Source of the DNA: an uncultured Clostridia bacterium
Lineage (GTDB): Bacteria > Bacillota > Clostridia > Christensenellales > Aristaeellaceae
Length of the DNA stretch: 41,208 bases
Assembly (NCBI GenBank): GCA_946626395.1
Contig: CAMOUF010000159.1
Coordinates: 1 to 41,208, forward strand
Direction: 5' to 3'
Shown here: one piece after another, positions 1 to 41,208 of the stretch
Layout: every line of letters starts with the position of its first letter
How positions within the stretch are numbered: position 1 is the first letter of the stretch
Program-made: the position numbers and the translations under genes
The notes under the pieces: generated by a model
The model's database searches: none
What the model was told of the DNA's origin: nothing
What the model saw: only the letters and a program-made list of their open reading frames with translations

Positions 1-7
1 ACTTGTA

Positions 8-25
8 TTTTTTTTTTTTTTTTTT
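8..25. repeat. 18-nt poly(T) homopolymer at the window edge
   Basis: Positions 8-25 are all T (acttgta-T18-catcg). No ORF context is visible because the window starts here. Confidence 0.9.
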
Positions 26-54
26 CATCGTAGTTTTTGTTTTTGCTGGGGCGA

Positions 55-123
55 CGGCTAGGAGTACTATGTCTATTAACAGCAACTACTGCTCCCCCCC
101 AGAAATAGTTACTTAAAGTGCTC
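55..123 (-). repeat. Degenerate E2-like element (minus orientation) overlapping the 3' end of the XRE gene
   Basis: The minus strand reads GAGCACTTTAAGTAAC...GGGGGAGCAGTAGTTGCTG-TTAATAGACATAG-TACTCCTAGCC. The CACTTTAAGT(A/T)AC terminus and TTAATAGA core start match the 3051 copy. The arms are badly decayed. Confidence 0.3.
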
Positions 124-414
124 TTCAAATAAACGCAGCTGCATCCTGAAAAGCCCCAAAAAATGAGAGACCCCCTGGTCCTCATAGACCAGGAGGTCTT
201 CCATGGACACCCCCAGGAGCCGGGCCAGGGCCAGGAGGTTGTCCACCGTGGGCAGGCACTCCCCGTGCTGCCACTTGTAAATGGCCTGCGGGTACTCAAA
301 CCCGAAATAGGCTTGCAGATCCCGCACGGTCAGGCCCGCCTGGCGGCGGTGCAGCTCAATGCTGCGGCCCGTTTTCGCCAGGTCGATGACCGGAAAAGCG
401 GTTTGCGTAAACAT
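109..414 (-). CDS. XRE-family helix-turn-helix transcriptional regulator
   Basis: ORF 109..549(-). I prefer the internal ATG at 414 because GGAGAAGGAAGG lies just upstream and the 45 codons before it are hydrophobic junk. LHRRQAGLTVRDLQAYFGFEYPQAIYKWQHGECLPTVDNLLALARLLGVSMEDLL looks like a Cro/C1-type HTH. The last codons (EEHFK-stop) are encoded by the repeat terminus motif GAGCACTTTAAGTAA. Confidence 0.8.
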   Translation of the reverse strand: MFTQTAFPVIDLAKTGRSIELHRRQAGLTVRDLQAYFGFEYPQAIYKWQHGECLPTVDNLLALARLLGVSMEDLLVYEDQGVSHFLGLFRMQLRLFEEHFK

Positions 415-520
415 CCTTCCTTCTCCTTTCCTGACGTTCAAAACAAAAAGCGAACAGAAAAGCAAGGGTACAGTCGGTTCTGTATGGTAAAAACGGATGA
501 AACGCGGTGAAACGAGATTT

Positions 521-549
521 ATTATAACCAGCGCTGAACAAATTGTCAA
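521..549 (-). promoter_or_regulatory. Consensus sigma-A-type promoter for the XRE gene
   Basis: The minus strand reads TTGACA (549-544), a 17-nt spacer, then TATAAT (526-521). This leaves a leader of about 105 nt before the ATG at 414. An imperfect palindrome AGTTT-N5-AAACT at 581-595, upstream of the -35, is a possible operator. Confidence 0.6.
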
Positions 550-620
550 TATCTTTCAACCGGTTTTTCATTAAACTTGTAGTTTAATTGAAACTATTCC
601 CATGATCAAGAAGGCTTGAA

Positions 621-790
621 GCGAATAGATAAAAGGCAATAGACGAAAGCGTACAGCGTGCAGAGAACAGAGCACACACAAGGAAAGCAGCCAGACTCAG
701 AATAACAAAAAAATCTGAACTCTGTACTCTTCCCTCTGAACTCTCTATCTCTCCAATTGCCTATTGCCTTTTGCCTTCTGCCTATTGCCT
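621..790 (+). repeat. E1-type nested inverted-repeat element, copy a
   Basis: The left arm has AGGCAATAG then GTACAGC GTGCAGA GAACAGA. The core is related to the 26581-26636 core (GCAGAGAACAGAGCACACACAAGGAAAGCAGCCAGACTCAGAATAAC...ATCT). The right arm has TCTGAAC TCTGTAC ...CTCTGAAC then ATTGCCT ATTGCCT TTTGCCT TCTGCCT ATTGCCT. Complementarity is imperfect. Confidence 0.75.
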
Positions 791-829
791 GGTGACTGAA
801 AACGCTCTGCAAATGATTGTTTACGATGC

Positions 830-1894
830 TTACGCCGCCACCGAGCCCAGCAGCGGCAAATCGAAGGTGAAGAGCACCTCGTTGATTTCCATGATGTCGA
901 AGCGGCCATGGAGAATAAAATATTCAACCACGATATCCAATTTGCTGGAATGGGTCATGGAAAAGCCCGCCTTTTCCAGCATTTCTTTTGCCTCGCGGAT
1001 GGGCAGCTCCAGGGCCACGATGAAGGCGAACACGGTGGTTTTGCTGGGCTTGTAGCCGGGCTGGGTTTTGATTTTGTGAAACAGCTTCCTGTCCACGTTG
1101 GCCCGCTTATAGCAGTCCGCGTCGGTGATGCCCTTTTCGTCGATCTTGCGCAGCAACATGCCGGAAAAGCCTTCGTCGGTCTGGCGAAGCAGTTCTTCCC
1201 AATCCGGCTTGGCGGACATAAGCGGGGCAGCCGGCGGCTTCGGAGCAAATTCTATTTCCTCCTCGTCCATGATGGAGGCGTCATAGTACGCCGCTTCCTT
1301 CGGGGCGGTATGCCACAGCCCCCTCCGCGTATTCTCCAGGCGGCGGTTGGAATTTTCATCAACGTAATTTTCGTCAATAAAGGAGTGCACGTCCCGGAAC
1401 AATTCCAGGCTGACCCGGAACGCGCTGGGGCCGAACACCACCAGATACACGATCATATCGTCATCGTCTTCATTTTCCAGGAATTGCCTGACTGTGTCCA
1501 TGGCGATAGGAAAAGCCAGCTCCTTGGGAAAGCCGTATGCCCCGGTGGAGATCATAGGCATGGCGACGCTTTCGCAGCCCAGCTCCTTGGCAAGCCGAAG
1601 CGAATTGCGGTAGCAGGCGGCCAGCAGCTCCTTTTCCCCTTCCAGGCCTCCCTGCCAAATGGGCCCCACTGTATGGATCACATATTTGGCGGGCAGCCGG
1701 TAGCCTTTCGTGGCCTTGGCTTCGCCGGTGGCGCAGCCGCCCAGGGTGATGCATTCCTCCAGCAATTGGGGCCCGGCGGCCCGATGAATGGCTCCGTCCA
1801 CCCCGCCGCCCCCCAGCAGAGATTCATTAGCGGCGTTCACGATGGCGTCCACGTGCATTTTGGTAATATCCTGTCGAATGATCTGTACCGGCAT
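830..1894 (-). CDS. Macro-domain protein (MacroD/YmdB-like ADP-ribose-binding/deacetylase) with a C-terminal extension of about 110 aa
   Basis: ORF 830..1921(-). The ATG at 1894 is preceded by AAGAGGGA. The motif [26 protein letters not shown]...[10 protein letters not shown]...[15 protein letters not shown] is the canonical macro-domain signature. The C-terminal region ([46 protein letters not shown]) resembles an HTH-like module. Confidence 0.85.
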
Positions 1895-1944
1895 TTGTAT
1901 CCCTCTTTCCCGCGCCAGCATGATGATTTATCTTCTATATATTA

Positions 1945-2289
1945 TTACTGCGCGGCGCTTTGATTTCCTGCATTCTCCCCCGACCATTTTTTCCGAAGCC
2001 AGCGGAAAACTCCAAGCACAAGCGCCCGCAGGCCCAGGCTGTAAATGGCCCCGCCGCAGACAAGGCCCAGCAGCGCATACACCCTGGCCTGTTTTTCTCC
2101 GCTCACGGCCAGGGCCAGGGCGCAGGCCGCCGTCACCGTTAAGCACCACAGGACGTCCAGGAAGGGCGTCAGGACGGGCCAGCGCCGCCGGGGCAGGGAA
2201 AGCAGATCATACAGCAGTCCCGCCCCAAATCCGGTATACAGCAGCAGCAAAAAAGCCCGGGCCTGGAGCGCGGTTTCAAAGAAAATCAA
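1945..2289 (-). CDS. yabQ: Spore cortex biosynthesis protein YabQ-like small membrane protein
   Basis: 114-aa protein with three hydrophobic helices, directly downstream of yabP. Its TTG start overlaps the yabP stop (GTTGA). The YabP-YabQ pairing is conserved in endospore formers. Confidence 0.65.
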   Translation of the reverse strand: MIFFETALQARAFLLLLYTGFGAGLLYDLLSLPRRRWPVLTPFLDVLWCLTVTAACALALAVSGEKQARVYALLGLVCGGAIYSLGLRALVLGVFRWLRKKWSGENAGNQSAAQ

Positions 2290-2576
2290 CTGTCAGCCCG
2301 GCGAAACAGGCTCCGCCGCCGGGGCCGCTGGGCATACAGGATGCCGTCAATTTTCCCTTCCACCGCCAATTGTCCATCCTCCACCATCAGCTTGGTCACA
2401 TGGAGCCCTTCCCCGGTGATGGTCACTTCCCCGCTTTCAGTCAGCAGCGTGACCTGGTTTTCATCAAAGCCCATCACCTCGCTGACCCCCGTCAGCGCCG
2501 CCCGGCGCCGGTTGTCCAGGGTGAGCATATGATTCTTCACCACGGCGGACACCCGCTGGGCATTCTCCTTTTCCAT
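2286..2576 (-). CDS. yabP: Sporulation protein YabP
   Basis: 96 aa. LTLDNRRRAALTGVSEVMGFDENQVTLLTESGEVTITGEGLHVTKLMVEDGQLAVEGKIDGILY matches the YabP family pattern as I remember it, and it is followed by yabQ. Confidence 0.8.
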   Translation of the reverse strand: MEKENAQRVSAVVKNHMLTLDNRRRAALTGVSEVMGFDENQVTLLTESGEVTITGEGLHVTKLMVEDGQLAVEGKIDGILYAQRPRRRSLFRRADS

Positions 2577-2674
2577 GGCTCTCCCCCCTTTCGGGATATC
2601 CTATGCGCACCCAAACCGACGTATGCCAAAAGCCGCCGTTTCCCTATTCCGGAAAACGGCGGCGCTGCCTTTGT

Positions 2675-2935
2675 TTATTGAACGGCCCTGCGGCGAATCA
2701 TGTTATAAATCCACAGCAGGATGCAGGCCCCGCCCACAGCCACCAGCAGGCTGTACAGGTTGAACCCGTCCACGCCGCCCCAGCCCAGCAGCGAAGCGGC
2801 AAAGCCGCCCACGGCGGAACCCAGAATGCCCACCAGGATATTTCCGGCCCAGCCCTGGCGCTCACCCATGATCAGCCCGGCCAGCCAGCCCGCCAGCGCG
2901 CCCAGCACCAGCCACAGCAAAATGCTCATGTTCAA
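2675..2935 (-). CDS. GlsB/YeaQ/YmgE-family stress-response membrane protein
   Basis: 86 aa. LLWLVLGALAGWLAGLIMG....GNILVGILGSAVGGFAASLLG is typical of the transglycosylase-associated (GlsB/YeaQ) family. Confidence 0.8.
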   Translation of the reverse strand: MNMSILLWLVLGALAGWLAGLIMGERQGWAGNILVGILGSAVGGFAASLLGWGGVDGFNLYSLLVAVGGACILLWIYNMIRRRAVQ

Positions 2936-3050
2936 TCCCTCCTTACACGATTTGATTTGATGATGCAGCTCATCCGTTTTATCATATGCGAAAGACCGGA
3001 AAACGAAACTGGGGAAAATTTGAAATAACGGATTTGTTCAGACGCTTAAA

Positions 3051-3179
3051 GAAACACTTTAAGTTACCAAGTTAGGAGTGAGGAGTGAGGAGTGAGGAGT
3101 TAATAGATTGCGCTTCGCTTTGAACAATTTTCAACTCCTCACTCCTAACTCCTCACTCCTAACTGATATAAAGTGTTCG
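3051..3179 (+). repeat. E2-type nested inverted-repeat element, copy a (cleanest copy)
   Basis: AACACTTTA (3053-3061), then 4x AGGAGT[GT] (3074-3101), then the 31-nt core AATAGATTGCGCTTCGCTTTGAACAATTTTC, then 4x [AC]ACTCCT (3133-3160), then AACTGAT and TAAAGTGTT (3169-3177). Arms are complementary at 27/28 positions. The terminal inverted repeat is 9 bp. Confidence 0.9.
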
Positions 3180-3317
3180 TTAACCTATTACAAAATAGCG
3201 ATCTCCATTCAATTGTCACAATATCGTCACCGTTCAGGGCTGTACTTTTGGTCGGTATTGCGGTATGATAAGCATAGGGAATTCGTTCCCAGAACACATC
3301 AAAGCGAGGAATCCATT

Positions 3318-3782
3318 TTGTATACAGAACAGGATTTTCAGGATATTGGCGCGCAGGTGAAGCGGCGGACGCTGCTCATCGCCATTCCGGCGGCGCTGCT
3401 GCTGGCGGGGATCATTGTTTCCTTCATTCTTCGGATTCGGTGGCTCACCACGGGCCTGAGCCTGGTGCTGGGCGCCGGCTTCATTTTCTGCTATGGGCTG
3501 CTGCTGGCCCCTGTGCTGGCGTACCGGCGGCACCTGGACGAGGTGCTCCACGGCCGGGTGCGCACCACCACCGGCGCGTTCAAGGAAATGGAAGAAACAG
3601 CGGTCATGCGGGAGGGCGTGAAATACTATCCCATGATGCTCAGCGTGGGCGACATGGATAATCCCGAAGACGACCGTTTGTTTTACTACGACGCCAACCT
3701 GCCCCGGCCTGATTGGCAAATCGGCGATATGCTCACCGTGACCGCTCATGATAAGGCGCTGGGCGCCTGGGTGAAAGCATAA
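3318..3782 (+). CDS. Hypothetical two-helix membrane protein
   Basis: ORF 3108..3782(+), but its first 70 codons translate the E2 repeat. An in-frame TTG at 3318 follows GAGGAA by 6 nt. There are two predicted TM helices (LLIAIPAALLLAGIIVSFIL, LSLVLGAGFIFCYGLLLAPVLA). I recognise no family. Confidence 0.45.
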   Translation: MYTEQDFQDIGAQVKRRTLLIAIPAALLLAGIIVSFILRIRWLTTGLSLVLGAGFIFCYGLLLAPVLAYRRHLDEVLHGRVRTTTGAFKEMEETAVMREGVKYYPMMLSVGDMDNPEDDRLFYYDANLPRPDWQIGDMLTVTAHDKALGAWVKA

Positions 3783-3796
3783 AAGAGGAAATAAAA

Positions 3797-4171
3797 ATGA
3801 ATCAAACGCAATGCGTGCTGGCCTGCGTCACCGCGCAGAAAAACTGCGCCCGGCTGATCCGGCAGGCCCAGGCCCTGGCCAAGGAAGCGGATATGCCCCT
3901 GCGGGTGCTGCACGTGAGCCAAAGCGGCGCGCCCCTGGGTTCAGCGGATTCAGCGTCCATTTTAAACGAATTGTTTTCCCTGGCCCATGAATGCAGCGCG
4001 GAAATGACCGTGCTGGCCGAAGCCAACGTGGCCGCCGCCATCGCAAGGTTTGCCCGGGAAAGCGACGCGGCGGTCTTGGTACTGGGCCCGGACCGCAGCG
4101 GCACGGCAGGACGCGTGAAGCGGCTGCTGCCGGAAGACGCGCGGATCGTGGCCCTGGAAACCGACGAGTAA
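3797..4171 (+). CDS. Universal-stress-protein-like (Usp/KdpD-Usp type) small protein
   Basis: 124 aa with RBS AGAGGAA. The pattern VLACVTAQKNCARLIRQAQALA...LRVLHV...VLVLGPDRSG resembles Usp-fold domains. Confidence 0.55.
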   Translation: MNQTQCVLACVTAQKNCARLIRQAQALAKEADMPLRVLHVSQSGAPLGSADSASILNELFSLAHECSAEMTVLAEANVAAAIARFARESDAAVLVLGPDRSGTAGRVKRLLPEDARIVALETDE

Positions 4172-4349
4172 AAAAGCTCAATATAAGAAATTTGTGGGGG
4201 AAACCGCTCTTTGGAGTTAGTTCGCATGGCCTGCGCTTCGCTTACCCACGCTCTTTTTCAACAAGTTATTTGGGTGAAGCCGTGCCAGCCGTCCCTTCGG
4301 GCCGTCTGGCTATAAAAGCAGTTTCCCCACACCCCTGTTCCGAGAAAGC
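4172..4349 (+). repeat. E4-type palindromic element, copy a, split by a 97-nt loop insert (4217-4313)
   Basis: AAAAAGCTCAATATAAGAAATTTGTGGGGGAAACCGCTCTTTGGAG, then the insert, then AAAAGCAGTTTCCCCACACCCCTGTTCCGAGAAAGCA. The flank AAAGCTCAATATAAGAAATTTGTGGGGG matches 29761-29788. Confidence 0.8.
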
Positions 4350-4537
4350 AGTAAAGGATTCAGTAAATACGTTCTTTCTTCTTGCTTCTTGTCGGAGCAA
4401 AGCATCAGGAATAAATTGGAATTTTCCATAAAACTTTTGGTTCAATAAAAAATCTTGTCGGGACATCAATCCATCCTTGGCTCTTTCCTTTGTAAAGCAT
4501 GAAAAAAGGAAGATTGTACGGTTGTCAGTCCATGATT

Positions 4538-4609
4538 GCTTTCTCGGAGGGAGGTGTGGGGGGACCCGCTCTTTGGCATCCAAAGAGCGGTTCCCCCCAC
4601 AAACTTTTA
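4538..4609 (-). repeat. E4-type palindromic element, copy b (inverted relative to copy a)
   Basis: GCTTTCTCGGAGGGAGGTGTGGGGGGACCCGCTCTTTGG-CAT-CCAAAGAGCGGTTCCCCCCACAAACTTTT. The stem pairs at 20 of 21 positions around a 3-nt loop. Confidence 0.9.
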
Positions 4610-4737
4610 AGCCTGCGGCTTACAGATTGTTTTGTAACTCGTATAAACAATTGGAAACAGTTTCCGCGGAAGAAAACGCAAGGCTGTTTCGTTTCATCAA
4701 GGAGCGGGGAAAAACCCGCCGGAAAAAGGAGGAAATC

Positions 4738-5367
4738 ATGAAAAAATTTCTTTGCGTATTGCTGATGCTTGCGCTGCTGGTGCCCGCCGCTCTGGCGGAG
4801 GAAGCGCGGCCCCAGGTGACCTTCGCTGATCTCCAGCATCTGGAATGGACGTTCAGCAGCGGCGTGGGCGCGTGGTACACCACCATGCGCATCCAGGCCG
4901 ACGGCACCTTTACCGGGGACTTCCACGACAGCAACATGGGCGAATCGGAAGAAGCGTATCCCAACGGCACGGTGTACGGCTGCCTGTTCCACGGGCAGAT
5001 GCGCCTGGAGCAGGCCGGGGAAAACGGCCCCTGGACCATGACCGTGGAAAGCCTGGAGCTGGACGAAGGCCAGGTGCCGGAAGCGCTGGAGGACGGCATC
5101 CGGTTCGTCACCGCTGATCCTTACGGCCTGACCCTGGGCCAGCAGATGATCCTGTACGCCCCCGGCACGCCGGTGGAACAGCTGCCGGAAGGCTTCCGCT
5201 TCTGGGCGCACATTGGCGCCTTTGACGAAAACCTGGAAGCCCTGCCCTTCTATGGGCTCTACAGCGAGGAGGACGACGTGGGCTTTATCGGCGAACCGGC
5301 GATGGACGCTGAGAACCCGGACGATACCACCCAGCCTCTCCCCACCGTTCCCGCCGCCAATCCTTAA
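4738..5367 (+). CDS. Secreted hypothetical protein (signal peptide)
   Basis: ORF 4477..5367(+), but its 5' part translates E4 repeats. The ATG at 4738 follows AGGAGGAAATC. The N-terminus MKKFLCVLLMLALLVPAALAEE is a signal peptide. I recognise no family. Confidence 0.7.
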   Translation: MKKFLCVLLMLALLVPAALAEEARPQVTFADLQHLEWTFSSGVGAWYTTMRIQADGTFTGDFHDSNMGESEEAYPNGTVYGCLFHGQMRLEQAGENGPWTMTVESLELDEGQVPEALEDGIRFVTADPYGLTLGQQMILYAPGTPVEQLPEGFRFWAHIGAFDENLEALPFYGLYSEEDDVGFIGEPAMDAENPDDTTQPLPTVPAANP

Positions 5368-5388
5368 AACCCTCCAATGAAAAACACA

Positions 5389-5420
5389 CCGCTCCGGCAC
5401 AACGCCGGAGCGGCTTTTTA
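5389..5420 (+). terminator. Rho-independent terminator downstream of the 4738-5367 gene
   Basis: CCGCTCCGGC-ACAAC-GCCGGAGCGG followed by CTTTTTAT. The stem is a perfect 10 bp. Confidence 0.8.
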
Positions 5421-5610
5421 TGGTTCTTTTCTTTCATAACAGACTTGTTCTCAAAGGTGAAGTTTATAGCGCAGTGAAGGGAACGCTGGGGCTGTTCGCC
5501 CCAGACCCGAACCAGGGGGTTGAACCCCCTGGACCCACAATTGGCGAAATAACGATGTTGCGTTTAACAAACAATCTCCGCCAGATACGTTGGGGCTACG
5601 AAAAGTATGA

Positions 5611-5738
5611 GGGCTTCTGGCCTAAGAAAGCTCGGGAAAATCCGAAGAGAAAGTAAACTTTCCCCTTCGGATTATTCCCTGGCTTTTCCCGGATGCTATG
5701 CATCCGGGTTGGCGGCTTTCAGCCGCCGGGCCAGAAGC
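5611..5738. other. Candidate four-helix structured element (ncRNA or DNA cruciform cluster)
   Basis: P1 is GCTTCTGGCC (5613-5622) paired with GGCCAGAAGC (5729-5738). P2 is GGGAAAATCCGAAG..GAAAG-TAAA-CTTTC..CTTCGGATT(A)TTCCC (5634-5679). P3 is CCCGGATGC-TAT-GCATCCGGG (5688-5708). P4 is GGCGGC-TTTCA-GCCGCC (5711-5727). All pairs are Watson-Crick, so the strand cannot be decided. Confidence 0.35.
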
Positions 5739-5823
5739 ACAGCCACCTAAAGCTTTGTATTTGATTATTATCCGTAACAGCGGGAACCAACATAATATTT
5801 TCCTTCCAAGTTTTTACCGAATA

Positions 5824-5890
5824 GCTTTTCTCGGATGGGGGTCTGGGGGAAACCGCTCTTTGGGCTCCAAAGAGCGGTTTCCCCCAGAGA
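5824..5890 (-). repeat. E4-type palindromic element, copy c
   Basis: GCTTTTCTCGGATGGGGGTCTGGGGGAAACCGCTCTTTGG-GCT-CCAAAGAGCGGTTTCCCCCAGAGA. The stem is a perfect 21 bp. Confidence 0.9.
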
Positions 5891-5903
5891 ATCAATTTCC
5901 AAT

Positions 5904-7118
5904 TTACTTTTCCGCCCTCGTTTTTTTTCGCAGGGCCCGGGCGATGGGGCGTTCAAAGAGGAAGGTGATGAGGATAGCCAGGATCAGGGCCAGGGCGAAG
6001 CAGCACAGGGTATAGGTCAATTGCCAGCGGGGATCTTCCATCCAGGGCTGGGCGGATTCAGAGGGCGGGAAATGCCATTCCTTCAGCTTCACCGCCAGCA
6101 TCTGATGATAAATATAAAATTGGAAGGAAATCAGGCTCAAAAAATGCATCACCTTGTTACCCAGCAAAAACCGCATAGCAGGCAGGGAAAAGGCGGCGCT
6201 GACCATCAGGCAGGACAGCACGGCGGAAAGGGGAAAGCGCCTGTTCATCTGTCCCTGATGAATCATGGGATAGGAAGGCTCCGCCGCCTGGCCCCGGCAA
6301 ATCTGCATCAGCTCGCAGACGCACACCACCATCAGCGCTGTGAAAAGCAGCCTTATGGCCCGGTCCGGCTCGTTTCCCAGGCGCTTGCGCAGCATGGCAA
6401 ACACAGAGGCCGCCACAAAGCCATTGGCGTACACGTCCAGGAACGCGGGCAGCTGGTTAAAATACATGCTGGTGTCCGGCTTGGTGGAGGCGTACCAGCG
6501 GAAGGCAAAGGCCGCGCCGGCCATCAGGCCATAGGTGATCACCGGCTTTTTCTTAAACGCCCGGGCCAGGAAGGGGAACAACAGATAAAACTGCATTTCC
6601 ACCGCCAGCGTCCACAGCGCTCCGTTCAGGGGCGAGCGGAGATAACTGAAATAGAACAGGTTGTGGGTAAAGGTCAAATGGGAAAAAATGTCCAGCAAGG
6701 CGTCGCCGGTGTTCAGGTAGCGTCCCTGAAAGCAGCAGATCACGAACATGGGCAGAACGCATAAAAGATAGGAGGGCAGAATGCGAATCAGCCGCCGCTT
6801 GTAAAAGGCGCCTACGGCGGGCAGCTTGCTCCCCGCCTGGGTATAGGGAAGATACAGCAGAAAGCCGCTGAGCAGCAGCATCCCATCCACCCATAGATAG
6901 CCCGAGCGCAGCAGAAAATCCAGGCTCACCGTTTCCCCGTGAAAGTCAAAATGGGGCGTCAGCCAGCCCTGCTGCCAAATGTGAAACCAGCCCACCAAAA
7001 AAATGCAAAGCACCCGGATGCCGTCCAGCACGTCCACGTGTTTCGCGTCCGGCCCCTGTTGATAGGACAAAAAGGGCCGGAAAGCGGGCTTGCTTTCCTG
7101 GGTCGGTTCGTGTTCCAT
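5904..7118 (-). CDS. Acyltransferase family 3 (OafA/YrhL-like) integral membrane protein
   Basis: 404 aa with about 10 TM helices. The N-terminal motif VDVLDGIRVLCIFLVGWFHIWQ, with the arginine/histidine pair, is typical of Acyl_transf_3. The RBS is GGGAGA. Confidence 0.85.
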   Translation of the reverse strand: MEHEPTQESKPAFRPFLSYQQGPDAKHVDVLDGIRVLCIFLVGWFHIWQQGWLTPHFDFHGETVSLDFLLRSGYLWVDGMLLLSGFLLYLPYTQAGSKLPAVGAFYKRRLIRILPSYLLCVLPMFVICCFQGRYLNTGDALLDIFSHLTFTHNLFYFSYLRSPLNGALWTLAVEMQFYLLFPFLARAFKKKPVITYGLMAGAAFAFRWYASTKPDTSMYFNQLPAFLDVYANGFVAASVFAMLRKRLGNEPDRAIRLLFTALMVVCVCELMQICRGQAAEPSYPMIHQGQMNRRFPLSAVLSCLMVSAAFSLPAMRFLLGNKVMHFLSLISFQFYIYHQMLAVKLKEWHFPPSESAQPWMEDPRWQLTYTLCCFALALILAILITFLFERPIARALRKKTRAEK

Positions 7119-7137
7119 AACATTCTCCCTGCTAAAA

Positions 7138-7279
7138 AGAGTTCAGTGTACAGAGTACAGAGTGCAGATAAACTTTGTCTGGCATGATTGCAAGCAATCA
7201 TGGGGAAAGCAAACGAATCTGAACGCTGTACTCTGCACGCTGAACACTCGTTTTCCTATTGCCTAATGCCTATTGCCTG
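7138..7279. repeat. E1-type element, copy b (inner arms complete; outer CCTATTG arm only on the right)
   Basis: GTTCAGT GTACAGA GTACAGA GTGCAGA ... core with the perfect palindrome CATGATTGC-AA-GCAATCATG (7183-7202) ... TCTGAAC GCTGTAC TCTGCAC GCTGAAC ... CCTATTG CCTAATG CCTATTG CCT. Confidence 0.8.
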
Positions 7280-7299
7280 ATCCCTTCCGCCCCGCGCTT

Positions 7300-10116
7300 T
7301 TATTCCTCCACCCGCTTGAGGCGATAGGTGGTTTTGGATTTGATGTGGCGCAGGGTCAGGGCGTTTTGCTTCAGGGACACGATTTCATAGGTAGCGGCGG
7401 TGGGGCTGGGCTCCTCGCCGGTATTGACCGCGTACATGTTGGGCACGAAATAGTAGGCTTCCTGGCCGTCCAGGGTGCAGGTGCCATCCTCCCTGAAATC
7501 AAAGCGCTGTCCCTTATCCGTTTCCCACTGGCCCATGATCCGGTACACCGCCTTGTCCACCCGGTTGGCCACATCCCTGTAATTCATGATCTGCCTGTAA
7601 TAGATCAGCGCCTCAAAGGGCTGGCGGTTGTTGTACAGGGCATTGGCGTACAGGTAGCAGGCGTTCTGATACATGGCGGGGATCTGGGCGTAAGCGTCGG
7701 TGAGGTATTCGTCCCGCAGGGGAGAGAGCACCTCGATCACAGTCAGGTAATCCTTTTCCTCCATGGCGGCCTGGGCGGCGCTGTAAGCGGCGGCACAGTA
7801 TTCATCGGCGCACTGCTTCGCCTTTTCCTGAGCATCCTGATAGGCCCCGGCTTTCACGAACATGGACGCGGCCAAGGCCACATCCCCTTGCTCCAGGGCT
7901 TCGCTGCCCGCCAGATAGGCCAGCTCCTGGAGCTTCAGGCGCACGTCGGCGGCGGGAGACTCGATCTGGCTCAAAATATCCACGGCGGCGGTCAGGTCGC
8001 CCGCGTCGGATTCCTCCATGGCCAGGGAATACATGGCCCGCTGATACTGCACGGGGGAATCGCTGTAATCGCCCAAGGCCAGGAAAGCATCCCGGGCCTG
8101 GGCGTATTCGCCCGCTTCCTTCCATTGCAGCGCCAATTGATACTGGGCCTCCCGCAGGGCGGCGCGGGTATCCTCGTTTTCAGCGTTTCCGGTGAGCAGG
8201 GAAACCACCTGCTCGTACTGGCCCATTTCGTTCATGCCCTGGGCCACGCCCGCCAGGGCCACGGCCAGATGCGTCCGGGCGTCCCGATAATCGCCCACCT
8301 GGGTCAGCAGGCCCACGGCGTTTTCGTAATCCTGGGCGTCCATTTGCTCCATGGCCTTCGTGTACAGGATCTGGTTAATGTAATCCGCCGCCTTGCCATA
8401 ATCGGAAATGGTGCTCAGCAGTGCCAGCGCGCCTTCCTGATCCCCGTTTTCCAGCATGCTCAGGGCGGGGCGGTACACGCATTCCTTCTTGGCTTCCTGG
8501 GCGGCCAGCAGGTCGGGGGCCAGGTCAAAGAAGGAAGCGGCTTCTTCATATTTTCCTTCCGCCATCAGGGCCGCGCCCTGATAGTAATAGCACTGCATGA
8601 GCAGGGCCTTGGAATCCTGGAAGCCGGTGATCTTTTCCAGCATGGACGCGGCCTTGGCGTAATCGCCCTCGTCCATGGCCGCCACGGCGGGCGCGTACAG
8701 GCACCCCGCCGCCCGGCGGGAAGCGTCGGAATAATCGCCCGCGGCCAGAAAATATTCCGCGGCGGCGTCATAATCATGATCGGCAAACGCCTGATCGCCA
8801 GCCGCATAATTGGCCCGCTGCAATTGGATCGGGGAATCCCGGTAATCGCCCAATTCGGTAAAGGCGGCGATGGCTTCCAGCGGGTCGCCGTCGTTGGCCA
8901 GAGCCTCCAGGGCGGGCTGATACAGGCATTCCTTGGCGTTGCTTTCGGAATTCTGGAAGGAGCCCAGGGACAGGAACTTGGCCCGGGCGCCTTCATAGTC
9001 CTTTTTGCTCATCAGCTCCAGGGCCCATTCGTATTCCGCCTGGCTGCGTTTCATGCGGGCGTTGCTGTAATTGGGCACCGTTTCGTACAGGGCGATGGCC
9101 TCGGCCCAGTTGCCCGCGGCCAGCAGCTTATCGGCGTACACATAGCGGGCTTCCTGGGCCCGGATGGCGCTGTCCTTATAGCCGCCCAGGGCGTCAAAGC
9201 CGTTCTGGGCCGCCCGGAGGGAGGTATAGGTGCCGCCGTTCAAGGCGTTCATGGCGGCGCGGTAATCGCATTCCAGGGCCAAATCGGCGCTGTCCTGATA
9301 ATCGCCCAGGGCCAGAAACTGCTCCTTGGCGGAATCAAACTGACTGTTTTCCAGGGCACGGTTGGCCTGGTAATAGCGATAGTAAGGAATGCCGTGGAAG
9401 AAAATGCCGTACACCAGGGCTAGAGAAAGCAGGATCGTAATCAGGGTGGTCAGGATGATCCTGCGGCGGCGGCGCAGCCTGCGCTGCCTCGCTTCCCGGA
9501 CGGCGTTCTGCCGCCGGGCTTCCTCCCGCTGGTGGCGTTGCTCCTCCTCCATCACGGACTGGCGCTGGAAAATGACCCGTTCGATGGCCGCTTCATTGAG
9601 CTGGGTAAAAATCGCGTGCTTATCCCGGCGGCAGCGGCGGCACACATCCTCATGGGCGGAATTGGGCCGGCCGCACACGCACACCCACACGGCCCCCTGG
9701 TCGCTGGGATAGCTGGCCGCGTCCCGGCCCGCCAATTCCTGCATCACCTGCAATTGGGGCCCCTGCAGCAGGGGCGAGGGGCGAAACTCCATGGGCTCGG
9801 CCAGGCCCCGCCGCCAGACGGTGTTGTCGTCAAACCACACCTTCTCGATCAGCACCTCGATGTCCTGGGCCAGGGCGGCTTCTTCCAATTCCAGCCCGGC
9901 TTCAAACACGTGGCGGGCAGGGCCGTCCAGCCCCAGGATGCGTTCCACATGGCGGGCAAAGCGCTCCCCCTGGGCATCAAAACAATGCACGCATACCTGG
10001 ATGCTGCGCACGTCCTTGTCGCTCAGGTTGTATATCTGCATGGTCAGGGCGGGATCGTCCGGAGACGGCATCCTGCAATGCCACAATTCCACAGGTGAGG
10101 TCAGGTCAATTCGCAT
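7300..10116 (-). CDS. Large single-pass membrane protein: N-terminal domain, zinc ribbon, TM helix, then at least 13 TPR-like 'LGDYxDS' repeats
   Basis: 938 aa. It has CVCGRPNSAHEDVCRRCRRDK (zinc ribbon), the Arg-rich segment RQRRLRRRRR, and the TM helix IILTTLITILLSLALVYGIFF. Then come repeats of about 36-40 aa of the form A..F..LGDY.DS......C.Y..A (for example FLALGDYQDSADLALECDY, FTELGDYRDSPIQLQRANY, FLALGDYSDSPVQYQRAMY). Confidence 0.8.
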   Translation of the reverse strand: MRIDLTSPVELWHCRMPSPDDPALTMQIYNLSDKDVRSIQVCVHCFDAQGERFARHVERILGLDGPARHVFEAGLELEEAALAQDIEVLIEKVWFDDNTVWRRGLAEPMEFRPSPLLQGPQLQVMQELAGRDAASYPSDQGAVWVCVCGRPNSAHEDVCRRCRRDKHAIFTQLNEAAIERVIFQRQSVMEEEQRHQREEARRQNAVREARQRRLRRRRRIILTTLITILLSLALVYGIFFHGIPYYRYYQANRALENSQFDSAKEQFLALGDYQDSADLALECDYRAAMNALNGGTYTSLRAAQNGFDALGGYKDSAIRAQEARYVYADKLLAAGNWAEAIALYETVPNYSNARMKRSQAEYEWALELMSKKDYEGARAKFLSLGSFQNSESNAKECLYQPALEALANDGDPLEAIAAFTELGDYRDSPIQLQRANYAAGDQAFADHDYDAAAEYFLAAGDYSDASRRAAGCLYAPAVAAMDEGDYAKAASMLEKITGFQDSKALLMQCYYYQGAALMAEGKYEEAASFFDLAPDLLAAQEAKKECVYRPALSMLENGDQEGALALLSTISDYGKAADYINQILYTKAMEQMDAQDYENAVGLLTQVGDYRDARTHLAVALAGVAQGMNEMGQYEQVVSLLTGNAENEDTRAALREAQYQLALQWKEAGEYAQARDAFLALGDYSDSPVQYQRAMYSLAMEESDAGDLTAAVDILSQIESPAADVRLKLQELAYLAGSEALEQGDVALAASMFVKAGAYQDAQEKAKQCADEYCAAAYSAAQAAMEEKDYLTVIEVLSPLRDEYLTDAYAQIPAMYQNACYLYANALYNNRQPFEALIYYRQIMNYRDVANRVDKAVYRIMGQWETDKGQRFDFREDGTCTLDGQEAYYFVPNMYAVNTGEEPSPTAATYEIVSLKQNALTLRHIKSKTTYRLKRVEE

Positions 10117-10181
10117 ATGGAGTCATGCCTCCAAAGAACACTGGAATCTGTTCTGTCGTAATCGCTGGATGAAGAATTGTT

Positions 10182-10297
10182 GATTCAGTTCTAAGTTCCA
10201 AGGTCTAAGTTCTAAGCATAATTGTCCAAATGCATCAGCACGCAAATTTGTTTTTAAACATTATCAGCTTGGAACTTGGAACTTTGAACTTAGAACT
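10182..10297. repeat. E3-type nested inverted-repeat element, copy a
   Basis: GATTCA-GTTCTAA GTTCCAA GGTCTAA GTTCTAA-GC ... 48-nt core ... AGC-TTGGAAC TTGGAAC TTTGAAC TTAGAAC. Confidence 0.85.
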
Positions 10298-10303
10298 CTT
10301 TCG

Positions 10304-11368
10304 TCATCTCAGCAGCAGGCTCATGCTCTGAAGCCGTCCGGCGGTAAAGGTCAGATGCCACAGGGCGGCGCCGTCCTCCGCCAGGGCCACGCCGTAGGTG
10401 ACCTCCGCGCTTTCGGGGGTATATTCCAGCACGCCGTAGGGGGCCTGCTGACCGTCGCCGTAAAGCAGCACCCGGCTGTCGTCCACATATTCTTCCTCAT
10501 GCTGGAAGCGGAAAATCACGCTGTCCAGGAAATCGCCCACGCGCACGCCCCGGGGCCCTTCGGCCACGTCGGTGTTCACAGTCAGGCTGTCCACCCGCAG
10601 GAAGTTCTTCTGGGCGTCGTACACCAGCAGCAGGGAAACGCCGTCCCACTGCACCGTGCGCAGTTGTTCTCCGTTGGAGTCCTCCGTCCATTCGTCCACC
10701 GGCGCATCGCCCAGGGCGTCGGCCATCTGTTCATAGGTCAGGTCGATCACGTCCAGCTTTTTGCCGCTGGCCTGGAACCGGACGGAAAGATCCTCCCGCT
10801 CCAGGGGCGCGAGCGCCGTGCCGTCCTCGCTGACGGGATAAGCGAAATATTCGCTGATTTCCTGCATCTGAGCGCTTTCCGCCACAAAGGACGCCGCTTC
10901 CTCCTCGGTCAAAAGCTCCTGGGAAGCGTTTGCCAGGATCGCGGTGACGAAATCATCCTCGATGGTATACACGATCTGGCTGAGCAAAACCCCTTCCTCC
11001 TGCCAGGAAAGCACCGCGTGGCTGACGCCCAGGATATGCTGGCCGTCCCGGACCACGATGCCCAGGGACACTTCGGGCTGCTCCCCGGCGATGTACAGGG
11101 TGGCTTCATAATACGTGCCGTCCAGGCTGGGGTTGTCGTTGGGATAAGCCGCCAGCACCTGGGCCACATTGTCGCCCACCTGCAGACCGCGGAAATCCGC
11201 CTGGCCCGGCTGGTCCAGCAGCACCTCCGCCGATCCGGCAAGATAGCTTTCGATTTCACGGGCGGTCAGATACGTACCTTCCCCCATTTCGGGAGCCGCC
11301 TCCGCCAGCGCCCCCCAGGACGCTGCCAGCAGCAGGGACAAAACAACAGCAAATAATTTTTTCATCAT
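10304..11368 (-). CDS. Secreted hypothetical protein (signal peptide)
   Basis: 354 aa with RBS AAGGAG. The N-terminus is MMKKLFAVVLSLLLAASWGALAEA. The protein is acidic, and I recognise no family. Confidence 0.75.
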   Translation of the reverse strand: MMKKLFAVVLSLLLAASWGALAEAAPEMGEGTYLTAREIESYLAGSAEVLLDQPGQADFRGLQVGDNVAQVLAAYPNDNPSLDGTYYEATLYIAGEQPEVSLGIVVRDGQHILGVSHAVLSWQEEGVLLSQIVYTIEDDFVTAILANASQELLTEEEAASFVAESAQMQEISEYFAYPVSEDGTALAPLEREDLSVRFQASGKKLDVIDLTYEQMADALGDAPVDEWTEDSNGEQLRTVQWDGVSLLLVYDAQKNFLRVDSLTVNTDVAEGPRGVRVGDFLDSVIFRFQHEEEYVDDSRVLLYGDGQQAPYGVLEYTPESAEVTYGVALAEDGAALWHLTFTAGRLQSMSLLLR

Positions 11369-11440
11369 GGTTCTCCTTTTTCTTGAACGTTTCGGGGGGG
11401 AAACTCTTGGAGGGCGTTTCCCGGATTTCCATGGATCGCC

Positions 11441-11566
11441 CCTCTCCCCTATTGCCTCATACTTAATACCTATTGCCTAATGCCTATCACCTATTGCCTA
11501 ATGCCTATCACCTATTGCCTAATGCCTATTACCTATTGCCTAATCCCTGACTCCTCACTCCGCAAG
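11441..11566. repeat. One-armed tandem array of 18 phased heptamers CCTNNNN (E1 outer-arm type) with a 21-nt super-period
   Basis: CCTCTCC CCTATTG CCTCATA CTTAATA CCTATTG CCTAATG CCTATCA CCTATTG CCTAATG CCTATCA CCTATTG CCTAATG CCTATTA CCTATTG CCTAATC CCTGACT CCTCACT CCGCAAG. The last units overlap the pdp stop codon (11555-11557). Confidence 0.9.
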
Positions 11567-12883
11567 CTCCGTCACGCCCTCGGGGCGCACCAGCGCGTAG
11601 AGCAGCCGGGCCTTGGGGGCGGGGGTATCGGAGAAGCTGAGGGCGCTGAGCACCCTCTCCTCGGTTTCCCGGGCGCTGTCCAGGGTGGCGGCGTGGAGGG
11701 TGAACAGGGTATCCCCCGCTTTTACGAAATCCCCTATGCGCTTTTCCATCACGAAGCCCACGGCGGGGTCGATTTGATCTTCCTTGCTCTTGCGGCCCGC
11801 GCCCATGGCCTGGGCGGCCAGGCCCAGGGCCGTGCCGTTGACGCCGCTCAAATATCCGTCCCGCCGGGCCTTGAGGGAATAAATCACCGGGGCCTTGGGC
11901 AGCAGGGACACATCGTCGCACACCCGGGCGTCCCCGCCTTGGGCCGCGATCATTTCTTTCAGCTTTTGTAATCCGGCCCCGGAATCCAGGGCCTGCTCCA
12001 GCATTTGCCGGGCTTTTTCTTCCGTATCCGCCAGGCCGGAGGCCAACAGCATCTGGCTGCCCAGGAACAGGCTGACCCGCTTGAGGGGGCCGCCGGTCCG
12101 GCCGGACAGGATGTCGATGGCTTCCTTGACCTCCAGGGCGTTGCCCACGTGGGAGCCCAGGGGCTCCTCCATCCCGGACACCACCGCCACGATGCTGCGG
12201 CCCGCGTGGGCGCCGATATCCACCATGGCCCTGGCCAGCTCCACGGATTTTTCAAGGGTGGGCATCAGGGCCCCGGAGCCGGTTTTCACGTCCAGCACGA
12301 TGGCCTTGGCTCCCGCGGCAAACTTCTTGGACAGGATGCTGCTCACGATCAGGGGGATGGAATCCACGGTGGCGGTCACGTCCCGCAGGGCGTACAGGGT
12401 CTTGTCGGCGGGGGCCAGCTGGGCGCTTTGGCCCACCACGGCGCAGCCGATCCTGCGCACGATGGACACGAATTCCTCCTCCGGCAGTTCCACCTTCATG
12501 CCGGGAATGCTTTCCAGCTTGTCGATGGTGCCGCCGGTGTGGCCCAGGCCCCGCCCGCTCATTTTCAGCACCTTGCCGCCGCAGGCCGCCACCAGGGGGG
12601 CCAGCACCAGGGTGGTGGTGTCTCCCACCCCGCCGGTGGAATGCTTATCCACGGGCACGCCGTCCACTTTGGGGCTGAGCATATCCCCGGAGGAAGCCAT
12701 GGCCATGGTCAGGTCCGCCGTCTCCCGGGCGTCCATGCCGTTCAGGCGAATGGCCATCAGCAGCGCGGACAGCTGATAGGCGGGAATGGAGCCGTCGGCC
12801 GCGCCTTTGACAAACGCGCCGATCTGCTCCCGGGTCAGGGCCTTGCCCTGCTTTTTGTCCTCGATAATGGAAATCATGTCCAT
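11555..12883 (-). CDS. pdp: Pyrimidine-nucleoside (thymidine) phosphorylase
   Basis: DKHSTGGVGDTTTLVLAPLVAACGGKVLKMSGRGLGHTGGTIDKLESIPG is the family signature. The ORF opens at a GTG at 12892, but AAGGAAG overlaps that codon, so the ATG at 12883 (8 nt after the RBS) is preferred. Confidence 0.95.
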   Translation of the reverse strand: MDMISIIEDKKQGKALTREQIGAFVKGAADGSIPAYQLSALLMAIRLNGMDARETADLTMAMASSGDMLSPKVDGVPVDKHSTGGVGDTTTLVLAPLVAACGGKVLKMSGRGLGHTGGTIDKLESIPGMKVELPEEEFVSIVRRIGCAVVGQSAQLAPADKTLYALRDVTATVDSIPLIVSSILSKKFAAGAKAIVLDVKTGSGALMPTLEKSVELARAMVDIGAHAGRSIVAVVSGMEEPLGSHVGNALEVKEAIDILSGRTGGPLKRVSLFLGSQMLLASGLADTEEKARQMLEQALDSGAGLQKLKEMIAAQGGDARVCDDVSLLPKAPVIYSLKARRDGYLSGVNGTALGLAAQAMGAGRKSKEDQIDPAVGFVMEKRIGDFVKAGDTLFTLHAATLDSARETEERVLSALSFSDTPAPKARLLYALVRPEGVTELAE

Positions 12884-13065
12884 AAGCGTCACTTCCTTGC
12901 GGGTGGGAATCTTGGCGCACAGGCTTCAGCGGCAAGCTCCATCCTTCGCGCAGCCCACAGGCGCAGGCGTTTCACGCCTTGGCGAAAGGGTCCGCGCCGC
13001 CTTTACGAGGCCAGAAACCCGGAGCTTTTTACTTGGAACTGAAAAACCTATTCTGCTTCTATTAT

Positions 13066-13094
13066 ATTATATCATAAATCCATAGCCCCGTAAA
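13066..13094 (-). promoter_or_regulatory. Putative promoter for pdp with an extended -10
   Basis: The minus strand reads TTTACG (13094-13089), a 17-nt spacer ending in TGA, then TATAAT (13071-13066). This implies a GC-rich leader of about 175 nt before the pdp ATG. Confidence 0.5.
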
Positions 13095-13148
13095 GCAAAT
13101 GAATCTAAATATACCTTATAAAAGTTGTAACATTTTTTATAAAAACAC

Positions 13149-13177
13149 TTGACCTTGTAACAAAAATGTAATAGAAT
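13149..13177 (+). promoter_or_regulatory. Putative sigma-A promoter for the SH3b-repeat gene
   Basis: TTGACC (13149-13154), a 17-nt spacer, then TAGAAT (13172-13177), about 95 nt upstream of the ATG at 13272. Confidence 0.55.
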
Positions 13178-13271
13178 GTAACAGAAAGATTGTATTTTTC
13201 TCAATTTGAACGATCTGAAGACCCTGGCCTGACCGGCCAGAAAACACATGCAGATGGGGTGTTGGTTTACA

Positions 13272-16200
13272 ATGAAGCGAACTGGAAAAATCAAGCGGAT
13301 GATTTCCGTGCTGCTCCTGCTGGCGATGATTCTTTCCGCCGTGCCCGCTGCCCTGGCGGAAGACGCGCAGCTGGGGTATCTGGTGATCAACAATAACACG
13401 GTCAATCGGGTGGTCAATTTCCGCAGGCAGCCCAATACCAATGACAATACCAATTTCCCCATAGCCCGCCTGCCGGAATTCTGGGTGGTTCAGATTCAGG
13501 AATCCGTCCAGGTCGGCTCCACGAAATGGTACAAGATCATTGCCAATGTGAACGTGGAGGACAAGTACACGCCTGATTACAAAACAGGCTATGTGATGGC
13601 CAGCTACGTGCGCATCATGACCGACGCGGAACGGGCCGCCTATTTGCAGACCGGCGAATTCCTCCCCGAAGGCCAGCTGCCCGGGCCGGACTTTTCGCCC
13701 ACTCAGGCGCCCTATGAGCCCATCTCTCTTTCCACCGTGGCTCCTGTCAACATTCCGGATCTGGCGGGCGTGATCAGCACCTACGTGCTCACCACCAAAT
13801 CCGGCGTGAATCTGCGCCAGACGCCCAACGGCTCCATCATGAATGCTTCCAGCCTGATCGAGTCCGGCCGGGTGCTGTCCTGCTACCGGATCTTTTCTCC
13901 GGATGAATATGATTCCTACGCCTGGGCCCTGGTGCAGTACAACGGCATGACGGGCTTTATCCGGGGCGACTGCTTTGTGGAGTGCGACGTGAACGGCAAT
14001 GTGAAGCAGCCCGCCGCGCCCACTGCCGCGCCGGTGGTCACTTCCATGCCCGTCCCCATGTCCACTGTCGACGTGGGCTTCATTTCCGGCGTCACCCAGG
14101 GCGTGGTCACCGCCAACGATGTGTTCCTGCGCAAGACCATGACCACCAACGGCGATTATCTGGCCAAGCTGCCCGCGGGCTGGACCATGACGGTGCTCAG
14201 CTCCCATAAATCCAACGGTATTACCTGGTATCGGGTGCAGGGCGGCATTCCCACCGATCCCAACGGCGTTCATACCGGCTACATTCACGGCGGCTACTTT
14301 GCCCTGACCGGCGCCATCCAGCCCACGGCCACCGCCGCGCCCTGGTACGTGCCCACCGGGCTGCCCACCGTGGCCCCCACCGCCATCGTCAACGGAGATT
14401 CCAATTTCGCCCTGGTGCTGGTGGACGGCGTGAATATGCGCCAGACCCCCGGCGGAGCCACCGTGTCCGTGCTGCCCGCCAATACCGTGGTCACCGTGCT
14501 CACCAAGCCCACCAGCTTTACCGCCAACGACTGGTACTTCATCCAGTACAACGGCTTTATGGGCTATCTGCCCGCCACCTCTGTGCGGGTGCTGAGCACC
14601 TCCGAGCTGGACAACGGCTATCCCCCCGTGATCGTTACCGCCGCGCCCGGCACGGCCACCGCCGTCCCCGCCCCCGTGGTGACGACGCTGCCCGCCGGAA
14701 TCAAGGGCTATGTGAAGCTCATCAAGGACAAAGTGAACGTGCGTCAGGCTCCCGCGGGCACCATCCTCACGGGCACCGACAAATCCAAGCTGAAGGTGGG
14801 CACCGTGATCGCTTACATGGACGGCCCCACCCAGAAGATCGACGGCTACGAGTGGGTGCTGATTTCCTATAACGGCCTCACCGGCTATATCCGTTCCGAC
14901 TGCTACGCCTTCTGCGATGAAGCGGGCGCCATCATCGTGGCCCCCACCGCCACGCCCCTGGTGAATCCCACCTTCGTGCCCGGCGGCACCCAGGGCTATA
15001 TCAAGCTGCTCAAGGGCGGCGTGAACCTGCGCCGGGCCCCCGGCGGTGAAACCATCGCCCAGCTGGCCAAGGGCACCATCCTGCCTTACTTCAACATGGC
15101 CAAGCAGAACAGCGCCACCCTGGAAACCTGGTATGAAGTCTATTCCGTCCAGAAGGGCACCTTCGGCTATATCCTGAGCACCATGGCGGAGCCCTGCGAC
15201 GCTCAGGGCAACCCTGTCACCCCCGCCCTGCCCACCGCCTCCCCCGCCACCGTGATCGGCTACGTGGCCACCAACATTTCCTCCGTGTGGCTGCGCTCCA
15301 ACCCCTCCGCCGACAGCGCCACCATCGGCCAGGTGAAGGCCAAGGGCACCGTGTTGCCCCAGATCGGCCCGGTGGTGAAGAACGGCTACGACTGGGATCC
15401 CGTGGAAACCAAGGAAGGCCTCCGGGGCTATCTGCGGGGCGACTGCGTGTTCTCCCTGGCAGAATGGCAGCTGGAGGAATACCAGAGGACCGGCAAGATC
15501 GCCACCCCCACCCCCGGCCCCGCCACCCCGCGGCCCGGCAACAGCAGCTATATCATCACCACCTTTGACAAAGTGTATATCCGCCAGACCCCCAGCACCA
15601 AGGCAGCCGCCCTGGGCCAGATGGCCATCGGCTCCGTGCTGCGCTTTACCGGCACCCAGACCGTGGGCAAGGTCCTTTGGTATCAGGTGCTGTACAACAA
15701 TCAGGCGGGCTGGCTGCACGGAGATTATGCCCGGGTGCTGACCAACGCTGAATACGATAATATGTACGCCACGCCCTCCCCCGTGCCCGGTTCCACCACC
15801 GTGCCCCCCGCGGCGCCCGTTCTGGAGGACCTGAGCGACATGGCCGTGACGCTGCTGGACAAGGTGAACATCCGCGCCAAAGGCGCCATGAACGGCAAGG
15901 AAATCGGCATGGTAGACCGGGCCGGCACCAAGCTGACCTACCTGGGCAAGTACACCGTGCCCACCAAGGACAATAATTTCTATTGGTTCTATATCCGCTA
16001 TGGCAACGTGTCCGGCTGGATGCGGGGCGACTGCGTACGGGTGCTGACCGTGGCCGAAAAGGCCGCCCAGAACCAGCCCACCGTTACCGTCTCCCCCTCC
16101 CAGACCGCAACCTACCGCACCCTGTATAAGAATTCCAGCGGCGACGACGTGTACGCCCTCCAGTATCGCCTGTCTCAATTGGGCTATCTGGCCGCCGACC

Positions 16201-16889
16201 AGGTGAACGGCTATTACCTGACCAGCACTGAAAACGCCGTAATCTCCTTCCAGCGAGCCTACGGCCTGACTGTGGACGGCGTGGCGGGCTCCATGACCCA
16301 GCATGCCCTGTTCGGCACCACCGACCCCACCGTCACCTCCGCCCCCGGCAGCCCCGGCGTGCCTCAGTATGCCGACGGCAGCTCCGTCACCGTGACCCTG
16401 TATCCCGTGGAAAAGAGCGATTGGTTCACCGGCGATATCCAGAACGTGTGGCCCAACGGCTCCGTGGCCATCCTCACCGACGTGTACACCGGCATTTCCT
16501 TCAAGGCCCAGCGCCTCTACGGCGGCAACCACGCCGACTGCGAGCCTGTGGACACCTCCGACACCGCCGCCATCTGCGCCATCTATGGCGTAAGCCGGCC
16601 CCAGGAAATCGAGGACCGGGAGCAGGAGCTGCAGTCCTACCGCCGCCGTCCCACCTGGGTCACCGTGGGCGGACGCACCTTCTGCGCCTCCGTGTACGGC
16701 ATTCCCCATAACTACTCCGGCGACCGGATTCCCAACAACAACTACACCGGCCAGTTCTGCGTCCACTTTACCAACAGCCGGACCCATACCACCAATATCG
16801 TGGACCCGGATGCCAGCTACAACAACTACTTCGGAGCCCAGAGCGCCATTCAGTACGCTTATGAGCACTCCATCAGCGGCCAGAAGTAA
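13272..16889 (+). CDS. Secreted cell-wall protein: signal peptide, 9 SH3b-like repeats, a PG_binding_1 domain, and an uncharacterised C-terminal domain of about 200 aa
   Basis: ORF 13248..16889; MKRTGKIKRMISVLLLLAMILSAVPAALAED at 13272 is a signal peptide. Nine repeats fit V N(L/V/M)R..P......W(Y/F)....Y.G..G(Y/F/W)(I/L/M). The PG-binding motif is VYALQYRLSQLGYL....GYY...T..AV..FQRAYGLTVDGVAGSMT. I cannot name the C-terminal domain (WPNGSVAILTDVYTGISFKAQRLYGGNHADCEP...). Confidence 0.9.
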   Translation: MKRTGKIKRMISVLLLLAMILSAVPAALAEDAQLGYLVINNNTVNRVVNFRRQPNTNDNTNFPIARLPEFWVVQIQESVQVGSTKWYKIIANVNVEDKYTPDYKTGYVMASYVRIMTDAERAAYLQTGEFLPEGQLPGPDFSPTQAPYEPISLSTVAPVNIPDLAGVISTYVLTTKSGVNLRQTPNGSIMNASSLIESGRVLSCYRIFSPDEYDSYAWALVQYNGMTGFIRGDCFVECDVNGNVKQPAAPTAAPVVTSMPVPMSTVDVGFISGVTQGVVTANDVFLRKTMTTNGDYLAKLPAGWTMTVLSSHKSNGITWYRVQGGIPTDPNGVHTGYIHGGYFALTGAIQPTATAAPWYVPTGLPTVAPTAIVNGDSNFALVLVDGVNMRQTPGGATVSVLPANTVVTVLTKPTSFTANDWYFIQYNGFMGYLPATSVRVLSTSELDNGYPPVIVTAAPGTATAVPAPVVTTLPAGIKGYVKLIKDKVNVRQAPAGTILTGTDKSKLKVGTVIAYMDGPTQKIDGYEWVLISYNGLTGYIRSDCYAFCDEAGAIIVAPTATPLVNPTFVPGGTQGYIKLLKGGVNLRRAPGGETIAQLAKGTILPYFNMAKQNSATLETWYEVYSVQKGTFGYILSTMAEPCDAQGNPVTPALPTASPATVIGYVATNISSVWLRSNPSADSATIGQVKAKGTVLPQIGPVVKNGYDWDPVETKEGLRGYLRGDCVFSLAEWQLEEYQRTGKIATPTPGPATPRPGNSSYIITTFDKVYIRQTPSTKAAALGQMAIGSVLRFTGTQTVGKVLWYQVLYNNQAGWLHGDYARVLTNAEYDNMYATPSPVPGSTTVPPAAPVLEDLSDMAVTLLDKVNIRAKGAMNGKEIGMVDRAGTKLTYLGKYTVPTKDNNFYWFYIRYGNVSGWMRGDCVRVLTVAEKAAQNQPTVTVSPSQTATYRTLYKNSSGDDVYALQYRLSQLGYLAADQVNGYYLTSTENAVISFQRAYGLTVDGVAGSMTQHALFGTTDPTVTSAPGSPGVPQYADGSSVTVTLYPVEKSDWFTGDIQNVWPNGSVAILTDVYTGISFKAQRLYGGNHADCEPVDTSDTAAICAIYGVSRPQEIEDREQELQSYRRRPTWVTVGGRTFCASVYGIPHNYSGDRIPNNNYTGQFCVHFTNSRTHTTNIVDPDASYNNYFGAQSAIQYAYEHSISGQK

Positions 16890-16893
16890 CAAA

Positions 16894-18129
16894 ATGAAAC
16901 AATACGATGTAATGATCATCGGCGGTGGCGCGGCGGGATTGACCGCCGCGCTTTCCGCATCAAAACAGGGCGCGAAAACGCTGATCCTGGAAGGCGCGCC
17001 CCGGGTGGGCCGGAAGATCCTGGCCTCCGGCAACGGCCGGTGCAACCTGGCCAACGCCCGCAGAGCCCCCTACCCCGGGGGAAACGATTTCGCCAGAAGC
17101 GTGCTGGCCCAGGTGCCTGTGGATCAGGTGCTTGCCTTTTTCCATGACCTGGGCCTGGTGACGGTGGAGGAGGAAGGGGGCCGGGTCTATCCCGGCTGCG
17201 GCCAGGCCGCCGCGGTGCTGGACGTGCTGCGCGCCGGGCTGGCGCGGCAGGGAGTAGAAACCCTCGCCGATGCCCCGGTCACAAGCCTCAAAATCATTCC
17301 CGGCGGCCTGCGCCTGACAACGCCCCAGGGAAGCTTTGAAGCCCCCGCCGTAATAGCTGCCTTTGGGGGCATGGCGGGCGGCAAACTGGGCCATGACGGC
17401 AGCCCCTATCGGCTGCTGACGGACTTGGGCCACACCCTCATCCCCCCCTTCCCCGCCCTGACCCCGCTGACGGCGGAAAAGAGCGCGGTAAAGGGCCTGA
17501 GCGGCCAGCGGGCCCCGGTGCTCCTGACCCTGTGCGGCAGAAAAAACAATCGCCCCATCGCAGTCCCCTGCCAGGGGGAAGCGCTGTTTACCGATTACGG
17601 CGTCAGCGGCGTTTGCGCCATGGAGCTGGCCCGGTATGCGGCGGAAGAACAAAAGAAAACCGGACTATGGCCCATGCTGTACATGGACTTTTCCCCCATG
17701 CTGGGGTTGGCGCCCCGGGCCTTTGGCTGGCTGAGCCCCAGGCAGGGGGATCCGGAAAGAAACCTTTCCGCCGTGCAGGCATTCCTGGAAGAGCGCCTGC
17801 ATAGGATGCCCAAGGAGGCCCTGCTGCGGGGCATGGTCCCCCGGCTGCTGGCGGAGCGCCTGCAGGGGCAGAGCCTTTCCCAGCTGGCCCGCAGCCTGGC
17901 CGCGTTCCCGGTGCCCCTGACCGGAATCAAGGGCATGGACGCCGCCCAGGTCACCGCGGGAGGCATTTCCACCCAGGAATTTGACAGGGATACCCTGGAA
18001 TCCCGGCTCGTGCCCGGGCTCTTCGCCGCCGGGGAGCTGCTGGACGTGGACGGCGACTGCGGCGGCTACAACCTGCAGTTTGCCTTCGCCTCCGGCCTCA
18101 TCGCCGGGAAAAATGCGGCGGCCCACTGA
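16894..18129 (+). CDS. NAD(P)/FAD-dependent oxidoreductase (HI0933/BaiN-like flavoprotein)
   Basis: The N-terminus YDVMIIGGGAAGLTAALSASKQGAKTLILEG...GRKILASGNGRCN and the C-terminus TAGGISTQEF....ESRLVPGLFAAGELLDVDGDCGGYNLQFAFASG are typical of the HI0933-like family. The ATG is at 16894, inside ORF 16810..18129. Confidence 0.85.
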   Translation: MKQYDVMIIGGGAAGLTAALSASKQGAKTLILEGAPRVGRKILASGNGRCNLANARRAPYPGGNDFARSVLAQVPVDQVLAFFHDLGLVTVEEEGGRVYPGCGQAAAVLDVLRAGLARQGVETLADAPVTSLKIIPGGLRLTTPQGSFEAPAVIAAFGGMAGGKLGHDGSPYRLLTDLGHTLIPPFPALTPLTAEKSAVKGLSGQRAPVLLTLCGRKNNRPIAVPCQGEALFTDYGVSGVCAMELARYAAEEQKKTGLWPMLYMDFSPMLGLAPRAFGWLSPRQGDPERNLSAVQAFLEERLHRMPKEALLRGMVPRLLAERLQGQSLSQLARSLAAFPVPLTGIKGMDAAQVTAGGISTQEFDRDTLESRLVPGLFAAGELLDVDGDCGGYNLQFAFASGLIAGKNAAAH

Positions 18130-18154
18130 CCTGACCCCAAAGGAGGAATTCTTT

Positions 18155-18757
18155 ATGTCCGAAGCGTTCACCCATGTCAAGCCCGGCGCGCTGCTGGCCC
18201 CGGTGCCCGCCGTGATGGTTTCCTGCGCCCTGCCCGGTGAAAAGCCCAATATCGTCACCATCGCCTGGGCGGGCACGGTGAATTCCGATCCGCCCATGTG
18301 CTCCATTTCCGTGCGCAAGGAGCGCTTCTCCCACAGCATCATCCGGGATTCCGGAGAATTCGTCATCAACCTGGTGGGCCAGGCTCAATTGAAGGCCATG
18401 GACTATTGCGGCGTAAAATCCGGCCGGGACGTGGATAAGTTTTCCGCCTACGGCCTGACCCCCGTTTCCGTGCCGGGGTTTGCCGCCCCCGCCATCGGGG
18501 AATGCCCCCTGTATCTGGCCTGCCGGGTCACCACCGTGCAGGAGCTGGGCAGCCATGATTTATTCCTGGGCGTGGTGGAGCAGCTGGGCGTGCAGCCCGG
18601 GCTGATGGACGCGGCGGGCCGCATCGATTACGCCAAGGCCAAGCTGGTGGCTTACAACCACGGCAATTACTATGCGCTGGGCCAGACCCTGGGCTTTTTC
18701 GGCTATTCCATCGCCGCCCCGGACGTGCTGGAGCGCCGGATGAAAGAGCTTCGGTGA
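18155..18757 (+). CDS. Flavin reductase-like (flavoredoxin) family protein
   Basis: The ATG at 18155 follows AAGGAGGAATTCTTT. PVPAVMVSCA....PNIVTIAWAGTVNSDPPMCSISVRKERFSHSIIRDSGEFVINL is the Flavin_Reduct pattern. Confidence 0.85.
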   Translation: MSEAFTHVKPGALLAPVPAVMVSCALPGEKPNIVTIAWAGTVNSDPPMCSISVRKERFSHSIIRDSGEFVINLVGQAQLKAMDYCGVKSGRDVDKFSAYGLTPVSVPGFAAPAIGECPLYLACRVTTVQELGSHDLFLGVVEQLGVQPGLMDAAGRIDYAKAKLVAYNHGNYYALGQTLGFFGYSIAAPDVLERRMKELR

Positions 18758-18766
18758 AAGGGCGTC

Positions 18767-18880
18767 ATCATTTACAGAACACTTTAAATCAGTTAGGAGT
18801 GAGGAGTTAGAAGTGAGGAGTTAATAGTTTGCGCTTTGCGCATAAACAATTTTCAACTCCTAACTCCTCACTCCTAACTC
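18767..18880 (+). repeat. E2-type nested inverted-repeat element, copy b
   Basis: GAACACTTTAAATCAGTT-AGGAGTG AGGAGTT AGAAGTG AGGAGTT-AATAGTTTGCGCTTTGCGCATAAACAATTTTC-AACTCCT AACTCCT CACTCCT AACTCCT-AACTGATT. The core is colinear with copy a. Confidence 0.9.
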
Positions 18881-18913
18881 CTAACTGATTGGAAGGACGA
18901 AACGATTACCGCT

Positions 18914-19363
18914 ATGAAGAAAGTGCTTGTCCTCCTGACCGCGCTGGCCCTTTTGACGGGCCTCCTGCCTCCCGCTATGCAGGCGTCTTGGATGACGAAG
19001 CTGCTGCCGGGCAAGTGGATGCTCATTGCCGGGGGCGGCGCGGAAATATGGGATTTTCACGGGGACGGCACCTGCGTAAGCTCCACATACGCAGGCGCAT
19101 CCTCCGCCCATACCTGGCGGGTGGAAGCCGCCACGGAAGCGGATTTGGAACAGCTCTGGGCAAAGCCCTGCCTGGTGCTGGTGATCGACGAAGCCCGCTA
19201 TGGCCTGCATTTTAACTGGCAGACCATGGAAACGACCCTGGGTATCCTGGAGGGCGGCATCCTTCCGGAGGAAGAGCGGGCCTTGACCGCGCCGCTGCCC
19301 CTTTGCGTCAGCATCACGAATGGCATGGGCGGGGGCGGCTATGTGCGCATGAAGGACCAATAG
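18914..19363 (+). CDS. Small secreted hypothetical protein
   Basis: 149 aa. MKKVLVLLTALALLTGLLPPAMQA is a signal peptide. No family recognised. Confidence 0.6.
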   Translation: MKKVLVLLTALALLTGLLPPAMQASWMTKLLPGKWMLIAGGGAEIWDFHGDGTCVSSTYAGASSAHTWRVEAATEADLEQLWAKPCLVLVIDEARYGLHFNWQTMETTLGILEGGILPEEERALTAPLPLCVSITNGMGGGGYVRMKDQ

Positions 19364-19385
19364 CGTATTTTCGGAGGAAACAAAC

Positions 19386-20987
19386 GTGTATCAAGCCCTG
19401 TACCGGGTCTGGCGGCCCAAGACATTTTCCGATATGGTGGGCCAGGAGGCCATCGTGCGGACGCTTCGCAACCAGGTCATGTCCGGCCGCATCGCCCACG
19501 CCTATCTCTTCTGCGGCAGCCGGGGCACCGGCAAAACCAGCGCCGCCCGCATTCTCACCCGGGCCATCAACTGTGAAAACCCGCAAAACGGCGACCCCTG
19601 CGGGGAATGCGGCAGCTGCAAAACCATTGAAAGCGGCGCTTCCCTGGACGTGTATGAAATGGACGCGGCCAGCAACAGCCGGGTGGAGGAAATCCGCGAC
19701 CTGCTGGAAAAGGTGGATTATCCCCCCCAGTTCGGAAAATACAAGGTGTACATCATCGACGAAGTGCACATGCTTTCCAACGCTGCCTTTAACGCCCTGC
19801 TCAAAACCCTGGAGGAGCCGCCGGAATACATGGTGTTTATCCTGGCCACCACCGAGCCCCAGAAGCTGCCCTCCACCATCCTGTCCCGGTGCCAGCGGTA
19901 CGACTTTGGCCGCTATTCCGAGGATCAGATCGCGGGGCATTTGCACAACGTGGTCACCCAGAGCGGCGAAAAAGCCGAGCCGGAAGCCCTGAACCTGATC
20001 GCCCGGGCCGCCGAGGGCGGCATGCGCGACGCCCTGTCCATTCTGGATATGTGCATGGGCGGCGGCGAAACCATTACCGAGGAGCACGTCCGGGACGCCC
20101 TGGGCACGGCGGACAGGACCTTCCTCTTTTCCTTCGCGGACGCCCTGGCCCGCCGGGACGGGGCGGAAGCCCTGCGGCTCATTGACCAGCTTATGCGATC
20201 CGGCCGGGACGTGCAGGTGTTTTTAAAGGACGTATCCGCCCATCTGCGCCTGCTGATGGCGGCCATGCTCTGCGGCCCCGGGGAAGCGCTGCCGGGAGTC
20301 AGCGGGGAAAACATCCGCCGCTATGCCGACCAGGCCAAGCAGTTTTCCCAGCAGCGGCTGATGCGGGTGCTGGATTTGAGCATGCGGGCGGAAGCGGACA
20401 CCCGCTGGGCCTCCTCCGCCCGGTCGGTGCTGGAGGTATTCGCCCTGCGGGCCTGCGACCAGCCGGAGGAGCAGGACTATGAGGCCCTGCTGGAGCGGGT
20501 GGCGGAATTGGAGCAGCGGCTTTCCCAACTGGAGCAAAGCGGCGTTCGGATGCCCGCGCCCGGGGAAAGCGGACAGAGCGCCCCCAAAAAGCCCGCCGCG
20601 CCCAAACCCGCGCCCATCACAGAATCCGCCGTGCCCCCTGGCAGCCGCGCGCCCAAGGACGTGTGGAACGATATGCTCAAAATCATGAAAAAGCAGGAGC
20701 CCGCCATTTACGCCCCCCTGAGCCGGGCCCGGTACGGCGGCTATCAGGACGGCGTTTACAAAGCCCTGTTTGCCCAGGAGGAGGCCATTTTCTCCAATAT
20801 GCTCTCCGCCGACGAGCGGCGGAAAAAAATCGAAGCCGCCCTGAACCAGTGCGGCGGTCTGGACGCCAAATTCCAGGCCGTCTCCCAGACGCCGCCCCCC
20901 GACCCCAACGCGGACAAGCGGGCGGACAAAAACATGGCCGATCTGATCGACATGTTTGGCCGGGACAAGGTACAGATCGACGAATAA
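19386..20987 (+). CDS. dnaX: DNA polymerase III subunits gamma/tau
   Basis: GTG start after GGAGGAAACAAAC. YRVWRPKTFSDMVGQE...AHAYLFCGSRGTGKTS...CGECGSCK...KVYIIDEVHMLS..AFNALLKTLEEPP is the canonical clamp-loader signature. Confidence 0.95.
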   Translation: MYQALYRVWRPKTFSDMVGQEAIVRTLRNQVMSGRIAHAYLFCGSRGTGKTSAARILTRAINCENPQNGDPCGECGSCKTIESGASLDVYEMDAASNSRVEEIRDLLEKVDYPPQFGKYKVYIIDEVHMLSNAAFNALLKTLEEPPEYMVFILATTEPQKLPSTILSRCQRYDFGRYSEDQIAGHLHNVVTQSGEKAEPEALNLIARAAEGGMRDALSILDMCMGGGETITEEHVRDALGTADRTFLFSFADALARRDGAEALRLIDQLMRSGRDVQVFLKDVSAHLRLLMAAMLCGPGEALPGVSGENIRRYADQAKQFSQQRLMRVLDLSMRAEADTRWASSARSVLEVFALRACDQPEEQDYEALLERVAELEQRLSQLEQSGVRMPAPGESGQSAPKKPAAPKPAPITESAVPPGSRAPKDVWNDMLKIMKKQEPAIYAPLSRARYGGYQDGVYKALFAQEEAIFSNMLSADERRKKIEAALNQCGGLDAKFQAVSQTPPPDPNADKRADKNMADLIDMFGRDKVQIDE

Positions 20988-21033
20988 AAGCCCGCCCTTG
21001 CGCAGAGCGGAAGCCCATGGAAAGGAGCGCGCA

Positions 21034-22152
21034 ATGAACTCCAATCGCGGTCAATACAACGATTCTCCCCTTTACAACATGAAAACCCCCAAGAAGCCTC
21101 CCCGCCGCGGCTCCCAGGAGCAGGCCACCCAGCAGGGCCAGGGGGAAGCGCAGCCCCAGGGTTTAAAGCGCCATGCCTTTTTATCCGTGGCGCTCTCCTT
21201 CCTGCTGCCGGTGATGTTTTTAGTGGCTTTGATCGTGCAGAGCAATGAACTGCGCTGGGCGTTTCTGGCCGCCGCCGCCCTGGCGGTGATCGCCATGTGG
21301 GTACTGGGGGCCTTCGTGCGCAGCGCCCGGAACACCCTGACGGTGGTGTATCTCGCCCTGGCGGCGGTGATTGCCCTGGCGCTGTTCATTAATCTCCAGG
21401 CCAATGGCGATTCCATCGCGGCCAGCCGGGCACAGCCCGCCGGCATCACGCCGGACGCGGCAGGGCTGATGGAGGTGATGGAGACCGCCACCCCCGAGCC
21501 CACCGTGGACCCGGCGGGCACCAAGTCCGAAGCGGAAAAACGGCTGGACGGCTTTTTTGAGGCCTGGATGAAAAACCAGATCCAGGTGATCCGGGATTAT
21601 TGCAGCCCCGCCTGGATCAACGCCACTGTCTCCCCCACCAACGTGCTTTTCCAGCAGCTCAGCGGCAACATCCCCGTGGATTACGCCATTGAAGAGGCGG
21701 GCGGCAGCGACGGCAGCAGCAGCCGGGTGATCACCGTACGGGCCTATTTCCCAGACGGCGCCGAAGTGGTGCCCAAGCGCATGAACGTGCGCATGGTGAA
21801 AACCAACGAGGTCTGGTACGTGGACCCCAACTCCCTGGACACCGTGCCCATCAACGAGGAGGAGGAAGCCAAGGCCGCTTCCAGCCAGGTGTATGTGGGC
21901 AACCTGGCCCTGGGCAGCACCAAGGCCCCCGTGGTCACCGACCCGCCCGGCACGGAAAGCGACGTGAAGGTGTACTACAACAAGGCGGGCAAGGGCAAGT
22001 ATTACCATGTGAACCGCATCTGCCCCGCCGTCAATTCCCAGTGGTGGCCCATGGAGGAATTTTCCTTCAGCCTGATCAACAGTCAGGAATTTAAAAATCT
22101 GATTCCCTGCGAAAAATGCGGCGCGCCTGCCCGGCCCGCCGTGAGTCAGTAA
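21034..22152 (+). CDS. Hypothetical membrane protein with an extracytoplasmic domain and a C-terminal Cys motif
   Basis: The ATG at 21034 follows GGAAAGGAG. There are three TM helices between about aa 50 and 140, then a soluble domain that ends ...YYHVNRICPAVNSQWW...IPCEKCGAP. Its 3' end overlaps the convergent SPOR gene by 7 nt. Confidence 0.7.
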   Translation: MNSNRGQYNDSPLYNMKTPKKPPRRGSQEQATQQGQGEAQPQGLKRHAFLSVALSFLLPVMFLVALIVQSNELRWAFLAAAALAVIAMWVLGAFVRSARNTLTVVYLALAAVIALALFINLQANGDSIAASRAQPAGITPDAAGLMEVMETATPEPTVDPAGTKSEAEKRLDGFFEAWMKNQIQVIRDYCSPAWINATVSPTNVLFQQLSGNIPVDYAIEEAGGSDGSSSRVITVRAYFPDGAEVVPKRMNVRMVKTNEVWYVDPNSLDTVPINEEEEAKAASSQVYVGNLALGSTKAPVVTDPPGTESDVKVYYNKAGKGKYYHVNRICPAVNSQWWPMEEFSFSLINSQEFKNLIPCEKCGAPARPAVSQ

Positions 22153-22955
22153 AGGGAAGCGGCATAGGCCGCCATTTCGCACAGACACTGCAAATGGCAA
22201 TATTTCACCTGAGCCCCCAGCCCCACAGCCGTGGAGGCGTTCAGCGCCTCTTCCAGGCTTTGGGCGCATTCGCTCAGCACCCTTTCCAGCGCCGCCACCG
22301 CCTCGGGAGGCTGCTGCCCAAAGCGGGAGAGCAGCCCCTCCCGAAGCGCGTTCAGCGTATCCCGCTCGGAAAAAAGGGCCGCCCGGACATCGCTCAGGGG
22401 GATTTCTCCCCGATCCAGGGAAAGGCTCAGGGCGTACAGGTGCCCCGTCAGCTTTTCCATAGCGTCCCAGGCGTCGGAAAGGGCCGTTAATTGGCTGCCG
22501 CGCCCCGACAGCCGCAGCGTCACGGCGGGCAGGGCCACCTCCACCACGGCGGTATCCACCCCGTGCCTTTCTTTCAGCCGGGTCATCACCGCCTGGGCGT
22601 CCGCCCGGGTTTCATAGGCCGCTGCCAGCGCCCGGCAGCCGTCCTTTTCAAACACATAGCCTCCCGCGCCCCGGGCCCGATAAGCCTTCGCGGTTTGCAG
22701 GGCGGCTTCCCGGGAATCAAACACGCCCAGCTGGAGGGCGTACCAGCTTTTCGCGTTCAGGGTCACGGTGCGCGTTTCCGTTTTCTCTTCGATAGGCGCT
22801 TTCGTGGCCGCTGGCGGGGCGGACAAAACCGGCGGTCTTTCCCCCTGCAGCGCAGCCGCGCCCAGGCCCAGGGCAGCGCCCAGCAGCAGCATGGCCCACG
22901 GGCCCATCCCCCGTCCCGTTTTATAACGCTTTGTTTTCAGCCTGCCCGCCCGCAT
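22146..22955 (-). CDS. SPOR-domain membrane-anchored protein
   Basis: ORF 22146..23036(-). The ATG at 22955 follows GGGAGGGG. It has the TM helix WAMLLLGAALGLGAAAL. WYALQLGVFDSREAALQTAKAYRARGAGGYVF...ALAAAYETRADAQAV looks like a SPOR (peptidoglycan-binding) fold, followed by a helical C-terminal half. Confidence 0.65.
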   Translation of the reverse strand: MRAGRLKTKRYKTGRGMGPWAMLLLGAALGLGAAALQGERPPVLSAPPAATKAPIEEKTETRTVTLNAKSWYALQLGVFDSREAALQTAKAYRARGAGGYVFEKDGCRALAAAYETRADAQAVMTRLKERHGVDTAVVEVALPAVTLRLSGRGSQLTALSDAWDAMEKLTGHLYALSLSLDRGEIPLSDVRAALFSERDTLNALREGLLSRFGQQPPEAVAALERVLSECAQSLEEALNASTAVGLGAQVKYCHLQCLCEMAAYAASLY

Positions 22956-23034
22956 CCCGATCCCCTCCCGTCTCCTGCATTGTATGCGGGCGAAAGAAGA
23001 TTTATGAAGAACCAACCGACCGAAAGGAGCCGCC

Positions 23035-23808
23035 ATGCGTTACCACATTGACACCATTCCCGTCTGGGACGCCATGAAGCTGGGCGGGGAATGCCCCCTG
23101 TGCGCCCTGCGCCGCCGGAACGAACTGATCGACGTGGACAGATTTCTCGGCGCGTCGGTGATGGAGCCGGACACCCGCATCCAGGTCAACGCCGTGGGCT
23201 TCTGCGCCCATCATCAGGTGCTGCTTTACGAGCAGAAAAACCGCCTGGGCCACGCCCTGATGATGCACACCCATTTAAAGGAAACCATGGGCAAATTAAA
23301 GCCCCTCCTGGCCCAGGCGGCCCAGGCCGGGGAAAAGAGCGCCTCCACCCCTGCCCTGAAAAGGCTCATGGGCAAAAGCGAGGGCAAGGAGGGCTTAAAA
23401 GAAGCGGCGGCAAAGATCCGGGCCATGTCCCAAAGCTGCATCCTGTGCGACACCATCGAGGAGCATACCCGGCGCTACGCCTACACCATGCTGCACCTGT
23501 ACAAAAACGACCCTTCCTTCCGCAAGGCCTTCGCCGCCTCCAAGGGCGTGTGCCTGCCCGATATGGCCATGCTGCTGGAAATGGCGGACGAGGCTCTCTC
23601 CGGCGACATGCTCCGGGATTTTATCCGGGATTTATCCGCCGCCATGGACGCAAGCCTGTCCAAAATGGAAAAGGATATTGAAGGCTTCACCCTGAAATTT
23701 GATTACCGCAACGCCGACAAACCCTGGGGCGACAGCCGGGGATCGCTGGAGCGGACCATCAATAAACTGCAGGGCTGGTGCCTGGGAGAGGAGCCGAACC
23801 CCAAATGA
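23035..23808 (+). CDS. Cys-rich hypothetical protein (resembles the clostridial DUF6062-type family)
   Basis: 257 aa with RBS AAAGGAG. The paired Cys motifs are CPLC ... FCAHH ... CILCD ... C. The stop overlaps the next gene's start (ATGA at 23805-23808). Confidence 0.7.
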   Translation: MRYHIDTIPVWDAMKLGGECPLCALRRRNELIDVDRFLGASVMEPDTRIQVNAVGFCAHHQVLLYEQKNRLGHALMMHTHLKETMGKLKPLLAQAAQAGEKSASTPALKRLMGKSEGKEGLKEAAAKIRAMSQSCILCDTIEEHTRRYAYTMLHLYKNDPSFRKAFAASKGVCLPDMAMLLEMADEALSGDMLRDFIRDLSAAMDASLSKMEKDIEGFTLKFDYRNADKPWGDSRGSLERTINKLQGWCLGEEPNPK

Positions 23809-24749
23809 CTGACCGCGCCCGTTTGATTTGCCTGCTTGTGTGCTGCGCCCTGCTGCTGTGCGGCTGCATGACCTCGCCGCCGGATTCCCTCAAGCGCTCC
23901 GGCACGGAGGGCCAGCGCCTGATCAGCGCCAGCACTGAGGGCCTTGCGCCCGATCAAAAATCCGTGACCCTGTATTTCCGCTACGGCAGCACCGGCTTTC
24001 TGGCCCCGGAAGCCCGGCTGGTGACGGTCCAGCGCAATGAAAGCCTGGAAAAGGCCGTGGTGAAAGCCCTGCTGGGCGGCCCGCTGAACGCGGCCCTGTC
24101 CCCGCTTTTTCCCAGCGGGGTGGAGGCACTGTCCGCCGTCAATCAGGACGGCACCCTGTTTTTGACCTTGAATGAAGCGCTGCTGGGCCGCTATCCCGAC
24201 GAGCCCGGCGACGTCTCCGTAGGTGCCTGGAAAACCGAAGGGCCCCTGCGCCGCCAGCTGTGCCTGGATTCCCTGGCCGCCACCCTCACCGAGGCGGGCC
24301 TTTGCGACCGGGTGCAGGTGCTGGTGGAACGCAGCCAGGCGTCCATGCGGCTGACGGCGGGCTTTTTGAACCGCTCCGCCGATGCGGCGCTGCTGCCGAT
24401 GCTGACCCGGAATGAAGATACGCTGCTCACCCCCCACAACACCGCCCAGCGCATCCTGCAAAGCTGGCGGGAGCAGGACTGGAACACCCTATCCGCTTAC
24501 ACCGCCAATGCTTCCGGCGAGCAAAGCGCCCTGGACGCGTTTGCGGCGGCGGAAAAGCTGGTGGACTATACCCTGTCCTGCGGCAGCGTGAGCTTTGATG
24601 GGCAGACCGCCCTGGTGACAGCCGATTTGACCTTGCAGGGCCAGGGGCAGGACACCGCCGTGCCCGGCTATCCCCTGCGCCTCATCCGGGAGGACGGCAT
24701 TTGGAAAATGGACTACGAAACGCTGCTGGATATGATGGGCAAGAAATAA
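23805..24749 (+). CDS. GerMN-domain lipoprotein
   Basis: Lipobox LLLCGC. VTLYFRYGSTGFLAPEARLVTVQRNESLEKAVVKALLGGP...LSPLFPSGVEALS..QDGTLFLTLN is the GerMN pattern. It is translationally coupled to the upstream gene. Confidence 0.7.
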   Translation: MTDRARLICLLVCCALLLCGCMTSPPDSLKRSGTEGQRLISASTEGLAPDQKSVTLYFRYGSTGFLAPEARLVTVQRNESLEKAVVKALLGGPLNAALSPLFPSGVEALSAVNQDGTLFLTLNEALLGRYPDEPGDVSVGAWKTEGPLRRQLCLDSLAATLTEAGLCDRVQVLVERSQASMRLTAGFLNRSADAALLPMLTRNEDTLLTPHNTAQRILQSWREQDWNTLSAYTANASGEQSALDAFAAAEKLVDYTLSCGSVSFDGQTALVTADLTLQGQGQDTAVPGYPLRLIREDGIWKMDYETLLDMMGKK

Positions 24750-24754
24750 ATGAG

Positions 24755-24886
24755 ATTGCAGAGTACAGAGTGCAGAGAGTATAGCCTGACATAAGCAACG
24801 AATCCAGACTTGGAACGACTAAAAATATCTGCACGCTGAACGCTCGTCTTCCTATTGCCTAATGCCTGTTGCCTATTGCCTTTCGC
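24755..24886 (+). repeat. E1-type element, copy d (the left outer arm is missing)
   Basis: ATTGCAGA GTACAGA GTGCAGA ... core GAGTATAGCCTGACATAAGCAACGAATCCAGACTTGGAACGACTAAAAATATCT ... TCTGCAC GCTGAAC GCTCGTC TTCCTAT TGCCTAA TGCCTGT TGCCTAT TGCCTTT. The 7-nt phase is unbroken across both arm types. Confidence 0.85.
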
Positions 24887-24962
24887 CGAATACTATTAAG
24901 CCTTCTTCAACAGATCATAACGAAATCATTTATCTTCCTGACCGAAAGCTGGTGGAACATTG

Positions 24963-26468
24963 ATGAAGCGCCCCATTTTGCGCGTTCTGGGCCTTTTGCT
25001 GGTATGCGCGCTGCTGACGGGCTGTCAAAGCGCGGAAACCCCTGGCGCTGTCCAGGTGACACTGCCTCCCGCCGCCGTGAAGCACACCGCCCCCACAGGG
25101 GACGCGGCCCAGGCCTACGAGCAAACGGTGATGCTGTATCTGCCTTCCCTGGACGGCACCCGGCTCATTGCGGTGCCCAAGCGGATGAGCCTGCCCGCCG
25201 GAGCGCCCATGACGGAAACCATGGCCCGGGCGCTGCTGACAGAGCCCGCCGGGTCAAACACCGCCGTGCTGGGCAGCGGGGTGGAGCTGAGCCTGGCGGC
25301 GGGGGAAGCGGTAGAGGTCTCCGGGCAGGTGGCCACGGTGAGCCTGGCCCCCTCCGCCCTGGCGCTGACCTATGAGCAATTGTTTACCGTGGGCCAGGCT
25401 TTGGCCAATACCCTGTGCCAGTTTGGCGACGTGCAGTATGTGAACCTGCTGATCCAGGGCGTTCAGCCCGGCATGGGCCCCGGCGTTCAGCCCGCCGGCT
25501 GCTATCAGGCCAACACCCGGGAGGAGCTTTCCGCCCTGTGGGCCCGGGCCGCAGCCTCCCAGAGCCGCCGGACCTACACCGCCGCCCTGTATTTTCCCGC
25601 CCCTTCGGGCAAGGGCATCCTGTGCGAGCCCCGCACCCTGGCCTTCAGCGGGGCTGATCTGCCTTCCATGGCGCTGATGCTGCTGGACGCGCTGTCCACG
25701 GAAGCGGCGCTTTTGCCCCGGGCGCCCCGGTGCCCGGATTTTCGGCCTCTGCTGGCGGAAGCGCCCAGCGTGGATGAAAGCAGCGGGCAAAGGCGGCTGG
25801 TGCTGAAATTTCAGGAGGGCCTGAACCGGACGCTCATTGACGCGGGCATTACCCGCTCGGTAATGATGGCTTCCCTGACCTATACCATGACCACCTTCCT
25901 GCCCCATCTGGACGCCCTGGAGGTGAGCATCGGCAGCGAGCGCATTTCCTCCCTTTCCCCTTCTGGCGTATACGGACGCTCCGGAGACATCATCTCTTTT
26001 GAAGAAGGCGCTCTCAAGCGCTCGGATTTTTCCGGGTTCCTGCTGGCGGAATGCGGGCTGTACCTGGCCGACGGGGAGGGGCAATTGAAGCAGGTTTACC
26101 GGCCCGTGCCCTTCCGGGACGCCTATGACCCCCGAAAGCTGGTGGAGCAACTGCTGCTGGGCCCCCAGCCCTTTGACAGCGTGCCGGGCCTCTCCCCCAC
26201 CCTGCCGGAGGACTTGCGGGACAGCGACCTGCTGGGCGCGGCCTATGACGGCGACGTGCTGGTGCTGAACTTTTCCGGCAGGCTGCCGGAATTGTGCCGG
26301 GATTTAAGCGCCCCGGCAGAGGAAAGGCTGGTTTACAGCCTGGTCAATACCCTGTGCGGGCTGCCGGGCGTAAAGCGGGCCGCCATTTTCGTGGAGGGGA
26401 AACAGCCCGAATCCCTGGGCGGCAGCATCTATCTGCCCGGCGATTTTCTGCCTCTGCCGGAAAAATAA
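24963..26468 (+). CDS. GerM-like lipoprotein with two GerMN domains
   Basis: Lipobox LLTGCQ. There are two segments of GerMN type: VMLYLPSLDGTRLIAVPKRM... and TAALYFPAPSGKGILCEPRTLAF...; the protein ends ...VKRAAIFVEGKQ. Confidence 0.75.
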   Translation: MKRPILRVLGLLLVCALLTGCQSAETPGAVQVTLPPAAVKHTAPTGDAAQAYEQTVMLYLPSLDGTRLIAVPKRMSLPAGAPMTETMARALLTEPAGSNTAVLGSGVELSLAAGEAVEVSGQVATVSLAPSALALTYEQLFTVGQALANTLCQFGDVQYVNLLIQGVQPGMGPGVQPAGCYQANTREELSALWARAAASQSRRTYTAALYFPAPSGKGILCEPRTLAFSGADLPSMALMLLDALSTEAALLPRAPRCPDFRPLLAEAPSVDESSGQRRLVLKFQEGLNRTLIDAGITRSVMMASLTYTMTTFLPHLDALEVSIGSERISSLSPSGVYGRSGDIISFEEGALKRSDFSGFLLAECGLYLADGEGQLKQVYRPVPFRDAYDPRKLVEQLLLGPQPFDSVPGLSPTLPEDLRDSDLLGAAYDGDVLVLNFSGRLPELCRDLSAPAEERLVYSLVNTLCGLPGVKRAAIFVEGKQPESLGGSIYLPGDFLPLPEK

Positions 26469-26498
26469 TCGGTTTGTCGTTGTTCAGGCGCAAAAAAA

Positions 26499-26718
26499 GC
26501 ACTTTAAGCGAAAAGGCAATAGCATTAGGCAATAGGCATTAGGCAATAGACGAGAGAGCGCAGTAGACTGAGTTTAAAGCGCAGAGAATAGACGGACACA
26601 AGGAACGATTGCAGACTTGGAATCACTATAATATCTATCCTCTGAACTCTTCAAGCTGAACTCTAATTCTTCTATTACCTATTGCCTTTTGCCTTTTGCC
26701 TAATCATTTAAAGCGTTC
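26499..26718 (+). repeat. E1-type nested inverted-repeat element, copy e (largest, with both tiers of arms)
   Basis: GCACTTTAAGCG-AAA-AGGCAAT AGCATT AGGCAAT AGGCATT AGGCAAT-AGACGAGAG...core 26581-26636 GCAGAGAATAGACGGACACAAGGAACGATTGCAGACTTGGAATCACTATAATATCT...CTCTGAAC..GCTGAAC...TATTACC TATTGCC TTTTGCC TTTTGCC-TAATCA-TTTAAAGCGTTC. Confidence 0.9.
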
Positions 26719-26754
26719 TTCCATTTACCACAGAACATCTTCGCTGCTTTATGG

Positions 26755-27555
26755 TCAGCTTCCCGTGGACCGGTAAAAGCGCATGGCCCGCTGGAACACG
26801 GCGTACATGACAGCAAACAGCGCGGCCCCGGCCAGAGGCGTCACGAAGGCCGTCCAGTCTGGCCAGCCGTACAGGGGCTTACCCAGGATATAGGCGGCGG
26901 GCACATGCAGCGTCAGGGCGAAGGGCGCCACCACGGTAAAGATCAATCGCAGGGGCCGGGGAAAAATATCGATGGGATACTGGCAGGCGCTGCGGCCGCC
27001 ATAGGTCAGGGCGTTCACCAGCTCCACGGATTTCACCGAATGGATGGAAAACACCGCCTCGATCAAAAACAGTCCCAGCACCAGCAGCACTCCCAGCAGA
27101 ATGGATTCCGCCATGGCCAGCCCTTTGAGGACTGTCCATTGTACCTTGGACATGCCGCTGCCGATCACCAGCGCCGCCACCCCCACCGCGATGCAGGAAA
27201 CCCGCCGGGGATCAATGGCGGAGCACAGCACCTGGGTCAGCACGCCCCGGGGCCGCAAAAGCAGCGTATCCAATTGCCCGGAGCGCACCAGGGAGGAAAA
27301 ATTGCCCGTCACGCCGCGCCCGAAAAACTCCGTCAGGTAAAAGGTGACGGACATCATGCCGAAAAAGAAGAATAAATCCCCGGGCATCCATTGGCCCAGG
27401 CGCCCAAACCGATCCACGATCAGGATCACCGCCAGCATCTCCCCGCCCTCCATCACAAGCTGGGCCAGGGTCTGCATGAAGAAGGAGGCGGGATACTGCA
27501 ATTGGCTTTTCAGCAGCATGGCCATGGAGCGGAAATACAGCTTGATGGTGTTCAT
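26755..27555 (-). CDS. ABC-2 family transporter permease (ABC2_membrane_6/DUF990-like)
   Basis: 266 aa with 6 TM helices. The N-terminus YFRSMAMLLKSQLQYPASFFMQTLAQLV and the motif GQLDTLLLRP are typical of this permease family. It is the third gene of the ATPase-permease-permease operon. Confidence 0.8.
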   Translation of the reverse strand: MNTIKLYFRSMAMLLKSQLQYPASFFMQTLAQLVMEGGEMLAVILIVDRFGRLGQWMPGDLFFFFGMMSVTFYLTEFFGRGVTGNFSSLVRSGQLDTLLLRPRGVLTQVLCSAIDPRRVSCIAVGVAALVIGSGMSKVQWTVLKGLAMAESILLGVLLVLGLFLIEAVFSIHSVKSVELVNALTYGGRSACQYPIDIFPRPLRLIFTVVAPFALTLHVPAAYILGKPLYGWPDWTAFVTPLAGAALFAVMYAVFQRAMRFYRSTGS

Positions 27556-27558
27556 TTT

Positions 27559-28350
27559 TTACCCTCCCTGAATGACCAGCCGCTGCTGGTTCCGCTTCCA
27601 CAGCATGAGGCCCAGGAACACCAGGGCCGCCGTCCAGAGAAGCTGTGTCATCAATATCCGCGGGGCGTCCGCCGGGAGCCATTGGCCGGTATACAGGCGG
27701 ATGGGCGCGTCCAGCAATTGGGCGTAGGGCAGCAGAGTAATCACCCTTTGCCAGGAATCCGGAAACAGGGTCAGGGGGAGAATGTTGCCGGACAGGGTCA
27801 TCATCATGAGGTTCAGCATGGCCTGCACCCCCCGGGAATCCAGGGTGCGCATGGTAAAGCCCATGGTGATGTTTTCCAGGGCGCACACGCAGAGCAGGCC
27901 CAGGGCCAAGCCAACCAAGGCCAGGGCAAGCCCCGCCGGGGAGGCAGGCAAATGAAGGCCCCAGCCCGCCGGAAGCAGGGAAGCAAACGCCAGCATGGGC
28001 GCGGCCCGAAGCAAACTGCCCAGCAGCTTCTGCGCCAGGATGCGGGCGTAATAATACCCGTATAACTGCAAGGGGCGGCACAGGTCATAGGCGATGGCCC
28101 CGGTGCGGATTTTGTCCAAGAGGTCTGCGTCGGAGGCCAGCAGCATCCGGAAAAACGCCTGCTGGAGCCACACATAGGTGGCCACGGATTCCATGGGCAT
28201 GGTCTGGGGCTTGCTTTGGTACAGCGCCCGGTACAGCGCCACTAAAATCAGCCCGAAAAACACCTGGCAGATAATGCCGCCCACCACCGCGCCGCGGTAT
28301 TGCAGCTCCATCCGCCAGCGCATCCGGAACACGGAAAGATATGCTTTCAT
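27559..28350 (-). CDS. ABC-2 family transporter permease (paralogous partner)
   Basis: 263 aa. FRMRWRMELQYRGAVVGGIICQVFFGLILVALY...IRTGAIAYDLCRP is the same family pattern. It ends 3 nt before the next permease. Confidence 0.8.
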   Translation of the reverse strand: MKAYLSVFRMRWRMELQYRGAVVGGIICQVFFGLILVALYRALYQSKPQTMPMESVATYVWLQQAFFRMLLASDADLLDKIRTGAIAYDLCRPLQLYGYYYARILAQKLLGSLLRAAPMLAFASLLPAGWGLHLPASPAGLALALVGLALGLLCVCALENITMGFTMRTLDSRGVQAMLNLMMMTLSGNILPLTLFPDSWQRVITLLPYAQLLDAPIRLYTGQWLPADAPRILMTQLLWTAALVFLGLMLWKRNQQRLVIQGG

Positions 28351-28397
28351 ACGTCACCACATCTGTTTGTTGCGTTTAAAAAGTATCCAAGTAAAAA

Positions 28398-28601
28398 CTG
28401 ATCAATTCAAAATAGCTTATAAAGATACAATGTAAGGAACGGTCAAAGGGTAGGGGCGTTTATCTCCGCCCGTAAAGCAGGCATTACAAATGTTGGGAGA
28501 ACAAGTACATGAAATAATTCTCTTGGGCGGGCGGATATTATCCGCCCCTACAAGTCGCCCAGCCAGCAATCGTATAAAAATAAATTGATTTGAATTGATC
28601 A
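28398..28601. repeat. E5: MITE-like nested palindrome inside the ABC operon
   Basis: The outer inverted repeat is a perfect 13 bp: TGATCAATTCAAA (28399-28411) and TTTGAATTGATCA (28589-28601). The inner inverted pair consists of two small hairpins: GTAGGGGCG-TTTATCT-CCGCCCG (28450-28472) and CGGGCGG-ATATTAT-CCGCCCCTAC (28526-28551). The centre is AT-rich. Confidence 0.8.
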
Positions 28602-28622
28602 TTCTTTACACAAGTGAATCAT

Positions 28623-28692
28623 GCAATAGACGATAGAGTGCGAAGCGCAAACTATGAACTCCTCACTCCTAACTCCTCACTCCTCACTGATT
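28623..28692. repeat. Chimeric E1/E2 element (E2 copy c)
   Basis: GCAATAGACGATAGAGTGC (compare GGCAATAGACGAGAGAGCGC of E1 at 26542-26561), then TGCGAAGCGCA, a small hairpin with opposite polarity to the E2 core, then the E2 right arm AACTCCT CACTCCT AACTCCT CACTCCT CACTGATT. There is no E2 left arm. Confidence 0.7.
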
Positions 28693-28698
28693 GCAATA

Positions 28699-29661
28699 TT
28701 ACAAGTCCATCTCCCGATACATGGCGGCGATCAAATGATCAATGTTCTGGGGCTGGGCGGTGAGCTCCCGAATGGGCCCGGCGCTTTGCAGCAAAGACAG
28801 CAGCTGGGAGGTGGGCAGCGCAGCGGGGGCATAGGTGATTTTCCAGTCCGCCCCCTCCCGGCTGACGGCGCAGCTTTCCGGCAGGGGCGGCAAAGAGGTT
28901 TCGGCTTCATAGCGCACGGTCAACTGGCGCAGGGTATCATACCGGGAAAGCAGCTGAGGCAGCGCCCCGTCATAGAGCTTTTTCCCATGGCCCAGCACCA
29001 TCACCCGTGGGCACAGGGCGGCGATGTCCTCCATGTCGTGGGTAGTAAGCAGGATAGTGGTGCCGTTGCGTTCGTTTTCCTCTTTCAGAAAATCCCGCAG
29101 CGCCAGCTTGCTCACCGCGTCCAGGCCGATGGTGGGCTCGTCCAGAAACAAAAGCTCCGGCCCGTGGAGCAGCGAGCCGCACAGCTCCGCCCGCATCCGC
29201 TGGCCCAGGCTCAGCAGCCGCAGGGGCGTGCGGAGGAAATCCTCCAATTGCAGGGCGTCGGTGAGCCGGGCCAGCCGGGCGCGGTATTCCCCTTCCGGCA
29301 CCCGGTAAATATCCCTGAGCAAAGAAAAGCTGTCCAGGATGGGCACGTCCCACCACAGTTGGCTCCGCTGGCCGAACACCACGCCGATACGGCGCACGTG
29401 ATCCTTTCTCTCCTTCCAGGGAACCCGTCCGCCCACGTTTACCTGGCCCCCGTCCGGGGTCAGGATGCCGCTCAAAATTTTCACGGTGGTGGATTTGCCC
29501 GCGCCGTTGGGGCCGATGTAGCCCACCAGCTCCCCCCGCTCAATGGAAAAGGATACGTCCTGCAGGGCGCGCACCAGCGTTTTTTCCCGCAGCAAACGCC
29601 CCTGCCGTTTCTTGCGCACGGCAAAGGTTTTATTCAGCCCTTCCACGGCAATGTAGCTCAT
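28699..29661 (-). CDS. ABC transporter ATP-binding protein
   Basis: Walker A is GPNGAGKST. The signature region is LSLGQRMRAEL. Walker B is LLFLDEPTIGLD. The H-loop is TTHDM. Confidence 0.95.
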   Translation of the reverse strand: MSYIAVEGLNKTFAVRKKRQGRLLREKTLVRALQDVSFSIERGELVGYIGPNGAGKSTTVKILSGILTPDGGQVNVGGRVPWKERKDHVRRIGVVFGQRSQLWWDVPILDSFSLLRDIYRVPEGEYRARLARLTDALQLEDFLRTPLRLLSLGQRMRAELCGSLLHGPELLFLDEPTIGLDAVSKLALRDFLKEENERNGTTILLTTHDMEDIAALCPRVMVLGHGKKLYDGALPQLLSRYDTLRQLTVRYEAETSLPPLPESCAVSREGADWKITYAPAALPTSQLLSLLQSAGPIRELTAQPQNIDHLIAAMYREMDL

Positions 29662-29717
29662 GCGTTCCTCCCAAAGGTCCGTCGATGTAAGAAAACAAAA
29701 GCGTTAAAAGGGCTCCT

Positions 29718-29747
29718 ATCATAGCATGATTCTTTGAATCCTGTCAA
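29718..29747 (-). promoter_or_regulatory. Putative sigma-A promoter of the ABC operon
   Basis: The minus strand reads TTGACA (29747-29742), an 18-nt spacer, then TATGAT (29723-29718), about 55 nt upstream of the ATG at 29661. Confidence 0.55.
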
Positions 29748-29760
29748 GCAATTCCAAATA

Positions 29761-29845
29761 AAAAGGCTCAATGTAAAAGTTTGTGGGGGGAACCTCTCTT
29801 TGGATGCCAAAGAGAGGTTCCCCCCACACCCCCCTCCGAGAAAGC
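29761..29845 (+). repeat. E4-type palindromic element, copy d
   Basis: AAAAGGCTCAATGTAAAAGTTTGTGGGGGGAACCTCTCTTTGG-ATG-CCAAAGAGAGGTTCCCCCCACACCCCCCTCCGAGAAAGCA. The stem is a perfect 21 bp. Its CCTCTC/GAGAGG is a compensated variant of CCGCTC/GAGCGG. Confidence 0.9.
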
Positions 29846-29943
29846 AATCCAGGAATTGATAATCGCTGTTTTTCCTTTTCTAATGCTTTATGAAGGGAAG
29901 AACAATAGATTGATTGGTATCCCCGCAAGATTTTGTAATGAAC

Positions 29944-29977
29944 CAAAAAACGCCTCTCACCGAAGGGAGAGACGGCG
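29944..29977 (-). terminator. Rho-independent terminator downstream of the 29999-30775 gene
   Basis: The minus strand reads CGCCGTCTCTCCCTTCGGTGAGAGGCG followed by TTTTTTGG. The stem is about 10 bp, with one bulge and one mismatch. Confidence 0.7.
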
Positions 29978-29998
29978 CTTGTTGGCAAGGGTTCATCT

Positions 29999-30775
29999 TC
30001 ATTTCTCATGCAGCACATTTTCCACCAGGCCCACGGCGGCGCGGACGCAGTCGTCGCATTCGCACAGGACGCAGCCGGTGTCCGCGCCCTTGAGCTCTTT
30101 GCAGACGGACGCCCCGCACTGTTCCGTGAAGGCCTGATACAGGGCCTTGGCCGGGCGGAACATGGGCGCGCCCTGATACCGGAAGATGCCCAGCAGCATT
30201 TCCGCAGCGATCAGCGCCCCGCAGGTGGATTCCATGCAGCCCATGCCCACGGCGAAGGCGGCGGTCATTTTCTTCATCGTTTCCACCGGAATGCCCGTCT
30301 GCCGGGCATAGGCGCACAGCACCGCCTGGCAGCAGTTGCAGCCGGAATGCTTGAGCAGCACGGCGTATTCCTGGAAAAACCCCTTGCGAAGGGCCAGATA
30401 CCGCTGGTATTTTTCTTCCTTTTCAAAGTGGGCTTCCCGGGTTTGCAGGGGATTGCCTTCGTATCGCAGGGCCGTATCCCCGAACTGCTCGCTGGTCAGG
30501 TCGAACACCTGGCCGTCCACGGCGTTATAGCAATGAAAGTTTCCGTCCCCCAGGGGCACGCCATACACCTGGCCCCCGAAAAGATCCTGGGCCAGAAAGG
30601 CGGTGACGGAGCATTGGCCCAGAGTGGGATTCTGCCGGGTCCATTCCTTGCGCATCCGGGGCGCGCAGGTATCGGCGCTCCACAGATTTTTCAGCAGGTC
30701 GTACATAGCCTGAACCGTCAGGCCGTTTTCATCCCGCAGGGTCACGGCGTTTCCGCCGAAAAAAGAATAAGACAT
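29999..30775 (-). CDS. Fusion protein: YunG-like N-terminal domain plus a C_GCAxxG_C_C-family Cys-rich C-terminal domain
   Basis: The ATG at 30775 follows GGGAGGA. The N-terminal half (LWSADTCAPRMRKEWTRQNPTLGQCSVTAFLAQDLFGGQVY...FHCYN..DGQVFDLTSEQF) resembles the YunG family. The C-terminal half (GCNCCQAVLCAY...GMGCMESTCGALIAAEMLLG...CGASVCKELKG...CECDDCVRAAV) matches the C_GCAxxG_C_C pattern. Confidence 0.7.
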   Translation of the reverse strand: MSYSFFGGNAVTLRDENGLTVQAMYDLLKNLWSADTCAPRMRKEWTRQNPTLGQCSVTAFLAQDLFGGQVYGVPLGDGNFHCYNAVDGQVFDLTSEQFGDTALRYEGNPLQTREAHFEKEEKYQRYLALRKGFFQEYAVLLKHSGCNCCQAVLCAYARQTGIPVETMKKMTAAFAVGMGCMESTCGALIAAEMLLGIFRYQGAPMFRPAKALYQAFTEQCGASVCKELKGADTGCVLCECDDCVRAAVGLVENVLHEK

Positions 30776-30890
30776 GCTCTGTCCTCCCGCTGATTCGCTG
30801 TGTTCGCATCCCCGCGCGGACGGCCTCAATTTCCCCCGCAAAAAAGTTTATTCCTCGTAACTGTTCCGTGGTATCAAGATCGCGTTCAAT

Positions 30891-30985
30891 CAATAAGGAA
30901 TTAGGAATAAGGAGGCTGGAGTGAATCGCCTGCGCTTCGCGCATTGAACAATTTTCAACTCCTCACTCCTAACTCCTCACTGATC
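30891..30985 (+). repeat. E2-type nested inverted-repeat element, copy d (left arm carries G-to-A transitions)
   Basis: Left arm AAGGAAT TAGGAAT AAGGAGG (30895-30915). The core is ...CGCCTGCGCTTCGCGCATTGAACAATTTTC. The right arm ACTCCTCACTCCTAACTCCTC (30958-30978) is followed by ACTGATC. Confidence 0.85.
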
Positions 30986-30986
30986 A

Positions 30987-31841
30987 TTACTCCAATCTTT
31001 CCAGACACTGGTACAGCCGATCCAATTCGTCCTCGCTGTAATACTGGAGGATGATTTTGCCGCGCTTGCGGCTGCCCTTGAGTTGGGTGCGCAGGCCGAA
31101 GGTTTCCCGCAACCGGTTTTCCATGTCCTGCAATTCCAGAGGCAGGGGCCGGGGCTCGGGCTTTTTCCGGGGCAGGACTGTGGGCTCGGCGGCCATCTTT
31201 TCCAACTGCCGCACGCTCAGGCCCTCCAGGATCACCGCCTGGGCCAGAGCGATCTGCCGCCGCTCCTCCTCGATGCCGGCCAGCACCCGGGCATGGCCCG
31301 CGGACAGGCGGCCCGCGATCACATCGTCCTGCACCGTCTTGGGCAGGTTCAGCAGCCGCAGCAGGTTCGCCACCGCGGGGCGGGATTTGCCCAGCCGTTT
31401 GGCGGCCTGCTCCTGGGTGTAATGGCATTCTTCCATGAACTGCTTCACTGCCGCCGCCTCTTCAATGGGGTTTAAATCCTCCCGCTGCAGGTTTTCGATG
31501 AGGGCGGCTTCCATTTGCTCCTGGGGCGAAAAATCCCGCACGATGCAGGGCACGGATTCCAGCCCCGCGATCCGCGCGGCCCGGAACCGGCGCTCCCCCG
31601 CCACGATGCGGTAGCGCCCGTTTTCCTCCACCACCAGCAGCGGCTGCAGCACCCCCGCCGTGCGGATGGAGTCTGCCAGCGTTTGCAGGGCCGCTTCGTC
31701 AAAATCCCGCCGCGGCTGCTCCGGATTCCGGTCGATCTCCGTCACCGCGATCATGCTGACCATGTTGTCCAGATCGTTGCTCTCAGGCAGCAGGGCGTCC
31801 AGCCCCCGGCCCAGCCCCATTTTTTTCATAGCGCGTTTCAC
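30987..31841 (-). CDS. spo0J: Chromosome partitioning protein ParB/Spo0J
   Basis: GLGRGLDALL, EIDRNPEQPRRDFDE..L..LA.SI...GVLQPLLV, and RYRIVAGERRFRAA are canonical ParB boxes. The start is ambiguous: GTG at 31841, or ATG at 31829 or 31820. Confidence 0.95.
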   Translation of the reverse strand: MKRAMKKMGLGRGLDALLPESNDLDNMVSMIAVTEIDRNPEQPRRDFDEAALQTLADSIRTAGVLQPLLVVEENGRYRIVAGERRFRAARIAGLESVPCIVRDFSPQEQMEAALIENLQREDLNPIEEAAAVKQFMEECHYTQEQAAKRLGKSRPAVANLLRLLNLPKTVQDDVIAGRLSAGHARVLAGIEEERRQIALAQAVILEGLSVRQLEKMAAEPTVLPRKKPEPRPLPLELQDMENRLRETFGLRTQLKGSRKRGKIILQYYSEDELDRLYQCLERLE

Positions 31842-31898
31842 CCCATCAGCATCTCATTCCAACATAAAAGAAGCTATGTTGAAAACCCGGCTTTTTCG

Positions 31899-31946
31899 CT
31901 TTTCATTTCTGATTCGACAGGCGAATTCCTCTTATCTATATAGACG
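31899..31946. repeat. Short perfect inverted repeat in the soj-spo0J intergenic region
   Basis: TTCTGATTCG (31899-31908), 28 nt, then CGAATCAGAA (31937-31946). It contains the CTGAT/ATCAG words that border the E2/E3 arms. It is not a parS match. Confidence 0.5.
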
Positions 31947-32011
31947 AATCAGAATACGAAAATGTTCCGTTGATTTTGAAAAAAATGAATCTTTGGAAGT
32001 TTTGCACAAAT

Positions 32012-32779
32012 TTACTTTTTTGCTTTGTTCTTTTTGATAATTTCCTGAGCCAATGCCCGGTACGCCTCCGCGCCGGAGCTGCGGCTGTCGTACAGATTGA
32101 TGGGCAGGCCGTGGCTGGGGGCCTCCCCCAGGCGTACGTTCCGGGGCACGGTGGTTTTGAACACCTGCTGTTTAAAGTGCTTCTTCACCTCCGCCACCAC
32201 CTGTAAGCCCAGGTTGGTGCGGCCGTCCAGCATGGTCAAAAGCACGCCTTCGATTTCCAGGCCCGGATTCAGCCCCCGCTTCACCCGCTGCACTGTGTTC
32301 ATCAGGGCCGTGACCCCTTCCAGAGCATAGTATTCGCACTGAATGGGAATCAGCACGCTTTGGGCGGCGGTGAGGGCGTTGATGGTGAGCATGCCCAGGG
32401 AAGGGGGGCAGTCCACGATAATAAAATCATAATCCTTCCGGCAGGGCTCCAGCGCTGCCCTCGTCCGGTATTCCCGGCGGTCCATGCCCGCCAGTTCCAG
32501 CTCCGCCCCGGCCAAACGAATGTCCGACGGGGCCACGAACAGCTTTTTCTGCTTGGTTTTTTCCACGGTGCTTTCCAGGGGGCATTCCCCCAGCAGCACT
32601 TCATACACCGTTTTCTTTCCCGCCCGGACGCCCAGGCCGCTGCTGGCGTTGCCCTGAGGGTCCATATCCACAAGCAACGTGGGCTTGCCCTCATCCGCCA
32701 GACAGGCGGCCAGGTTCACAGCCGTGGTGGTTTTTCCCACGCCGCCTTTCTGGTTGGCGATGCAAATAATTTTCCCCAT
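32012..32779 (-). CDS. soj: Chromosome partitioning ATPase ParA/Soj
   Basis: The deviant Walker A is IANQKGGVGKTTTAVNLAA. Also present are LLVDMDPQGNAS and FIIVDCPPSLG. Confidence 0.95.
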   Translation of the reverse strand: MGKIICIANQKGGVGKTTTAVNLAACLADEGKPTLLVDMDPQGNASSGLGVRAGKKTVYEVLLGECPLESTVEKTKQKKLFVAPSDIRLAGAELELAGMDRREYRTRAALEPCRKDYDFIIVDCPPSLGMLTINALTAAQSVLIPIQCEYYALEGVTALMNTVQRVKRGLNPGLEIEGVLLTMLDGRTNLGLQVVAEVKKHFKQQVFKTTVPRNVRLGEAPSHGLPINLYDSRSSGAEAYRALAQEIIKKNKAKK

Positions 32780-32860
32780 GAAGATCCCTTCTTCAATTGT
32801 TCAATCATTTTGTTCTTGATCCGGCGCAGGCTTTCCGGAACGAAAACCCACGCCCGCTTT

Positions 32861-33337
32861 TCACCGCAGCCACCCCTGCCACCGGAAGGCCGGATAGCAG
32901 GACCGCACCACCGACGCGATGGCCGTCAGTTCATCGGGGGACTGCATGGCCCCGAACCGGGTATACAGCACCCGCAGGGCTGACAGGCTGGCATGGCGCA
33001 TGGAATAATCCCGCAGAAACTGCAGGCTTTCCCGGCTGGCGGGCAGCTGCTCAAAGGGCAGCAGCATCAGTTCATCCGCCATCACGGAAAAATCCTCCAC
33101 CCGGACGCGCACAAAGGTGCCGTCGGGAAGCTGGGCCAGCATACGGCCGTCGGTGGCCTGGCGCACGGCGCGGAACAAAAGGCTGTCCAGCGTATCGGCC
33201 ATCTCCTCTCCGCCCCGGCGCAGGGAAAAGCCGTTGAGCCTTCCCGCAATGTCTGCCGTCAGCGGCGTCAGCGCCTGCAGCAGCGGCTCCCCCAGCCAGG
33301 GCCTGAGCGTGTTCATCACCTGTACCTGGGAAATCAT
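32861..33337 (-). CDS. Hypothetical protein upstream of soj
   Basis: ORF 32861..33382(-). The ATG at 33337 follows AAGGAGG by 6 nt. 158 aa, soluble, no family recognised. Confidence 0.55.
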   Translation of the reverse strand: MISQVQVMNTLRPWLGEPLLQALTPLTADIAGRLNGFSLRRGGEEMADTLDSLLFRAVRQATDGRMLAQLPDGTFVRVRVEDFSVMADELMLLPFEQLPASRESLQFLRDYSMRHASLSALRVLYTRFGAMQSPDELTAIASVVRSCYPAFRWQGWLR

Positions 33338-33504
33338 GCCGCGCCTCCTTCGTGGTTGCCTTGATCCCTCCAAAGATACCACACTCTGACGGGTTTGTCC
33401 AGCCTCCCCGATAGGCGGGGAAACTACTTTTATAAGAACATTCGGTTACAATTCCCCGCCTTCTTTGTAACAAGTGAAGCGAATCCATCCTTTTATATAA
33501 GCGC

Positions 33505-33541
33505 AAAATAAAGCGGCGGAAGGCCCCCGGCCCGCCGCCGT
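33505..33541 (-). terminator. Rho-independent terminator downstream of the GT2 gene
   Basis: The minus strand reads GCGGCGGGCCGGGGGCCTTCCGCCGC followed by TTTATTTTG. Confidence 0.7.
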
Positions 33542-33558
33542 CCTGAGAGAACAGGAGA

Positions 33559-34575
33559 TCAATTGAATCCGAAAATCTTCTGGGCGATCTTGTATCCCGC
33601 CACGGTGACGGCCCGGCCCCCTTTGCCGGACAGGTGCATCAGCCGCCCCAGCAGCCGATGGCGCAGCACGCCGTACACCCTGGGGTTTTCCTTTTGAATG
33701 AAGGCCCACAGGTCTTTTTTCTTTTGCAGGTTTTCTTCGGTGCCGCTCTTGGTCAGCAGCACGGAGGACACGGTGGTGACGATTTCCAGGTAGTTGAGCA
33801 TATACTTGCGCTTATGGGGATCAGGAATGGAGAAGGGGTCCACCGAGGACACCAGCAGCCGGTTCACCAGCAGCGCCTGGTCGATCCGGCGGATCATCAC
33901 CTGCTCCTGGACGGACTGGTCGTCCCGGCCGATAAAATAATGGTAGAAATCCACATCCAGGTAGTACATCTTTTCCACGTTTTTAAGGGGCACATACACA
34001 TACAGCTCGTCCACGTAGAAAGTATGCTTGGGCAAGGTCATGCCGCAGTCCCGCAAAAGCTGGGTACGGTAAATGACGGAATGCATCAGCATATACTGGC
34101 CCTTGCGGAAATGCCTGGTTTCCTCCCAGCCGAACACCCGGCCCTGGGGCAGGGCGTGGTGATAGCTCATCACATGCTTGTGGGCAGCGCCTACCTTGTC
34201 GTAAATGTAATTGCTCACCAGCATATCGATCTGCTTTTCCGGGGCGGCAAAGCCCCGCAGGGTTTCCAGCACCTTGGGATAGGCTTCCGCGTCTGCCCAG
34301 TCGTCGGAATCCACCACCTTAAAGTACAGCCCCGTGGCGTTTTGAAGGCCAACCATCACCGCGTCCCCGTGGCCGCCGTTTTCCTTGTGGATGGCCCGCA
34401 CGATGCCGGGATATTTCCTTTCATATTCGTCGGCGATTTTTGCGGTATCGTCCTTGGAGCCGTCGTTGACGATGAGGATTTCCACCTCCTCGCCCCCCGG
34501 CAGCAGGGATTCCACCGCGTGGCTCAGGTAATCCTGGGAATTGTAGCTGGGAATGGCAATGGACAATAGCTTCAT
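33559..34575 (-). CDS. Family 2 glycosyltransferase
   Basis: LSIAIPSYNSQDYLSHAVESLL....VEILIVNDGSKDDT...ENGGHG.A...G...ATG.YFKVVDSDDW is the GT-A / GT2 signature (DxD = DSD). The RBS is GGAGAT. Confidence 0.9.
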   Translation of the reverse strand: MKLLSIAIPSYNSQDYLSHAVESLLPGGEEVEILIVNDGSKDDTAKIADEYERKYPGIVRAIHKENGGHGDAVMVGLQNATGLYFKVVDSDDWADAEAYPKVLETLRGFAAPEKQIDMLVSNYIYDKVGAAHKHVMSYHHALPQGRVFGWEETRHFRKGQYMLMHSVIYRTQLLRDCGMTLPKHTFYVDELYVYVPLKNVEKMYYLDVDFYHYFIGRDDQSVQEQVMIRRIDQALLVNRLLVSSVDPFSIPDPHKRKYMLNYLEIVTTVSSVLLTKSGTEENLQKKKDLWAFIQKENPRVYGVLRHRLLGRLMHLSGKGGRAVTVAGYKIAQKIFGFN

Positions 34576-34626
34576 CGGATCATCTCCTGTAATTTTCGTT
34601 TCTTGTCAGCGGCGCGGGAATAAGTT

Positions 34627-34740
34627 ATCAGTTCTAAGTTCCAAGTTCCAAGCAAATATAGCCGAGCGGGCAGTAAGCCAATGCGTTGCCACGGGAAAAA
34701 CATTGTCGTCAAATGAGCTTAGAACTTAGAACTTGGAGCT
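34627..34740. repeat. E3-type nested inverted-repeat element, copy b
   Basis: TATCA-GTTCTAA GTTCCAA GTTCCAA-GC ... 62-nt core ... GC-TTAGAAC TTAGAAC TTGGAGC. Confidence 0.85.
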
Positions 34741-34810
34741 ATCCCTATTATACACCATTCCGCCCTTTCTTTGAAGCGGAAAATCTGCTTTTTCAGCGGC
34801 TGATTTTTCA

Positions 34811-34839
34811 TTGAAATAGCGTATGGATTGTGGTATACT
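34811..34839 (+). promoter_or_regulatory. Putative sigma-A promoter for xpaC
   Basis: TTGAAA (34811-34816), a 17-nt spacer ending in TGG, then TATACT (34834-34839). The leader before the ATG at 34967 is about 125 nt and contains the hairpin AAGCGG-GAAAACG-CCGCTT. Confidence 0.55.
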
Positions 34840-34966
34840 TAGGAAACGAAAAGCGGGAAAACGCCGCTTTCAGCGGGGAAAATGTATGATTCAGCAAAAA
34901 CAGGTTGCGTTTCCTTCCGAATTTGCTATACTTTTTCCGCAGTCAATGATAAAGGGGGAGGATGCA

Positions 34967-35635
34967 ATGCAGCAGAACAAGAAAAATTCCAAGGCGTATG
35001 TGATCGCCTTCATCGCCGTGGGGCTGGTGGTGGCGCTGTACAGCCTGATTTTCCCCATGTACCGCTGGCAGCATTATCTGATCGCCGCGGGCATCGCGGT
35101 GCTGGTGGGCTGGGTGGTGTTCATCATGGCTCAGGGCCTGGACACCTCCAAGGAAGCGCCCGTTCAGCAGCCCATTCCCAAGACCGGCGACAGCGCCGTG
35201 GATTCTCTGGTGGAGAAGGGCCAGGAAATGCTGGCTGAGATCAGAAAGGAAAACGATCTGATTCCCGATCCGGAGCTCACCGCCCAGATGAACCAGCTGG
35301 ACAAGGTGGCCAATCAGATTTTCCATACCGTGGCCGAGCAGCCCGCCAAAGCGCCCCAGATTCGCCGGTTCATGGATTATTATCTGCCCACGACCCTGAA
35401 AATGCTCACCAGCTACCGGAAGATGGATGAGCGCCAGGTGAGCGGCCAGAACGCCCAGGAAACCCGCGCCCAGATCCGCGAGGCCATGGCCACTGTGCTC
35501 AAGGCTTTCGATAAGCAATTGGACGCCCTGTATCAGGATGAAATGCTGGACATTTCCACCGATATCGACGTGATGGAAACCATGCTGCGCCAGGACGGCC
35601 TGATCGATACCGGCGTGAAAAACGGAAAGATGTGA
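34967..35635 (+). CDS. xpaC: XpaC-like (5-bromo-4-chloroindolyl phosphate hydrolysis family) membrane protein
   Basis: The ATG at 34967 follows GGGGGAGGA. There are two N-terminal TM helices, then a helical domain containing IRRFMDYYLPTTLKMLTSYRKM. It sits directly upstream of telA, as in Bacillus xpaC-yaaN. Confidence 0.75.
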   Translation: MQQNKKNSKAYVIAFIAVGLVVALYSLIFPMYRWQHYLIAAGIAVLVGWVVFIMAQGLDTSKEAPVQQPIPKTGDSAVDSLVEKGQEMLAEIRKENDLIPDPELTAQMNQLDKVANQIFHTVAEQPAKAPQIRRFMDYYLPTTLKMLTSYRKMDERQVSGQNAQETRAQIREAMATVLKAFDKQLDALYQDEMLDISTDIDVMETMLRQDGLIDTGVKNGKM

Positions 35636-35640
35636 GAGCG

Positions 35641-35780
35641 GATCAAGTTCTAAGTTCTAAGCTCCAAGTTCCAAGCTGATTTTGTTCCTCTTTTTCGCGC
35701 ATAACAGACGGAAGACATTTCCGCTTAGAACTAAGAACTTAAAACTTTGAACTAAGAACTATGAATTGAAAACTGATCAA
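35641..35780. repeat. E3-type nested inverted-repeat element, copy c, between xpaC and telA
   Basis: GATCAA-GTTCTAA GTTCTAA GCTCCAA GTTCCAA-GCTGAT ... core ... GC-TTAGAAC TAAGAAC TTAAAAC TTTGAAC TAAGAAC TATGAAT TGAAAAC-TGATCAA. Confidence 0.85.
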
Positions 35781-35810
35781 GATGAATCGCTGTGAAAGGA
35801 GCCACCCACG

Positions 35811-37001
35811 ATGACTGAAAACAACATGGCCGAAGCCCAGGCCCATGCCGCCCCGGTGCTGACCCTCCATTCCGAAGCGGAAGCCAAGACCCAGCTGGAA
35901 CACGCAGTGGAGACCCTGGAAGATTTGGCTGCCCAGGTTCCCCAGGCTCCCGACGCCAAGGAAGCCGTAGCCAGCCTGGAATCCTCTCTCACCGAAGAAG
36001 AAAAGAAGCAGGTGGCGGATTTTTCCAAAACCATTGATATCACCAATCCCGACCATGTGATGCTCTACGGCGCGGACGCCCAGAAGAAGATTTCCGGCTT
36101 TGCCGACACCGTGCTGGCCAACGTGAAAACCGGCGACACCGGCGAAGTGGGCGATATGCTCACCAAGCTGATCACCGAGCTCAAGGGCTTCAACGCCGCC
36201 GGCGAAAAGCCCAAGGGCCTGCGGGGCCTGTTCTTCGGGGCCAAGCAGCAGATTTCCACCATCCAGGCCAAGTATGAAGACGTGAGCAAGAACGTGGAAG
36301 GCATCGCGGGCAGCCTGGAGGAGCATCAGGTGCAATTGCTCAAGGACGTGGCCATGTTCAATAAGCTCTACGACATGAACCTGGCTTACTTCCACGAGCT
36401 GACCATGTACATCGTGGCGGGCGAGCAGCGCCTCAAGGAAGTGCGGGAAACCGACTTAAAGGAGCTCCAGGAAATCGCCGAAAAGAGCGGCGACGCCATG
36501 GACGCCCAGAAGGCCAACGACCTGGCCGCCCAGTGCGACCGGTTTGAAAAGAAGCTGCACGATTTAAAGCTCACCCGGCAGATTTCCATGCAGATGGCGC
36601 CCCAGATCCGTCTGCTGCAAAACAACAATTCCCTGCTGGTGGAGCGCATCCAGTCCACCCTGGTCAACACCCTGCCCCTGTGGAAAAATCAGATGGTGCT
36701 GGCCCTGGGCCTGCACCACAGCCAGCAGGCCATGGAAGCCCAGAAGGCCGTGACCAATATGACCAACGACCTGCTGCGCAAGAACGCCGAAACCCTGAAA
36801 ATGGGCACCGTCGAAACCGCCAAGGAATCCGAGCGCGGCATCATCGACCTGGAAACCCTGGTGCAGACCAACCAGTCCCTGATCGACACCATCAACGAGG
36901 TGTCCCGCATCCAGCAGGAGGGCCGCCAGAAGCGGGCCGAGGCGGAAAAGACCCTGGCAGCGATGGAAAAGAACCTCAAGGAAAAGCTGCTGACCATGTA
37001 A
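35811..37001 (+). CDS. telA: Toxic anion resistance protein TelA/YaaN family
   Basis: 396 aa with RBS AAAGGAG. LYGADAQKKISGFADTVL..VKTGDTGEVGDMLTKL...LKGF and the long coiled-coil remainder match the TelA family. Confidence 0.9.
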   Translation: MTENNMAEAQAHAAPVLTLHSEAEAKTQLEHAVETLEDLAAQVPQAPDAKEAVASLESSLTEEEKKQVADFSKTIDITNPDHVMLYGADAQKKISGFADTVLANVKTGDTGEVGDMLTKLITELKGFNAAGEKPKGLRGLFFGAKQQISTIQAKYEDVSKNVEGIAGSLEEHQVQLLKDVAMFNKLYDMNLAYFHELTMYIVAGEQRLKEVRETDLKELQEIAEKSGDAMDAQKANDLAAQCDRFEKKLHDLKLTRQISMQMAPQIRLLQNNNSLLVERIQSTLVNTLPLWKNQMVLALGLHHSQQAMEAQKAVTNMTNDLLRKNAETLKMGTVETAKESERGIIDLETLVQTNQSLIDTINEVSRIQQEGRQKRAEAEKTLAAMEKNLKEKLLTM

Positions 37002-37025
37002 TGAACCAACAAAGGAGGGCCGTCA

Positions 37026-37565
37026 ATGAAACTGAAAACGGGAACGGCATTCGCCATCATGGTGGTGCTGATCATCGCCAGCGTGCTGTTTGGCGCATAT
37101 AAAGGCTGGAGCGGTGAAAAAGCCCACGTGGACGCCACCTACGCGGGTCTGGAAAGCATGCTGCAAACCCGGGTGGAAACGGCCTACAATATCCTCTCGG
37201 TCGCCAAGCGCCATCTGTCCGATACGGACGAAGGGTATCTGCGGGTGGTGATGGACCGGGACGAAATCGACAACCAGTACAACGACCTGTCCCGGAAGGC
37301 CAAGGCCAACGACGCGCTGACCAAGGACGCCGCGGCGCTGCTGGCCCAGCTGAAAGCCATGGAGAGCGTGCAGAAGGACAGCCGGGACAAAATGTATGTG
37401 GAAAGCTATCTGCCCCAGATGCTGGCCGAAAGCGAGGAGCGCACCGTGGGCGCGGTTTACAACCAGGCCGCGGCGAACTTCAACAACCGCATCAACGGCA
37501 CCTTCAGCGGCTTTCTGGCCAAGCTGATGGGCATCAAACCCGCCAGCGTATTCTCAGCGCAGTAA
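37026..37565 (+). CDS. LemA-like single-pass membrane protein (diverged)
   Basis: 179 aa with an N-terminal TM helix (AFAIMVVLIIASVLFGAY), then helical segments with LemA-like spacing (VDATYAGLESMLQTRVETAYNIL...). It is adjacent to a TPM-domain gene, the usual LemA partner. The assignment rests partly on this context. Confidence 0.55.
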   Translation: MKLKTGTAFAIMVVLIIASVLFGAYKGWSGEKAHVDATYAGLESMLQTRVETAYNILSVAKRHLSDTDEGYLRVVMDRDEIDNQYNDLSRKAKANDALTKDAAALLAQLKAMESVQKDSRDKMYVESYLPQMLAESEERTVGAVYNQAAANFNNRINGTFSGFLAKLMGIKPASVFSAQ

Positions 37566-37582
37566 GAAAGGGGGAGGACATT

Positions 37583-38329
37583 ATGCGCGCGATCCGTTTA
37601 TTTGCGCTTACCTTGGCGCTGATCCTATGCATCGGCCTGACGGCGCCCGCCCTGGCCGAAACCAAGTATCCTCCCCGTCCCCAGGGCACCGTGGCCGACC
37701 TGGCCGGGGTGCTGGGCGAATCGGTGATCGAGGATATGGAAACCTTTTCTTCCCGGCTCTCCTCCGCCACGGGGGGCAAAATGTATGTGCTCACCCGGCA
37801 TTTCCTGGGCGGCGTGGAGGCGTCGGGATACGCCAAGAAGGTGTTTGACGTTTGGGGCCTGGAAGCCAACGACGCCCTGATGCTGATGGTGATCGGCGAA
37901 GAATCCTACGCCCTGTGCCTGGGCACGGAAGCCCAGAAGGCCCTGTCCAACGATACCCAGATCAGCCTGCTGGCCAACAACTTCCGCACGCCCTTCCTGA
38001 ACCGGCAGTATGACGAAGCCCTGACCCAGCTGGCCCGGAACCTGGGCCAGAGCCTGGCGAAATACAAGGGCCAAAGCCTGGATCTGTCCGGCCTGTTCGG
38101 CCAGGCCAGCATCCAGACCACGCCCCAGCCCCAGAAGGAAAGCGACTGGTGGTACGGCATGTTCGCCCGGGACGATTACGACGCCCGGGAAAGCGACGAT
38201 GACCAGTATTGGCGGGACTGGCAGAATGAATGGCAGTACGAGGAAACCCGCATCAACTGGCGCAGCGTGATCATCTGGGGCCTGGTGATCTACTTCCTCT
38301 TCTTCCGCAAAAAGCGTCGGCGGAGGTAA
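37583..38329 (+). CDS. TPM-domain (YgcG-like) protein with signal peptide and C-terminal TM anchor
   Basis: It has a signal peptide (LFALTLALILCIGLTAPALA). VADLAGVLGESVIEDMETFSSRL...GGKMYVLTRHFLGG...YAKKVFDVWGL...DALMLMVIGEESYAL is the TPM_phosphatase pattern. The C-terminal TM helix VIIWGLVIYFLFF is followed by RKKRRRR. Confidence 0.75.
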   Translation: MRAIRLFALTLALILCIGLTAPALAETKYPPRPQGTVADLAGVLGESVIEDMETFSSRLSSATGGKMYVLTRHFLGGVEASGYAKKVFDVWGLEANDALMLMVIGEESYALCLGTEAQKALSNDTQISLLANNFRTPFLNRQYDEALTQLARNLGQSLAKYKGQSLDLSGLFGQASIQTTPQPQKESDWWYGMFARDDYDARESDDDQYWRDWQNEWQYEETRINWRSVIIWGLVIYFLFFRKKRRRR

Positions 38330-38340
38330 TTGAAAAATAA

Positions 38341-38500
38341 TTTTGTGGGGGGAACCTCTCTTATAGCCAGGCGTCTCTTTGAGACGCCTGGCGCGCTTTC
38401 AGCCAACGATCCTGGTGAAAGGAGCATGGGCAAGCAAAGCGCAGGCCATGCGTAGCAACTCCAAAGAGCGGTTTCCCCCACACCCCCTTCCGAGAAAGCC
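38341..38500 (+). repeat. E4-type palindromic element, copy e, split by a 96-nt loop insert (38363-38458)
   Basis: TTTTGTGGGGGGAACCTCTCTT, then the insert, then CTCCAAAGAGCGGTTTCCCCCACACCCCCTTCCGAGAAAGCC. The insert is the reverse complement of the 4217-4313 insert. Confidence 0.85.
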
Positions 38501-38700
38501 GATTCTGATTGCAGGATAATTTTATTGACTTATATTACAGACAATGAATCAATTCGTGATATAAAGAAATACGAGCCAATAGATGATGCTGTACAAATCC
38601 TTTATTGTCTAATTGGAAAAAGGGGTTTGGTGGAAATCGTTTTTTTAGCCACTTATAAGCGAACGTCTTTACAAAATAAAAAACTGAACAAGCCTTAAAT

Positions 38701-38772
38701 GGCTTTCTTGGAAAGGGGTCTGGGGGAAACCATTCTTTGACCTCCAAAGAATGGTTTCCCCCAGCGTCTTTT
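38701..38772 (-). repeat. E4-type palindromic element, copy f
   Basis: GGCTTTCTTGGAAAGGGGTCTGGGGGAAACCATTCTTTG-ACCT-CCAAAGAATGGTTTCCCCCAGCG. Its CCATTC/GAATGG is a doubly compensated variant of CCGCTC/GAGCGG. Confidence 0.9.
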
Positions 38773-38791
38773 CCTCGTTAGAAAGGTTCTT

Positions 38792-39982
38792 ATGACGCGA
38801 CTTTGTATGATTTCGTTGGACGCTGTGGCGCAGCCCGACGCGGACAGGCTGCTTGCCCTGCCGGCGCTTTCCGCTTTCGCGGAAGAAGGGGCGTTCTGCG
38901 ACAACGTGAAAACGGTATACCCCACTCTGACCTATCCCATCCATACCTCCCTGCTCACGGGCTGCTATCCCCTTGCCCACGGCATCGGCCATAACCAGCC
39001 CTTCCAGCCCGGCACCCCGCCGGACAAAAGGATCTGGTACTGGGACGCCCGGGACATCCGGGTGAAAACCCTGCATCAGGCCGCCCGGGAAAAAGGCATG
39101 AACGTGGCCTCCGTGCTGTGGCCTGTCAGCGGGAAAAACAAGGCCGTGCGGCGGAATTTTCCCGAGGTGCTGCCCCTGCCCGGAGAAAACGCGGCGCTGA
39201 AAATGCTCCGCTACGGCTCCCCGGCCTGGATTCTGTGGACGGAAGCGCGATACGGCAAAGCCAGAAAGAGCATCCGCCAGCCCGACCTGGACGATTACGC
39301 CGCCCTGCTGTGCGAAAAGCTGTACACTTCTTTCCGTCCCCCGGATGTGCTCACCGTGCATCTGGTGGACTGCGACGCCATGCGCCACGCCCACGGCACG
39401 GACAGCCCGGAAGCCCACGCCGCCATGGAACGGCTGGACAGGCGGGTGGGCCGCATCGTGGCGGCGGTCAAAAAAGCGGGGCTGTATGACGAAACCCTGT
39501 TCTGCCTGGTCAGCGACCATGGGCAGCAGGACGCGCCCCGGGGCATTCTGCTGGATAAATACCTGCGGGAAGAATGCGGTGCCCGGGCCCAAACCCTGGG
39601 CATGGGGGCGTATATCTGGGCCGACGATTTGCCCGCCGCCTGCCGGGCGCTGCGGAATAACCAACAGGAATGGGGCATTGCCCATATCTATGATGAAGAA
39701 GAAATCCGCGCCCTGGGCGGGCCCGGGGACGTGCGCCTGGCCGTGGACGCGGAAAGCGGCGTCTGCTTTATCGACCGGCCTGAGGAAACAAAGGGCGAGC
39801 ACGGCTTTTCCCTGAATTGCCCCCAGGCCCGGACGCTGCTGTGGCTCTGGGGCCCCGGCATCCGGAAGGGCGTCCGGCTGGCTGATGCCCGGCTGATCGA
39901 CATTGCCCCCACCCTGGCCAAGGCCCTGGGCCTGTCCCTGCCTCAGGCGGAAGGGCAGGCACTGGAAGAGGTTTTCGCCTGA
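38792..39982 (+). CDS. Alkaline-phosphatase-superfamily enzyme (type I phosphodiesterase / nucleotide pyrophosphatase family)
   Basis: ISLDAV......L..LPALSAF...GAF...VKTVYPTLTYPIHTSLLTGCYPLAHGI (catalytic Thr context), ...HLVDCDAMRHAHG... and LVSDHGQ are the typical metal-ligand blocks of the Phosphodiest family. Confidence 0.85.
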   Translation: MTRLCMISLDAVAQPDADRLLALPALSAFAEEGAFCDNVKTVYPTLTYPIHTSLLTGCYPLAHGIGHNQPFQPGTPPDKRIWYWDARDIRVKTLHQAAREKGMNVASVLWPVSGKNKAVRRNFPEVLPLPGENAALKMLRYGSPAWILWTEARYGKARKSIRQPDLDDYAALLCEKLYTSFRPPDVLTVHLVDCDAMRHAHGTDSPEAHAAMERLDRRVGRIVAAVKKAGLYDETLFCLVSDHGQQDAPRGILLDKYLREECGARAQTLGMGAYIWADDLPAACRALRNNQQEWGIAHIYDEEEIRALGGPGDVRLAVDAESGVCFIDRPEETKGEHGFSLNCPQARTLLWLWGPGIRKGVRLADARLIDIAPTLAKALGLSLPQAEGQALEEVFA

Positions 39983-40023
39983 TGAAGAATCTGTTTGGCC
40001 CTGGGCTTTTGCGGAAACACTTT

Positions 40024-40193
40024 AAGGGAATAGGCAATAGGCAATAGGAGAACGAGAGTTCAGAGTGAAGAGTTCAGAGTTCAGATATTTTAGTCATTTC
40101 AAGTCTGGATGCGATTCTTTTGTCCGTCTATATTCTCTGCACTCTATCCTCTATTGCCTATTGCCTAATGCCTATTGCCTATTCACTTCAAGT
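40024..40193 (-). repeat. E1-type nested inverted-repeat element, copy f (core inverted relative to copies a, d and e)
   Basis: GAAACACTTTAAGGG-AATAGGC AATAGGC AATAGG-AGAACGAGA-GTTCAGA GTGAAGA GTTCAGA GTTCAGA-core (40093-40150 is the reverse complement of the 26581-26636 core)-...CTCTATCCTC-TATTGCC TATTGCC TAATGCC TATTGCC TATT. Confidence 0.9.
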
Positions 40194-40272
40194 ATTCTTT
40201 TAACGTCTTCGCCCTTTTCGAAGAAAAAAATTACTAATTGGGAAATTTTCTTCACAATTTCTTCATAAATGC

Positions 40273-40301
40273 TTGACATTTTTTTAAGAATGGAGTATAG
40301 T
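40273..40301 (+). promoter_or_regulatory. Near-consensus sigma-A promoter for the last gene
   Basis: TTGACA (40273-40278), a 17-nt spacer, then TATAGT (40296-40301). The RBS AAAGGAG lies 9 nt before the ATG at 40359. Confidence 0.65.
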
Positions 40302-40358
40302 TGTAGCTGTACTTCCAGTATTTGAAATTGTTACTTCCTGATAAAGGAGCGAGTTACC

Positions 40359-41208
40359 ATGAAGAAAGTTTTCGCGCTTGGTTTGCTGGCCTTGCTGCTG
40401 TTCTGCGCAGCGTCCGCCTCCGCCGCCATCTATGTGCCCAAACACATTTCCGAGTTTTACGGGCTGCCCAATACTCCTCCCCTTTCCAGCTTTGCCCGGA
40501 TGAAGACCAAACAGGTGGAGTATGAAGTTACCATCTATTTGAGCCAGGCTGTGGAGAGCTTGTCCGCCAACTGGCTGGAGTACAATAACGAGCACTTTGA
40601 GGATCTGGAGATCACGGAAGAAGGCGATCTTTTTATCGCCTATTTGAACACCTTCGGCCACAAGTACCAGGTGGGCGCCCACTGGACGAATGTGTACGCC
40701 ACGGCGACGCCCCCGGCTCAGCCAATTGAGCATGAGATGAGTCTATATAAACCCACTCCTAAACCTAATGTTACTCCCAAACCTAATGTTACTCCCAAAC
40801 CTAATCCTACTACTACAACGGAGCATCTAGCCGGGTATCTTGAAGGTTCTTCGACAGTTATCAATTTTACCAATCCCAGCCAAGTTGAAGCTGATATTCA
40901 GGCCGCCAGAAAGAAAGCAGAAGACAGAGCGGATGACTTCGACGTTTACTCTTTGACTTCCAATAAAAATATCCCTGACAATTATTACTGCGTAAAAGTA
41001 GAAGAGCCCTATTACGCCGTGGTGCGCGTCCTGGATAACGATCAGTTCTGCATCGTGTCCCGCTACCGCTATACTGCCAACGCTGATGCGATCCAGGTTC
41101 CCGCTGGCTGCAAGCTCTATAAGGTAAACGGTTATGTCACCGCCTGGCATCCCACCTACGCCGCATCGGACGGCACCTCCAACGGCCGCTATGTGGAAGC
41201 CTATTACA
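40359..41208 (+). CDS. Secreted hypothetical protein with a TPKPNV linker repeat (3'-truncated by the window end)
   Basis: Not in the supplied ORF track because no stop is reached. My own translation from the ATG at 40359 is open to 41208: MKKVFALGLLALLLFCAASASAAIYVPKHISEFYGLPNTPPLSSFARMK...TPKPNVTPKPNVTPKPNPTTTTEHLAGYLEG...YVTAWHPTYAASDGTSNGRYVEAYY. It has a signal peptide, a promoter and an RBS upstream. Confidence 0.7.
   Translation, partial: MKKVFALGLLALLLFCAASASAAIYVPKHISEFYGLPNTPPLSSFARMKTKQVEYEVTIYLSQAVESLSANWLEYNNEHFEDLEITEEGDLFIAYLNTFGHKYQVGAHWTNVYATATPPAQPIEHEMSLYKPTPKPNVTPKPNVTPKPNPTTTTEHLAGYLEGSSTVINFTNPSQVEADIQAARKKAEDRADDFDVYSLTSNKNIPDNYYCVKVEEPYYAVVRVLDNDQFCIVSRYRYTANADAIQVPAGCKLYKVNGYVTAWHPTYAASDGTSNGRYVEAYY
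40755..40808 (+). repeat. 3 x 18-nt in-frame tandem repeat (TPKPNV/TPKPNV/TPKPNP) inside the last CDS
   Basis: ACTCCTAAACCTAATGTT / ACTCCCAAACCTAATGTT / ACTCCCAAACCTAATCCT. Confidence 0.9.

Follow-up and report, generated by a model that had tools for sequence, protein, structure and literature searches.

We report that the intergenic DNA of an uncultured Clostridia bacterium is populated by short elements whose arms are built from tandem heptamers. These elements probably belong to a superfamily of small, non-coding, non-autonomous foldback repeats, which spread as copies and whose arms are remodelled by slippage in 7-nt steps. The stretch of DNA that was analysed, 41,208 nt long and hereafter called the window, holds 13–14 of them, all intergenic and all laid out on a single plan. 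Each element is non-coding and about 110–220 bp in size, and consists of an arm of about 4.4 tandem heptamers, an asymmetric core of 30–60 nt and a complementary arm. A terminal inverted repeat (TIR) of 15 nt, GAACRCTTTAAATCA, is optional and outermost; it is present in E2, E1 and some E3 copies, these labels denoting flavours of heptamer. In AGAGTAC-type elements, the inverted termini are the heptamer arms only. Taken together, they make a real, rich and well-defined example of a class of bacterial repeat that is poorly understood.

The reference copy is the E2 element at 3051–3179. Its coordinates and letters, as given in an earlier sequence-only reading of this DNA, were confirmed when the sequence was read again: AACACTTTA at 3053–3061, four AGGAGT[GT] units at 3074–3101, a 31-nt core at 3102–3132 that contains a small GCG-CTT-CGC hairpin, four [AC]ACTCCT units at 3133–3160, and TAAAGTGTT at 3169–3177. 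Delimited as a complete element, it has TIRs at 3052–3066 and 3164–3178 and arms at 3070–3101 (AGTTAGG/AGTGAGG) and 3133–3164. The claim of one architecture in several heptamer flavours is supported as well. All the copies that had been listed are period-7 arrays by Tandem Repeats Finder, and the arrays were paired by an inverted-repeat search. The copies in the window are as follows, with z-scores referring to the predicted hairpin.

3051–3179, plus strand: E2, complete reference copy; predicted RNA fold of −71 kcal/mol, z −11.6.
18776–18891, plus strand: E2 in the Flavin_Reduct-to-dnaX spacer, with the left TIR only (GAACACTTTAAATCA); arms 18791–18821 and 18855–18886; z −9.2.
28623–28692, plus strand: E2 half-element comprising the core and a right arm (28658–28688); a REP-like element occupies the expected left-arm position; identical in the same-species contigs L001 and L002.
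30891–30985, plus strand: E2 with a degenerate left arm 30892–30925 (AATAAGG type) and a right arm 30958–30981, ending 5 nt from the parB stop codon; z −4.0.
55–123, minus strand: decayed E2-like remnant in which a single TIR is kept (GAGCACTTTAA, minus strand, read from 123).
621–795, minus strand: composite E1; left arm 634–678 in a single 7-nt phase (outer AGGCAAT unit 634–640, then inner units); on the right, inner arm 714–744 and outer arm (CCTATTG type) 756–790; core reverse-complemented with respect to the reference orientation (L009 5499).
7138–7278, plus strand: E1 with inner AGAGTNC arms 7138–7169 and 7217–7248 and an outer array on the right only (7255–7278); z −7.4.
24755–24883, minus strand: E1 half-element between two GerM genes, starting 5 nt past a stop codon; short inner left arm 24755–24777, inner right arm 24828–24850, outer right array 24851–24881; unstructured as a whole (z +1.3).
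26499–26718, minus strand: complete, nested E1, layered as TIR, outer AGGCAAT arm (26514–26549), degenerate inner arm, core, inner arm (26633–26668), outer arm (26672–26704) and TIR; z −4.8.
40015–40196, plus strand: complete E1; TIR 40015–40025, outer arms 40025–40048 and 40151–40183, inner arms 40055–40085 and 40131–40150; core inverted relative to the other E1 copies.
11441–11548, no strand assigned: CCTATTG-type array with a single arm, comprising about 15 units and showing a super-period of 21 nt; its end is 6 nt away from the pyrimidine-nucleoside phosphorylase stop codon.
10182–10300, plus strand: E3 with AGTTCTA arms 10187–10216 and 10268–10297 and a core of 51 nt; z −7.0.
34621–34737, no strand assigned: E3 in a divergent promoter region; arms 34621–34652 and 34715–34737; z −2.9.
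35641–35774, no strand assigned: E3 starting 5–8 nt past the stop codon of the upstream gene; arms 35644–35675 and 35727–35765; z −3.7.

The same genome also contains a separate REP-like pair (GTAG plus a GC palindrome) at 28430–28560. The window is about 60% GC and carries sporulation and housekeeping genes, including yabQ, genes for two GerM-domain proteins, dnaX, pdp, parA/parB and telA. The closest proteins come from MAGs of uncultured Clostridia of the rumen and gut, which bear the labels Clostridiales, Christensenellaceae or Oscillospiraceae, with one same-species match at 99% identity and the rest at 62% or less. Exact-protein look-up of two window proteins gave no further same-species contigs. 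By the present gene map, heptamer elements are found in 13 of the 20 gaps of at least 100 nt, and hairpin repeats of another kind in a further 3. Occupancy is thus about 16 of 20, compared with the 17 of 20 given in the sequence-only reading. A stop codon is found no more than 10 nt away from at least 7 of the 13 window elements.

Periodicity of this DNA is far above chance. Identity at a lag of 7 nt is 0.334 in the intergenic DNA of the window, compared with 0.2565 ± 0.006 in shuffles and 0.255 in coding DNA, and the signal is echoed at lags of 14 and 21. When arrays from the window and from 46 loci of relatives were pooled, a reverse-complement partner array was present within 160 nt for 52 of 77 period-7 arrays and a direct partner for none (0/77). 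No inverted partners were found for arrays of period 6, 8 or 9 in the same set. Arm length is sharply peaked, with 25 of the 77 arrays measuring 31 nt and 50 of them 30–33 nt. The modal arm corresponds to four units plus three bases, and the median to 4.4 units. This sharp 31-nt length, common to unrelated flavours, suggests a length constraint, which neutral slippage does not explain. The sequence-only reading had also stressed that the 7-nt phase is maintained across the junction of two heptamer types. The phase does hold there; it is, however, no independent regularity but one ancestral event, because the identical junction sequence recurs in three copies (at 7240, 24845 and 40048). We considered separately whether the cores are decayed heptamers, and found their lag-7 identity (0.301 versus 0.279 ± 0.012 in shuffles) unconvincing.

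Elements of the same kind occur in relatives. L003, at 61% protein identity to the window, carries them with further heptamers (ATTCGTA, AGATAGG and ATCCCTA), and they are also present in L009, L010, L011, L012, L017, L033, L036 and L049. Their distribution is patchy, many equally related genomes (L006, L008 and L016 among them) being without them, and the plan is constant across species, with arms of about 31 nt on either side of a 41–61-nt spacer. Sites shared by relatives illustrate the turnover. The Flavin_Reduct-dnaX spacer is empty in L013, L021, L022 and L027, where it measures 18–45 nt including the ribosome-binding site. In L003, L009, L049 and the window, it holds a different heptamer element in each case, starting 0–18 nt past the stop codon, and in L006 it holds an unrelated GC-rich hairpin repeat. 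At the GerM1/GerM2 junction, L017 and L019 have only 19 nt, and in L003 the two genes overlap and there is no element; the junction is filled by an AAAAGTG element in L011, by an AGGTAGG element in L012 and by E1 in the window. On the downstream side of GerM2, a canonical bidirectional terminator is present in L011 and L019; in L017 this terminator is intact and adjoined by an AGAGTAC element, and in L012 an AAAAGTG hairpin stands in its place. Finally, L003 and L033, which are 98.5% identical, share a 130-nt segment, 100% identical, that comprises the left arm, the core, most of the right arm and a portion of the TIR; its location nevertheless differs between the two strains, and its orientation is reversed. 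This relocation has its junctions within the TIR and within an arm, so it could reflect homologous recombination or gene conversion and not transposition. Judged by these comparisons of sequence, the elements are shown to spread as copies to unrelated loci, to land in short spacers directly behind stop codons, including those inside operons, and to turn over fast, such that sister species hold different elements at one site. The repeated occupation of a site by different elements could also arise from site-specific exchange instead of independent insertion.

Public metagenome contigs extend this picture. A scan with the E2 core pattern returned 35 further copies, at unrelated loci and none of them orthologous to a window locus, and the elements are therefore not peculiar to the window, a point that had been put forward as a check on the original claim. 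They yield a sharp consensus with a perfect 15-nt TIR, which reads GAAC(G/A)CTTTAAATCA-G-[AGTTAGG AGTGAGG AGTTAGG AGTGAGG AGTT] on the left, followed by the core AATAGTTTGCGCTTCGCGCAATAACAATTTTC and then by [AACTCCT AACTCCT CATTCCT CACTCCT CAC]-TTGG-TGATTTAAAGTGTTC. A second E2 subfamily has a core about 25 nt longer. Flanking sequences diverge immediately beyond the 15-nt TIR; they tend to extend the palindrome, with weaker palindromic similarity about 10 nt further out. In several species, AGGAG-type and AGGCAAT-type elements are bordered by a TIR related to GGACACTTTAA. Cores are specific to families, and those of AGAGTAC-type elements are homologous between the window and L009, with both orientations found. 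As for the heptamers themselves, flavours are linked by two substitutions or fewer after rotation, and their mean distance is 2.78, versus 3.11 ± 0.11 for random heptamers. These distances are compatible with common descent and homogenisation of the flavours, for which they are weak evidence.

The sequence-only reading pointed to selection on structure as one possible reason for the pairing of the arms. The corresponding model is that the elements are cis-acting RNAs (unusual terminators, attenuators or REP-like stabilisers of 3′ ends), kept by the host for the hairpin they form in mRNA. Several observations fit it: the elements stand directly after stop codons, the stems predicted for them have very high stability, the intergenic gaps of the window yield few predictions of canonical terminators, and the AAAAGTG hairpin of L012, flanked by A/T runs, takes the place of the bidirectional terminator of L011 and L019. 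The arms themselves tell against it. In the right outer arm of the element at 26499–26718, the same-species contigs L001 and L002 have one extra 7-nt CCTATTG unit. Compared with L033, the same element in L003 is 7 nt longer in its left arm and 7 nt shorter in its right, and E2 copies have 2, 3 or 4 units on the left with 4 on the right, or 4 on the left with 3 on the right. These comparisons show that the arms change mainly by gain or loss of whole units, each arm independently of the other, as expected for replication slippage. Mismatches point the same way. At the variable position of the heptamer, the E2 master copy has T.C and G.A mismatches that are conserved, uncompensated and inherited by its copies. 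Over 29 elements, 119 of 830 arm positions are mismatched (22 G.T, 23 A.C and 74 other), with no excess of wobble pairs on either strand, and compensated mismatches were not found in the arms. Core orientation is likewise independent of the flanking genes (++ 3, −− 4, +− 4, −+ 2), with no preference relative to gene direction. A T-rich tail follows the right arm in just 3 of 31 elements, and an A-rich run, its counterpart on the other strand, precedes the left arm in 8 of 31; most are therefore not canonical terminators, and a consensus terminator scan does not pick them. Moreover, the L017 element sits beside a canonical terminator that is intact, and other elements lie in operon spacers, where genes overlap in relatives, or in divergent promoter regions (34621 in the window; L003 8128). 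Selection on structure is thus left unsupported, and we regard host-maintained cis-acting RNA as unlikely.

The alternative offered at the same time, a mechanism that generates the structure, holds for one part of the problem: 7-nt slippage remodels the arms, and it leaves the origin of the insertions unexplained. A stronger version would have every element born in place, polymerase slippage with a preferred 7-nt step expanding a seed beside a pre-existing hairpin and template switching copying it into the other arm, in which case the similarity of the copies would be convergent. Unit-wise indels are indeed observed, the array at 11441–11548 has one arm only, and heptamer hairpins with many different units occur in phage and other contigs. 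In addition, heptanucleotide arrays are the commonest long simple sequence repeats (SSRs) of prokaryotes, for which an explanation by polymerase footprint and slippage has been proposed (Mrazek 2007, as cited in PMC4679880). However, empty sites lack any seed resembling the inserted sequence of at least 110 nt, sister strains have identical 130-nt segments at two different sites, and both the cores and the 15-nt TIR are conserved across unrelated loci and species. The conserved cores and TIRs argue against an in-place origin of the insertions, and not against slippage as the process that remodels the arms; birth in place seems to us quite unlikely. More improbable still is that the heptads serve as protein-binding sites or as G-quadruplex (G4) regulatory repeats. 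The omega ribbon-helix-helix repressor of inc18 plasmids binds 7-bp heptads cooperatively, and its operators would be matched by a 7-bp register in which blocks of about four units are either direct or inverted. More than ten unrelated heptamer sequences occur in one lineage, however, and the elements lie after stop codons, not at promoters, and take their cores with them when they are copied. Two flavours, AGGGATT and AGGGAAT, could adopt G4 structures, as proposed for Xanthomonas (PMC4692102), whereas most flavours have no G runs. Runs of three G are confined to these two and are absent from AGAGTAC, AGTTCTA, AGGCAAT, AAAAGTG and ATTCGTA. Scarcely credible, in our view, is that the elements are invertons, in which a site-specific invertase would use the arms as its inverted repeats and a promoter would lie in the core. 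Many cores do end in a −10-like motif (CTATATAA or TATAAT) beside the right arm, and homologous cores are found in both orientations at different loci. Yet about 12 same-locus comparisons between samples revealed no flip polymorphism, and the opposite end of the core carries the motif in mirrored form (TTTATA), which is what an AT-rich continuation of the stem would give. For invertase synapsis, a core of only 30–60 bp is also very short. Two further functional readings were set aside in their own right. A promoter inside the core was rejected on the mirrored motif and on a consensus scan, which places no promoters in the elements; and a Shine-Dalgarno role for AGGAG-type arms was rejected on the ground that most flavours are not Shine-Dalgarno-like.

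Our preferred reading remains that of copy-spread foldback repeats, and it raises the question of how they move. As had been noted, no transposase lies in the window, and if mobile the elements are non-autonomous; neither a transposase nor another mobilising gene was found in the 41-kb window or in the fragments of relatives (up to 22 kb). No target-site duplication is seen at about 20 complete E2 copies, nor when filled sites are compared with empty ones, and about 1.1 Mb of clade and metagenome loci contain no TIR pair at the spacing of an insertion sequence (IS). Separately, 76 TIR matches in viral contigs were dismissed as chance, no heptamers adjoining them. Movement without target-site duplication might proceed through a hairpin- or ssDNA-specific enzyme supplied in trans, or through recombination between copies. 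Complementarity of the arms would then stem from an origin as an inverted duplication, plus occasional conversion from arm to arm or from copy to copy, and not from selection for RNA pairing. Similarly, the heptamer flavours may descend from one another by substitution followed by homogenisation. As a by-product, transcripts that cross an element would fold into a stem of at least 30 bp, which could protect the 3′ end of an mRNA, undergo cutting by RNase III or partly terminate transcription.

How widely is this architecture distributed? A scan of IMG/VR with two arm patterns returned 100 loci, 36 of which have heptamer hairpin pairs, with units such as ATTTTGG, GAGAGTT, AGAGTCG, GAATGCA, AGCTATT and CTGACTC. 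One contig, L132, is a phage or prophage with genes for capsid, portal, terminase and S49 protease, and nearly all of the gaps that separate its structural genes contain a heptamer hairpin. In tblastn comparisons with named phages, the dense viral contigs gave only matches of 35–41%, to phages of unrelated hosts. The hairpins of IMG/VR and L132 imply that the architecture extends much more widely than the Clostridia clade. We tentatively raise the possibility, unlikely as it stands, that hairpins with arms of about four heptamers form a phylogenetically widespread, unrecognised class in bacteria and phages, represented by the rumen Clostridia here, by Xanthomonas and by many IMG/VR contigs. 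A dedicated mechanism would then make or move them and would fix both the 7-nt register and an arm length near 31 nt. Candidates for such a mechanism would be a hairpin-specific ssDNA enzyme or templated fold-back synthesis. If this were true, it would also explain why heptamers are the commonest long SSR of prokaryotes. In any event, the present lineage is a clean test system, with dozens of copies, more than ten flavours, a fixed arm length, a defined TIR, insertions and relocations that can be dated between sister strains, and a phage rich in hairpins of this type. These assets make the origin and spread of heptamer arrays, and of their inverted pairing, testable. There are practical consequences too: the elements break metagenome assemblies (14 of the 35 E2 metagenome contigs end at one), can seed rearrangements, and place stems of at least 30 bp inside operons of uncultured rumen and gut Clostridia.

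It remains to set these elements beside known systems. Rfam gave no matches at gathering thresholds; at E≤1, the only hits were to plant miRNA-precursor models, whose scores of 25–41 bits against thresholds of 72–135 mark them as generic matches to long hairpins. The elements are not REP, ERIC, RUP, Correia or CRISPR sequences, in agreement with the sequence-only reading. That reading also recognised no described family. Our literature searches found no description of such elements for Firmicutes, but the lack of any resembling family was overstated: heptamer arrays of Xanthomonas and cyanobacteria resemble them. MITEs such as Correia/NEMIS, RUP and ERIC are likewise small (<500 bp), non-coding, multi-copy and intergenic with TIRs, and we count as shared features that they are co-transcribed, form long hairpins and show presence/absence polymorphism between relatives. 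Unlike MITEs, the present elements have arms made strictly of 7-nt tandem units, with no target-site duplication seen and no cognate IS found in the loci covered, and they have no sequence similarity to Correia/NEMIS, RUP or ERIC, directly or through Rfam. REP, REPIN and BIME sequences resemble them as dense intergenic hairpins that form inverted pairs, lack target-site duplications and act as hot spots for other insertions. REPs, however, are GC-rich palindromes of 20–40 nt with a GTAG-type head, whereas the arms here are AT-rich, 31 nt long and made of heptamers, with no GTAG; no RAYT gene occurs in the 41-kb window or in relatives' fragments of up to 22 kb. Eukaryotic Foldback (FB) transposons also have long inverted arms of short tandem repeats, a non-repetitive middle and variable arm length. 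They are kilobase-sized, with arm units of 10–31 bp, and the likeness is an architectural analogy only.

The closest precedents are the inverted GGGAATC heptamer pairs of Xanthomonas and the STRR heptamers of cyanobacteria. Tandem heptamers have long been known in cyanobacteria (Mazel 1990, as cited in PMC4692102 and PMC4679880), and in Beggiatoaceae direct repeats of TAACTGA sit just upstream of start codons (PMC4679880). STRR and other long SSRs share with our elements the tandem 7-nt units, the many intergenic loci and copy-number change by whole units. Unlike our elements, they and the TAACTGA repeats are mostly single and unpaired, often of at least 10 units, and without the hairpin plan, core or TIR. 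An AGGAGTT-type array identical to the E2 arm does occur in one cyanobacterial and one Sulfurovum replicon, where it is long and unpaired. In Xanthomonas, about 185 GGGAATC-type arrays have been described, mostly of four units and 89–93% intergenic (Rehm et al. 2015, PMC4692102). On average they follow the preceding ORF at a distance of 28 nt, with the next ORF far away; they vary in length between related species and have no strand or replication bias. Inverted pairs, 70–75 per genome, could form a stem-loop; the authors read the arrays as G-quadruplex DNA (PMC4692102). The resemblance is considerable: a 7-nt unit with one or two variable positions, about four units per array, a position close behind an ORF and frequent inverted pairs. 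Xanthomonas, a Gammaproteobacterium, nevertheless has one G-rich flavour per genome, whereas we find more than ten flavours, most of them unable to form G4. In addition, the TIR, conserved core, nesting and spread as copies, which are absent from the Xanthomonas description, are all found here.

Rearrangement at sites occupied by heptamer elements can be seen by comparing L003 and L033, loci from two 98.5%-identical strains related to the window lineage. The region affected by this complex rearrangement (L003 13029-13993 versus L033 8023-8855) centres on a gene of 178 aa with an AGATAGG element on either side. Between the two strains, one AGATAGG element has a new position and is inverted, about 90 nt are deleted from the 5′ end of the 178-aa gene, and the other AGATAGG site is taken by a different repeat. 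The local rearrangement appears to have been mediated by heptamer elements.

Heptamer hairpins also abound in a viral contig, and arrays of the E2-arm heptamer (unit CCTAACT / TCCTAAC) are present in a cyanobacterium and in a replicon of the Campylobacterota:

L132 (IMGVR_UViG_3300037843_000663), 507-8262: phage or prophage contig rich in heptamer hairpins
L152 (Kovacikia minuta plasmid pA), 19977-20052 and 25936-26004: E2-arm heptamer arrays
L151 (Sulfurovum mangrovi), 19997-20065: E2-arm heptamer array

The viral contig, identified as phage or prophage by its capsid, portal, TerL and S49 protease genes, carries heptamer hairpins of types AGGAGNT and ATTTTGG, with arms of up to 92 nt, in nearly all gaps between its structural genes. 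The arrays of L151 and L152 are long (~10 units) and unpaired.

The window itself contains further features, including a second family of dispersed repeats, a GC-rich hairpin:

4555-4601, 5842-5888, 29782-29828 and 38710-38774 (also L006, about 4305-4350): GC-rich hairpin
8-25: run of 18 T at the extreme start, adjoining the decayed E2 remnant
5388-5414: canonical bidirectional intrinsic terminator, 12-bp GC-rich stem, T tails on both strands
30987-32779: parB and parA (soj) genes
40755-40805: 18-nt unit repeated 2.8 times in tandem (ACTCCCAAACCTAATGTT), flanked by two unannotated minus-strand ORFs

The GC-rich hairpin has a near-perfect stem of 22 bp (arms TCTGGGGGAAACCGCTCTTTGG / CCAAAGAGCGGTTTCCCCCAGA) and a 3-nt loop; in L006, from another relative, it sits in the Flavin_Reduct-dnaX spacer, the site of heptamer elements in other species. 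The terminator is the sole strong one of its kind in the window, and classical terminators are otherwise rare in the intergenic gaps. The 18-nt repeat may encode a short peptide repeat. GC skew is uniformly negative throughout; the window may therefore be close to the replication origin, in which case the + strand would be the lagging one. The four E2 copies are all oriented alike on the + strand, a number too small for a test of replication-strand bias.

Finally, a REP/REPIN-like pair is found in the window, with a related element in L033:

Window 28391-28609: REP/REPIN-like pair, units at ~28433-28463 and ~28521-28552
L033 8023-8113: related element

The window unit, GTAG followed by GGGCGGATA(T/A)TATCCGCCC, occurs twice in inverted orientation, both units being enclosed by a 41-nt inverted repeat. 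Because the L033 element ends in ..AGTGTCC, as heptamer elements do, and stands in place of a heptamer element at the same site, comparison of these sequences suggests that the REP-like and heptamer families have common ends or common target sites.
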